This document shows, piece by piece, positions 1 through 64,000 of a stretch of DNA of 64,000 nucleotides. The DNA comes from Macrostomum lignano (lineage: Eukaryota): the NCBI GenBank assembly GCA_002269645.1, contig NIVC01000109.1, positions 310,001-374,000 on the forward strand. Direction: 5' to 3'. The stretch's first letter is position 1. Each line of letters begins with the position of its first letter. Below the pieces are notes generated by a model that was not told the origin of the DNA, did not search any database, and was given only the letters and a program-made list of their open reading frames with translations. The translations under genes and the position numbers were made by a program.

Positions 1-2842
1 AATGTACACCTGAATAACCCAAAACGTTTATTTTATTATCTAACTTTACAATGCAACCCAAATTTTAAGTCTTTTAAGACGCTTAAAGTACTTACCACCA
101 CCTCTCAGACGCAAAACCACGCTCCGCCATTGCGCCTGAACTACGCCATCAGCATCGCCAAGGTCCGTCAGGATGCCGACCTCACTGCACTCGGGCAAGT
201 TGAAGCGTCGGACATGCTCCCCAGATGGGCGGGCATCGGGGTTGATGACGACCCTGGCGCTCTGCAGCTGCGGGTCGCTGCGCAGCAAGTCGACTGCGGA
301 CTTCAGGCTGCGCACGTAGCTGTTGCAATCATGCAGAACAGCTTGCAGCTCCTGCAGCAAAGTGTCGTTGAGACCTGCTGTCCATTGCAGTCTGTTCTGC
401 AGCTCTTGGTCCACAAAGAAGACCTGGCAGAACCTGGCCGCATCCCCTGGGTCCGGCAACAGGCTGCCGATCCGATGGTGCATCTGACCATGGAGGATGA
501 AGCTGGGGTTCCACCCGGGCTGTTCACGCTGCCTGGAACCAAGCGAGGTCATATGGAGCGCGCCGTTATACTTCCTGATGTCCTTCAGGAACTGCGAGCT
601 GAACGGATGCTCGCCAGTCAGCAGCCGCTTCAGAACATCAGGCGGGTCTCGGCGCTGCTCCAGGACGGTCTGTCAGTGTTAGAAAAAAAACTGAAGTAGC
701 TTTTATGCGGAGACGGGCTGCAGCAAATCATGCAATTGTCGATGACTCCATAGGTGGTCAGAGGCTTGATACAGTACAGGAGGCATAAATGAGGCAGCAA
801 TTCAAGTAAACTAAAACAATAAATATCAACTCACCTTTCCAGCATGGCAGCAAATGCTAGCTGGCTCGTCCGTCCAGCGTAGCGCGCTGCAGTGAGGGCA
901 TTGGCGGTCCATGCGACCGAGAACATGTGGCTGGTGTGCCAGCTCCAGCAGCCTGTGGTAATGAAATAGAGTATTTTAATCAGGAATTCTTGAAAATCCA
1001 GATCCACATGCAGAAAATTTAATAGTCTCAGATTATGAGCTACCACACATAAGAATAGCAGAATAAAATTTTATATAGGAACCCTACCTGTCTCGGCGCC
1101 ACTCTGCCTGTGCGTGTACACGGCGGTCGTGGTCCTCAGCGGACTCAGCCGCGCGATACTGGACCTGGCGCTGCCGCTGCGCCTCCAGGCGATGCAGATG
1201 GACTGCCTCCTCCTCGGCTTCACGGCTTTCGACAGCACGCAGCCGGTCGTGGTCGAGCCGATTCTGGCGTTCCACCTCGCCTTCAGCATCCCGGCTTTCA
1301 GCTAAGCGGAGTCGATTGCACTCAAGGCGATGCTGGCGCTGCACTTCGCCTTCGGCCTCACGGCTTCCGGCTGTGCGCAGTCGATTGCACTCAAGGCGAT
1401 GCTGGCGCTGCACTTCGCTTCGGCCTCACGGCTTCCGGCTGTGCGCATTCGATTGGACTCGAGGCGATTCTGGCGCTCCACTTCGCCCTCGGCTCTCTCG
1501 GCCCTATGCTGCCGCTCCCGCTCAACGCGCGCTGCACGCTCATCGGGTGTCTCCGACGCCCTGCGCTTCTTGGCATCCGATGCAGCGCGTGTAGAGCGGG
1601 AAAGGCTTCCTCGACCACGTTTTGGCATTATTATAGTAAGCAAATAGGGAATAGCAAATGGGCAAAAAAGCAAAAAGCAAATGACAAAAAAATAAGGAAA
1701 TAGCTCAATCGGAATATTAGACAAATTCTATTCTGATATCGAAGGAAATGTAACTGAATTGGAATTTCGCGCTATTAAGTAAGAGTTCAGTGTAAGTAAA
1801 GGCCCAGTGTACGTGATTTTAGTCAAAAAAATAACTTGAGCCTCCACCCCCCCCCCCCGACTCCTCAAATACTGAAATTACTCCAAATGATAGCTGGCTT
1901 AAATGTGCGAACGCAATCCCCCAATTTTATCTGAAAGTTAAAAATAAGGTTACGCAATCTTAATAAACCCTCCAATACACAGCGACCGACCCCCCTCCAA
2001 TGCAGAGCGGCAGTAAGAAATTGAACTCCTCAACTTTATCTATTACGTATCGCAAAAATGAGTACAATCTTTGCAGAAAGTTAAAAGCATGGTTATCGTT
2101 TTCTGAATGCTGTGCTTTAAGTTTTCATTTTTAAAGCAAACAACTTACATCTTTGAAACCAGCGTTGCAAGATCTTTCCAGCAATATAAGTCTCTCCTCT
2201 CAAATTTTAAAAGTTGAGGAACACTTTGCGTTTAAAACTTCCCAGTTTAAAGCATTGAATTTTTGTGCGTACATTCACTGCCTTTTCCACTGAGAGGCTC
2301 GCAAGTTTATTCATTGAATTTCACAGTTCAACACAGGGTTTCCTAATGAAAGGCGCTGATAATAAAACCAATTGAATCTCGACCCAGTAGCCATATCGTT
2401 GCGCTTCACACCCACCACCCCACGAAATTCATCAATTAAGCCAAATTGCAGTTGACTAATATCGATCCGTAGCAATTGCCGGTGAGCCAGGGTCCAATTG
2501 TACGCATGCAGCCACTTAGAACGCCCCATCCCCCCACTGGAGAGTAAATGCACTGGCGACATAGGAAAAAGTTGTGGCGTAATCACTCAAAATTCATGCA
2601 AATTTTCAGCTCCGAGCAGAAAGAGGGTACAATTAAGATTATCAAAGGTCAGAATTGCCGTTTTCTGCTTTTTTAGGGATCTTAAAATGTAAAAATAAAA
2701 GATTAAAACAGCCTAAAGCCATCCTCGGAAAATTTGCAGTTTTCCCACATAAGTTTCAACGCTGACTTGCAAGTATTCTAGGAGGAGTTATCCAACAAAC
2801 ACACACACACACAGACAAACAACGCACCAGTTTTAGTATTAA
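1..2842 (-). mobile_element. Autonomous-type Helitron, 5' portion (runs off the window start)
   Basis: Contains RepHel N-terminal exons. Segment ~1900-2842 is homologous to the 5' part of the adjacent array units and begins (minus strand) TTAATACTAAAAC at 2842, followed by a (TG)n microsatellite, like those units. Confidence 0.8.
96..1628 (-). CDS. Helitron Rep/helicase (RepHel) N-terminal region, spliced: exons 1628-1088, 952-835, 669-96, continuing beyond the window
   Basis: MPKRGRGSLSRSTRAASDAKKRRASETPDERAAR (STPR-like charged repeats), then LGRMDRQCPHCSALRWTDEPASICCHAGK (Helitron CxxC..CC motif), then QFLKDIRKYNGALHMTSLG...HGQMHHRIGSLLP...RFNLPECSEV. GT-AG introns have matching phases. 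There is one 1-bp frameshift near 1418 in a GG run of the N-terminal repeat (mutation or read error). Confidence 0.9.
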
Positions 2843-4189
2843 CGAGGCCAACTCCTCCTTCGGAGAAGAAAGGGGAAGAACTCCAATCAGCGGAATTCCA
2901 TTCCCTGAACTCCATAAGCGGAATCCCATTTTCCAACACCTCTCCGCGCAACAGAAATCGTCTCCGTGAAACTGAACACTATCGAAATCCTCTCCGTGAA
3001 ACTGAACACCATCGAAATATTCTCCGCGAAATAGAAATCCTCTCCGTGAAACTGGACTAAATCGAAATTTCTACGTCAAATAGCCCAGCTCTCAGAATTC
3101 ATTGGTTAGGGTTAGGGTTAGGGTTGACAGCTGCGTGTTGAAAGGCGCCGTAAAAACATTGAACCAATTAAATTGCGCAACTTATTTCTCAGGCAGTCAG
3201 TATCAGCCTCAGTTAAAGTTAACAAAAAGATTGCGCAATCTAAATCAACCCTCAAATACACAGCAACCGACCCCCCTTCCAATACGCAGTGCAGCTAGAA
3301 ATTGAACTCCCCCCACCAACTATTGGGGGGTCGGTCGAACCCCCATTGAACTCCAAAATGAGCACAATCTTTGCAGAAAGCTAAAAGTATGAAAATCTTT
3401 TCTTGAATGCTGTGAATTTAATTTTCATATTTAAAGCAAAAAACTTATATCCCCGAACTCATTGCAGCAAGATCTTTCCAGCAATATAAGTCTCTCCTCT
3501 CTAAGTTCAAAACTCGAGCAACAGTTAGTGTTTGAAACTTTCTGATTTTAAGCATTGAAATATCGAGTGTACGTTCACTGCCTGCTAAAGATGCTCGCAA
3601 GTTTATGCATTAAAATGCACTGAATTTCACTGTGCAAAAAATACACAGGGCTTCCTGTTAAAATAAAGTCAGCCAGTGAGCCAGGGTCCGATTGTACACA
3701 CGCCGCCAATGAGAACGCGCCCATTCCCCCACAGGAGAGAAAATGCACTGGCGACATAGGAAAAAGTTGTGGCGTAATCACTCAAAATTTATGCCAATTT
3801 TCAGCTCCGAGCAGAAAGAGGGACAAATAAGATTATCAAAGGTCAGAATTGCTGCTTCCTGCTTTTTTAGGGATCTTAAAATTAAAAAATGAAAGATTAA
3901 AATAGCCTAAAGCCATCCTCGGAAAATTTGCAGTTTTCCCATATAAGTTTCAACGCTGAGTTGCAAGTATTCTAGGAGGAGTTATCGAACTGACATACAT
4001 ACAGACAAACAACGCACCACTTTTAGTATTAACGAGTGGAACTCCTCCTTCGGAGGAGAAAGGGGAAGAACTCCCATCACTGGAATTCTATTCCCTGAAA
4101 TATCCATCAACTGAAATTCCATGTCTTTAACCCTATCTTTCAAATCGTCTCCAAATTCTTTACAAAATCTTTCAAAGACCATAGCTCAA

Positions 4190-5075
4190 AGACTCTCAAG
4201 TCTCTCATATCTCCTCTCTCCTCTCTCTCATCTCATCTCTACCCCTGCTCCCTTATTTATCTCTTCTCCCTCGTCTTTCGTCTGTACCTTCTCCTGTCTT
4301 CTGTCTCCTCTCTTCACTCTTATCTCTCCCTCTTCTCTCCTCTCTCATATGTCATCTCTCCTTACTTATCTATCGTCTCTCTTAACCCTCTCTCTCTTCT
4401 CTTTTCTCTCCTATCTGCTTCTCATTTCTCATATCTCATATACGCTCTCACACTCTACTTTCTTGTCTCCCATCTTTCTTTCCTCCTTACCACTATCCCC
4501 TGTCTCTTCTCTTCTCTCTTTTCTATCGTCTCCATTCTCTTATCTCTCCTCTCCTCACTACTTTCCTTCTCTTAACTCTCTTATCTCTGATCTTTCATCT
4601 CTTTCCTCTCTCCTCTCTCTCTCTCTTCTCCTCTCGCTTCTCTCTCTTCTCTCTCGCCTCTCATCTATACTACCTTATTTATATTTTCTCCCTGGTCTTT
4701 CGTCTCTACTCTCTCCTGTCTCATTTCTCCCCTCTTTCTCCTCTCTTCTCTCTCCCCTCCTCTCTCATCTCTCATCCCTTATCTCACTCCTTCTTTCTCC
4801 TCTACTCTCCCCTCTTTTCTATTACCTCTGTACGCTCTTATCCCTCATCTCTATTCTCTCTCCTATCATCTCTCTTGTCTCCCTCTGCTATCTCATATCT
4901 CTCCTCTCGTCTCCTCTCTTCTCTTCTCTTCTCTCTCCTTCGTTCCCGCCTTACTCACCTCTTCTCTCCCATCTGTCATGTCTAATCTCTCGTCTCATTT
5001 CTACTCTGTTTTCTACCATCTCATCTCATCTCTCTTCTCTTTTCATTCTTCTCTTTACTCTCTTCTCTGACTGAT
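4190..5075. repeat. CT-rich (polypyrimidine) block of long Helitron unit
   Basis: ~900 bp almost only C/T on the + strand; homologous to the blocks at 11.5, 14.7 and 17.4 kb. Confidence 0.9.
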
Positions 5076-8000
5076 TGAAGATGCCAAATCTATCAAGATC
5101 TTCTCCGCGAAGCAGAAATCCTGTCCGTACAACTGAAAACCATCGAAATCCTCTCCGTGAAACTGGACTCCTTCGAAATCCTCTCCGTGAAACTGGACTC
5201 CTTCGAAATCCTCTCCGTGAAACTGGACTCCTTCGAAATCCTCTCCGTGAAACTGGACTCCTTCGAAATCCTCTCCGTGAAACTGGACTCCTTCGAAATC
5301 CTCTCCTTGAAACTTAAATCCATCAAAATCGTCTCCATAAAGCAGAAATCAATCATTAATTATCTCCGCGAAACAGAAATCCTCTCCGTGAGGCTGAACA
5401 TCATCAAAATCCTCTCCGTGAAACTGAACATCATCGAAATCCTCTCCACGAAACAGAAATCTTCTCCGTCAGAATTTAAACATTGAAATCGTCTCCGCTA
5501 AACTTGACTTAATCGAATTTTTTCCGTCAAACAACTCAACTCGCCAGATTCATTAGGGTTAGGGTTAGGGTTAGGGTTAGAACTACGCACAGCTTCGTGT
5601 TAAAAGGCACAGATAAAAATATTGAACTAATTGAATCAATTCATTGCGCAACCGATTTCACAGTCAGTCAGTATCAGCCTCAGGTAAAGTTAACAAAAGA
5701 TTGCGCAATCTAAATCAACCCTCCAATCCACAGCTGTAGTGAGAAGTTGAACCCTCCCCCAACTTTATCTATTACGTCTTGCAAAACTGAGTACAATATT
5801 TGCAAAAAGTTAAAAGTATGGAAATAGTTTTCCAAATGCTGTGCTTTTTCTTTTCATAGTTAAAGCAAACAACTTATATCCCCGAACTCAGCGTTGCAAG
5901 ATCTTGCCAGCAATATAAGTTTCTCCTCTCAAAGTTTAAAACTCGAGGAACAGTTAGCGTTTGAAACTGTCTGATTTATAGCATTGAAGTATCGAGTGTA
6001 CGTTCACTGCCTGCTTGCAAGTTGATGCATTGAATTTCAATGTCCAACAAATACACAGGACTGCCCATTGATAGGCAGGAAAACTTATCAGTAGCCATAT
6101 CATTGCGCAATTATCTATAAAGTCAGCCAGTGAGCCAGGGTCCAATTGTACACACGCCGCCAATGAGAACGCGCCCATTCCCCCACAGGAGAGAAAATGC
6201 ACTGGCGACATAGGAAAAAGTTGTGGCGTAATCACTCAAAATTTATGCCAATTTTCAGCTCCGAGCAGAAAGAGGGGACAATTAAGATTATCAAAGGTCA
6301 AGACCGCCGTTTTCTGCTTTTTTAGGGATCTTAAAAATTGAAAATGAAAGATTAAAATGGCCTAAAGCCATCCTCGGAAAATTTGCAGTTTTCCCATATA
6401 AGTTTCAACGCTGAGTTGCAAGTATTCTAGGAGGAGTTATCGAACTGACATACAGACAGACAGAAACAACGCGTCAACTTTAGTATATACGAGGCCAACT
6501 CCTCCTTCGGAGAAGAAAGGGGAAGAACTCCAATCAGCGGAATTCCATTCCCTGAACTCCATCAGCGGAATCCCATTTTCCAACACCTCTCCGCGCAACA
6601 GAAATCGTCTCCGTGAAACTGAACACTATCGAAATCCTCTCCGTGAAACTGAACACCATCGAAATATTCTCCGCGAAATAGAAATCCTCTCCGTGAAACT
6701 GGACTAAATCGAAATTTCTCCGTCAAACAGCCCAGCTCTCAGAATTCATTGGTTAGGGTTAGGGTTAGGGTTAGAGCTACACACAGCTGCGTGTTGAAAG
6801 GCGCCGTAAAAAATCGAACCAATTAAATTGCGCAACTTATTTCTCAGGCAGTCAGTATCAGCGTCGGTTAAAGTTAACAAAAAGATTGCGCAATCTAAAT
6901 CAGCCCTCCAATACACAGCAACCGACCCCCTTCCAATACGCAGTGCAGCTAGAAATTGAACCCCCCCTACTAACTATTGGGGGGGGTCGGTCGAACCCCC
7001 ATTGAACTCCAAAATGAGCAAAATCTTTGCAGAAAGCTAAAAGTATGAAAATCTTTTCTTGAATGCTGTGAATTTAATTTTCATATTTAAAGCAAAAAAC
7101 TTATATCCCCGAACTCATCGCAGCAAGATCTTTCCAGCAATATAAGTCTCTCCTCTCTAAGTTCAAAACTCGAGCAACAGTTAGTGTTTGAAACTTTCTG
7201 ATTTTAAGCATTGAAATATCGAGTGTACGTTCACTGCCTGCTAAAGATGCTCGCAAGTTTATGCGTAAAAATGCACTGAATTTCACTGTGCAAAAAATAC
7301 ACAGGGCTGCCTGTTAAAAAACAGAACACAAATAGTTGCGCAATTGTCTATAAAGTCAGCCAGTGAGCCAGGGTCCGATTGTACACACGCCGCCAATGAG
7401 AACGCGCCCATTCCCCCACAGGAGAGAAAACGCACTGGCGACATAGGAAAAAGTTGTGGCGTAATCACTCAAAATTTATGCCAATTTTCAGCTCCGAGCA
7501 GAAAGAGGGGACAATAAGATTATCAAAGGTCAGAATTGCTGCTTTCTGCTTTTTTAGGGATCTTAAAATTAAAAATGAAAGATTAAAATAGCCTAAAGCC
7601 ATCCTCGGAAAATTTGCAGTTTTCCCATATAAGTTTCAACGCTGAGTTGCAAGTATTCTAGGAGGAGTTATCGAACTGACATACATACAGACAAACAACG
7701 CACCACTTTAGTATTAAGACGAGGCCAACTCCTCCTTCGGAGAAGAAAGGGGAAGAACTCCAATCAGCGGAATTCCATTCCCTGAACTCCATCAGCGGAA
7801 TCCCATTTTCAACACCTCTCCGCGCAACAGAAATCGTCTCCGTGAAACTGAACACATCGAAATCCTCTCCGTGAAACTGAACACCATCGAAATATTCTCC
7901 GCGAAATAGAAATCCTCTCCGTGAAACTGGACTAAATCGAAATTTCTACGTCAAACAGCCCAGCTCTCAGAATTCATTGGTTAGGTTAGGGTTAGGGTTA

Positions 8001-11000
8001 GAGCTACACACAGCTGCGTGTTGAAAGACGCCGTAAAAACATTGAACCAATTAAATTGCGCAACTTATTTCTCAGGCAGTCAGTATCAGCCTCAGTTAAA
8101 GTTAACAAAAAGATTGCGCAATCTAAATCAACCCTCAAATACACAGCAACCGACCCCCTTCCAATACGCAGTGCAGCTAGAAATTGAACCCCCCCCACCA
8201 ACTATTGGGGGGTCGGTCGAACCCCCATTGAACTCCAAAATGAGAACAATCTTTGCAGAAAGCTAAAAGTATGAAAATCTTTTCTTGAATGCTGTGAATT
8301 TAATTTTCATATTTAAAGCAAAAAACTTATATCCCCGAACTCATCGCAGCAAGATCTTTCCAGCAATATAAGTCTCTCCTCTCTAAGTTCAAAACTCGAG
8401 CAACAGTTAGTGTTTGAAACTTTCTGATTTTAAGCATTGAAATATCGAGTGTACGTTCACTGCCTGCTAAAGATGCTCGCAAGTTTATGCATTAAAATGC
8501 ACTGAATTTCACTGTGCAAAAAATACACAGGGCTTCCTGTTAAAAAACAGAACACAAATAGTTGCGCAATTGTCTATAAAGTCAGCCAGTGAGCCAGGGT
8601 CCAATTGTACACACGCCGCCAATGAGAACGCGCCCATTCCCCCACAGGAGAGAAAATGCACTGGCGACATAGGAAAAAGTTGTGGCGTAATCACTCAAAA
8701 TTTATGCCAATTTTCAGCTCCGAGCAGAAAGAGGGGACAATTAAGATTATCAAAGGTCAAGACCGCCGTTTTCTGCTTTTTTAGGGATCTTAAAAATTGA
8801 AAATGAAAGATTAAAATAGCCTAAAGCCATCCTCGGAAAATTTGCAGTTTTCCATATAAGTTTCAACGCTGAGTTGCAAGTATTCTAGGAGGAGTTATCG
8901 AACTGACATACATACAGACAAACAACGCACCACTTTTAGTATTAACGAGGCCAACTCCTCCTTCGGAGAAGAAAGGGGAAGAACTCCAATCAGCGGAATT
9001 CCATTCCCTGAACTCCATCAGCGGAATCCCATTTTCCAACACCTCTCCGCGCAACAGAAATCGTCTCCGTGAAACTGAACACTATCGAAATCCTCTCCGT
9101 GAAACTGAACACCATCGAAATATTCTCCGCGAAATAGAAATCCTCTCCGTGAAACTGGACTAAATCGAAATTTCTACGTCAAATAGCCCAGCTCTCAGAA
9201 TTCATTGGTTAGGGTTAGGGTTAGGGTTGACAGCTGCGTGTTGAAAGGCGCCGTAAAAACATTGAACCAATTAAATTGCGCAACTTATTTCTCAGGCAGT
9301 CAGTATCAGCCTCAGTTAAAGTTAACAAAAAGATTGCGCAATCTAAATCAACCCTCAAATACACAGCAACCGACCCCCTTCCAATACGCAGTGCAGCTAG
9401 AAATTGAACTCCCCCCCACCAACTATTGGGGGTCGGTCGAACCCCCATTGAACTCCAAAATGAGCACAATCTTTGCAGAAAGCTAAAAGTATGAAAATCT
9501 TTTCTTGAATGCTGTGAATTTAATTTTCATATTTAAAGCAAAAAACTTATATCCCCGAACTCATTGCAGCAAGATCTTTCCAGCAATATAAGTCTCTCCT
9601 CTCTAAGTTCAAAACTCGAGCAACAGTTAGTGTTTGAAACTTTCTGATTTTAAGCATTGAAATATCGAGTGTACGTTCACTGCCTGCTAAAGATGCTCGC
9701 AAGTTTATGCATTAAAATGCACTGAATTTCACTGTGCAAAAAATACACAGGGCTTCCTGTTAAAAAACAGAACACAAATAGTTGCGCAATTGTCTATAAA
9801 GTCAGTCAGTGAGCCAGGGTTCAAGTGTACACACGCAGCCACTGAGAACGCGACCATCCCCCACTTGAGAGAAAATACACTGCCAAGATAGAAAAATTTT
9901 ATGGCGCAATCACTAAAATTGATGCAAATTTTCAGCTCCAAGCAGAAAGAGGGGAATATTAAGATTATCAAAGGTCAAGACCGCCATTTTCTGCTTTTTT
10001 AGGGATCTTAAAAATTGAAAATGAAAGATTAAAATAGCCTAAAGCCATCCTCGGAAAATTTGCAGTTTTCCCATATAAGTTTCAACGCTGAGTTGCAAGT
10101 ATTCTAGGAGGAGTTATCGAACTGACATACATACAGACAAACAACGCACCACTTTTAGTATTAAGACGAGGCCAACTCCTCCTTCGGAGAAGAAAGGGGA
10201 AGAACTCCAATCAGCGGAATTCCATTCCCTGAACTCCATCAGCGGAATCCCATTTTCCAACACCTCTCCGCGCAACAGAAATCGTCTCCGTGAAACTGAA
10301 CACCATCGAAATATTCTCCGCGAAATAGAAATCCTCTCCGTGAAACTGGACTAAATCGAAATTTCTACGTCAAACAGCCCAGCTCTCAGAATTCATTGGT
10401 TAGGTTAGGGTTAGGGTTAGAGCTACACACAGCTGCGTGTTGAAAGCGCCGTAAAAACATTGAACCAATTAAATTGCGCAACTTATTTCTCAGGCAGTCA
10501 GTATCAGCCTCAGTTAAAGTTAACAAAAAGATTGCGCAATCTAAATCAACCCTCAAATACACAGCAACCGACCCCCCTTCCAATACGCAGTGCAGCTAGA
10601 AATTGAACCCCCCCACCAACTATTGGGGGGTCGGTCGAACCCCCATTGAACTCCAAAATGAGCACAATCTTTGCAGAAAGCTAAAAGTATGAAAATCTTT
10701 TCTTGAATGCTGTGAATTTAATTTTCATATTTAAAGCAAAAAACTTATATCCCCGAACTCATTGCAGCAAGATCTTTCCAGCAATATAAGTCTCTCCTCT
10801 CTAAGTTCAAAACTCGAGCAACAGTTAGTGTTTGAAACTTTCTGATTTTAAGCATTGAAATATCGAGTGTACGTTCACTGCCTGCTAAAGATGCTCGCAA
10901 GTTTATGCATTAAAATGCACTGAATTTCACTGTGCAAAAAATACACAGGGCTTCCTGTTAAAAAACAGAACACAAATAGTTGCGCAATTGTCTATAAAGT

Positions 11001-11529
11001 CAGTCAGTGAGCCAGGGTTCAAGTGTACACACGCAGCCACTGAGAACGCGACCATCCCCCACTTGAGAGAAAATACACTGCCAAGATAGAAAAATTTTAT
11101 GGCGCAATCACTAAAATTTATGCAAATTTTCAGCTCCAAGCAGAAAGAGGGGACAATTAAGATTATCAAAGGTCAAGACCGCCATTTTCTGCTTTTTTAG
11201 GGATCTTAAAAATTGAAAATGAAAGATTAAAATAGCCTAAAGCCATCCTCGGAAAATTTGCAGTTTTCCCATATAAGTTTCAACGCTGACTTGCAAGTAT
11301 TCTAGGAGGAGTTATCCAACAAACACACACACACACCCAGACAAACAACGCACCAACTTTAGTATTAAGAGAGAGACGAGTGGAACTCCTCCTTCGGAGG
11401 AGAAAGGGGAAGAACTCCCATCACCGGAATTCTATTCCCTGAAATATCCATCAACTGAAATTCCATGTCTTTAACCCTATCTTCCAAATCGTCTCCAAAT
11501 TCTTTACAAAATCTTTCAAAGACCATAGC

Positions 11530-12250
11530 TCAAAGACTCTCAAGTCTCTCATATCTCCTCTCTCCTCTCTCTCATCTCATCTCTACCCCTGCTCCCTTAT
11601 TTATCTCTTCTCCCTCGTCTTTCGTCTGTACCTTCTCCTGTCTTCTGTCTCCTCTCTTCACTCTTATCTCTCCCTCTTCTCTCCTCTCTCATATGTCATC
11701 TCTACTCACTTATCTATCGTCTCTCTTAACCCTCTCTCTCTCTTCTCTTTTCTCTTCTCTCTGCTCTCATTTCTCATATTTCATATACGCTCTGACACTA
11801 CTTTCTTGTCTCCCATCTTTCTTCCTCCTTTTCACTATCCCCTGTCTCTTCTCTTCTCTCTTTTCTATTCTCTCCATTCTCTCTTTTCTCATTTCCTTGC
11901 TCCTTTCATCTCTCTCCTCTCTCCTCACTCTCTTCTCCTTTCGCTTCTCTCTCCTCTCTCTCCTCTCATCTTTACTACCTTATTTATATCTTCTCCTAGT
12001 CTTTCGTCTGTACTCTCTCCTGTCTCCTCTCTCCCCTGCTCTCTCATCCCTCATCTCCTCATCTCACTCTTTCTTTCTCCTCTACTCTCCCCTCTCTTAT
12101 ATTGCCTCTGTACGCTCTTATCCCTCATCTATTCTCTCTCCTATCATCTCCAATCTGTCATGTCTAATCTCTCCACTCAATTATACTCTGTTTTCTATCA
12201 TCTCTTCTCTCTTCTCTTTTCAGTCTTCTCTTTACTCTCTTCTCTGACTG
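11530..12250. repeat. CT-rich block of long Helitron unit
   Basis: Same start (CTCAAAGACTCTCAAGTCTCTC) and end (CTGACTGATTGAAGATGCC) as 4190-5075. Confidence 0.9.
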
Positions 12251-12638
12251 ATTGAAGATGCCAAATCCATCAAGATCCTCTCCGCGAAGCAAAAATCCTG
12301 TCTGTGCAACTAAAAACCATCGAAATCCTCTCAGTGAAACTGGACTCCTTCGAAATCCTCTCCTTGAAACTTAAATCCATCAAAATTGTTTCCATAAAAC
12401 AGAAATCAATCATAAATTATCTCCGCGAAACAGAAAGCCTCTCCGTGAAGCTGAACATGATCGAAATCCTCTCCGTGAAACTGAACACCATGGAAATCCT
12501 TTCGTGAAACTGAACATCATCGAAATCCTCTCCACGAAACAGAAATCTTCTCCGTCAGAATTTAAACATTGAAATCGTCTCCGTTAAACTTGACTTAATC
12601 GAATTTTTTCCGTCAAACAACTTAACTCGCCAGATTCA

Positions 12639-12672
12639 TTAGGGTTAGGGTTAGGGTTAGGGTTAGGGTTAG
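12639..12672 (+). repeat. Interstitial telomeric tract (TTAGGG)5, the longest of those present in every array unit
   Basis: Similar tracts near 3105, 5553 (x4), 6752, 7981, 9208, 10400, 15860, 18657 and 20328. Confidence 0.9.
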
Positions 12673-14689
12673 AACTACGCACAGCTTCGTGTTAAAAGGC
12701 ACAGATAAAAATATTGAACTAATTGAATCAATTCATTGCGCAACCGATTTCACAGTCAGTATCAGTCTCAGTTAAATTTAACCAAAAGATTGCGCAATTT
12801 AAATCAACCCTCCAGTACACAGAGACCGACCCCTTTTCAATACGCTGTGGCAGTTAGAAATTGAACCCCATCTGTTGGGGGCATTGAACCAAAAAATGAG
12901 TACAATCTTTGCAGAAAGCTAAAAGTATGGAAATAGTTTTTTTGATGCTGCTCTTTTAGTCTTTATATTGAAAGCTAACAATTTATATCCTCGAACTCAG
13001 CGTTGCAAGATCTTTTCAGCAGTATAAGTCTCTTCTCTTAAAGTTTAGAACTCGAAGAGCAGTTAGCGTTTGAAAGTTTCCGTTTTAAAGCATTAAAATA
13101 TCGAGTGTACGTTCACTGCCTGCCAAAGAGGCTCGCAAGTTGATTCATTCACTACACAGGCCGGCTATTACACAGGGCAGCGTATTGAAAGGCACAGATA
13201 ATAAAACAAATTGATGGTGCAACCGATTTCACAGTCAGTCAGTATCAGTCTCAGTTAAAGTTAACAAAAACATTGCGCAATCTAAATCAACCCTCCAATA
13301 CACAGCAGCAGTGAGAAGTTGAACCCTCCCCCCAACTTTATCTATTACGTCTCGCAAAACTGAGCACAATTTTTGCAGAAAGTTAAAAGCATGGAAATAG
13401 TTTTTTCAATGCTGTGCTTTTTCTTTTTATATTTAAAGCAAACAACTTATATCCCGAACTCAGCGTTGCAAGATCTTTCCAGCAATATAAGTTTCTCCTC
13501 TGAAAGTTTAAAACTCGAGGAACAGTTAGCGTTTGAATTTACCAATTTCCCGACTACTTGCTAGAGAAGCTCGCAAGTTTATTCATTGAATTTCACTGCC
13601 AAACTAATACACAGGGCCGATAATAAAAAATGAACCAATTGAATCAATTGATTGTGCAATATATTTCTGTGTTAGTCAGTATCAGTCTCAGTTAAAGTTA
13701 ACAAACAGATTGCGCAATCTAAATCAACCCTCCAATACACACCGACCGACCTCCTAACTGTTGGGGGGTCGGTCGAACGCCATTGAAATCCTAAAATGAG
13801 TACAATCTTTGCAGAAAGTTTAAAGTATGGAAATAGTTTTTGCAATGCAGAGCTTTTAGTTTTCATATTTAAAGCAAACAATTTATATCCCTGAAATCAG
13901 CTTTGCAAGTTCTTTCCAGCAATATAAATTTTTTCTCTCAAAGTTAAAAACTCGAGCAACAGTTTGCGTTTGAAACTTTCTGATTTAAAGCATTGAAATA
14001 TCGATTGTACGTTCACTGCCTGCTAAAGAGGCCCGCAAGTTTATGCATTGAATTTCAAGGTTCAACAAAATCACAGGGCTGCCTATTGAAAATTAGAACA
14101 CAAATCTTTGCGCAATTGTCTATACAGTCAGCCAGTGAGCCAGGGTCCGATTGTACACATGCAGCCATTTAGAACGCCCCATCCCCCACTGGAGAGAAAA
14201 TACACTGCAGAGATAGGGAAAAGTTGTGGCGCAATCGCTTGAAATTCATGCAAATTTTCAGCTCCAAGCAGAAAGAGGGGACAATTAAGATTATCAAAGG
14301 TCAAGACCGCCGTTTTCTGCTTTTTTGAGGATCTTAGAAATTAAAATTTCAGAATTAAAATAGCCTATAGCCGACCTCGGATAATTTCCAATCTTCCCAT
14401 ATAAGTTTCAACGCTGAGTTGGCACTATTCAAGGAGGAGTTGTCGAAATGACAGACAGACAGACAGACAAACAACACGTCAACTTTAGTATATACGAGTG
14501 GAACTCCTCCTCTGGAGGAGAAAGGGGAAGAACTCCCATCACCGGAATTCTGAAGGGGAAGAACTCCCATCACCGGAATTCTGAAGGGGAAGAACTCCCA
14601 TCACCGGAATTCTGAAGGGGAAGAACTCCTATCAGCTGAAATTCCATGAATTGAATCCCATCTTCCAAATCATCTCCAAATCCTCTACA

Positions 14690-15625
14690 ATCTATCAACT
14701 CCCATCTCTCATCTCTTGCGCCCTGCGCTCTGATTTTTATTTTTACTCTCTTCTTTCTTCTCACTAATTACCCCTTTCTACACTTTCATCTCTCTCATCT
14801 CTGATCTTTCATCTCTATTCTCCCTCTCTCCCCTTCTCTCGCTTCTTTCTCTCCTCTATTCCTACTCTTCTCGCTTATCTCTACTCACTTATCTATCGTC
14901 TCCGCTCTACTTTCTCTCTTCCTTTTTCTCTCTTCTCTCTGCTATCATTTCTCGTATCTCTTATACGCTCTCACCCTCTCCTTTCTTATCTACCATCTTT
15001 CTTCCTTCCTTTCTACTGCATCACCTGTCTCCTCGCCTCTCTTTTCTCTCCTCTCCATTCTCTCTTCTCTCCTCTCATCTTCCCTCATCTCTTCTCTAAT
15101 CTCTAATCTCTCCTCTCTCATATCTCTTCTCTACTCACTTATCTATTCTCTCTCCTCTGCTCCCTTTTTACACTTTCCTATATGCTCTCACTCTCACCCT
15201 CTCCTTTCTTATCTCCTGTTTTTTACACTCCTTTCTACCACCTGTCTCCTCTCGTTTCTCTCCTCTCTGCACTCTCATCTTTACCCTCTTCTTTCTCCTC
15301 ACTACTTTCTTCTCTTAAATCTCTGATCTCTGATCTTTCATCTCTCTCCTCTCACCTCTCTCCTCTCTTTCCTCTCTTCTATTGCCTCTGTACGCTCTTA
15401 TCCCTCTTTTCTTCTCTCTCCTGTCTCCTCTCTGCTATCTCATATCTCCTCTCTCATATCCTCTCCCTTCATCTCCTCTCCCCTCTTCTCTTCTCTCTCC
15501 TTCGTTGCCGCCTTACTCCCCTCTTCTCTCCCGTCTGTCATGTCTAATCTCTCCACTCATTTCTACTCTGTTTTCTATCATCTTATCTCTCTTCTCTTTT
15601 CATTCTTCTCTTTACTCTCTTCTCT
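14690..15625. repeat. CT-rich block of long Helitron unit (preceded by 31-bp tandem GAAGGGGAAGAACTCCCATCACCGGAATTCT x3-4 at 14521-14640)
   Basis: Polypyrimidine tract ending in the same CTGATTGAAGATGCC motif. Confidence 0.85.
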
Positions 15626-17429
15626 AACTGATTGAAGATGCCAAATCCATCAAGATCCTCTCCGCGAAGCAGTCTGTGCAACTGAAAACCATCGAAATCC
15701 TCTCCGTGAAACTGAAAACCATCGAAATCCTCTCCGCGAAACAGAAATCCTGTCCGTGAAACTGAAAACCATTGAAATTCTCTCTTTAAAACTGGACTCA
15801 ATCGAAATTTTCTCCGTCAAAAAGAATAAAATATCATGATTCACTGGTTAGGGTTATTGTTAGGGTTAGGGTTAGGGTTAGAGCTACACACAGCTGCGTG
15901 TCCAAATAAAAAAATTGAAACAATTGAATCAATTGATTGCGCAACCGATTTCTCAGTCAGTCAGTATCAGTCTCAGTTAAAGTTAACAAAAAGATTGCGC
16001 AATTTAAATCAACCCTCCAGTACACAGAGACCGACCCCTTTTCAATACGCAGTGGCAGTTAGAAATTGAACCCCCAACTGTTGGGGGCATTGAACTAAAA
16101 ATGAGTACAATCTTTGCAAAAAGCTAAAAGTATGCAAATAGTTTTTTTATGCTGTGCTTTTAGTCTTTATATTTAAAGCAAACAATTTATATCCTTGAAC
16201 TCAGCGTTGCAAGATCTTTTCAGCAGTATAAGTCTCTTCTCCTAAAGTTTAGAACTCGAAGAGCAGTTAGCATTTGAAAGTTCCCGTTTTAAAGCATTGA
16301 AATATCGAGTGTACGTTCACTGCCTGCCAAAGAGGCTCGCAAGTTTATTCATTAATTACACCGGCCGGCTATTACACAGGGCAGCCTATTGAAAGGCACA
16401 GATAATAAAACAAATTGATGGCGCAACCGATTTCACAGTCAGTCAGTATCAGTCTCAGTTAAAGTTAACAAAAACATTGCGCAATCTAAATCAACCCTCC
16501 AATACACAGCAGCTGTGAGAAGTTAAACCCTCCCCCAACTTTATCTATTACGTCTCGCAAAACTGAGTACAATCTTTGCAGCAAGTTAAAAGTATGGAAA
16601 TCGTTTTTTAAATTATGTGCTTTTTCTTTTCATATTTAAAGCAAACAACTTATATCCCCGAACTCAGCGTTGCAAGATCTTTCCAGCAATATAAGTTTCT
16701 CTTTTCAAAGTTTAAAACTCGAGGAACAGTTAGCGCTTGAAATTTACCGACTGCTTGCCTGACAGACTCGCAAGTTTGTTCATTGAATTTCACTGCCCAG
16801 CTAATACACAGGGCCGATAATAAAACCAATTGAATCTCGGCACAGTTTTATCTGTTCACAACAGCTATGTACACTCAGCCCAAGCCCAACCCCCCGTTCC
16901 GGGGGAATCATTAAATTTAACCCAACCCCCCGACACGCGGGGGATTTTATTTGCATTGAACGCAGAACACGCGCACCCACCACCCCTCAATACACAGCGG
17001 CCCGCGGGCGGAGGTTGGGGTGGCTATTTTTACAAACTGGCTGCAGCCCCAGGCAGAGTAGCAAAAGAAGGTTATTGGGGGTCAAAAAGGCAGTTTTCTG
17101 CTTTTTTGAGGATCTTAAAAATTAAAATTTCAGAATTAAAATAGCCTATAGCCGACCTCGGATAATTTCCAATCTTCCCATATAAGTTTCAACGCTGAGT
17201 TGCCACTATTCAAGGAGGAGTTGTCGAAATGACAGACACACAGACAGACATACAGACAAACAACACGTCAACTTTAGTATTAACGAGTGGAACTCCTCCT
17301 TCGGAGGAGAAAGGGGAAGAACTCCCATCACCGGAATTCCATTCCCTGAAATCCATCAGCTGAAACTCCACTTGAATCCCATCTTCCAAATCGTCTCCAA
17401 ATTCTTTACAAAATCTTTGAAAGACCATA

Positions 17430-18450
17430 GCTCAAAGACTCTCACGTCTCTCATATCTCCTCTCTCTTCTATTCGCTATTATCGTGACTCTCTTCTCTCT
17501 CCTCTCTCTCATCTCATCTCTACCCGTACTCCCTTATTTATGTTTTATCCCTCGTCTTTCGTCTGTACCCTCTCCTGTCTCTTGTCTCCTCTCTTCTCTC
17601 ATATCTCTCCTCTTCACTTCTGTCTCCTGTCTTCTCTCTTCTCTCTTATCTCTCCCTCTTCTCTCCTCTTTTATATGTCATCCCTATTCACTTATCTATC
17701 GTCTCTCTTAACCCTCTCTCTCTTCTCTTTTCTTTCCTCTCTGCTCTCATTTCTCATATCTCATATACGCTCTCACACTCCACTTACTTGTCTCCAATCT
17801 TTCTTTCCTCCTTTCCACTTTTCCCTGTCTCTTCTCTTCTCTCTTTTCTATCCTCTCCATTCTCTCTTTTCTCCTCCCCTTGCTCCTTTTATCTTCTCCC
17901 CTCTCTTCTCTAATCTCTTCTCTCTTCTCTCTTATGTTCTCACTCATCTCTTTTTATCGCATCTCTCATCTCTCCTCTCCTCACTACTTTCCTCTCTTAA
18001 CTCTCTTATCTATTTCATCTCTCTCCTCTCTCCTCTTTCTCTTCTCCTCTCGCTTCTTCTCTCGCTTCTCTCTCCTATCTCTCCTCTCATCTCTACTACC
18101 GTATTTATATCTTCTAACTGGTCCTTCGTCTCTACTCTCACCTTTCTCCTTTCTCCCCTCTTTTCTCCTTTCTTGTCTCTCCTGTCTCCCCTCCTCTCTC
18201 ATCCCTCATCCCCTCATCTCACTCTTTCTTTCTCCTCTACTCTCCCCTCTCTTCTATTTTCTCTGTACGCTCTTATCCCTAATCTATTTTCTCTCCTCTC
18301 TCCTCTTTTCTTCTCTCTCCCTCTTCGTTCCCGCCTAAATCCCCTCTTCTTTCCAATCTGTCATGTCTAATATCTCCACTTATTTCTACTTTGTTTTCTA
18401 TCATCTCATCTCTCTTCTGCTTTCATTCTTCTCTTTACTCTTTTCTCTGA
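17430..18450. repeat. CT-rich block of long Helitron unit
   Basis: Homologous polypyrimidine tract. Confidence 0.9.
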
Positions 18451-21326
18451 CTGATTGAAGATGCCAAATCCATCAAGATCCTCTCCGCGAAGCAGAAATC
18501 CTGTCCGTGCAACTGAAAACCATCGAAATCCTCTCCGTGAAACTGGACTCCTTCGAAATCCTTTCCGTGAAACTGAAAACCATCGAAATTCTCTCTTTTA
18601 AACTGGACTCAATCGAAATTTTCTCCGTCAAAAAAATAAATATCAGGATTCATTGGTTAGGGTTATTGTTAGGGTTAGGGTTAGGGTTAAAGCTACACAC
18701 AGCTGCGTGTTCAAATAAAAATTGAACCAATTGAATCAATTGATTGCGCAACCGATTTCTCAGTCAGTCAGTATCAGTCTCAGTTAAAGTTAACAAAAAG
18801 ATTGCGCAATCTAAATCAACCCTCCAGTACACAGAGACCGACCTCTTTTCAATACGCAGTAGCAGTTAGAAATTGAACGCCGAACTGTTGGGGGCATTGA
18901 ACCAAAAAATGAGTACAATCTTTGCATAAAGCTAAAAGTATGGAAATAGTTTTTTGATGCTGCTCTTTTAGTCTTTATATTTATAGCAAACAATTTATAT
19001 CCTCGAACTCAGCGTTGCAAGATCTTTTCAGCAGTATAAGTATCTTCTCTTAAAGTTTAGAACTCGAAGAGCAGTTAGCGTTTGAAAGTTCCCGTTTTAA
19101 GGCATTGAAATATCGCGTGTACGTTCACTGCCTTCCAAAGAGGCTCGCAAATTTATTCATTCATTACACAGGCTGGCTATTACACAGGGCAGCCTATTGA
19201 AAGGCACAGATAATAAAACAAATTGATGGCGCAACCGATTTCACAGTCAGTCAGTATCAGTCTCAGTTAAAGTTAACAAAAACATTGCGCAATCTAAATC
19301 AACCCTCCAATACACAGCAGCAGTGAGAAGTTGAACCCTCCCCCCAACTTTATCTATTACGTCTCGCAAAACTGAGTACAATTTTTGCAGAAAGTTAAAA
19401 GTATGGAAATAGTTTTTTCAATGCTGTGCTTTTTCTTTTCATATTTAAAGCAAACAATTTATATCCCTGAAATCAGCTTTGCAAGTTCTTTCCAGCAATA
19501 TTAATTTTTTCTCTCAAAGTTAAAAACTCGAGCAACAGTTTGCGTTTGAAACTTTCTGATTTAAAGCATTGAAATATCAATTGTACGTTCACTGCCTGCT
19601 AAAGAGGCCCGCAAGTTTATGCATTGAATTTCAAGGTTCAACAAAATCACAGGGCTGCCTATTGAAAATTAGAACACAAATCTTTGCGCAATTGTCTATA
19701 AAGTAAGCCGGTGAGCCAGGGTCCGATTGTACACATGCAGCCACTGAGAACGCTCCCACCCCCCACTGGAAAGAAAATACACTACAGAGATAGGGAAAAG
19801 TTGTGGCGCAATCACTAAAAATTCCTGCATTTTTCAGCTCCAAGCAGAAAGAGGGGACAATTAAGATTATCAAAGGTCAAGATTCAAGTTTTCTGCTTTT
19901 TTGAGGATCTTAGAAATTAAAATTTCAGAATTAAAATAGCCTATAGCCGACCTCGGATAATTTCCAATCTTCCCATATAAGTTTCAACGCTGAGTTGCCA
20001 CTATTCAAGGAGGAGTTGTCGAAATGACAGACAGACAGACAAACAACACGTCAACTTTAGTATATACGAGGCCAACTCCTCCTTCGGAGAAGAAAGGGGA
20101 AGAACTCCAATCAGCGGAATTCCATTCCCTGAACTCCATCAGCGGAATCCCATTTTCCAACACCTCTCCGCGCAACAGAAATCGTCTCCGTGAAACTGAA
20201 CACTATCGAAATCCTCTCCGTGAAACTGAACACCATCGAAATATTCTCCGCGAAATAGAAATCCTCTCCGTGAAACTGGACTAAATCGAAATTTCTACGT
20301 CAAACAGCCCAGCTCTCAGAATTCATTGGTTAGGGTTAGGGTTAGAGCTACACACAGCTGCGTGTTGAAAGGCTCCATAAAAACATTGAACCAATTAAAT
20401 TGCGCAACTTATTTCTCAGGCAGTCAGTATCAGCGTCGGTTAAAGTTAACAAAAAGATTGCGCAATCTAAATCAGCCCTCCAATACACAGCAACCGACCC
20501 CCTTCCAATACGCAGTGCAGCTAGAAATTGAACCCCCCTACCAACTATTGGGGGGGGGGTCGGTCGAACCCCCATTGAACTCCAAAATGAGCAAAATCTT
20601 TGCAGAAAGCTAAAAGTATGAAAATCTTTTCTTGAATGCTGTGAATTTAATTTTCATATTTAAAGCAAAAAACTTATATCCCCGAACTCATCGCAGCAAG
20701 ATCTTTCCAGCAATAAAAGTCTCGTCTCTCAAAGTTCAAAACTCGAGCAACAGTTAGTGTTTGAAACTTTCTGATTTTAAGCATTGAAATATCGAGTGTA
20801 CGTTCACTGCCTGCTAAAGATGCTCGCAAGTTTATGCATTAAAATGCACTGAATTTCACTGTGCAAAAAATACACAGGGCTTCCTGTTAAAAAACAGAAC
20901 ACAAATAGTTGCGCAATTGTCTATAAAGTCAGTCAGTGAGCCAGGGTTCCAGTGTACACACGCAGCCACTGAGAACGCGACCATCCCCCACTTGAGAGAA
21001 AATACACTGCCAAGATAGAAAAATTTTATGGCGCAATAACTAAAATTGATGCAAATTTTCAGCTCCAAGCAGAAAGAGGGGACAATTAAGATTATCAAAG
21101 GTCAAGACCGCCATTTTCTGCTTTTTTAGGGATCTTAAAAATTGAAAATGAAAGATTAAAATAGCCTAAAGCCATCCTCGGAAAATTTGCAGTTTTCCCA
21201 TATAAGTTTCAACGCTGACTTGCAAGTATTCTAGGAGGAGTTATCCAACAAACACACACACACACAGACAAACAACGCACCAACTTTAGTATTAAGAGAG
21301 ATAGATAGATAGATAGATAGAGAGGA

Positions 21327-21762
21327 CTAGCTAATTAGAGCAGGCTGCCAGCAGCCAGAATAATTTTTTATTGCCCCCCTTTAAGTGGGGTCCCGTGAGT
21401 TTTCTTATCAGTTGGCTCTGGCGCAACCAATTAAAATTGGCAGTGAAGTTTCTGGCTGATAAAATTTGCATTGAAAAAGGCCATTTAAAACAGTTTTTCG
21501 AATATTTAATCCCTTTAGCATTGAAGCAGAGTAAAGAAATTTTAACTGTCTTCTTTCCAGACAATTTTGAATCTTTTGGCGAAAACGCGATCAAAATCGG
21601 TCGAGAATTGCAATCTCTAGAGCGTTATGGACAAACATACAAACAAACAAATATTAGAGATTTAGTATATTTAGATAGAAGGTTTCTATACGCTCGTAGA
21701 TAGGTAGGTACATAGTTTTGATTTTTTGTATATTTAGAAGTTTTCATTGTCAGTATATCTGA
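21327..21762 (-). mobile_element. Short non-autonomous Helitron (different family)
   Basis: 3' end: GGCTGC-TG-GCAGCC hairpin (21343-21356) 12 nt before CTAG (21327-21330). 5' end: TCAGATATAC, with a (TTTG)n microsatellite inside. Confidence 0.7.
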
Positions 21763-22029
21763 CTAGCAATCTAGTACGGCCCCCCTTCGGGGCGCCGAAT
21801 AAGCAAGGAGCTAAAATAGTTCATGGAAAACAATTAAAAAAGCACATTTTCTTAAGAACCAATTCCTTCTTCACTTTTAAAAATCACCTTTTTCGTGTAA
21901 AATTTTCACGGACAATATGTTTACTATGAATCACTTTTTCTCTAAAAGTAACAAACAGACAACAAAATATAGCTCCCTCTAAATAAAAAATATTCCCAAG
22001 ACAGCATGCACCCCCCTCCAAAAGTAAGC

Positions 22030-22630
22030 AACCGCAGATAGCAAGCATCCCCTAATGCTCATAGCAAGCATCCCCCAGATAGCAAGCATCACTCTAGATA
22101 GCAAGCATCTGTAGACAGCAAGCATCCCCTGATAGAAGCATCCATCCAGATTGCAAGCATCCTGCAGATAGCAAGCATCCCCCAGATAGAAGCATCCACC
22201 CAGATAGCAAGTATTCTGCAGATAGCAAGCATCCCCCCAAATATTATTGAAGCATCTACCCAGATAGCAAGCATCCTGTAGATAGCAAGCATCCCCTAAA
22301 TATTGTAAAAGTATCCACACAGATAGCAAGCATCCTGCAGATAGCAAGCACCCCCCAGATATGATAGAAGCATCTACCCTGATCGCAAGCATCCTGCAGA
22401 TAGCAAGCACCCCCAGATAGAAGCATCTACCCAGATAGCAAACATCCTACAGATAGCAAGCACCCCTCAAATATTATAGAAGCATCCTGCAGATAGCAAG
22501 AATCCCTAAATAGCAAGCATCCCTGGATAGAAATGATCCCATACATGTAACCAGTACCCCCCCTCCCAAATAGCAAGTACCCCCCTCGAGAGCAAGCATC
22601 CTCCAGATAGCTAGCATCCACGAGACAGCA
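22030..22630. repeat. ~16-17 bp minisatellite GATAGCAAGCATCCCCCA (also 23895-24225 and 33745-34150)
   Basis: Visible tandem periodicity. Confidence 0.9.
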
Positions 22631-22744
22631 AGTAGCTAGTGCAAATTTTACCTTTTAATGCAAGATTAATGCAATAATTGCTTTCTCAGGTTGTGCAACA
22701 ATTCACGTCTCAGCGAGCGCAATAATCAGCTTCTCAGCTAGTAC

Positions 22745-23010
22745 AATAATCCTTGGCTTATCAAGTGCAATAATCCTTGACTTATCAAGTGCAATAATCC
22801 TTGGTTTGTCAAGTGCAATAATCCTTGGCTTATCAAGTGCAATAATATTTGGCTTATCAAGTGCAATCATCCTTGGTTTATCAAGTGCAATAATCCTTGG
22901 CTTATCAAGTGCAATAATTGTTGGTTTATTAAAAGCAATAATCCTTGGTTTATCAAGCGCAGTAATCTTTGGTTTATCAAGTGCAAAAATTCTTGGTTTA
23001 TCTAGCGCCA
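22745..23010. repeat. 24-bp minisatellite ATCAAGTGCAATAATCCTTGGTTT
   Basis: Tandem periodicity; larger copy at 31395-32300. Confidence 0.9.
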
Positions 23011-23087
23011 TAATCCAGGTCTTTTTAATTACTCCTTTAATAAAAGCTTTCTATAAAAAATTGATGCTACTTAGATTATTTTATATA

Positions 23088-23150
23088 CTACTAAGATTCG
23101 AACCCAGGCTGCTGCATTAGCAGTCCAGTGTGTTCACTTCTAGGCTAGCT
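23088..23150 (-). pseudogene. tRNA-derived segment (GCT anticodon loop, Pol III B-box) inside Helitron body; copies at ~32378-32440 and ~35155-35215
   Basis: TAGCCTAGAAGTGAACACACTGGACTGCTAATGCAGCAGCCTGGGTTCGAATCTTAG: A-box-like start, GGACTGCTAAT as in tRNA-Ser(GCT), T-arm CTGGG-TTCGAAT-CTTAG. No good acceptor stem. Confidence 0.6.
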
Positions 23151-24250
23151 CTCATTGAATTTATAAATGAATTTGTAGCACTTATAATTCACGCACTCAC
23201 GCCAAGGAGATGCACTCACGCCAAGTCAATTCAGTAAAAGTTACACGAAGCAGTTATGACATAATCAATTTCTTAGGCAAGTCAGTACCAGTCTATTAAA
23301 GTCAGCAATGTGGTTACGCAATATAAATCAAGTTATTGTGCTATGCTTCCACACTGCGTTTTTAATACTGTGACGTAATTCAATTCAGTGTCAATATTCA
23401 GCCAGTTCACAGACGATAAATAAAAAGCCTATTGTGATGCAATCTATTTCAGAATCAGAATTCAACCAGTCAGTTTTTTCTCTAGCATTCTTACAATGCA
23501 TTTCAAGTCGAAAGAGCTGCTTGACCTTTGCAAAAAAGCATGTTTTTCGAATATTTAATCCCTTTAGCATCAAGCAATTTCTTAGCCACGATGCATGTAC
23601 CGTCACGGAAAAATTTCTGATTGTTCGATCAGAAATTTTTCCGTGAAAGTCCAGAGATTGTGCAAGTTCGAAGAAAATCGGTTGAGCCGTTTTTTGCTAA
23701 AATTGATCATGCACACACACACAGACAACACAAACTCCTTCTTCACTTTTAAAAATCACATTATTCATGTAAAATTGTCACGGACAATGTTATTTGCTAT
23801 GAATCTCTTTTTTTCTAAAATTAACAAACAAACAACAAAATATAACTATCACAAAGATAAAAGACATTCCCCCTAAATAGAAAATTTTCCCAAGACAGCA
23901 AGCATCCCTCCAGATAGCAAGCACCCCCTCCAAAAGTAAGCAACTGCAGATAGCAAGCATCCCCTAATACTTGTAGCAAGCATCCGCCCAGATAGCAAGC
24001 ATCCACCCAGATAGCAAGCATCTGAAGATAGCAAGCATCCTGCACATAGCAAGCACCCCCTCCAGATACCCTCATATTGTAGAAGCATCGACCCAGACAG
24101 CGAGCATCCCCCAGATAGCAAGCGTCCCGCAGATAGCAAGCATCCCCCAAATATTGTAGAAGCATCCACCCAGAAAGAAAGCATCCTGCAGTTAGCAAGA
24201 ACCACTAAATGGCAAGAATCCCTAGATAGAAAGAATCCCATACATGTAAC

Positions 24251-24959
24251 TGTTGTGCCCGGGTGCACTTGCACCGATGAGCAATCTCTGGCTCTCGGTC
24301 AAGTGCGCCCGGCACTGCACTCCCACCCCTCCTGGCCGTGTGCCTGCGCCACCCCCCCCCCATTCTGTTTGTGTCAACCCCCCATTTCTGCCTGCGCTAA
24401 CCCCCCCCCCCCAGTTGTGTATCAGCTCTTATGCTCTACCCCCTTTTCTTTATGCGTACCCAGCCGGATTGGCTGGTCTGGCCCCTCTCTCCCCCTTTTG
24501 TTAGCCCTTGTCAATTGGTGATTGGCCAATAAGTTGGGTTTTGATAATGCTGTCTGGCGTGAGACCCTAGGGCTTACGCCAGACAGTCCAAATAAATAGA
24601 GAATTGCTGGCGGTGGGCAGGGCGAGCGCGCTTGTGGACGCCTGACACTAGACTACTCTTCAGAACCTACAAACTTCAACAGCAAGAATCTCAGTTCTAC
24701 AAATTGACGAATTCGCTGCCTTGCCCATCGTCGAGCAGATTGGAAATCAAAGTAAGACCTGCGCCTGCATTCATTACTCATTTGGGCCTCGTGCGAAGTG
24801 GGTACTGTACACCTCAGGGACGGACTGACTACCTTACCTCGACGCGACCCCACGCTCAGTTACGGAGTCAGTCCGGTCAGTGGGCTGACGCCATCTCCAG
24901 GCTCGATCACTGCAGAGCGTTCTTAGGGGGCTGTTTCGATCACGTGTAGTGACACAACA
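24251..24959 (+). repeat. 5' LTR
   Basis: TGTTGTGCCC...GACACAACA; matches 30685-31391. Confidence 0.95.
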
Positions 24960-24960
24960 C

Positions 24961-24978
24961 TGGTGCCGTGACCAGGAT
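24961..24978 (+). promoter_or_regulatory. Primer-binding site, tRNA-His type
   Basis: TGGTGCCGTGACCAGGAT begins 1 nt after the LTR and is complementary to a ...GUCACGGCACCA tRNA 3' end. Confidence 0.85.
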
Positions 24979-25126
24979 TTAGGAGTTTAGTTTACTGTAA
25001 CCTGGGTTGTACGTTATTTGTTAGCAGCTTGCGCGCCTCTTAGATCTATGCACTGTTAGTCTGTCTCCTTCTCTATCCCAGTCAATCTCTTAGTCTTTTC
25101 TTCCTGAAGTTGTCTTTCGAATCCCG

Positions 25127-26095
25127 ATGGCCAACGTTGACGACCTCATCAATGCGCTTACAGCTAGAGTGCAGAATAATTTGAACGTAGGGCAAAGAGT
25201 GCCCCGACCATCCAAGTTTGTGCTGAGTCAGGATTTTGCTCTGTGGATGCAGCAGTTTACAGCGTATTGTGAGGCTGCAGAAATCCCCGAGGAAGATAGG
25301 AAGCAGCACCTACTTAGTATGATGGACTTCAACTCAGCTTACCGAGCCATTGCCAACCTTGAGTTACCGGACGATCTAGAGTTTGACGATTTTGTTGAGC
25401 GCCTTTCACAGCGGTTTAATCAGCATCACACCCCACAGGACAGTAAGATCGAACTGAGGGGTCGGGACCAGAAGAAGGATGAATCTGTGGAAGATTATGC
25501 CGACGCTCTTCGAGAAATTGTCCGCCGGGCCTACCCAAACCTGCCGGTAGAACAGAGAGATGAGCTAGCAAGAGACCGGTTCCTGCTAGGTGCCAGAATC
25601 GCCGATAGAATTCGTGAACACTTGCTATTGGAGGAACCGGGTACCCTCGACGCAGCTTGTAGGCGTGTAAGACAGGGTATGGCATCCCTCCGCACAGCTC
25701 AATCGAGCACTGAGAAACCTTGGCCCTCAGCGAACGTATCCGCAAGTAACACGCAAGATGAGGCAGTCAGGCTCCGCGAAGAGCTGAAAGAACTGAGGGC
25801 GGAGCTGCAAGTCCTGAAGGCTGGATCGGGAACTGGAGTCCGCTATCATAAGCACCCTAATCCCCAACCTGCCCAGGCTGCAGCACCAGCTCAGAGAACT
25901 TTCCAGTGTGGTCGCTGCCTCGAGACCACCCACACGACCCAGCAATGCAGAAATCCTATAGTTTGCAATTACTGCAACCGGTCCGGTCACAAACGGGCTA
26001 GGTGTTTTAAACTGCAGAGAGACCAGCAGCAGACGGGAAACGGTCAGGGGACCTGGAGGCAGGGCCGCCCAGGCACCCACCCGAACCAGCAGTAG
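25127..26095 (+). CDS. gag: Gypsy Gag (capsid + two CCHC-type zinc knuckles)
   Basis: 322 aa; QKKDESVEDYADALREIVRRAYP capsid motif; CGRCLETTHTTQQC and CNYCNRSGHKRARC. Confidence 0.93.
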   Translation: MANVDDLINALTARVQNNLNVGQRVPRPSKFVLSQDFALWMQQFTAYCEAAEIPEEDRKQHLLSMMDFNSAYRAIANLELPDDLEFDDFVERLSQRFNQHHTPQDSKIELRGRDQKKDESVEDYADALREIVRRAYPNLPVEQRDELARDRFLLGARIADRIREHLLLEEPGTLDAACRRVRQGMASLRTAQSSTEKPWPSANVSASNTQDEAVRLREELKELRAELQVLKAGSGTGVRYHKHPNPQPAQAAAPAQRTFQCGRCLETTHTTQQCRNPIVCNYCNRSGHKRARCFKLQRDQQQTGNGQGTWRQGRPGTHPNQQ

Positions 26096-29000
26096 AGGCC
26101 CAACCCAGCGCACCGAGCCAACCCGCACAAGGTACAGAACTTGGTTTTGTTGATGTGATATTTGAAGGCAGAACAAGTAGTATGGCATGTTTGCTAGATT
26201 CCGGCTCGAGTATCTCACTGTTAAGTGAAGCCGCGTGGAAGAGGAACTCGAATCGAGCCGTGTTGAAGCCAAGCTACATAGGAGAGAGTATTCAAGTTGC
26301 AAATGGCGATGTCATAAATGTGCTGGGTGAGTGCGTTGGGGAATTTTCGATTGGCTCGCATAGAATTTGCCTTACCTTTGTCGTCGTCTCACACATACTG
26401 CATCACTGCATCCTTGGTGCAGATTTTTTCCGTTGCCAAGCAGCCAAATTGGATTTTGCGAACCTTCAGATCGTCACTTCAGTAGGAACTTTTCCTTTTC
26501 GTATGACTTCTGAGCGACCCATCCTCTGCCGGATAGTCATTTCGAAATCGGAAACAGTTCCTGCAAATCGGTCTCAAATCATTCGAGCTAAGCTGAGTCG
26601 GAGAGGAGTGAAGGAATTTCGGTTCTTAGGAATGGCAGAGACCCGCTCCCAGACTGAAGGCCACGTGATGCTGGCTAGGTCAGTTGTCGTACCCTCTGCT
26701 GACGGTTCCGTCCCTGTCAAGATCACCAATGTGTCGGGAGAACCTGTAGTACTAACAAAAGGGAAGCAGCTTGGCTGGTTCTCGCCCGTCCATGACAGCC
26801 AACCAAATCACGATCAAGAACCCAAAGCACAAGTTAACCGGGTTTCTCTCGACAAAGACTGGGATCCTGTAAAGCATCTGGGCAGTTGGGACTCGCCGGA
26901 CTTGTCCGAAGACCAGCAGGTGTCGTTCATAAAGTTGATCCGTCAGAACAGAGATTTCTTCGCCAAGGACGATAGCGAGCTGGGTTCAACGGACCAGGCA
27001 ATGCATACCATAGACACCGGGGACGCCAGGCCAACTAGAGAACCACCACGCCGCATCCCACCGCACATAAGGCCAGAAATCGATAAAGAAATTGACAGGC
27101 TAATAGACTGCGGTAGGATCTACGAGTGTCAATCCCCGTGGGTCAGCCCGGTCGTACCTGTGCGGAAGAAGGACGGATCCATCAGGCTGTGCCTGGATTA
27201 TCGCCGACTAAATGAAGTAACCAATCCTGACCCATTTCCGCCGCCGCGAATGGATGAAACCTTAGAAGCACTTGCAGGAAATGCTATTTTTTCAACTCTA
27301 GACTTGGCTTCAGGCTATCACCAGTGCCCGCAAGATCCTAAAGATCAACTTAAGACGGCATTCGTAGTTCCAAATAGAGGTCAGTTCGCCTGGCGATATG
27401 TGAGTTTTGGGCTAAGAAATGCCCCTGCGACTTTCGTCAAGCTGATGAACCTTGTTATGGCTGGTCTGACATGGAGAGAGTGTCTTGTATATTTTGACGA
27501 TATAATAGTTTTTTCAAAGTCCTACGAAGAGCATTTTGAGCGGCTCCAGCATGTTTTCGATCGCTTACGAACTGCTGGGATCCGCTTGAAAGCCAAGAAA
27601 TGTCATTTTCTGTCCAAGGAAGCCAAGTTCTTAGGGCACGTCGTATCGTCTGAAGGTATTGCGACAGATCCTGCGAAGACAGAAGAAATTCGAAACTGGC
27701 CCACACCCAAGAATATAAAAGAACTGCAGTCATTTTTGGGCCTCAGCTCTTACTACAGAAATTTCGTGAATGACTTCTCAATAAAGGCAGCCGCGTTGTT
27801 CAAGCTCATGCGCAAGGACTCACAGTATATTTGGGGCCCAGAGCAACAGCAGGCGTTTTCCGAACTCAAGCAATCGCTAACATCAGCGGAGATCATGGCC
27901 TATCCAGACTTTTCCGAAGGAGCTGGACCGTTTGTGCTGGACACCGACGCCAGCTCGAAGATTGGGATCGGTGCAGTCTTGTCGCAATGCCAACCCGATG
28001 GGTCAGAGCGCGTCATTGCCTATGGATCCAGGTCGCTAGCAGATTGTGAAAGGAACTACTGCACTACCAGACTTGAACTCCTAGCGATAGTACACTTCGT
28101 AAAGCTGTACAAGTACTATTTGCTGGGAAGGAAATTTAAGATACGGACAGACCATAGCGCTCTTTCGTGGCTGACAAGTCTTAAGGACGTCGAGGGGCAA
28201 TGTGCTAGATGGCTTGAGACGCTGCAGCGTTACGACTTTGAGATCTCGCACAGGAAGGGAATTTTCCATCAGAATGCGGACAGTCTGTCTCGTAAAGTTC
28301 GAAAGCATTGGGCCCAAGAGTCGTGCCCTTCCTGTAACAGTTCGCCACAAGCACCTGAACAGGTGAACGCTGTGTTAGCATCACCTCTCAGCGTCAAGTG
28401 CATCAGAGAGGCTCAGAGAATTGACCCGGCTCTAAAACGAGTAAGGCAGCTCCTGGAAGGTGAAGCGCTGCAAAATGAGCCGATCAGTAGTTTAGTCGAG
28501 AGAGAGATCTGGGCCCATAGGACTCGAATAGTCGTAGAAGATGGGCTACTGCTCCTGACAGTGCCGGAGAGCTCACAGAGAATCCTCCTACCGAGTTCCC
28601 TGTTTGAGGAAGCCGCCAAAATTCTTCATGATGGCGTCAGTGGATGCCACCTCGGAGTTAAGAAGACTCAAGGAAAGTTTAAACAACGCTTTTGGTGGCC
28701 TGGTCTGTCTCGTAGAGTTGAAGAGTTCTGCCGAACATGTCTAGTGTGCTCAAAGTGCAAACCATCGCCAAGAAGCAGGGCACCACTGCAACCCATCCCG
28801 AGCTCATTTCCGTTCCAAAGAATCATGTGCGACATCATTGGTCCTTTGCCGAAGTCCAAGCATGGGTCGAGATTTGTTTTGACAATCCAAGACGCATTCA
28901 GTAAATGGCCGTGTGCAATCCCGTTAACCAATCAGCGTGCCAAGACAGTAGCCCGTGCAATCTTCACGCACTGGATTTCATCATTCGGTTGTCCACAGGA

Positions 29001-29931
29001 GATAGTCACTGATCAGGGATCGAACTTTGAGTCAGCATTGATGAAGAACCTTTGTTCTCTGCTAGACATCCGCAAGTGTCGAACCACTCCGTATCATCCG
29101 ATGGCGGATGGGCAAGCAGAAAGCTTTAATAGGACTCTAAAGCACATGTTAACGTGTCAGTTAGAGCAGGAGGACAAGGATTGGGAAGACTGCATTGCGC
29201 CCGGTTTGCTAGCCTATCGTTCTAGCGTGCATAGAGGCACAGGCTACACTCCGCACTACATTCTGTTTGGTAGGGAGATGCAGCTCCCGATCGACATTGA
29301 GAATCCGACTGAGAGGGTGCCAGAGAGTTTCTCCAAGTTCACTCGTCGACTGGCTGAAGACCTTCAGCAAGCACACGAGGCCGTGAGGGAGAATCTCAGA
29401 ACCTATCAGAGGAAGCAAAAGAAGCTTTATGACAGCCAAGCTCGTGGCACTCAGATCAATGAAGGTGATCTTGTTCTAGAATACGATCCCTTCATTAAAC
29501 CGAATGAAATCCCGAAGTTCCACCGCTATTGAAAAGGCCCGGCCAAAGTCCTGGAAAAATTTTCCGATGTCAATTACAGAATCCTGCACGATGGTGCGCG
29601 AAGGCCTAGAGTAGTCCATTTCAACAACCTAAGGAAAATCGATGCCAGCTCTAGGTTCCACGTCCCTGCCCAGAGGAGGACTCAAGCAGCGGCGGGAATC
29701 AGGTCACGTGAGCGATATTCCCGCCCGGAAGCTCCTGATCCCCCGATGCCGGTATTTGACTCTGAGCAGAACAGTGACGCTGAATTGGAACCAGAGCCCA
29801 TTTGGGCACAGCGCGTCACACACCATCAGCCTCTTGTAGCCGCTCCTCCCGAGCAAGAATTGAATCGTCGTTCTGTTCGTGCGAATCGAGGAGTTGCACC
29901 ACGTCGATTCGGAGACCCAATCCTCTATTAA
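26011..29931 (+). CDS. pol: Gypsy Pol (protease, RT, RNase H, integrase) with premature TGA at 29530-29532
   Basis: LLDSGSSIS, LDLASGYHQ, YFDDII, DTDASSKIGIGAVL, HHCC zinc finger and D..D..E core. The same frame continues past RY*KGPAKV...VNYRI...VHFNNLRK to RRSVRANRGVAPRRFGDPILY* at 29931. Confidence 0.95.
26035..26041 (+). promoter_or_regulatory. -1 programmed ribosomal frameshift slippery site G GGA AAC
   Basis: X XXY YYZ heptamer in the gag frame. The pol frame (-1) is open from 26011. Downstream CCTGG...CCAGG stem-loop potential. Confidence 0.75.
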
Positions 29932-30041
29932 TCTGTACCAATCTGTCTATCAATCGCTCTGGAACGTTTAATTCTCACCCTTCTCATCGCGCCTCCAAGT
30001 TGCTGAGTACAGTACGGGTTCGTATTTTCATGCAGTTGTAA

Positions 30042-30586
30042 TTGTATTTTGGGCAAGGATGGGCAAGGGTAGTGGCTGTCGGCGAAGCCGAGTTGGACGT
30101 CCAGAATACTGCGATCAGTGTGGAGCAACAAATGGCAGCCCTGGAGCTACAGGTTCGGCTAGCCAAGAAACGGGATCTACCCCTCCTGGTTCGTTTGCGA
30201 GAGCGTAGACGTAGTCCAGTCGAACCCGGTGGCTCGGCCTGGCACCAGTTCTTACGGTTGCTAGTGGCGTCGGACTTTGCAAACTGTCGCATTCTAGTTG
30301 TCGAATCTTCCGACTGGCCCAAAGACACTCTCAACCTGTACCTAGCGTCGTTGCCAAGACTGAAATTTGAAGTCACGCCCGGGTCGTCAACAGCCGATGG
30401 CATGCCCGACGCGTCGCAGCGATACCTTCCGACCGGCTGCTAGTCGCTTCGTCAGCGCCATTCGCGGGAAACCCGGGCAAGCCGACTGATGTCCGGAAGG
30501 CGGCGGCCTGGCTTGCTGAGGAGCGAAGCGACGGGGCTCTACCTGGTCGACTGGCTGCGGCTGCGCGTGAACTTTATAATATTTAA
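30042..30586 (+). CDS. ORF3 of the Gypsy element: TatD-like (amidohydrolase-fold) protein with degenerate catalytic residues, one frameshift near 30400
   Basis: VVAVGEAELD..QQMAALELQVRLAKKRDLPLLVRLRE resembles TatD VVAIGEIGLD..Q..F..QL.LA...LP.IIH.R. A second frame gives VAAIPSDRLLVASSAPF..KPTDVRKAAAWLAEER..AARELYNI*, resembling IPLDRLLLETDAPY...NA..LY. No ATG at the start. Confidence 0.65.
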
Positions 30587-30670
30587 CTGTGTGTAAAATG
30601 CTAGCTGACAATAACAAATGCTCATGTCGTCATTGCACAGTCCTTCGTCTATGGTTTGAACCCTCTTTTC

Positions 30671-30684
30671 GTGGAGGGGGAGGG
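30671..30684 (+). promoter_or_regulatory. Polypurine tract
   Basis: GTGGAGGGGGAGGG abutting the 3' LTR. Confidence 0.85.
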
Positions 30685-31391
30685 TGCTGTGCCCGGGTGC
30701 ACTTGCACCGATGAGCAATCTCTGGCTCTCGGTCAAGTGCGCCCGGCACTGCACTCCCACCCCTCCTGGCCGTGTGCCTGCGCCACCCCCCCCATTCTGT
30801 TTGTGTCAACCCCCCCATTTCTGCCTGCGCTAACCCCCCCCCCCAGTTGTGTATCAGCTCTTATGCTCTACCCCCTTTTCTTTATGCGTACCCAGCCGGA
30901 TTGGCTGGTCTGGCCCCTCTCTCCCCCTTTTGTTAGCCCTTGTCAATTGGTGATTGGCCAATAAGTTGGGTTTTGATAATGCTGTCTGGCGTGAGACCCT
31001 AGGGCTTACGCCAGACAGTCCAAATAAATAGAGAATTGCTGGCGGTGGGCAGGGCGAGCGCGCTTGTGGACGCCTGACACTAGACTACTCTTCAGAACCT
31101 ACAAACTTCAACAGCAAGAATCTCAGTTCTACAAATTGACGAATTCGCTGCCTTGCCCATCGTCGAGCAGATTGGAAATCAAAGTAAGACCTGCGCCTGC
31201 ATTCATTACTCATTTGGGCCTCGTGCGAAGTGGGTACTGTACACCTCAGGGACGGACTGACTACCTTACCTCGACGCGACCCCACGCTCAGTTACGGAGT
31301 CAGTCCGGTCAGTGGGCTGACGCCATCTCCAGGCTCGATCACTGCAGAGCGTTCTTAGGGGGCTGTTTCGATCACGTGTAGTGACACAACA
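30685..31391 (+). repeat. 3' LTR
   Basis: TGCTGTGCCC...GACACAACA; by eye differs from the 5' LTR at base 3 and in C-run lengths. Confidence 0.95.
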
Positions 31392-31394
31392 TAA

Positions 31395-32300
31395 CCAAGC
31401 TTATCAAGCGCAGTAATCCTTGGTTTATCAAGCGTAGTAATCCTTGGTCTATCAAGTGCAATAATTCTTGGTTTATCAAGTGCAGTAAGTCTTGGTTTAT
31501 CAAGTGCAGAAATCTTTGGCTTATCAAGCAAAGTAATCCGTGGCATATCAAGTGCAGAAATCCTTGGTTTATCAAGCGCAGTAATCTTAAGTCTATCAAG
31601 TGCAGAAATCCTTGGTTTATCAAGTTCAATAATCCTAGGCTTATCAAGTGCAATAATCATTGGTTTATCAAACGCAGTAATCCTAGGCTTATCAACTTAA
31701 ATAATCATTGGCTTATCAAGTGCAATAATCCTTGGTTTATCAAGTGCATTAATCCTTGGTTTATCAAGTTCAATAATCCTAGGCTTATCAGTGCAATAAT
31801 CCTTGGTTTATCAAGTGCAATAATCCTTGGTTTATCAAGCGCAGTAATCCTTGGCTTATCAAGTGAAATAATTCTTGGTTTAGCAAGTGCAGTAATCCTT
31901 GGTTTATAAAGTGCAATAATCCTTGGCTTATCAAGTGCAATAATCCTTGGCTTATCAAGTGCAATAATCCTTGGTTTATCAAGTGCAATAATCCTTGGTT
32001 TATTAAGTGCAATAATGTTTGGGTTATCAAGTGCAATAATCCTTGGTTTGTCAAGTGCAATAATCCTTGGCTTATCAAGTGCAATAATCTTTGGGTTATC
32101 AAGGTCAATAATCCTTGGTTTATCAAGTCCAGAAATCTTTGGCTTAACAAGAAAATTAATCCGTGGCTTATCAAGCGCAGTAATCCTTGGTTTATCAAGT
32201 GCAATAATCCTTGGTTTATCAAGTGCAATAATCCTTGGCTTATCAAATGCAATAATCCTTGGTTTATTAAGGGCAGTAATCCTTGGTTTAGCAGGCGCCA
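31395..32300. repeat. 24-bp minisatellite ATCAAGTGCAATAATCCTTGGTTT (expanded copy)
   Basis: Tandem periodicity; source of the ALDKPRII pseudo-ORFs. Confidence 0.92.
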
Positions 32301-33044
32301 TAATCCAGGTCTTTTTAGTTAGTCCTGTAAAATATGTTTTGAATAAAAAAATGTATACTACTTTCATTTTTTAATACACTACTAAGATTCGAACCCAGGT
32401 CGCTGCATCAGCAGCACAGTCTGTTCACGTGTAGGCTAGCTCTCAAGATGAATTTGTAGCACTTATAATTCAACACTCACACCAAGTCAATTGAGTAAAA
32501 GTCACACGAAGCAGTTATAACATAATCAATTTCTTAGGCAAACCAGTATCAGTGTCTATTGAAGTTAGCAATGTGGTTACGTAATATAAATTAAGTAATA
32601 TATATTGTGCTATGCTTCCACACTGCGTTTTCAATACTGTGACGTAATTCAATTCAGTGTCAAAATTCAGCCAGTACACAGACGATAAATAAAAAGCCTA
32701 TTGTGATGATGCAATCTATTTCAGAATCAGAATTCAACCAGTCAGTTTTTTCTCTTGCATTCTTACAATGCATTTCAATGCTTGACCTTTGCAAAAAGCA
32801 TGTTTTTCGAATATTTAATCCCTTTAGCATTGAGCAATTTCTTAGCCACGATGCATGTACCGTCACGGAAAAATTTCTGATCGAACAGTGCAAGTTTGAA
32901 GAAAATTGGTTGAGCCATTTTTGCTAAAGTCGATCACACACACACACACACACACAGACAGACAAATCGGTTGAGCCATTCGGGAGATAATCGATTGCGT
33001 ACAAACAAACAAACAAGCAAACAACTGATTTTTAGTATATTGGA

Positions 33045-35728
33045 CTAGCAATCTTCGCCCCCCGATGGGGGACATCTGGATAGAATCTTTGTTCTTTACA
33101 AGTAACAAATAGACAAGGAAAAAACAGACATTTCCTCTAAAAAGAAAACATGCCAAGACAGCAAGCATCCCCAGACAGCATGCAAGCATCTCCCAGATAG
33201 TGGACACGCGTGGTACCTCGCGGCTAGGGCTACCGGTTTTTTATTGCTAAGGATTATACCAGTGAATTTACTGGTTTTAGATTTTGGTAGATTTGCTGCC
33301 ACCAGGTTCCTGCTTTCCCTAATTCTGGTATTCAGATTTAAAGAATTGAGTCAGGACACCAATGAGATTTCAACAGTTTATAAGGTTTTAATAAAAGAAA
33401 AACGTTAACATACAAAAGATTGGTCTTTACATTAGTTCCTATCTTAAGTTTCCCCGTTTGTGCGTTGGGCAAGACTCCCAGTTAGAGGCAAGACTCCTCT
33501 TGTGCAAGGCTTAGTATTCCCCTTTATATTTTCCCTTCTTACCGATTCTTAGCTGAGTTTCTAAGACAGGTTGCCACGGGATGCTTTCCCAAGAGCCCAA
33601 CTGCTCTGTAATTCTAAAGGATCCCGAAAACTAGCGATTTACCCCCGCTCTAATTATTTCCCCGGGTTGAAACTACTGACAGTAGGCAAAAAGCATATTT
33701 CCCCGCAACTAATTCCCGTTCCTAAAATAATGCCCTACTACAATAGCAAGCTTTCCCCAGATAGCAAGCATCCCCCAAATAGCAAGCATCCCCCAGATAG
33801 CAAGCATCCACCAAATAGCAAGCATCTCCCAGATAGCAAGCATCTCCCAAATAGCAAGCATCCCCCAGATAGCAAGCCCCCCCCCCCAAATACAATAGCA
33901 AGCACCCCCAAATACAATAGCAAGCACCCCCAAATACAATAGCAAGCACCCCCAAATACAATAGCAAGCACCCCCAAATAAAATAGCAAGAAGCATCTTC
34001 CAGATAGCAAGCATCACCCAGATAGTAACCCCTCCCCCCAAGATAGCAAGTACCCCCCCCCCCCCCCAACCGAGAGCAAGCCTCTCGCCTCCCTAATATC
34101 AAGCATCCCCAGACAGCATGCAAGCATCCCCCAGATAGCAGATAGCAAGAATCCCCCCCTCTTTCTATGTCTCTTTTATGTCTCTTTTATGTCTCTTTTA
34201 TGTTTGAGATGGTGGCTATTTTATGTTTGACATTTTGGCTCTTTTATGTTTGACATGGTGGATCTTTTATGTTGGCAGGGAGCCACGTATATGTTTGACA
34301 TGGAGTCATGTATGTCTGACATGGTAGCTCTTTAATGTTTGACATGGTGGCTCTTTAATGTTTGACATGGTGGCTCTTTAATGTTCGACATGGTGTCACT
34401 TCAATGTTTGACATGGAGTCATGCATATGTTTGACATGGTGGCTCTTTAATGTTTGACATGGTGACTCTTTAATGTTCGACATGGAGTCATGTATATGTT
34501 TGACATGGTAGCTCTTCAATATTTTACATGAAGTTATGTATATGTTTGACATGGTGGCTTTTAAATGTTTGACATGTTGGCTCTTTAATGATCGACATGG
34601 TGGCTCTTTATTGTTTGACATGGTGGCTCTTTTATGTTTGACATGGTGGCTATTTTATGCTTGGCATAGTGGCTTTTAAATGTTCGACATGGAGTCACGT
34701 ATATTTTTGACATGGTGGCTCTTTAATTTTTGACATGGAGTCACGTATTTGTTTGAAATGGTGGCTCTTCTATTTTTAACATGGTGGCTCTTTAATGTTC
34801 GATATGGTGGCTCTTTAATGTTTGACATGGAGTCACATGTATGTTATACTCGTATATGGTGGCTCTTTAATGTTCAAATTAAACAAATATTAAACAAATT
34901 AAATAAATAGCCAACAAATACGGTGGGTTTTTCATGTTAGACATGGTGGCTCTTTAATGTTAGACATGGTGGCTCTTTAATGTTAGACATGGTGGCTCTT
35001 TAATGTTCGACATGGTGGCTCCTTAATGTTCGACATGGTGGCTCCTTAATGTTTGACATAGTGCCACTTTTATGTTTGACATTTCGCTTTTTTAGTTTAT
35101 CATTTTGTCTTTTTAAGGTGTTTTAATAAAAGTTAAATTTAATTTAATGTTGCACTACTAAGATTCGAACCCAGGTCGCTACATTAGCAGTCAAGTCTGT
35201 TCACATCTAGGCTATCTATTTTCAATTGAAGAACATGAACGGTGGCCCTTTTAATACAATACTTCAGCAAGTCGGTTAGAGTAAAAAGTTATGACATAAT
35301 CAATTTCTCAGTCAGCCAGTATCAGTCTCAATTTAAGTTAGCAATATGGTTACGCAATCACAATCAAGTCTTGTGCGCATTTCTTCGACACTGTTTTCAA
35401 CTTGTTGTGATGTAATTTTTATCAGAATCAAAATTCAGTCAGACAGTGTTTTTTCTAACATTCTTACAATGAATTTCAGGTCATAAGAGTTGCTTGACCT
35501 TTGCAAAAAAACATGTTTTTCGAATATTTAATCCCTTTAATATTGAGCAATTTCTTAGCCAAGATGCATGTACCGTCCCAGGAAAATTTCTAATCGAATG
35601 GTGCAAGTTTGAAGAAAATCGGCTGAGCCGTTTTTTCTGAAATCTATCTCATAGGAAGATCTTAGAGATTTAGTATATTGTGATGATGATGACAGACAGA
35701 CAGATCTTAGAGATTTAGTATATTGTGA
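33045..35728 (-). mobile_element. Related non-autonomous Helitron with 23-bp minisatellite ATGTTTGACATGGTGGCTCTTTA (~34200-35075)
   Basis: 3' end: CCCCC/GGGGG hairpin (~33058-33071) + CTAG (33045-33048). 5' end: TCACAATATACTAAATCTC at 35728, with the terminal 26 bp duplicated at 35658-35683. Shares the 35150-35640 body with 23085-23700. Confidence 0.7.
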
Positions 35729-36480
35729 CTAGCCTTTTAGCCCCCCGCTGGGGGGCCTTAAAATTGACACCAAGTGGCTTTTATTTTGACCCAAGAATAA
35801 CCATTAATTTCAATTTCCATTAATCAAAAGTTACTTTTTCGCTTAATGGCAAAAATAAGTTGCCATGAATCAAAACTTTCACCAGCCTAAAATGTTTCCT
35901 TCATCAGCCTAAAACCATTTTTCAATCAGCAAATAGTGCTTATCCTTTTAAGCACAAACTCTTAGTGCATTTCTTCATTGGCTTGGGCATATTCTGGTCC
36001 GCAGCAGAAGCTCAATATGCCAATCCCTGACTTCCTTTATTTCCTATTAGCAGAAATAAGCATTATTTTTGTGTACTATTCCATTATCAAATTAAATTAT
36101 CTACTTGAGCCGAACTACTTGACGATCTGACAATCGCTCAGCAACCTAACCCCCTCCCCCCAAAAATTCAGCCACCCCCAATGAGCCTTGATATCTCAAC
36201 AATTCAGCCATCCCCCACGAGCCTTGACATCTGAGAAATTCCCTCAGTAAGCATCGACATCAGCAATTAAACTCAAGCCTTGACATCTACGCAATTCTCC
36301 CAGGCCAGTAAGCCTTGACATCTCTGAAATTCCTCCAGTAAGCCTTGAAATCTCAGTAATTCCCCCAGTAAGCCTTGACATCTGAGCAATTCTCAGTGAG
36401 CCTTGAAATCTCAGTAATTCCCCCAGTAAGCCTTGACATCTGAGCAATTCTCCGTGAGCCTTGAAATCTCAGAAATTACT
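35729..36480 (-). mobile_element. 3' part of a further Helitron with ~30-bp minisatellite GTAAGCCTTGACATCTCTGAAATTCCCCA (36180-36480); 5' end not recognised
   Basis: GCCCCCC-AGC-GGGGGGC hairpin (35740-35756) + CTAG (35729-35732). Confidence 0.55.
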
Positions 36481-37105
36481 CAGAAATCAGTCACAAAGTC
36501 GAAGAGAGGAATTAGAACTAGAAAAATGAAGCAAGAGAAAAACGAAAAGCAAAATTCCTTCAATGAATTGGAAGAATCTGCCAGTGGACAGCCTAAAGGG
36601 AGTCTCGTCAGCAGAGTTGGATTTTGTAAGCGAACCGCCTGCTTCAGTCATCAGTGCCGTGAACTGCGGCTCGGATAGAAATCTTGAAGCTATATCTTAT
36701 TGTTTCTAACAAATTTCGAGACTGCTGATGAGGCTGCTGCTTGAACTGCGAATTATCGAACTGCATATGCATTACCGTTTAGAAAACTTGTGAACTGTCG
36801 AATCTACCCAGTTGCGACCGCCGTTAGCAACAATTGCGATTAGGCTCCGACAACAACGGAGCAAATGAAAGAAGTCGACACCACAAGTGCGACTGTAATG
36901 CATCAAGCTCAAGTGGATATTATCATATTTTTACATATTATTTATAATATATTATATGCCCTACGTTCATATTATCGTATACGTTCACGTCCATATTATA
37001 TGGAAATCGAGGTGGCTTGAAAACTTCATTATGAAGTGCCTTAAAAAGATGTAGTCTATATGACCATTATTGACTGAGAGTTCAGAACGAAACTGAGACA
37101 CTCAC

Positions 37106-38415
37106 TCTCACTGACGATCTCGTCGCTGAACACAGTGCTCAGCTGCCCCACTCTACCGTAGACATCGCTGAATGAGAGCGAGAACGCCAGTCGAATGCAA
37201 CCAAAGTTTTTGGTTGTGTATTGAGCTGATGGAGCTGTGGGACCTAAAACAGCGCCAAGTTCGTTTGTAAGCCTTCTTAAATTGGACTCCAACAGCAAAA
37301 ACAAGGCTTCCATCTTTTCAGTTTATAAAGAAAGTAGCAGTTTTTGTAAAGGATCACGATGAACAAAATGCTCACAATTTGGAAGCTGAGGAACATTTCT
37401 GCGTCTGGCTTCCATGCCGTCGTCGATGTGTTTCTTAGTCTTCCTTACGACACAGATGACAGCCAGTTTCTCAAAGCTGAAGAGTCAATCATGAATTTTC
37501 ACTACTTTAATTTGAGAATAAAACTCACTGTACAATCAAGTTCGACAATTAATAAATTAAATATTGAACTGACGTTTCATGTGTCACCATGAATTTTTAC
37601 TCACGTGATCTCCCATTCTCGGTCAACAGAATCTCTCAATGCATCAATAGACTTCTTCAGCTGGAAATATCCGTTGGTGCAGTGGTCCCCGTGCAGGTAG
37701 TACGGATGAGGAGCCTTCTCCTCGGCGCTCACGGTGCACACAGTCAGCTGCAGCTGCGAGTGCACAGCTGGGTCGATGCCGCTGACGCGAACTCTCACGA
37801 AGCTCTTGTTGCCATCGGTGGAGCTCCTGCCGAGCAGCAGGCCGCCAACTCTGCCCTTCTTCTCGATCTCCGACTCGTAGCGAAACCGGTAGAACCGAGC
37901 CGGCTGCTCCTCGATGGTCAGCGAGGGCGGCTGCGGCTCTTTCAGGCTGAGGATCTGGGGCTCGGCTTGAAGCAGAAAGTCTCTGCCAATCACCTCAGTT
38001 GCGTCTAAAGCTGCTACAGTTTCAGAATATTGGCCGTACTCCACTTCACTTGCTACGATTTCATTTAGAAGCTAAAATCGCATTGACAATTTCGGAAAGA
38101 GTTATTTCACAGAGCGAGAGGTGGCAGATAAGATGATTTGATCTAACTGATGCTTCTTCAAAAAGCTAATGAAGGCAAAAATATCGTGGGAGTAATGTTA
38201 CAAAATACGAACGCACTGAAAGTCGCTTCTAGATATTATATCTTTTTAAAGCATAAAAACAGGGTTTAGAGTCGTGTGCTCACCGCTTGCGAGCTTGTAG
38301 CCGCAATCATTGGGTTCCGGTCAGGCTCATAGGACAACAGATACTTAGCGTTGCCACCTGCCGACTCATGTTGCCCCAGAGCTGGCGAATGAATCTGCAG
38401 CTGCTGCATTGTGAC
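37106..38415 (-). CDS. NF-kB/Rel-like gene copy A, RHD only (IPT exons absent): exons 38415-38284, 38071-37605, 37476-37376, 37243-37106
   Basis: EEQPARFYRFRYESE...GLLLGRSSTDGNKSFVRVRV...PHPYYLHGDHC, FEKLAVICVVRK, IRLAFSLSF..STVFSDEI. Splice phases are consistent. Homology to copy B stops abruptly at ~37060. Confidence 0.8.
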
Positions 38416-38699
38416 CTGTAAATTTAGCCAAGTGGAATTTTAAACAAGTTACGGCTTGCTTGTTTTCTAGGTAGGCGAACTGCTGCCATGGATGAATTTT
38501 CGCCGCCTGTACGTCAGTGCATTGGCACACAAAATGCAGTCTTGAAGTTACAGGCACCAAGAGCGCAGAGTACCTGCAGTCTTTGAACCGCATGTACTCA
38601 CGAGCATAACTGACAACATTATGTCACATCTCAGCATGTATGAAACAGCTCTTCACCTTCTTTTGGTAAAAAAATTGAAAGTAATTTATCGCTGCGCTC

Positions 38700-39360
38700 C
38701 TGGCGTAAGACTAACAGAATCCGGAAGCTCGAATCCCCAACCTATTATAAGCAAGCCGACGGGGCCGCTGAGCGCACGGTGCAGACGGTGAAGCGCGCAC
38801 TCAAAGCCTGGAACATCAAGACTATTAAAGCTGATTTTATCAAATACCAGGTACTTGTTAGGGATTCTCTTCCATTATCACATCTCATCTACATCAACAG
38901 CCCCTGTGGCAAGAGTTTCGCCGAACTGGTGTTTGTCAGACAGTTGCGACTCCCAGTCGTCTCACAATATGAACAAGGAGAGAAGGTCTTGTATCAACCT
39001 ATTAGCTCGAAACTTCCCAATCAGATTGATTTACTGATGAACCAAAGCCGCATCACCGCTCGGGTTCTCGATGGCGAATCGCTACTCCTAGCAAACACCA
39101 ACCAGCTCCCCCATATCTATTGGAGGATGATGATGATGGAAATGTCCCGGCCGCTGACGTCGAGCCACGTGGACCGGAAAACGAGACATATGCCGGTGAT
39201 TCACGTGATCCGGAACCAGTTGCGGTTGCGCAACCACCGCGACGTAGCAGCCGACAGAAGAGAGCCCCTACGAGTACTCGCTTCCTTGATTCCTGCAGGC
39301 GCTCAACTACTGTCGACTGTCTGTCTACTCTCCCCAATGCGATACCAGCATCCTCCCCTC
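38700..39360 (+). pseudogene. Degenerate LTR-retrotransposon integrase C-terminal fragment
   Basis: SPTYYKQADGAAERTVQTVKRALKAW...GKSFAELVFVRQLRLP and a PPRRSSRQKRAP tail; frameshifted. Confidence 0.8.
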
Positions 39361-39431
39361 TGATGGGTTCCTACTGTTGTTTTTAGCATGCCTCACTATT
39401 CTAGTTCACAGGTTTGCTATCGAAGGGGAGA

Positions 39432-39815
39432 TGTTTTAGCCGTGAAGGACTACGATTTGCTCGAAAGTCTATTGGCACAAGTTGTTACAGTTGTGGCTGT
39501 GTCTCGTTAAAGCTTTATACGTTAAACTGGCAGCGTCTATTACCTATTAGTTTAATTCTTTTCTGGTTAGAATGCCATGCCAGACAAATAAATGCACGAT
39601 CGAGCTCGCATTTTCTAAAGTTCGCTCACTCAAATTACTCGTAGCTGTCGCAACAGGTCCTAAATTTGACCTAGCTTTGCTACTTCTACAGAGCTTACAG
39701 CTATAAAAGTTCCTATTTAAATTGCCCGTCTTTCTCGTCAGTTCTAAAAATAGCCTCTTCATGGTAACTCCGTGGAAATTCCATAGAATTACCGTGGCAA
39801 AAACCGTCAAAAACA
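39432..39815 (+). repeat. Probable 3' LTR of the degenerate element
   Basis: Follows PPT-like GAAGGGGAGA; TGTTTT...AAAACA inverted ends; contains AATAAA. Confidence 0.55.
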
Positions 39816-41402
39816 AGGTACTAAGCGAATAGCAAAAGCAAACTGAACAGAAATTATCTGTGTTTTAATGTGTTTATCGAATCGGTCGAATATCAGTCGA
39901 CGTCGGTAATTAACTAATGTTTAGCTCCACACTAATTGCTGTCAAAAAGCTGAGACATTGTTTCCATTTAGATATTCATTTTGACAGAAAAAGTTAAACC
40001 GCTGAAATTATCGCGTACGACGTGCTGCAAAATACAACATAGAAGTATATGAAGTAGAGTAAGAAGTACTTACAAATTCCTCTCAAACAGAAGTTTATAA
40101 ATCTGATGCAGCTTCCTTCTCTCAACACATTTTTGCCGTTGAAGCGACGAACCGCTACAATCAATAACTGCAGTTACATGATTCAAAAACAGATGTGGCT
40201 ACGATATACTATGCAAATGGCCGAAATTCCCAAGGCAAACCTCTGGAAATCCCGTGGCTTTTCCCCGGAATGAAAGTTTATGAAGTTTTTCGTAGTACAG
40301 ATAGATTTAAAACTGACTAAGGTCGCAAAAGCTAATTATACTTAGAATAGTTGTCGTTAATCACTACTGTAGAATCTGTCCCAGCATCACCATTGCGATC
40401 TCCATCAGCATCATCAGATTAACCAAGAATTGAAATCCGCAATTCACAAATATGCTCGTAATTGATATACATGGATTTGAAATGAGCACGAAATGAAGAA
40501 GCCAAACACAATCAAGTTGTTACACAGATGTTAAAGAAAGTGTTGAAAAAGTTACCGCAGGCCAAGTATGTACCTGTTGACAAGCGGAACTAAGGCAACT
40601 TTTTTAATCAAAAGTTTTAGTAAGAATATTAGGTTCAGTTCAGTGCTCCAGAAGGCGCAGGCGTTCGATAGAAGTTTCTAAAAGGATTTTATTGAACACA
40701 AGGAAATGATCTAAAAGAATGTTGAACATATAAAACAACCCAAAGTTGTAATACAAAACTTAGCAAATTTATTAATAAATAATACGAGACAATCGCAGAT
40801 TTTACGCAAACGAGCGGCCCAATGGATTCGACAACAGTAAGTTCGAATCTAATCGAACCTAATGAAAATAAGATATTTTTGCAGTCAGCAAGCTTTGGGG
40901 CAGTTGCCTTAATCCTCCAGAGTGGCAGAGCGCTACACTCAAGATAACTCTTCCCCTAGTGTACGGCCCAAACGTGTGACTGGTGAGCAAGAACTTCATA
41001 GTTGGAGCATTGGATCAATAATTTCATGTCTGCTAAAGGCTTATCATCGCTCTCTAACCTACCAATCAGCAACAGTATGAGTCTAGAAGATGAAGATAGT
41101 GACAACTAGCTATATGAAACGGCCGCAACTAAGAACATGCACAAAGATCAGTGATCAGATGCACAGCCTAGTCATCGAAGCCTTGGACAAAGGTGAGCGA
41201 CCGCGACCAATCGATAATATCGAAAATCAAAAATATACTTCGTATAAAGCCAGCTCCTTTATTTCTAAAAGAAAAAAAATTCCAAGGCGAAAAGCCTACA
41301 GTAAAACAAAACAGTTTTACATCTTATAAAATTTCGACGAGTGCAATTTAAACGTGGATTCTGGGCAGTTGCATGAAGCCTTTATTCAACTCATCAACAA
41401 TG

Positions 41403-43916
41403 TCAAATTGGCCGCGCTCTCTTCAAAGCAGTTCCGGACTCTGCAAAAATCCAAAAGTGTATTTAAAAATTAATTTAAAAACTCGCGAAGGACGAAACAA
41501 AACTTTTGCCAACTTTGAAACTTTCTCAAAAACACAAGAACGTACGTGGAGGTGTTCCGGTGTTCCACTTAGAGCAGTTGGATTGATTTCTTGCAAAATA
41601 AATGTTGAGCTTCCCACTTTTCCATCCATGGCTGTGGACAACAACCAAACAATTCAGCCGTTCATTGACAGTTGCGTTCCTCAAATCGGGAGTCCTCACC
41701 TGAAGTAGGTGCTGGAAGTCAAACGTGTCAAAAGCATTCCAACAGTTAGCTGTTTAGAAATATTTAAATGCATGTGAGGGCATTTAAAATCATACCAATT
41801 TAGGATGGTGCGAACACTACATCCTCATATAATAGTCAGACGAAATTCTTCCTTCTGTACTGGAATATAGGTATATTACCTTTTTAACAGCATCGACATC
41901 GACCACGAACTCAGTTCGGTCTCTCGTGAGTTTATTGATGACTGTGAAATGTACCTTTAAGTCACTCTTCTGAATGCCTGAATTTCAAATGAGCGCAGTG
42001 CTTCACAAGTTATATCTGTTTCCATAAATTCTTAATAGTTTTAAAACCGAGCGAACCTGTTGTAGGGGTACTGGTGTGGATCGCCAGCATGCTGCCGCCC
42101 TCCATTGGCACTTCCGCTGGGTTCAGACAATCGACCTGTACAGTCTTATTTTCCTCTGAAAAGGATGAAACGCATTGACAAATGACCATTATTGACTGAG
42201 AGTTCAGAACGAAACTGAGACACTCACTCTCACTGACGATCGGGTCGCTGAACACAGTGCTCAGCTGCCCTTCTCTACCAAAGAAATCGACGAATGAGAG
42301 CGAGAACGCCAGTCGAATGCGACCAAAGTTTTTGGTTGTGTATTGAGTTGACGGAGCTGTGGGACCTGAAACAGCGCCAAGTTTGTACGTAGTAAGCTTC
42401 TTTAACTCAGACTTTAACAGCAAAAAACGAGGCAATATGAGAACATATCAGTTTTTAAAGGATCACGAAGAACAGAATGCTCACAATTTGGAAGCTGAGG
42501 AACATTTCTACGTCTGGCTTCCATGCCGTCTTCAATGTATTTCTTAGTCTTCTTTAGGAGGCAGATGACAGCCAGTCGCTCAAAGCTGAAGAGTCAATCA
42601 TGCAGTATCACTACTTTAATTCGAAAATAAAACTCTCACTGTGCGATCAAATCTGACAATTAATAAATTAAATATTCTCGCCGAAAAATATTGAATTGAC
42701 CTTTCATGTGTCAGCCATGAATGTTTACTCACGTGATCTCCCATTCACCCCCAGAATCTCTCAATGGATCAACAGACTTCTTCAGCTGGAAATATCCGTC
42801 GCTGCAGTGGTCTCCGTGCAGGTAGTACGGATGAGGAGCCTTCTCCTCGGCGCTCACGGTGCACACAGTCAGCTGCAGCTGCGAGTGCACAGCTGGGTCG
42901 ATGTCGCTGACGCGAACTCTCATGAAGCTCTTGTTGCCATCGGTGGAGCTCCTGCCGAGCAGCAGGCCGCGAACTCTGCCGCTGTCCTTCTCGATCTCCG
43001 ACTCGTAGCGAAATCGGTAGAATCGAGCCGGCTGCTCCTCGATGGTCAGCGACGGCGGCTGCAGCTCTTTCAGGCTGAGGAGCTGGGGCTCCGCTTGAAG
43101 CAGAATGTCTCTGCCAAAGTATCTGGCTTCACTTGCTACGATTTCATTTAGAAACTAAAATCGCATTGACAATTCCGGAAAGAGTTATTTCACAGAGCGA
43201 GAGCTGCAGATAAGATGACTTGATCTAACTGGTGCCTTCTTCAAAAACTAATGAAGACAAAAATATCCAAAGGACAACTAAAGTAACATGGATATAGGAC
43301 GCGACACTCACGTTTCCTGGTGAAAAAGTTTTGAAGGCCAATTTAGATAAATATTTTGCTGAATATTACCGCTTTGCAATTAGCATTTATTTATACTGTT
43401 TACAGATTATACACGGCTAATTGAAACCTTTCGAAGAGTTAGAAATGGAGTTTAAGGCATGTAACTAATTTTAGATAGTAAGGCATACCTTGTTGAAAAA
43501 ATGGGTTACCTTTAGACGCGAATGCTATTTTATCTTAAAGGGAAATAAATTTCGAAGGTCCCAGCGAAAAAAGACATTTCCACGTGTATTCATTCAAAAG
43601 TGACATTGTTGGGAAAGGTGGCCTTTAAAACATTTTTTATGGATTTCGAGTGTTGCGTCCTTCTACTTTAGTAGTCCTTGAAATATCCTGGAGTAATGTT
43701 ACAAAATACGAACGCACTGAAAGTCAGTTCTAGATATTAAAGCTTTTTATAGCATAAAAACTGGGTTTAGAGTCGTGTGCTCACCGCTTGCGAGCTTGTA
43801 GCCGCAATCATTGGGTTCCGGTCAGGCTCATAGGACAACAGATGCTTAGCGTAGCCCCCTGCCAGCTGTTGCTGCCCCAGAGCTGGCGAATGAATCTGCA
43901 GCTGCTGCATTGTGAC
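41403..43916 (-). CDS. NF-kB/Rel-like gene copy B (RHD+IPT+putative NLS): exons 43916-43785, 43154-42733, 42585-42485, 42365-42228, 42155-42057, 41977-41880, 41711-41546, 41440-41403; start codon not certain
   Basis: All junctions GT-AG and in phase. IPT: CLNPAEVPMEGG..GIQKSDLKVHF..HLLQVRTPD. The predicted last exon ends KRARPI*. Confidence 0.8.
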
Positions 43917-44984
43917 CTGTACATTTAGCCAGGTGGAATTTTAAACAAGTTACGGCTTGCTTGTTTTTCTAGATAGGCAAACTCTTAGGATAGGATGAAT
44001 TTTCGCCGCCTGTACGTCAGTGCATTGGCACACAAAATGCAGTCTTGATATTACAGGCACCAAGAGCGCAGAGTACCTGCAGTCTTTGAACCGCATGTAC
44101 TCTGAGCACAACTGACAGCATTAAGTCACATCTCAGCATGAAAATAAAAAGCTCTTCATAATTCACTTTTACTTTTTACTTTTAATTTACTTTACTTTCA
44201 CATAAAAACTTGCCTGCCTGAACTCTAGCGCTGTCCTGACCAGTTTATAAACAAGTGACTGGAATCTTTTTAATGCTGAACTTGGCAGAAAATTCTCGAG
44301 CTCCTACATCACATGAATTAGCTAGAAAAAAATGCGCACATAATATTGTAAATAGGTTAAACTTACCCACTTTGGAATTCCAATGCAATCAAATATTTAT
44401 TAATTGATAGACAGTTGCAAGTTGCAGACAGGTCGAATACAATATGCAGTGAGTTGGTATCCAAGCACTCTGCTGTATTAATTCACTAAAAATGATAGTA
44501 CCTTGTAAAGACTGTACATAAAGCTTTCTAAATTACACTCAGTGTGCCGAACAGCTCAACCGAGTGCAGCTTTGCTATTGGCCAGCCAAGGGAAGAGAAG
44601 CTTGATTCATACAGACTTGGTCTCTCTCTTTGCTGTCTGCTTACAAATTCAACAAGATTTTAGTTTTGATGCTTTCGTATACTTTTTGAAGGGTGTAATT
44701 TTAGCATATAGAGTTTCATTCTATTCTGTAGGTTTGCAGCTTCTGCACTGTTAAGTGTAAAGTTTCGTGACTGTACATGTTTGTTACTGTACATGTTTGT
44801 GACTGTACATGTTGAAAATAATATCTGGCTTTGAGCTCCGGTGCAACACAAACTCGGTGGGCCTTTTTTAGCGTCCTGTGTATGGTCTGCCTTTGTAGAT
44901 GGCAAACGCTTTGGTGCACATCGCCTTCTTGTTTGAACCATTTCTTGTCACCGCAGAGCTCGATCTGTCGTAGTCATGGCTCTT

Positions 44985-45140
44985 TCAGGTGACTCATTTA
45001 ATTAAGGTGATCATGCAGGTGACTCTTTTAGGTGGACTCATTTAGTTTAGGTGAGCAGGTGACTCGTTCAGGTGACTCATTTAGTTTAGGTGACCAGGTG
45101 ACTCGATCGTTCAGGATATTAGATGACTCGTTTAGGTGAC
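44985..45140. repeat. Short GGTGACTCATTTAG-type repeat cluster
   Basis: Repeated GGTGACTC; TGACTCA at 44990 and 45073. Confidence 0.7.
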
Positions 45141-45707
45141 ACATCCCTGAATCATTCCTATGGCAGTCAGGTAACTAAAAAAATATTTTAAGATTCCAAA
45201 GTCCTAACCCTATTTCATATGAGTACTTTGCACATACTCATAATTTGATTAAATAGGCTAAGGCTGATAAAGCACCTGACAGATCAGTATGCTCAGAGCA
45301 AGTCTTTGCAAATGTATAACTCTCGTACAAAGTGTAATAGCTCTAGAAGCGGTCAAAAGTATAAAAGATGAGTCACTTACACTTAAGAATGTTTTACCTC
45401 AGATATCCGTTAACTTTTAAAGCTGTATATTGGGGTTAAAGGTTGAAAATATATGTACAGTGTACTAGCACTGAGTCTGACACAAAAGATTACATCGTCA
45501 AGGTTGGCAGAGTACATTTAGTTCTACATGTATATCACTCAGCACGCTGGTTTTTCAGCACTAAAGCTGTTTTTCTGTCAAAAAAGACAATCACTCTTGC
45601 AAAGGCCTTTTTAGAGCGCGAGAGCCTAAAATGTAGAAAGGCGATGGGGGACTGTCAGGTTGCTCAGAAATGGTATAATCCCAGCTTATTAAAAGCGTTA
45701 TATCTAC

Positions 45708-47021
45708 CTTGAATTTGCTCTTGCATCGACGTCTTAACCAAAATGATATTTATCTCTTCACTTTCGAATCCATTGCTACAGACGGTGACGGAGCATTTCT
45801 GGCGGTCACTGACAGACGCTTGGCTCATCTCAGGTGCCGTGACCAAGAGGATATGCTGATGTCAAATCATGTGCTCATGTCAGTAAATATGAATTGAATT
45901 ATGAATAGGAGCGCTTATTCTGCTTAACGCATTATTAGTTTTTACCTTCTTCATTGCGTCCACGTCTCGAACATAAACAGCTTTCTGTTTCGTGTCAACA
46001 TTAGTGACAATAAAGTGCACTTTCACATCCCTCATCGGGATCCCTGTGGTAGGGTTGCTTGAATGAATGGCAATCGTACACCTGCCCTCAATCGGCACTT
46101 CCACTGGATTTAGACAGGTGATTTCAATGTTCTTCTTTTCCTCTGGAGAGCAAGTGTGTGGAATGTGTTACATGCGCAACATTAGCAAAATGGAAGACCA
46201 GCAAGATACTTACTGGCACTGCTGATCTTGTCGCTAAACTCAGGGTTGTTCAGCTGCCAGTTCTGACCGTTTGTATCAGTGAACTCGAGACAGAAAACCA
46301 ATCGAATTTCATTCAATTTGTCTGTGGCGTAGTCTTTACCTGATGTTCGAAAACATGATCAAATAACAGCTTCCCTTAGCATAAACCAGATGCTGCAGAG
46401 TGCTCAAAATTTGACTAATTGTGAGCATATTGCATAATATAAAGCTTTTACTTACAGTGCAGAAAAGCAGGCAAGTTATTGCGTCTTGCTTCCATGTCCT
46501 TCTCGGAGTTTTTGTTCTTTTGCTTGGTCACACGGATGACTGCCAGCCTGTCAAAACTGATTATAAAAGGTCGAAGGTGCCGAATTCTGTTCTGCTGAAA
46601 AAATTACAAATAGAAATCCAAGGGGTATTTACCTAACATCCCAGAAATCTTTGCTAGTAACAGACTTATTCAGCTGGAAATATCCGTTGCTGCAGTGGTT
46701 TCCGTGCAGGTAGTACGGATGAGGAGCCTTCTCCTCAGCACTCACGGTGCACACAGTCAGCTGCAGCTGCGAGTGCACAGCTGGGTTGATATCGCTGACG
46801 CGAACTCTCATGAAGCTCTTGTTGCCATCGGTGGAGCTCCTGCCGAGCAGCAGGCCGCCAACTCTGCCGCTGTCCTTCTCGATCTCCGACTCGTAGCGAA
46901 ATCGGTAGAACCGAGCCGGCTGCTCCTCGATGGTCAGCGTTGGAATTTGCACATCGGCGGGCTGGTCGAGTGCATCAAGGAGATGCACGGATTCGCTGCC
47001 GCTGAATAGCTCGACTTCCGG
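45708..47021 (-). CDS. NF-kB/Rel-like gene copy C (RHD+IPT): exons 47021-46633, 46556-46456, 46339-46214, 46142-45946, 45855-45708; termini unresolved
   Basis: RFRYESE, FDRLAVIRVTK, IRLVFCLEF, CLNPVEVPIEG, HILLVTAPEM..SNGFESE; phases consistent. Confidence 0.82.
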
Positions 47022-48073
47022 CTGCAAGTTTGGCTTGAGTTGATGAATTTAAACAAAGACGATTTCACACTTTTCACAGAAACGCATGCATAATGGTCAA
47101 ATTGGCAAAATCTTTATATGCTCTAGGGTGGATAAACATTCCCTTTTAAATGAGATGAATTATTATAGAGTCGGTAAAACCTGCTCTCTGAAGTCATTAA
47201 TTTAAGATTAATGTAAAGATTTAGGGGGTGTCAGTTTGGCAGAAAATCTCTATTTACACTTCTGCCCTGCCCGCATTCAATTGAGTACAGTACTGTAGCT
47301 AAAATAAAATGTAGATTCACGGGAAAACCGTGTGATTGCCGCGGACTTTCCTTCTAGCTTTAAAAGTTGTTGAGATTGATACGTTCGTAGGCTCGTATTC
47401 AACTTAAATGTGGATAATTTCTGTTGTTCGATTGTGTGACAGACCGGATTCCAAGATCAAAGTACTTCGGCGTCACTTAAGTATCACTGATAAGCGCTTA
47501 GTATCAATTAAGCACCACCGATGAGATTTTAGCGCCATGGCAGTGCCACCATCGCAATGCCCATGCAGCCCCTACTTGCTGCACTGTCCAATTTGAGTCA
47601 CTTACAAATCCGGGCACCAGTTGGTTTGGCTGCGAAGAAGCTAGGGTCTCACGAAGCTGGACTGGACGAAAAAGCATGATTTTCAATTTCAACTTGCTGC
47701 ACTTTTATTCACTTAACTCGTATCAGTCCGTTCTATCGCGTCTGTCGTACTGTACACCAGTTTCAGGCATACAAGATCTTATGAATATACCGCACAATCT
47801 CTCTGGGGGCTAAACCGTGGCCAGTCTGTGGGAATTCTGCAAAGGTCTGCACACAATAGCAAGACTTATAGTACACTCCACTTGTCTTCATTATGAATTT
47901 AATATTCATTAAATGCGCAGGCCGAGAGAGTACAGCATTTTATATTTTATAAGTATTATTTGGGGTCAAGTAATTAACAGTAGAACTACCAAGAGGGGGG
48001 AATTCCCGCCTCCCCTGACAATTTTTTTCTGCGCCGTATTGGAGCAACGCTCGCACAGGGAATTTAAGAAAAC

Positions 48074-48717
48074 GGGCTCAATTTTTGCCGCGCACCTTCT
48101 CAAACAAGAATCAAGTCACCAGCCCTCCGAACCGTCGAGATGTTCGACGATTCTGCCAGAAGGTCGGATTTTTCCCAAAAGCGCCAGTGTATTCAGTACA
48201 CCCTCCAGTGCAGTCTTGCCAATCGTTCAAATATCATCAGCACGTCGACCACATGCGTCTGCGTCAGCTCTGACTAATGAAAAATCTGATGCTGATTTCT
48301 CGAGTTTCGCTGATCAAGCCTCGACAGTGGGCAAGCCTCAATTGCTCGACATTCTCGAGCACTCTCGAGCATTCCGTCATCACCCGGACGCCGTCGGCAC
48401 CTTCAACAGATTACACCAGGCGACTATGGACATGCAGTTGATTCAGTTTATGGACATGGAGCCACCTGCTGAAGGTCCAGAAGCTCCGTCTGGGTGAAGG
48501 CCAGTGATGAACAAAGCCGGAGCTGATGCAAGCACATGTGGTCGACGTGCTGATGAAACTTGGAGGCTTGGCAAGGCTGCACTGAGGCTCAGTGCTGATT
48601 GGCACACAGGGCTAAACTGAATACACTGGCAGAATCGTCGAATACACCCACGGTCTGGGGGGCTGGCGACTTACATGTAATTCTTGTTTGAGAAGGTGCG
48701 CAACAAAAATTTAGCCC
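48074..48717. repeat. Degenerate foldback element with ~200-bp imperfect inverted arms
   Basis: 48074-~48270 (GGGCTCAATTTTTGCCGCGCACCTTCTCAAACAAGAAT...CATCAGCACGTCGACCACATG) matches the reverse complement of ~48520-48717. No TSD seen. Confidence 0.7.
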
Positions 48718-48894
48718 ATGTTGCATTCCAGCTTGTGTCATGCCTTTGATGAAGTTTTCCTTTTGGTTGAACAGAACCATTGAAGCTGTAGTAAAATTGA
48801 AATGGCGTATGCTTGACTTGGCTTATTTTAGCTTGTATTGGTAAACTATTATTACTTAATCTTTCCTCGTTAAGATTTTCCAAAGAATCATCAT

Positions 48895-49460
48895 TGGGAT
48901 CTCTTCCAGGATCATCACTGAGATCTCCTAGAATCTTTATCGGGATCTCCCAGCATCATCATTGGGATCTCCCAGCATCATCATTATGATCTCCCAGCAT
49001 CATCATTGGGATCTCCCAGCATCATTATTATGATCCCCCAGCATCATCATTGTGATCTCTCAGTGTTTTCAATGGGATCTCCCAGCATCATCAATGGGAT
49101 CTCCCAGCATCTTTATTGGGATCTCCCAGCATCATCATTGAGATCTCCCAGCATCATCATTAGCATATTCCAGCATCATCATTGGGATCACCCAGCATCA
49201 TCATTGGGATCTCCCAGCATCATCATTATGATCTCCCAGCATCATCATTGGGATCTCCCAGCATCATCATTATGATCTCCCAGCATCATCATTATGATCT
49301 CCCAGCATCATCATTATGATCTCCCAGCATCATCATTATGATCTCCCAGCATCATCATTATGATCTCCCAGCATCATCATTATGATCTCCCAGCATCATC
49401 ATTATGATCCCCCAGCATCATCATTTTGATCTCTCAGTGTCTTCAATGGGATCTCAAGGA
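48895..49460. repeat. 22-bp minisatellite GGGATCTCCCAGCATCATCATT
   Basis: Tandem periodicity; 8 exact GGGATCTCCC. Confidence 0.92.
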
Positions 49461-50019
49461 TTTTTCAGCATCATCTCAATTGAATTTCTGTAACCCCTTG
49501 TTGTCAAAGAAAAGAATCTTTGATTTAAAATTTTAACAACTCCAATTTTATATATTTGTGATATTAGACACGAAGAATCTCCGCACAGAATCTCAAGAAA
49601 CACCCAGGGCTGCTAAGATAAAAGACCAAACTGGACTTAAAATATGCAATGCTTTAACGATAAATAAGCATACCGAAAATTCTGGAGCATAACTGATCCG
49701 CAATTTTCCAGATTGTTTATAATTAAAAACACGCATGTTATTAACCATGCAATTATACTGACTTCGAATAGCATGCCTGGATGAGTAGTCAGAGTAGAAT
49801 TAATTAATATTCAGTCACAACTAGAAATCTGCAGAGCAGTTGTTTCAAAATAAATTTATCAAAATTATTCCAGATTTTCAAGTTTGCTGCCTTGGTCTTT
49901 TGCGCGAATCTCGAGTGTCTGAAAGCGAGTTTTGGAGTAAATAATATCATCTTTATTAATTTTGATGCTACGAGATATGATGATATGATGATGCTCGTAG
50001 ATATTTATCTAATGAACCA

Positions 50020-50760
50020 GAATCCCAGATTCCCCAATCCCAGCTTCCCCAATCCCAAATTCACCAATCCCAGATTCCCCAATCCCAGATTCCCCAATCC
50101 CAGATTCCCCAATCCCAGATTCCCCAACCCCAGCTTGCCCAATCCCAAATTCACCAATCCCAGATTCCCTAATCCCATATTTCTCAATCCCAGATTTCCC
50201 AATTCAAGATCCCCCAATCCCAGATTCCCCAATTCCAGATTCCCCAATCCCAGATTCCCCATCCCAGATTCCCCAATCCCAGATTCCCCAATTCCAGATT
50301 CCCCAATCCCAGATTCCCCAATCCCAGATCCCCCAATCCCAGATTCCCCAATTCCATATTCCCCAACCCCAGCTTCCCCAATCCCAAATTCACCAATCCC
50401 AGATTCCCTAATCCCATATTTCTCAATCCCAGATTTCACAATCCAAATCCCCCAATCCCAGATTCCCCAATTACAGATTCCCCAATCCCAGATTCCCCAA
50501 TTCCAGATTCCCCAATCCCAGATTCCCCAATCCCAGATTCCCCAATTCCAGATTCCCCAATCTCAGATTCCCCAATCCCAAATTCACCAATCCCAGATTC
50601 CCTAATCCCATATTTCTCAATCCCAGATTCCCCAATTCCAGATTCCCCAATCCCAGATTCCCCAATCCCAGATTCCCCAATCCCAGATTCCCCAATCCCA
50701 GATTCCCCAATTCCAGATTCCCCCAATCCCGGATTCCCCAATCCCAGATTTCCCAGTCCT
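50020..50760. repeat. 15-bp minisatellite AATCCCAGATTCCCC
   Basis: Tandem periodicity; G-run-rich minus strand. Confidence 0.92.
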
Positions 50761-50810
50761 ATATGCCCCAAATCTCTAATTCCCTATCACAAATTCCCCA
50801 AAGCTGGATT

Positions 50811-53800
50811 TCATGCTCCCCAATTTATTCTAATCCCACATGCCGCATCACCTGCAGAGCCGACATTGCCGCACTCTTTGCCAAAGAAGACAATTTCCAA
50901 ATCTTCGCTTTCGAACCCGTTGCTTCGAACTGTCAACCGGCATTTCAGCCGGTCATTTCTGGTGATGGAAGTCATGTCCGGCGTTCTCACAACCAGCAGA
51001 TGCTGCAATTAATCATTTAGAAACGATGAAGGTCATATTATGATCAGACAGCTTATCCGCAAAATAAAACTTGCCTTTTTCAGTTCTACAATCGAACACG
51101 AACGAACAAAGTTACGAAGTGAACCCGTCGATTCAGCAGATGCAGATCCGGCACTTGATTGGCCGTGTAATGTTTGCAGATCAACTTTTATGTCGGTTTT
51201 GTTGATTCCTGAAGTATTTTTACAGTTACCATGTATAAATCTGTTGGTTGGTGCCTGTGGAGTGAGGTTGGTGTCGGAGGAGTGAGGTTGGTGTGGGTGG
51301 AGTGAGGTGGGTGTCGGTAGAGTGAGGTGGGTGTCGGTGGAGTGAGGTTGGTGTCGGTGGAGTGAGGTGGGTGTCGGTGGAGTGAGGTTGGTTTCAGTGG
51401 AGTGAGGTGGGTGTCGGTAGAGTGAGGTGGGTGCAGGTGTCTTTAGACTGAGATGGATGCCTTTGGGGAAAGCAGACGTCTGTAGTAAAGTAACCAATCA
51501 ATAAATCAATCTACCTGTCGTTGGCGTCTTGGTCAGAATGGCCACCAGACTGCCACCAGTCAGGGGCACCTCTGCCGGATTCAAGCGCTCAACCGCGATG
51601 GATTTCTTCTGTTCTGAATGGTGAATTTTTCAATTAATAGGTAATAAATTAAAACCAGATATTTTGTAAAAACTTTGAAATTTCCCGTAAGTCTTAGCAT
51701 ATCCTTGAACATAGATTCCGAGTTCTACATTCCGAATCCCAGATAATAAACTCCAGATCCCAAAGCTCACATATAGGAACACAGATCCCGAATCCCAGAT
51801 CCTAGATCCTGAATCCCAGATCCCGAATCCCAGATCCCGAATCCCAGATCCCGAATCCCAGATCTCGAATCCCAGATCTCGAATCCCAGATCCCGAACCC
51901 AGATATTGAATCCAACATCCTGAGTCCAAAACTCGAATCCGAGATTCATAATCCCAGATTCTGAATCCCAGATCCTGAATCCCAGATTCCGAATCCCAGA
52001 TCCTGAATCCCAGATCCTGAATCCCAGACCCTGAATCCCAGACCCTGAATCCCAGATCCTGAATCCCAGACCCTGAATCCCAGATTCTGAATCCCAGATC
52101 CCGAATCCCAGATTCCGAATCCCAGATCCTGAATCCCAGATCCTGAATCCCAGACCCTGAATCCCAGATCCTGAATCCCAGACCCTGAATCCCAGATTCT
52201 GAATCCCAGATCCCGAATCCCAGATTCCGAATCCCAGATCCTGAATCCCAGATCCTGAATCCCAGATCCCGAATCCCAGACCCAGAATCCCTGTTCCCGA
52301 ATCACAGATCCTGAATCCCAGATCTCGATTCCCAGATCCCGAAACCAAGATCCCAAATCCCGGATCCCAAATCCAATACTCTGAGTCCAAAACTCGAATC
52401 CGAGATTTCGAATCCCGGATCCAACATTTCACATCTTGAATCCCAGGTTTTAAAACAAAAGATCCCGATCCGAAATCCCGAATTCCAGATCCCAAATCTA
52501 GAGATCCCGAATCTTACATAATGAGTCCTAGACTTCGAATTATACGAGCGTAGATACCGAGTCCCAGATCTGCCAAATTCCAAATCCCAAATCAGTTAAA
52601 TTTAACCCCAGACCAGCAATGAGTCATACACCATCTTGAACTTACTGTCATCATTAATAGGATCACTGTACACCGTGCTCTGCCACCAGTGCATGCCTCT
52701 GGTGTCCGTGAATTGCAATGAAATTGCCAGCCGAATCGAACCCATGCTGCGGCTGGTGTATTCCACTTTGGAACTTTCCACTGCTGCACACAAAGTCAAA
52801 TGCGAGTTTTTAATATAGTTACAAAGGTGCAACATTACTTAAAGTAGCACAATAATAATAGTGCTAATAGACTCACCATCAGGCAGACTGGGGACATTTG
52901 CGCGCCTCAGCTCCATGGCTCTCTCAATGTCCATCTGACTTTTTCTGGTCACGCAGATCACGGCCAGGCGGTTGAAGCTGCATTGGTGTTGGAGGGAAGG
53001 GGGTCTTGCGAATGCGATATGTAGCTGATGGCTATGATAGTGCTTTGAGATTGGCTTTTAGATTGGCTTTGAGATTGGCTTCGAGATTGGCTTTGAGATT
53101 GGCTTTGAGATTGGCTTCGGGATTGGCTTTGTGATTGGCTTTGAGATTGGCTTTGAGATTGGCTTTGAGATTGGCTTTGAGATTGGCTTTGAGATTGACT
53201 TTGAGATTGGCTTTGAGATTGTTTTTGGGATTGGCTTTGAGATTGGCTTTGAGATTGGCTTTGAGATTGGCTTTGAGATTGGCTTTGAGATTGGCTTTGA
53301 GATTGGCTTTGAGATTGGTTTTGAGATTGGCTTTGAGATTGGCTTTGAGATTGGCTTTGAGATTGGCTTTGACATTGGCTTTGAGATTGGCTTTGAGATT
53401 GGTTTTGAGATTGGCTTTGAGATTGACTTTGAGATTGGCTTTGAGATTGGCTTTGAGATTGGCTTTGAGATTGGCTTTGAGATTGGCTTTGAGATTGGCT
53501 TTGAGATTGCCTTTGAGATTGGTTTTGAGATTGGCTTTGAGATTGGCTTTGAGATTGGCTTTGAGATTGGCTTTGAGATTGGCTTTGAGATTCGCTTTGA
53601 GATTGGCTTTGAGATTGGCTTTGAGATTGGCTTTGAGATTGGCTTTGAGATTGGCTTTGAGATTCGCTTTGAGATTCGCTGTGAGATTGGCTTTGAGATT
53701 GGCTTTGAGATTGGCTTTGAGATTGGCTTTGAGATTGGCTTTGAGATTGGCTTTGAGATTGGTTTTGAGATTGGCTTTGAGATTGGCTTTGAGATTGGCT

Positions 53801-55966
53801 TTGAGATTAGCTTTGAGATTGGCTTTGAGATTGGCTTTGAGATTGGCTTTGACATTGGCTTTGAGATTGGCTTTGAGATTGGCTTTGAGATTGGCTTTGA
53901 GATTGGCTTTGAGATTGGTTTTGAGATTGGCTTTGAGATTGACTTTGAGATTGGCTTTGAGATTGGCTTTGAGATTGGCTTTGAGATTGGCTTTGAGATT
54001 GGCTTTGAGATTGCCTTTGAGATTGGTTTTGAGATTGGCTTTGAGATTGGCTTTGAGATTGGCTTTGAGATTGGCTTTGAGATTGGCTGTGAGATTGGCT
54101 TTGAGATTGGCTTTGAGATTGGCTTTGAGATTGGCTTTGAGATTGGCTTTGAGATTGGCTTTGAGATTGGTTTTGAGATTGGCTTTGAGATTGGCTTTGA
54201 GATTGGCTTTGAGATTAGCTTTGAGATTGGCTTTGAGATTGGCTTTGAGATTGGCTTTGAGATTGGCTTTGACATTGGCTTTGAGATTGGCTTTGAGATT
54301 GGTTTTGAGATTGGCTTTGAGATTGACTTTGAGATTGGCTTTGACCCCTTTGAGATTGGCTTTGAGATTGGCTTTGAGATTGGCTTTGAGATTGCCTTTG
54401 AGATTGGTTTTGAGATTGGCTTTGAGATTGGCTTTGAGATTGGCTTTGAGATTGGCTTTGTGATTGGCTTTGAGATTGGCTGTGAGATTGGCTTTGAGAT
54501 TGGCTTTGAGATTGGCTTTGAGATTGGCTTTGAGATTGACTTTGAGATTGGCTTTGAAATTGGCTTTGAGATTGGCTTTGAGATTGGCTTTGAGATTGGC
54601 TTTGAGATTGGCTGTGAGATTAGCTTTGAGATTGGCTTTGAGATTGGCTTTGTGATTGGCTTTGAGATTGGCTGTGAGATTGGCTTTGAGATTGGCTGTG
54701 AGATTGGCTTTGAGATTGGCTGTGAGATTGGCTTTGAGATTGGCTTTGAGATTGGCTGTGAGATTGGCTTTGAGATTGGCTGTGAGATTGGCTTTGAGAT
54801 TGGCTGTGAGATTGGTTTTGAGATTGGCTGTGAGATTGGCTTTGAGATTGGTTTTGAGATTGGCTTCGGGATTGGCTTTGAGATTGGCTTTAACATTGGC
54901 TTTGAGATTGGCTTTGAGATTGGCTTTGAGATTGGCTTTGAGATTGGCTTTGAGATTGGCTTTGAGATTGGCTTTGAGATTGGCTTTGAGATTGGCTTTG
55001 TGATTGGCTTTGAGATTGGCTTTGAGATTGGCTTTGAGATTGACTTTGAGATTGGCTTTGAGATTGGCTTTGAGATTGACTTTGAGATTGGCTTTGAGAT
55101 TGGCTTTGAGATTGGCTTTAACATTGGCTTTGAGATTGGCTTCGGGATTGGCTTTGAGATTGGCTTTGAGATTGGCTTTGAGATTGGCTATAACATTGGC
55201 TTTAAGATTGGCTTTGAGATTGGCTTTGAGATTGGCTTTGAGATTGGCTTCGGGATTGGCTTTGAGATTGGCTTTGAGATTGGCTTTGAGATTGGCTTTG
55301 AGATTGGCTTTGACATTGGCTTTGAGATTGGCTTTGAGATTGGCTTTGAGATTGGCTTTGAGATTGGCTTTGAGATTGGCTTTGAGATGATTGGCTTTGA
55401 GATGATTGGCTTTGAGATTAGCTTTGAGATGATTGGCTTTGAGATTGCCTTTGAGATTAGCTTTGAGATTGGCTTTGAGATTGGCTTTGAGATTGGCTTT
55501 GAAATTGGCTTAGTGAATTCATCTCAGAGTAATACGAGGTCAATGAAGCTCACGTGATCTCCCATTCACTGCCCTTAAAAGCTGAGTCCACGGTCTTCTT
55601 CAGCTGGAAATATCCGTTGCTGCAGTGGTCTCCGTGCAGGTAGTACGGATGAGGAGCCTTCTCCTCGGCGCTCACGGTGCACACAGTCAGCTGCAGCTGC
55701 GAGTGCACAGCTGGGTCGATGCCGCTGACGCGAACTCTCACGAAGCTCTTGTTGCCATCGGTGGAGCTCCTGCCGAGCAGCAGGCCGCCAACTCTGCCGC
55801 TGTCCTTCTCGATCTCCGACTCGTAGCGAAATCGGTAGAACCGAGCCGGCTGCTCCTCGATGGTCAGCGAGGGCGGTTGCGGCAGCGGCTGAGGCTCATG
55901 CAGAACCAGGATCCGAGGCTGCTCTGGCAGCAGAACGTCCCTGCCAATCAACTGGGTTGTCGTCGC
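50811..55966 (-). CDS. NF-kB/Rel-like gene copy D (RHD+IPT): exons 55966-55554, 52977-52877, 52783-52646, 51613-51515, 51208-51075, 51002-~50811; termini unresolved
   Basis: RFRYESE, FNRLAVICVTRK, IRLAISLQF..STVYSDPINDD, RLNPAEVPLTGG, HLLVVRTPD..SNGFESE. Phases are consistent if one GC donor (51074) is used. Confidence 0.82.
51258..51435. repeat. 20-bp intronic minisatellite GAGTGAGGTGGGTGTCGGTG
   Basis: Tandem periodicity inside copy D intron. Confidence 0.9.
51790..52330. repeat. 14-bp intronic minisatellite GAATCCCAGATCCT
   Basis: Tandem periodicity inside copy D intron. Confidence 0.9.
53045..55512. repeat. 12-bp satellite (GAGATTGGCTTT)n, ~200 copies, in the intron after the copy D RHD exon
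   Basis: Exact periodicity; recurring variant units. Confidence 0.97.
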
Positions 55967-56788
55967 CTGCAGAACGATTTGAGGCTTGATTGAATTTCTG
56001 ACAGCCAGAAATGCGTTCGCTTCTTTCTAGTTCACAGTAAACAGCTATTTTGACAGTGAATGTATATTGTGTGAACTATTCATCACTTATCACTGCTGAA
56101 GCATATGGTGAATGTCGTGTACTTTAGAGCAAACCTATAGCTCGTATTTATATTGTATAAGGGGACAGTAGCGCCAGGAAGGGAGCAAAAGGGGACTAGG
56201 ATGATGGCGCCATGAGGATTCTAAACCTAGCTGTTTCGGTCTGGCATAGGTGGATCCCAACACAGGACAACGCTGGGACGTTTTATCATGCCATAAAACA
56301 GAACACACAGGACCTTACCATGGTACGAGTTGCTTTCTTAGAATCTTGAAGTAAAAAAGGAATGCTTTGCAATGAAAATTATAAAAAAGATTTTAGATTT
56401 AACTGTCTTCCTGTTTGAAAGGGGTCCGTCGGAATGGCACTTACTCGTAATCCTAACTGCCATTAACTGCCATCCTAACTGCCAAACTGTAACAAAAATC
56501 CTGAATCAAATTTTTGCTTGGGCATTCCGAGGGCATTCCACGGCTTGCCCGGGGTGCTCCCGCCAATGTGCAGTGCAAACTTGTAGCTAAAAATAGAAAC
56601 AGGCGTAAATGCCCGTACGTTCAACAGTGAACTCGGAATTACGAACGGAACTCCGAGTTGAGCAAAAGCTGACATGCTGAATGAGGAATTCCTCACAAGA
56701 GTAAGTCCTGGGTTTCTCAAAATTAAGACGTCACAAGGCTTCAAAAGTTTTAAATCGACAACAGTGAAAAATTATTCAGTGTCTGTAC

Positions 56789-57015
56789 CAGGGACTACTC
56801 AATACTCGGGACGGGAAACTACAAAAGTTTGGAGGCCGATCTATTAATAACTTATTCCTCGAAAAGTATTACATAGATATAGGTTTCGCTCTGTAGTCAG
56901 TGAGTTTGCGTCTTTGGTAAAAATCTATCCAAGCAATGCTTTTCAAGAATAATTTATTAATAGATCGGCCTCTAAACTTTTGTAGTTTCCTGTCCCGAGT
57001 ATTGAGTAGTCCCTG
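56789..57015. mobile_element. hAT-type MITE (227 bp)
   Basis: ~70-bp TIRs starting CAGGGACTACTCAATACTCGGGAC (about 3 mismatches); 8-bp TSD GTCTGTAC at 56781-56788 and 57016-57023. Confidence 0.85.
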
Positions 57016-59006
57016 GTCTGTACCAGTACGCTGTCACGGTATGCTGAAATGTAGGGCCAGTCTGTATGTATAGCTAAATAAATTCCTTTTTTAAAGAGAC
57101 ACTTAACGCAAAACAAAAACAGAGGTTTACCATTTAAGTGTACAATTTTTAGTTTCACAATAATTGCCGTCAAAAAGTTGAAAGTGTTGTTTCCTTGTTA
57201 AAACACACCATCCTTGTTTGAACAGATCAACATTGTTTAAACACATCATCACAAACGAATAAATCACAGATTACTTACTTGTACAGCTCTAAACAGATTC
57301 ATGCAACCTGCAGGCTATGAATGACAGCACTATGACTTGTGGTGGAAGCTGATGACTTCCATGCAGCTAGTCTAGAAATGACCAAGAAAAAGCTTCTAAA
57401 AGACAACCACAATGGGATTTGGGAAGCTAAATGATGAGATTATCTAGATGATTATGTAGAGCCACTTCATGATTACTTGTTAATTATTTTAACGGTGTCC
57501 GTAGCGTAATCGTACAAAAGAGACTAAAGCAACAAAGTACACAATTTCGGGTGTTTTCTGCATTCGAGTTGGTATTTAAAAATAGGACATATGTTAGTTC
57601 CCAGTCGCGACTCATGACAGCATCAGATCTGTACGCATGCGTAGGGAAATCAATGCGTACATGTAGAAAATACAAACTAATTCGTTTCAGAACAGATCCC
57701 TCTGCACGGTACTACCTGGTATAATAGGACCATCCAATGAAAACTACCCAATCGGGTAGGACCGAAATTCAATCAACAAGTGAGAAGTACGATTTCCATG
57801 CTAGCATGCCCACCATCGAAGCACTCGGCGGAGCCTGTTTTACTTCAAGAGCGGCCAGCGCGGCCCTGGTGGGCTTGATGAAGGGCGCCGGTCTGGGCCA
57901 TCGCCACTGCCGCTTCAGTGAGCCTCGACTGCCGGAAGCCGCTGGTGCGCGATCAGCAGTCGGCTTCTGCGGGACCTCGCCGCTGACCCAAGGATTACCA
58001 AGGTGGCCGTCAGGGCCGCGTCGCAGATCCGCCTGCGCAATGTCTAGGGGGGGGGAGGCGTTCAGGCCTGCGACACGTGGAGCTACCCTGGCAGTCAGGT
58101 GGCGGCGCAAGCCCAGCCGCTGCTGGAGTGACTGAATGCCCTGCATTGATAAATTTGCCCTCATGATTCATTGTGTACTTCATGAGTACATTAACTTGTC
58201 ACTGAGCCCGCTGGGTTGTCAGCCCCTCGACGCCGAGAACAACTATTTGAGCAACGATGATGGCATGAACTTCGACTGCTGGGAGCTGGTCGTCCGAACC
58301 ACCGGGCTGTGCTGACTGCCATGCCAAAAGTCATTTTTGCATTGATTTTCCATGCGATGAAGCCTCTTTAAAGATATCCGTTCGGGGTTTAAGCGCCTTG
58401 CATGCCTGCTTGTTTGATCAGTCAGATGGAGATACATTTCAGGCTCGTAGGCTAATGTGTTGTCTCATATTGCTTGCCTGTCGCTTAAGTATTCATAGCA
58501 AAATTGTTCGCGTGAAATGATGCAATAAGCGAGACGAACCCAAGTTAAATAAATACATTGCACTTATCTATCTATCTTGTCTTTATTGAATGTGGCGGAT
58601 CCACAATTTTTCATTGCCGTAATAGTTTGTAAGTTAATCAAATTCTCTGCCGTTGAAAATGGGGAAGTCAAGATTCGAGCCTGCAAAGTTGCCAGATGGA
58701 ATCGATGCTGGTGTTTCAGAGACACTTTACGACTCATCATGCTCAAATTTAGACATTGGACTAATTGACACGGAGTGGTTGTCTCTGGAAGTGTTCAAAG
58801 CTCAAATGGATAAAGTGAAACCAAACTGAGAAAAAATTCTAGTCTAAAATGTTTGATCGGCTACTGATTTATTCATTAGAAAATGTTCAACTTCTTACGA
58901 GTAAAGCGCAAACCAATTAAGGAATAAATTTGTAATCAAACAATACGACTAAAAAGTTGCCTATGAAACACCAGCAATCATCACTGAGCGGTCAGATGCG
59001 TATCAG

Positions 59007-59627
59007 TCAGCACTGCTCAGCGTGAGCAGCCAGCCGACCGCTCCTCAGCCTCACGAAGTCGATGCGGAACCGATCGCCCCACGAGTTCTCCAGCATCAGC
59101 AGCGGCAGCCGCAGGGACGACTCGTCGCCTGCCTTGAAGGTTGACGCCGGCAGCTCGACAACTCCGAGGACGTCGACTCGAGTCACCCTCGGGTCCGACA
59201 CGACGTCGCCGAGCGGACGGCCGGACGACGGCTCGACGGAGTCGTCGCGGAGCACCGGCTTCCAGCAGTCGAAAGTCAAGTCTCCGTCAGCGGCTCCGAG
59301 AACAATCCAGCCGACGGGACCGAGGGCCACTGTTGTGGCGGCTGCGCCAGCCGCTGTGGAAGACGCCCCTGCAGCCCCAGCGCCTCCCAGAGCCGCCCCG
59401 ATGGCCGCTCCCTCAGCCGCGCCGGCAGCGGCCGCGCCAGTCGCAGCGCCGCCAGCGATTCCAGAGGCGGCCGACGCCGCTCCACCAGCGATCGGGGCCG
59501 CGGCGCCACCCGTGGCGACAACCGCTCCGATGGCAGCAGCAGTGCCGAGAACCATGGCTGTAGCTTGGCTGAAGAACTTTAAATCCTTTTCTGGAAGCTC
59601 TGAAGCTGTCTTGAAAGAAATTTTCAA
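59007..59627 (-). CDS. Intronless uncharacterised protein with Gly/Ala zipper, hydrophobic GPVGW helix and a globular-looking C-terminus; start uncertain (TTG)
   Basis: 206-codon GC-rich open frame: ...ATGGAAAPIAGGAA...ALGPVGWIVLGAADGDLTFDCWKPVLRDDSVEPSSG...LENSWGDRFRIDFVRLRSGRLAAHAEQC*. Confidence 0.7.
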   Translation of the reverse strand: MKISFKTASELPEKDLKFFSQATAMVLGTAAAIGAVVATGGAAAPIAGGAASAASGIAGGAATGAAAAGAAEGAAIGAALGGAGAAGASSTAAGAAATTVALGPVGWIVLGAADGDLTFDCWKPVLRDDSVEPSSGRPLGDVVSDPRVTRVDVLGVVELPASTFKAGDESSLRLPLLMLENSWGDRFRIDFVRLRSGRLAAHAEQC

Positions 59628-59974
59628 CTCACTCTGCCCTATTTATGCTGCTGCTGCTGCCAGTTGTTCCTTGTAGGTCATTCAGCATCGCCACTGCCTT
59701 TTTGTAAGTTGTGAAACCTGGCGGAAAAACTCTTCAACTCACTAGGCTACTACATTGTGCACCAGTTTTCAGTTTTTTTAATTTTCGATTATCTAACAAT
59801 GAGAACAATTGCCAGAATAACACGGTTGTACCTGTTGCTCTGCGAAGTACGAGCTAAGCAGCAATTTTCATTTTTCATGTTTCATTTTTCTTTTGCAACA
59901 AAAATTTTCGCCATGCTTGGTGACGTAAAGCGACACGCCTTGTAAATCTCGCCCTACTGTCCTCAAATTTCGAG

Positions 59975-60135
59975 GGCCGCCCAGCCAACAGCTGGACAAG
60001 CTGGTTACTGTTGCGGCAAGTGTCGGCCTGGTGGTCCACACGCAGAAGACCGTCGTGCTCTGCATGCCGAATGAAATCGAGACTGCGATCCGGTGCCGAG
60101 GCGCTGACAGACAGACGATGGGGCTTCCACGTTGT
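59975..60135 (+). pseudogene. Short non-LTR (RTE-like) reverse transcriptase fragment
   Basis: QQLDKLVTVAASVGLVVHTQKTVVLC resembles the L..L...A..VGL.IN..KT.V segment after the YADD motif. Confidence 0.6.
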
Positions 60136-60700
60136 CGAAGGTGGGAGTTCCACCTATGTTGCAAAACTCAGTATTGGTGGTGCAGATGTAAGCAAGGAGT
60201 TCCTCGCCTCTGCTGTTGGAGGTATTACTGCCCCAGTGGGTGTGGTGGGCGTTGGCGTCGCCCGCCACCAACAGCTCGAACCTGCGGTCAGAGCAGTAGT
60301 CTACGAGGGAGGTGAGGTTGGGTGGAACCGCGGGGCCATCGCCAGGGATATAAATCGAGGCGATGATGACTGTGCGGTTGGTGATTATGTGGTTGGATTA
60401 AATGACACCGAGGTCTCTGTCAGAGAGGTCCGGTCTGTGCCAAGCTTTGAGGTGGTTAGATACGAAAATGGCTGCTCTGGGGTTTTGAGGGTCCTGAAAA
60501 CAGTCAAAACCAGCAGGAATATTCGGAATCTTACCTTTCTTCGTCCAGGGCTCCTGAAGTAGAATGATGCCCGGTTTCACGAAGTTTGCCACCTGCATCA
60601 GGTTGGTAGAGGCCGCGATGCAGTGGTGGAAGTTAAGCTGCAGGATGTCCACTCCGGGGATTCCACGAGTGGTCCGCGCAGCTTCCTGCCGGCTCAGGGC
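60125..60700 (-). pseudogene. LINE ORF2 apurinic-like endonuclease (APE) domain, in-frame TAA at 60398-60400, truncated
   Basis: ILQLNFHH, LLQEPW, PRAAIFV, ASIYIP, VAGDANAHHTHWGS, NIGGTPTF. Confidence 0.9.
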
Positions 60701-62169
60701 GAGTTGTGCAGGAGGGCTGCCTCTTCTGCCTCGCCGATGGCTCCAGGCTCCAGTTCCATGGGCTCCTCCCGATGGTCTCCATGGTCGAGGGCGGGGCCAC
60801 CACAAGGGCGGCATTCTCGCTCTCGACCCGGTTTTCCAGGGGGGAGGGGCGCAGTGGTGACACTGGGCTGGGGGTTGCTGCGGTTGTTGGCCTTGGCGGT
60901 GTCCAGCAGCTGCTTCGCGCGCTGAGTCAGACCAGAGCGGATAGTGTTCCGGGCGGGTTTCCAACCCTTTCCACGTCCGCCCGTTGCTGCAGCTTTTGCG
61001 GCTTTCCCCCTGACGAAGTCCACGTCCTCGGAGGGGTCGTGACGAACGGGAGCTTCTTTTCCTGGGCGTTTCCGCCCGGCAGAACCCCCGCTCGCCCGCT
61101 TACGTTTCTCCGGGGGCGGTGGGCGGGTAGCGTCAGACTCAAAGCTAAAAAGCTGAATCTGCATCAGCCCGGCAGGGATATGGGACATGTCCGGGTAGCG
61201 GATCATCCAGCTATCCGACAGTCCGAGAATAGCCGTGAAACCGTCTCCGCCCGGCTTAGAGATGTTCTCGTGAACTACGACGCCATTAGCCGGCAGCTCC
61301 GGGTTGGTAGCCACTAGCAGGCGACGCAGCTCGTCGGCCTTGGTGATGGAACTGCGAGCCGGAATCCAGGCACGGTGCCGGTGTGTCCGGGGTCGCTCGT
61401 CCTCCCTGTAGATAAACAGGTTTTCCAGCTCCGTACCCCAGTCGAAGGCTTTCAGCATCTCGAGGAGCTGCTGCCCAGACTGGCTGTCGGCGGGCTGGAT
61501 ATGAAGGGCTTGGTCCTCGACTTTCGTCTTTTGGACTTGAATAGTGGTACCGCTCAAGGCCATCTTGACTAGGTGGGAGTCCAGCCTGCGCCAGATTTGG
61601 TCGAGCTGTTCGGCCGTAAGATACGTCTCCTGGCCTTGAATGATCAGGGCCGGCTGCCTCTTGGCCATAGCCGCGTAGGTGCGCTTCGACTTAGTGGTTT
61701 GGCCAGCGCCCCCCGCTTTGGGTCCCTCCGCGGCCGTGGGAGTTTCCACACGGGCAGAGGTCTCGCCACGGGAGGGGCCAGCTGCACCAGGAGCTTCAGC
61801 GGCACCTGATGTATCTGGCCGGCGCGCGGGGTCCGCCCCCTTGTCGGATGTCGGCTCCTCCGCGGGATTCGCAGAGTTACCGGCACCCTCCTCGGAGGCG
61901 GCCGGAGGGGCGGCTTTCGCACTCCTCCGTTCCTCCGCTTTGCGCTGGAGAAAAGCTTTGTAGCGAGCAATGCTACGGGCCTTCTTCTTTGAGGGCTGAG
62001 GTCCGCTGTCCTGTTGTCCAGCCGCTTCGGTATTGTCCTGAGCGGCGGCAGGGGCTGACTGGGAGGCACCGGGGGTTCCAGTGTTGCGAATGTCCGGCTG
62101 GGCCGCGGTACCAACCTCGGTTGGTGCTCCAGCAGCCTCGGACGTGTCGGAGGTAAAAGAATGCTCCAT
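60694..62169 (-). CDS. LINE ORF1 protein (resembles DUF4780-type ORF1 of LOA/R1-related elements)
   Basis: 491-aa ATG ORF: low-complexity N-terminus, KRTYAAMAK motif, central domain ..LLVATNPELP.., directly upstream of APE. Confidence 0.7.
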   Translation of the reverse strand: MEHSFTSDTSEAAGAPTEVGTAAQPDIRNTGTPGASQSAPAAAQDNTEAAGQQDSGPQPSKKKARSIARYKAFLQRKAEERRSAKAAPPAASEEGAGNSANPAEEPTSDKGADPARRPDTSGAAEAPGAAGPSRGETSARVETPTAAEGPKAGGAGQTTKSKRTYAAMAKRQPALIIQGQETYLTAEQLDQIWRRLDSHLVKMALSGTTIQVQKTKVEDQALHIQPADSQSGQQLLEMLKAFDWGTELENLFIYREDERPRTHRHRAWIPARSSITKADELRRLLVATNPELPANGVVVHENISKPGGDGFTAILGLSDSWMIRYPDMSHIPAGLMQIQLFSFESDATRPPPPEKRKRASGGSAGRKRPGKEAPVRHDPSEDVDFVRGKAAKAAATGGRGKGWKPARNTIRSGLTQRAKQLLDTAKANNRSNPQPSVTTAPLPPGKPGRERECRPCGGPALDHGDHREEPMELEPGAIGEAEEAALLHNSP

Positions 62170-62821
62170 GAGTCGCTGAAAGACGAATGGGGACTAAAGG
62201 TGAGAAGCTGTTGACCCGTAACCCCAAACCCACCAGCCAGGCCAAGAGGTAGCGACCAGAGGGTGGCTTAAGCCCTTACCGGCCCGACCGCTAGCAAACG
62301 AGAAACTCCCCGGCTAAGAGCCCGGCTTAGAAAAACCAGAGGCCGAACTAAAGGACCATCAGCGCGGTACTACACTGGGCCCTTGAGGGAAGCAGGAGGA
62401 CTGCCTCCGGAGCCTGCGGACTGGCCGCATACCCTGTTAAGGTCAGAGGGTGATACCTGTTCCTCAGAGCCGTGGCCAGAGGTACCTGATACGCACAGGT
62501 TCACTTTCGGGCGGAGCCCGTACCCAACTTGGCCAACGAGCCACAGATGGGTTGCCGCCGCCGAAGCTCAGTCAGTCCAGCAGCCCTAGAGCTGCCTTGA
62601 ACACATGCGGGGCGTTAACCCCTGGGTCGGCTTGTGAGTCAGCTTGGAGAGAGTTCTCCTGCCATTCCTACACCAGAATAGAGGGGGTGCAGGTGTGTAG
62701 GATCGCAGACCTAAGCTCGTAGACCTGGTCTGTCTCATGCTACACAGGCGTGCTGAACCCACCATGCATGCCTTAGAGAGCACACCCTCTCGCCAGCCAC
62801 CTGCGAATTTCTCGCCCTACA

Positions 62822-63820
62822 GATCGCCCGCCTCAAGTCCCGAGCGCGAACTTCAGCAAGCGCTACCGCGAGCTCTGCCACCTAGCCTTCGCTGAGACAA
62901 CCGCGCGCTCTTACCGCTGCCAGATCGACTCCTGAAAGCGGTTCTGCAAGCAGATGCGCATCGACAGCACCAGACCGTCTCTGCAGCAGATCGCGCTCTA
63001 CATCATCGCGCTGTCCGACCGCCTCTCCTCGCATGCCAGCGTCGGTGCGTACATTAACGCCGCAGACCTGCACTGCAAGCTCAAGACCGGCCGCGGCCTT
63101 CCTCGCGACCCCCGTATCGACCTGCTCCTCTGCGGTGTACAGCGCAAACTCGCCAAACCGCCGGCGCGCAAGGCGCCCATCACTCCGGGTGACCTCCTCA
63201 AACTGCGAGGAACCCTGCGCCTGCAGCAGCCTCAAGATGCAGCCTTCTGGGCGGCGGTCCTGGTCGGATTCTGGGGCCTCCTGCGCCGCGCCAATCTGTG
63301 CTGCTCGAAACCGTTCCCACCAGCTGGCAAGGCGGTCACCTGCGGCGACCTGCAAGTATCACCGGATCTGGCCATCCTGCACATTCGGCGCTCCAAGACG
63401 AACCAGTTCCGCCAGCGAGTGCACCGCGTTGTCCTGCCGCGCCTCCGGCACGCGGCGCAGCACCCGCTCTGCCCGGTGGCAGCGCTAGTTCACCACCTGC
63501 GCATCAACCCGCCCGACCGCGCCGCTGCTGCCCACATCTTTGCCTACCGAAGCAGCGGCGGCATGACGCCTCTGACCGGCACCCGGTTCTGTCGCCTGTT
63601 TCAGCACGTCATCCACAGTGCCGGCCTGGCAGACCGGTCTCTGTCTCCTTACAGCCTTCGACGCGGCGGCGCCTCGCTGGCCTTCCGCGCCGGTGTGCCG
63701 CTGCCGGTCGTCAAGGCCCTGGGCGACTGGCGGAGCTCGGCGGTTGAGGTGTACCTGGGGCTGGAGAAGGGCTTCGACCTCCAGCTGGCGGCTGTTCGCA
63801 AACTGTCTCAATGCCTTTAA
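62822..63820 (+). pseudogene. Tyrosine recombinase of DIRS/Ngaro (or Crypton) type, decayed
   Basis: AFAETTARSYRCQIDS*KRFC (TGA at 62933-62935), GLLRRANL, IRRSKTNQF, YSLRRGGAS (H of HxxR replaced by Y), LGDWRSSAVEVYL. Confidence 0.88.
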
Positions 63821-64000
63821 TTTTTCGTTTGCCTGCTCTGGGTAGAGGCTGGTGTGCTGTCTGCTTTCTTTTTCCACTGGCTTGGACTCAAATGCTCTGA
63901 TTTTTTTTCTTCTCAACTCGTGTTTTTTCTCTTATTTCGTATTTTATCTTTTTCTTGCAATGATGACTGTTTTTTTATCGATTAAGTGCCGTTTTAATGA

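Follow-up and report, generated by a model that had tools for sequence, protein, structure and literature searches.

A Ty3/Gypsy element of Macrostomum lignano carries the remnant of a third open reading frame that, in fuller copies, joins a J-domain to a degenerate TatD barrel

LTR retrotransposons with a captured third open reading frame other than env are already known as a kind. The bdelloid rotifer elements Juno and Vesta carry beyond pol an ORF3 of cellular-enzyme origin, either a DEDDy exonuclease or a GDSL esterase, with family-specific gains and losses and no proven function; the catalytic residues of these ORF3s are intact, and their evolution does not depart clearly from neutrality (PMC5408684). 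The flatworm ORF3 described here is likewise a non-env frame beyond pol but differs in having a TatD fold with its ligands lost, in being fused behind a J-domain and in showing clear selection. With the TatD DNase family PF01026 (TATDN1/2/3, TatD/YcfH/YjjV; PMC10085689, as far as its available text describes it) it shares the whole TIM barrel, the motif order and the bridging GE Glu. It departs from that family in the replaced HxH or GxN, GxHP, HxR, beta-6 His and ETD motifs, in its long branch and in being borne by a retrotransposon.

Class C J-domain proteins and polyomavirus T antigens have an N-terminal J-domain with an HPD motif, an acidic stretch and a client-binding part. ORF3 resembles them in its J-domain with HPD, its acidic stretch followed by a further part, and its mobile-element origin; it differs from T antigens in that no LxCxE motif is seen by eye, in being encoded by an LTR element and in the loss of HPD in one family (family C below). 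The chromodomain of chromoviruses sits at the integrase end. In the one sister family that likewise has a chromodomain, it lies within ORF3, between the J and helical domains and not at the integrase end (compare the chromodomain-bearing Gypsy elements in the available part of PMC6338049).

A search of the full-text literature, a scope distinct from Repbase, Dfam and GyDB, found no TatD or J-domain ORF3 in LTR elements. Neither a TatD nor a DnaJ term occurs in the main text, as available, of PMC6338049, PMC5718144, PMC5408684, PMC8775202 and PMC12801592, and the five supplements of PMC12801592 hold no TatD, DnaJ only in host gene rows, and no match to an 18-nt primer-binding-site string. An ORF3 combining a J-domain with a degenerate TatD thus appears to be undescribed, and it would add two domain types to the short list of non-env LTR ORF3s, none of which has a proven function.

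The host element and its truncated ORF3

The window analysed here is a 64,000-nucleotide stretch of the M. lignano genome. It contains a 7,141-bp element (24251-31391) with the ORF3 remnant inside. The element has two TG...CA LTRs, a primer-binding site, a polypurine tract and a target-site duplication, and a Pfam scan gives the gene order gag, then pol as PR-RT-RH-IN, all of which place it among the Ty3/Gypsy LTR retrotransposons. Its features, all on the + strand, are:

24247..24250 (left) and 31392-31395 (right), +, 4-bp target-site duplication, from sequence comparison
24251..24959, +, 5' LTR, 99.3% identical to the 3' LTR over 710 columns
near 24590 and near 24752, +, TATA-like box and donor-like GTAAG (candidate ORF3 donor) of the 5' LTR
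24961..24978, +, primer-binding site, common to families B, C and others
25127..26095, +, gag (PNMA / Retrotrans_gag / zinc knuckle), open, from the ORF list and Pfam
26011..29931, +, pol (protease, RT, RNase H, integrase), in the -1 frame relative to gag
30025..30035, +, splice-acceptor-like site, 16 nt upstream of the ORF3 ATG in fuller copies
30050..30059, +, deletion junction in ORF3, from comparison with fuller copies
30059..30586, +, ORF3 remnant, C-terminal two thirds of a degenerate TatD barrel, frameshifted near 30376
30673..30684, +, polypurine tract
30685..31391, +, 3' LTR

Seven other copies of the element are also flanked by 4-bp duplications, one with a mismatch. The primer-binding site, which we take to be tRNA-His-like, has 47 exact matches in the genome, against 0 for the reversed control. 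A single premature stop at 29530-29532 interrupts pol in the window.

The original prediction, made from the letters of the window, was that a TatD-like gene, read in two adjacent frames, sits where an env gene would be expected. Both frames (ORFs 30042-30443 and 30371-30586) and all the peptides quoted from them are in place, between the pol stop and the polypurine tract, and both match PF01026 TatD only, at E-values of 3e-4 and 0.18 that lie under the 27-bit cut-off. This 180-codon stretch is not the gene, however, but the start-less tail of a larger ORF3. A DNA search of the genome returned 29 matches: collinearity with the window, and thus the deleted form, is seen at five loci and at one more that a contig end cuts short, whereas six others match as two pieces separated by more than 1.1 kb. 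Where the window has 14 nt, the longest copy has 1,221, a net loss of 1,207 nt at 30050/30059. What was lost starts at the ORF3 start codon: a J-domain with HPD, the acidic linker and helical domain that follow it, and the barrel's first third. The junction holds about 8 nt of filler that repeats adjacent bases, and the deletion is common to a young subfamily. A spliced-out intron is ruled out as the source of the gap by these filler bases and by the missing GT-AG ends at the junction.

The frameshift, predicted near 30400, is actually near 30376, where the window is one base shorter than all seven sister copies. A contig of 5,807 nt from a public run matches window positions 24930-30736 with 3 differences and no gap, so that the frameshift is probably not an assembly error, even if the run is possibly not independent. 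In three of the deleted copies a frame of 181 codons is open. Reading on from the acceptor in the remnant, one meets an out-of-frame ATG first, and an in-frame one not before 30132. Four distinct insertion flanks among five loci, together with LTRs that are 99.3-99.9% identical, show that the deleted form has spread recently although it lacks a whole ORF3. Within the remnant, 6 of 13 and 5 of 10 changes are synonymous (P 0.14-0.21), and the window's own ORF3 copy is probably non-functional. At two further loci (L064 and L069; G000:C471 and C513), a longer ORF3 and the 3' LTR are kept with no gag or pol upstream in the fetched stretch, and similarity to the window ends at position 29813.

Arrays of a 24-bp tandem repeat lie on both sides of the element (22740-23016 and 31401-32306), arrays of an 18-bp family lie nearby as well, and a long 12-bp array is found near 52900-55400. 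Positions 48069-48722 hold nested inverted repeats of about 650 bp that are MITE-like. Judged by eye, the frames at 49-672 (-), 38644-39360 (+) and 62936-63817 (+) look like pieces of a Helitron helicase, an integrase and a DIRS-type recombinase, and 60697-62193 (-) is a 499-codon open frame. None of the six window frames scanned had a Pfam match at E 0.01.

Full-length ORF3 and its TatD barrel

Further genomic copies include open family C frames and fuller family A and B copies. In the fuller copies of the same genome, ORF3 has about 560-590 aa and consists of a J-domain (DnaJ), an acidic linker, a helical domain and a whole TatD barrel. Protein searches and 20 fetched stretches define four TatD families that are 33-70% identical: A, that of the window; B, about 70% identical to A; D, 56-66% and damaged; and C, 33-40%. 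In each of these families ORF3 follows pol or directly precedes the 3' LTR. None of the eight fuller copies found for families A and B is unbroken. Family C is represented by 18 loci at ≥95% to the query, 10 of them with an open frame of 571-575 codons; among 11 loci examined, nine different 3' flanks were found and two gave none, and because the assembly holds some duplicates, the loci overcount insertions. The J-domain matches PF00226 at E 7e-13 and 8e-17 in families A and B, with HPD present, whereas family C has lost HPD and scores below the cut-off (E 0.003). No copy was found that combines HPD with an unbroken TatD frame.

UniRef entries near-identical to family C are from M. lignano itself and are chimeric gene models, so that ORF3 is now absorbed into the annotation of host genes (P0001, P0003, P0004). 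Relatives elsewhere did not turn up in a word search that used the family B frame as query, and an alignment search found two. A profile search of 1.84 billion sequences, with a profile that omitted the J-domain and covers TatD-bearing ORF3 only, gave 373 matches at E 0.001; with 10 of 150 read individually and 132 placed in a tree, the only ORF3-like ones were P0003 and P0004, which are host gene models, and P0005. P0005, which clusters with family C in the tree, is another TatD of the degenerate kind, and its identity to anything in this genome is at most 52%. IMG/VR held no ORF3 relatives, the Atlas gave no usable match to the whole ORF3 protein, and the helical domain gave weak matches only, mostly to designed helical proteins and one-member Pfam families. 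No env family appeared in the ORF3 Pfam scans, the domains found being soluble folds.

The resemblance to TatD, which had been read from a few motifs, holds for the fuller frames by profile and by structure. All four TatD-containing family A/B frames score 28.8-35.3 bits against PF01026 (cut-off 27 bits); family C, at 21.6-22.4 bits, is under the cut-off. AlphaFold models of the family B frame (pLDDT 60.6) and of the whole family C protein (pLDDT 58.5) match the barrel as a whole, and solved TatDs were the best Foldseek matches (E 4e-7). Superposed on solved TatDs, the two models reach Z 20.6 (rmsd 2.8, 225 aligned) and Z 21.8 (rmsd 2.9, 229 aligned), respectively; TatD entries score Z 18-22 and other amidohydrolases ≤16.

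To compare active sites we used an alignment of 139 rows, made up of 132 of 156 proteins, five ORF3 frames and two host exons; short or motif-less proteins were dropped, plus four by name. Among its 131 canonical TatD rows, the GE Glu is present in 131, the HxR His in 131, the beta-6 His in 128, the ETD Glu in 123 and the Asp in 124. The bridging Glu is also kept in all six degenerate rows (five ORF3 frames and P0005), where it is the sole ligand retained throughout. The predicted loss of the His residues and of the ETD Asp is fixed in every family, with three further comparisons agreeing that no His is present at the GxHP, HxR and strand-6 positions, and the ETD Glu is lost alongside the Asp. 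The N-terminal HxH/(G/A)xN motif is absent, reading HAF in A and B and KAY/KTY in C, so that the first His survives in A and B only and the second is replaced. The GxHP His has become Arg/Lys and the HxR His Arg/Gln, two phosphate-side positions where His gives way to Arg/Lys/Gln; other residues also stand in place of the strand-6 His and of both ETD acids. An upstream segment, TFNSHPSH, had been suggested as the HP motif, but fuller copies have their true ATG about 80 nt downstream of it, and the GxHP equivalent of ORF3 is LGL[R/K]A, in the part deleted from the window. All six rows share a second Glu, which coincides with the beta-6 His or lies no more than two residues from it: MAFFT places it directly on the His, hhalign one or two places later. 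Altogether, six or seven of the eight site residues have changed together.

In the available text on human enzymes, E112A was the only change to impair TATDN1 strongly, single changes of H149, H174, E220 and D222 having little effect, while D218A lowered TATDN3 activity 30-fold (PMC10085689). TATDN2 is described, in the part of PMC10711561 available, as needing both E593 and E705, and mutation of E705, which we infer to be the equivalent of the ETD Glu, abolished its activity. Because no family has kept the ETD Glu/Asp or more than a little of the metal-binding His set, the ORF3 TatD is likely to be a pseudo-nuclease, and we consider catalytic inactivity quite probable on these sequence grounds. 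The ligand losses behind the original prediction of a dead enzyme therefore stand, and "dead" is likely rather than proven, since the kept Glu is the residue whose loss abolishes TATDN1 activity. ORF3 can be regarded as a conserved candidate pseudo-enzyme of the TatD family.

The host has TATDN1-like and TATDN3-like genes of its own, which contain introns and keep the canonical motifs, and in the tree the ORF3 TatD groups with neither host exon. It attaches beside a group of 12 rows that we label TATDN2-like from their motifs (support 91/80); a bacterial profile scores equally well, with ORF3 profile scores of E 1e-21 for bacterial TatD against 2e-19 and 3e-16. Four proteins (P0027, P0107, P0139, P0157) are long eukaryote-like TatDs from short contigs; they begin with a Ser/Pro-rich stretch, carry Cys/His motifs of zinc-finger type and keep the catalytic residues. 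For the idea that P0027, P0107 and P0139 might be LTR-borne donors, a metagenome scan gave only distant TatDs of about 30% identity, with a pol match at 0 of 80 loci.

Sister families, selection and likely expression route of ORF3

An integrase search, followed up in 20 stretches, revealed among the matches listed eight loci, belonging to five families, whose ORF3 of 270-344 aa has a J-domain but no TatD. The remaining stretches comprised, among those same matches, four with TatD, five with neither domain and three that were uninformative (one interrupted by an insertion, one with a gap, one unclear). All six J-only ORF3s scanned pass the DnaJ cut-off with HPD (E 1e-12 to 5e-18). One of these families (L236:4291-5274, G000:C652) has an ORF3 composed of a J-domain with HPD, an acidic linker, a chromodomain (PF00385, E 1.4e-12) and a helical domain. 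Four further families with J and helical domains and no TatD were seen at L223-L227, L229 and L231 (G000:C87, C3853, C27, C438, C2110, C1549, C108). One J region used as query gave 68 genome matches, most of them in these families, with about 20 each in those of L231 and L225. The J-domain, the PP motif that follows it and the helical domain align across the J-only families and families A, B and C, and the helical domain does so in 7 of 7 rows from both ORF3 types.

In trees of RT-RNase H and of integrase, the TatD families form one branch (support 97 and 99) apart from the J-only families. These are midpoint-rooted FastTree trees of 23 rows each, with one locus left out of each, built from this genome's elements only. 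Since five sister families carry a J and helical ORF3 without TatD, it is likely that TatD was added to an older J-protein ORF3. The simplest reading would have one gain of the J and helical ORF3, with TatD added in one branch and a chromodomain in another, HPD lost in C and ORF3 lost at least twice; given the midpoint rooting, this order is tentative. Such a history would make this one clade a case of stepwise domain gain and loss. An ORF3-less family (L218, L219, L221, L228) nests beside family C in the trees; it has about 1.2 kb between pol and the polypurine tract with no J or TatD match, only an unassigned frame of up to 262 codons. Compared with window positions 25000-29900, mosaic families were seen as well (L063, L068, L065, L234): family B has an RT with about 95% DNA identity to the window and an integrase with about 75%, and L065 has the reverse identity pattern, which suggests recombination between Gypsy families.

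Selection was assessed with pairwise Nei-Gojobori estimates on natural open frames, as had been proposed, and ORF3 is under purifying selection, with dN/dS of 0.08-0.3. Between families A and B, dN/dS is 0.13 for TatD (bootstrap 0.07-0.21; 240 codons, dS 1.8) and 0.08 for the J region, values that are rough because dS is near saturation. Pairs within family C give 0.27-0.32 for ORF3 versus 0.14 for pol, and 0.21-0.33 for the J region, on few changes; under neutrality 0.74-0.85 would be expected, given the transition bias measured in non-coding parts. For the whole family C ORF3, 35 of 68 and 30 of 58 changes are synonymous versus 29-32% expected (P 1e-4 to 1.5e-3), and for the TatD part alone the result is marginal (10 of 20, P 0.04-0.07).

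Expression of ORF3 from a spliced RNA had been suggested from an acceptor-like site at 30025-30035. The site is present, and similar sites lie ≤20 nt from the ATG in 5 of 7 families versus 146 of 942 other ATGs (P 0.0014) and ≤1 nt from it in 3 of 7 versus 12 of 942 (P 7e-5), by a filter of our own that was set after the sites had been seen. A UniRef gene model of family C, whose evidence base is not stated, joins the LTR donor to the ORF3 acceptor. This enrichment and the gene model make a spliced subgenomic ORF3 message likely, as a matter of inference and not of observation. Among the contigs listed for four runs each on the window and family C elements, none carried a joint into the ORF3 acceptor, contigs being a form in which rare variants drop out; single contigs run unbroken across the acceptor in X6 and X1.

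Possible roles of ORF3

Our preferred reading, tentative and held at a little under an even chance, is that the whole ORF3 is an adaptor that brings host Hsp70 to a nuclear nucleic-acid or chromatin target, with TatD as a predicted non-cutting binder, and that it acts in trans. The protein would be made from a spliced subgenomic RNA, and its HPD-bearing J-domains would stimulate Hsp70. TatD and the chromodomain would be alternative targeting modules, the former for nucleic-acid ends or RNA:DNA hybrids and the latter for methylated histone, and ORF3 with Hsp70 might remodel a nuclear complex on element cDNA or chromatin, aiding integration or loosening silencing. Were the protein to act in trans, start-less copies such as that of the window could keep moving. 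The need of class II TatDs for the acids lost here (TATDN3 D218A, TATDN2 E705) counts in favour of a non-cutting TatD. Several observations count against the adaptor. The chief one is that HPD and an unbroken TatD frame were not met with in one and the same copy: family C, the only family with intact J and TatD frames, is without HPD, so that stimulation of Hsp70 would fail in the very family whose TatD is best preserved. An element can do without ORF3 in cis, given a mobile deleted subfamily and a nested family without J or TatD match; the grounds for a nuclear target are a single chromodomain family and a basic patch; and the mean pLDDT of the models is 58-61.

Hsp70 and Hsp40 assist the particles of retroelements and reverse-transcribing viruses, which favours a cytoplasmic version of the adaptor, in which Hsp70 recruited by ORF3 would help the Gag particle to fold, assemble or open, with TatD binding genomic RNA or cDNA ends inside. 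The J and TatD evidence would fit it equally and trans action would suit the deleted copies, but it leaves unexplained the chromodomain of one family and why family C conserves the J fold even though HPD is gone, and we think it unlikely. A different proposal is that TatD is a rewired active nuclease using the kept Glu, the second Glu and Arg/Lys side chains to trim RNA or cDNA ends, much as end trimming has been proposed for the rotifer DEDDy ORF3s (PMC5408684, available part). The whole barrel is retained, both the GE Glu and the second Glu are conserved in 6 of 6 rows, and E112A alone was strongly damaging in TATDN1 (PMC10085689, in the text available). Set against this, six or seven of the eight site residues are altered together, the substitutes are not the same from family to family (A/T, S/A/V/G), which is what relaxed constraint on catalytic positions would produce, and class II enzymes, by the available accounts, need the ETD acids (PMC10085689, PMC10711561); we regard such a nuclease as quite unlikely.

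A decoy or dominant-negative role of the TatD part, the decoy having been raised with the original prediction, shielding element nucleic acid from host TatD nucleases or other defence, would find its targets in the host's intact TATDN1-like and TATDN3-like genes. From what is available of the two papers, human TATDN2 degrades RNA in hybrids (PMC10711561) and catalytically dead DEDD proteins retain RNA binding (PMC5408684). Five sister families nevertheless share the rest of ORF3 without TatD, and the ORF3 TatD groups with neither host exon, which leaves this role very unlikely in our view. That ORF3 is a functionless captured passenger, or a chance resemblance, is barely credible for the full-length protein: it is lost or broken in many copies and families, but a fold match of Z >20, dN/dS of 0.08-0.13 between families (dS near-saturated) and 10 of 18 open family C frames largely refute the idea. 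For the window remnant alone, with no start codon and no detectable selection, the passenger reading may hold.

The nuclear adaptor could be one instance of something wider, a flatworm Gypsy clade with its own modular J-protein, in which a J and helical core carries swappable readers (dead TatD, chromodomain) and aims Hsp70 at silencing or integration complexes. This extension is speculative and somewhat unlikely; if true, it would be a chaperone-based counter-defence and the retrotransposon counterpart of viral J-domains, and it may reach into other animals, since P0005 is only 51% identical to anything in this genome. Natural contrasts are at hand in HPD kept or lost, in TatD, chromodomain or neither, and in ORF3 whole or deleted. 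LTR elements of M. lignano have already been tied to the heat-shock response, according to the available text of PMC12801592, and with such elements in a laboratory flatworm host the recruitment of host chaperones by a retrotransposon is directly testable. A pattern search of four LTRs for heat-shock elements found none in three and a single 8-mer in one.
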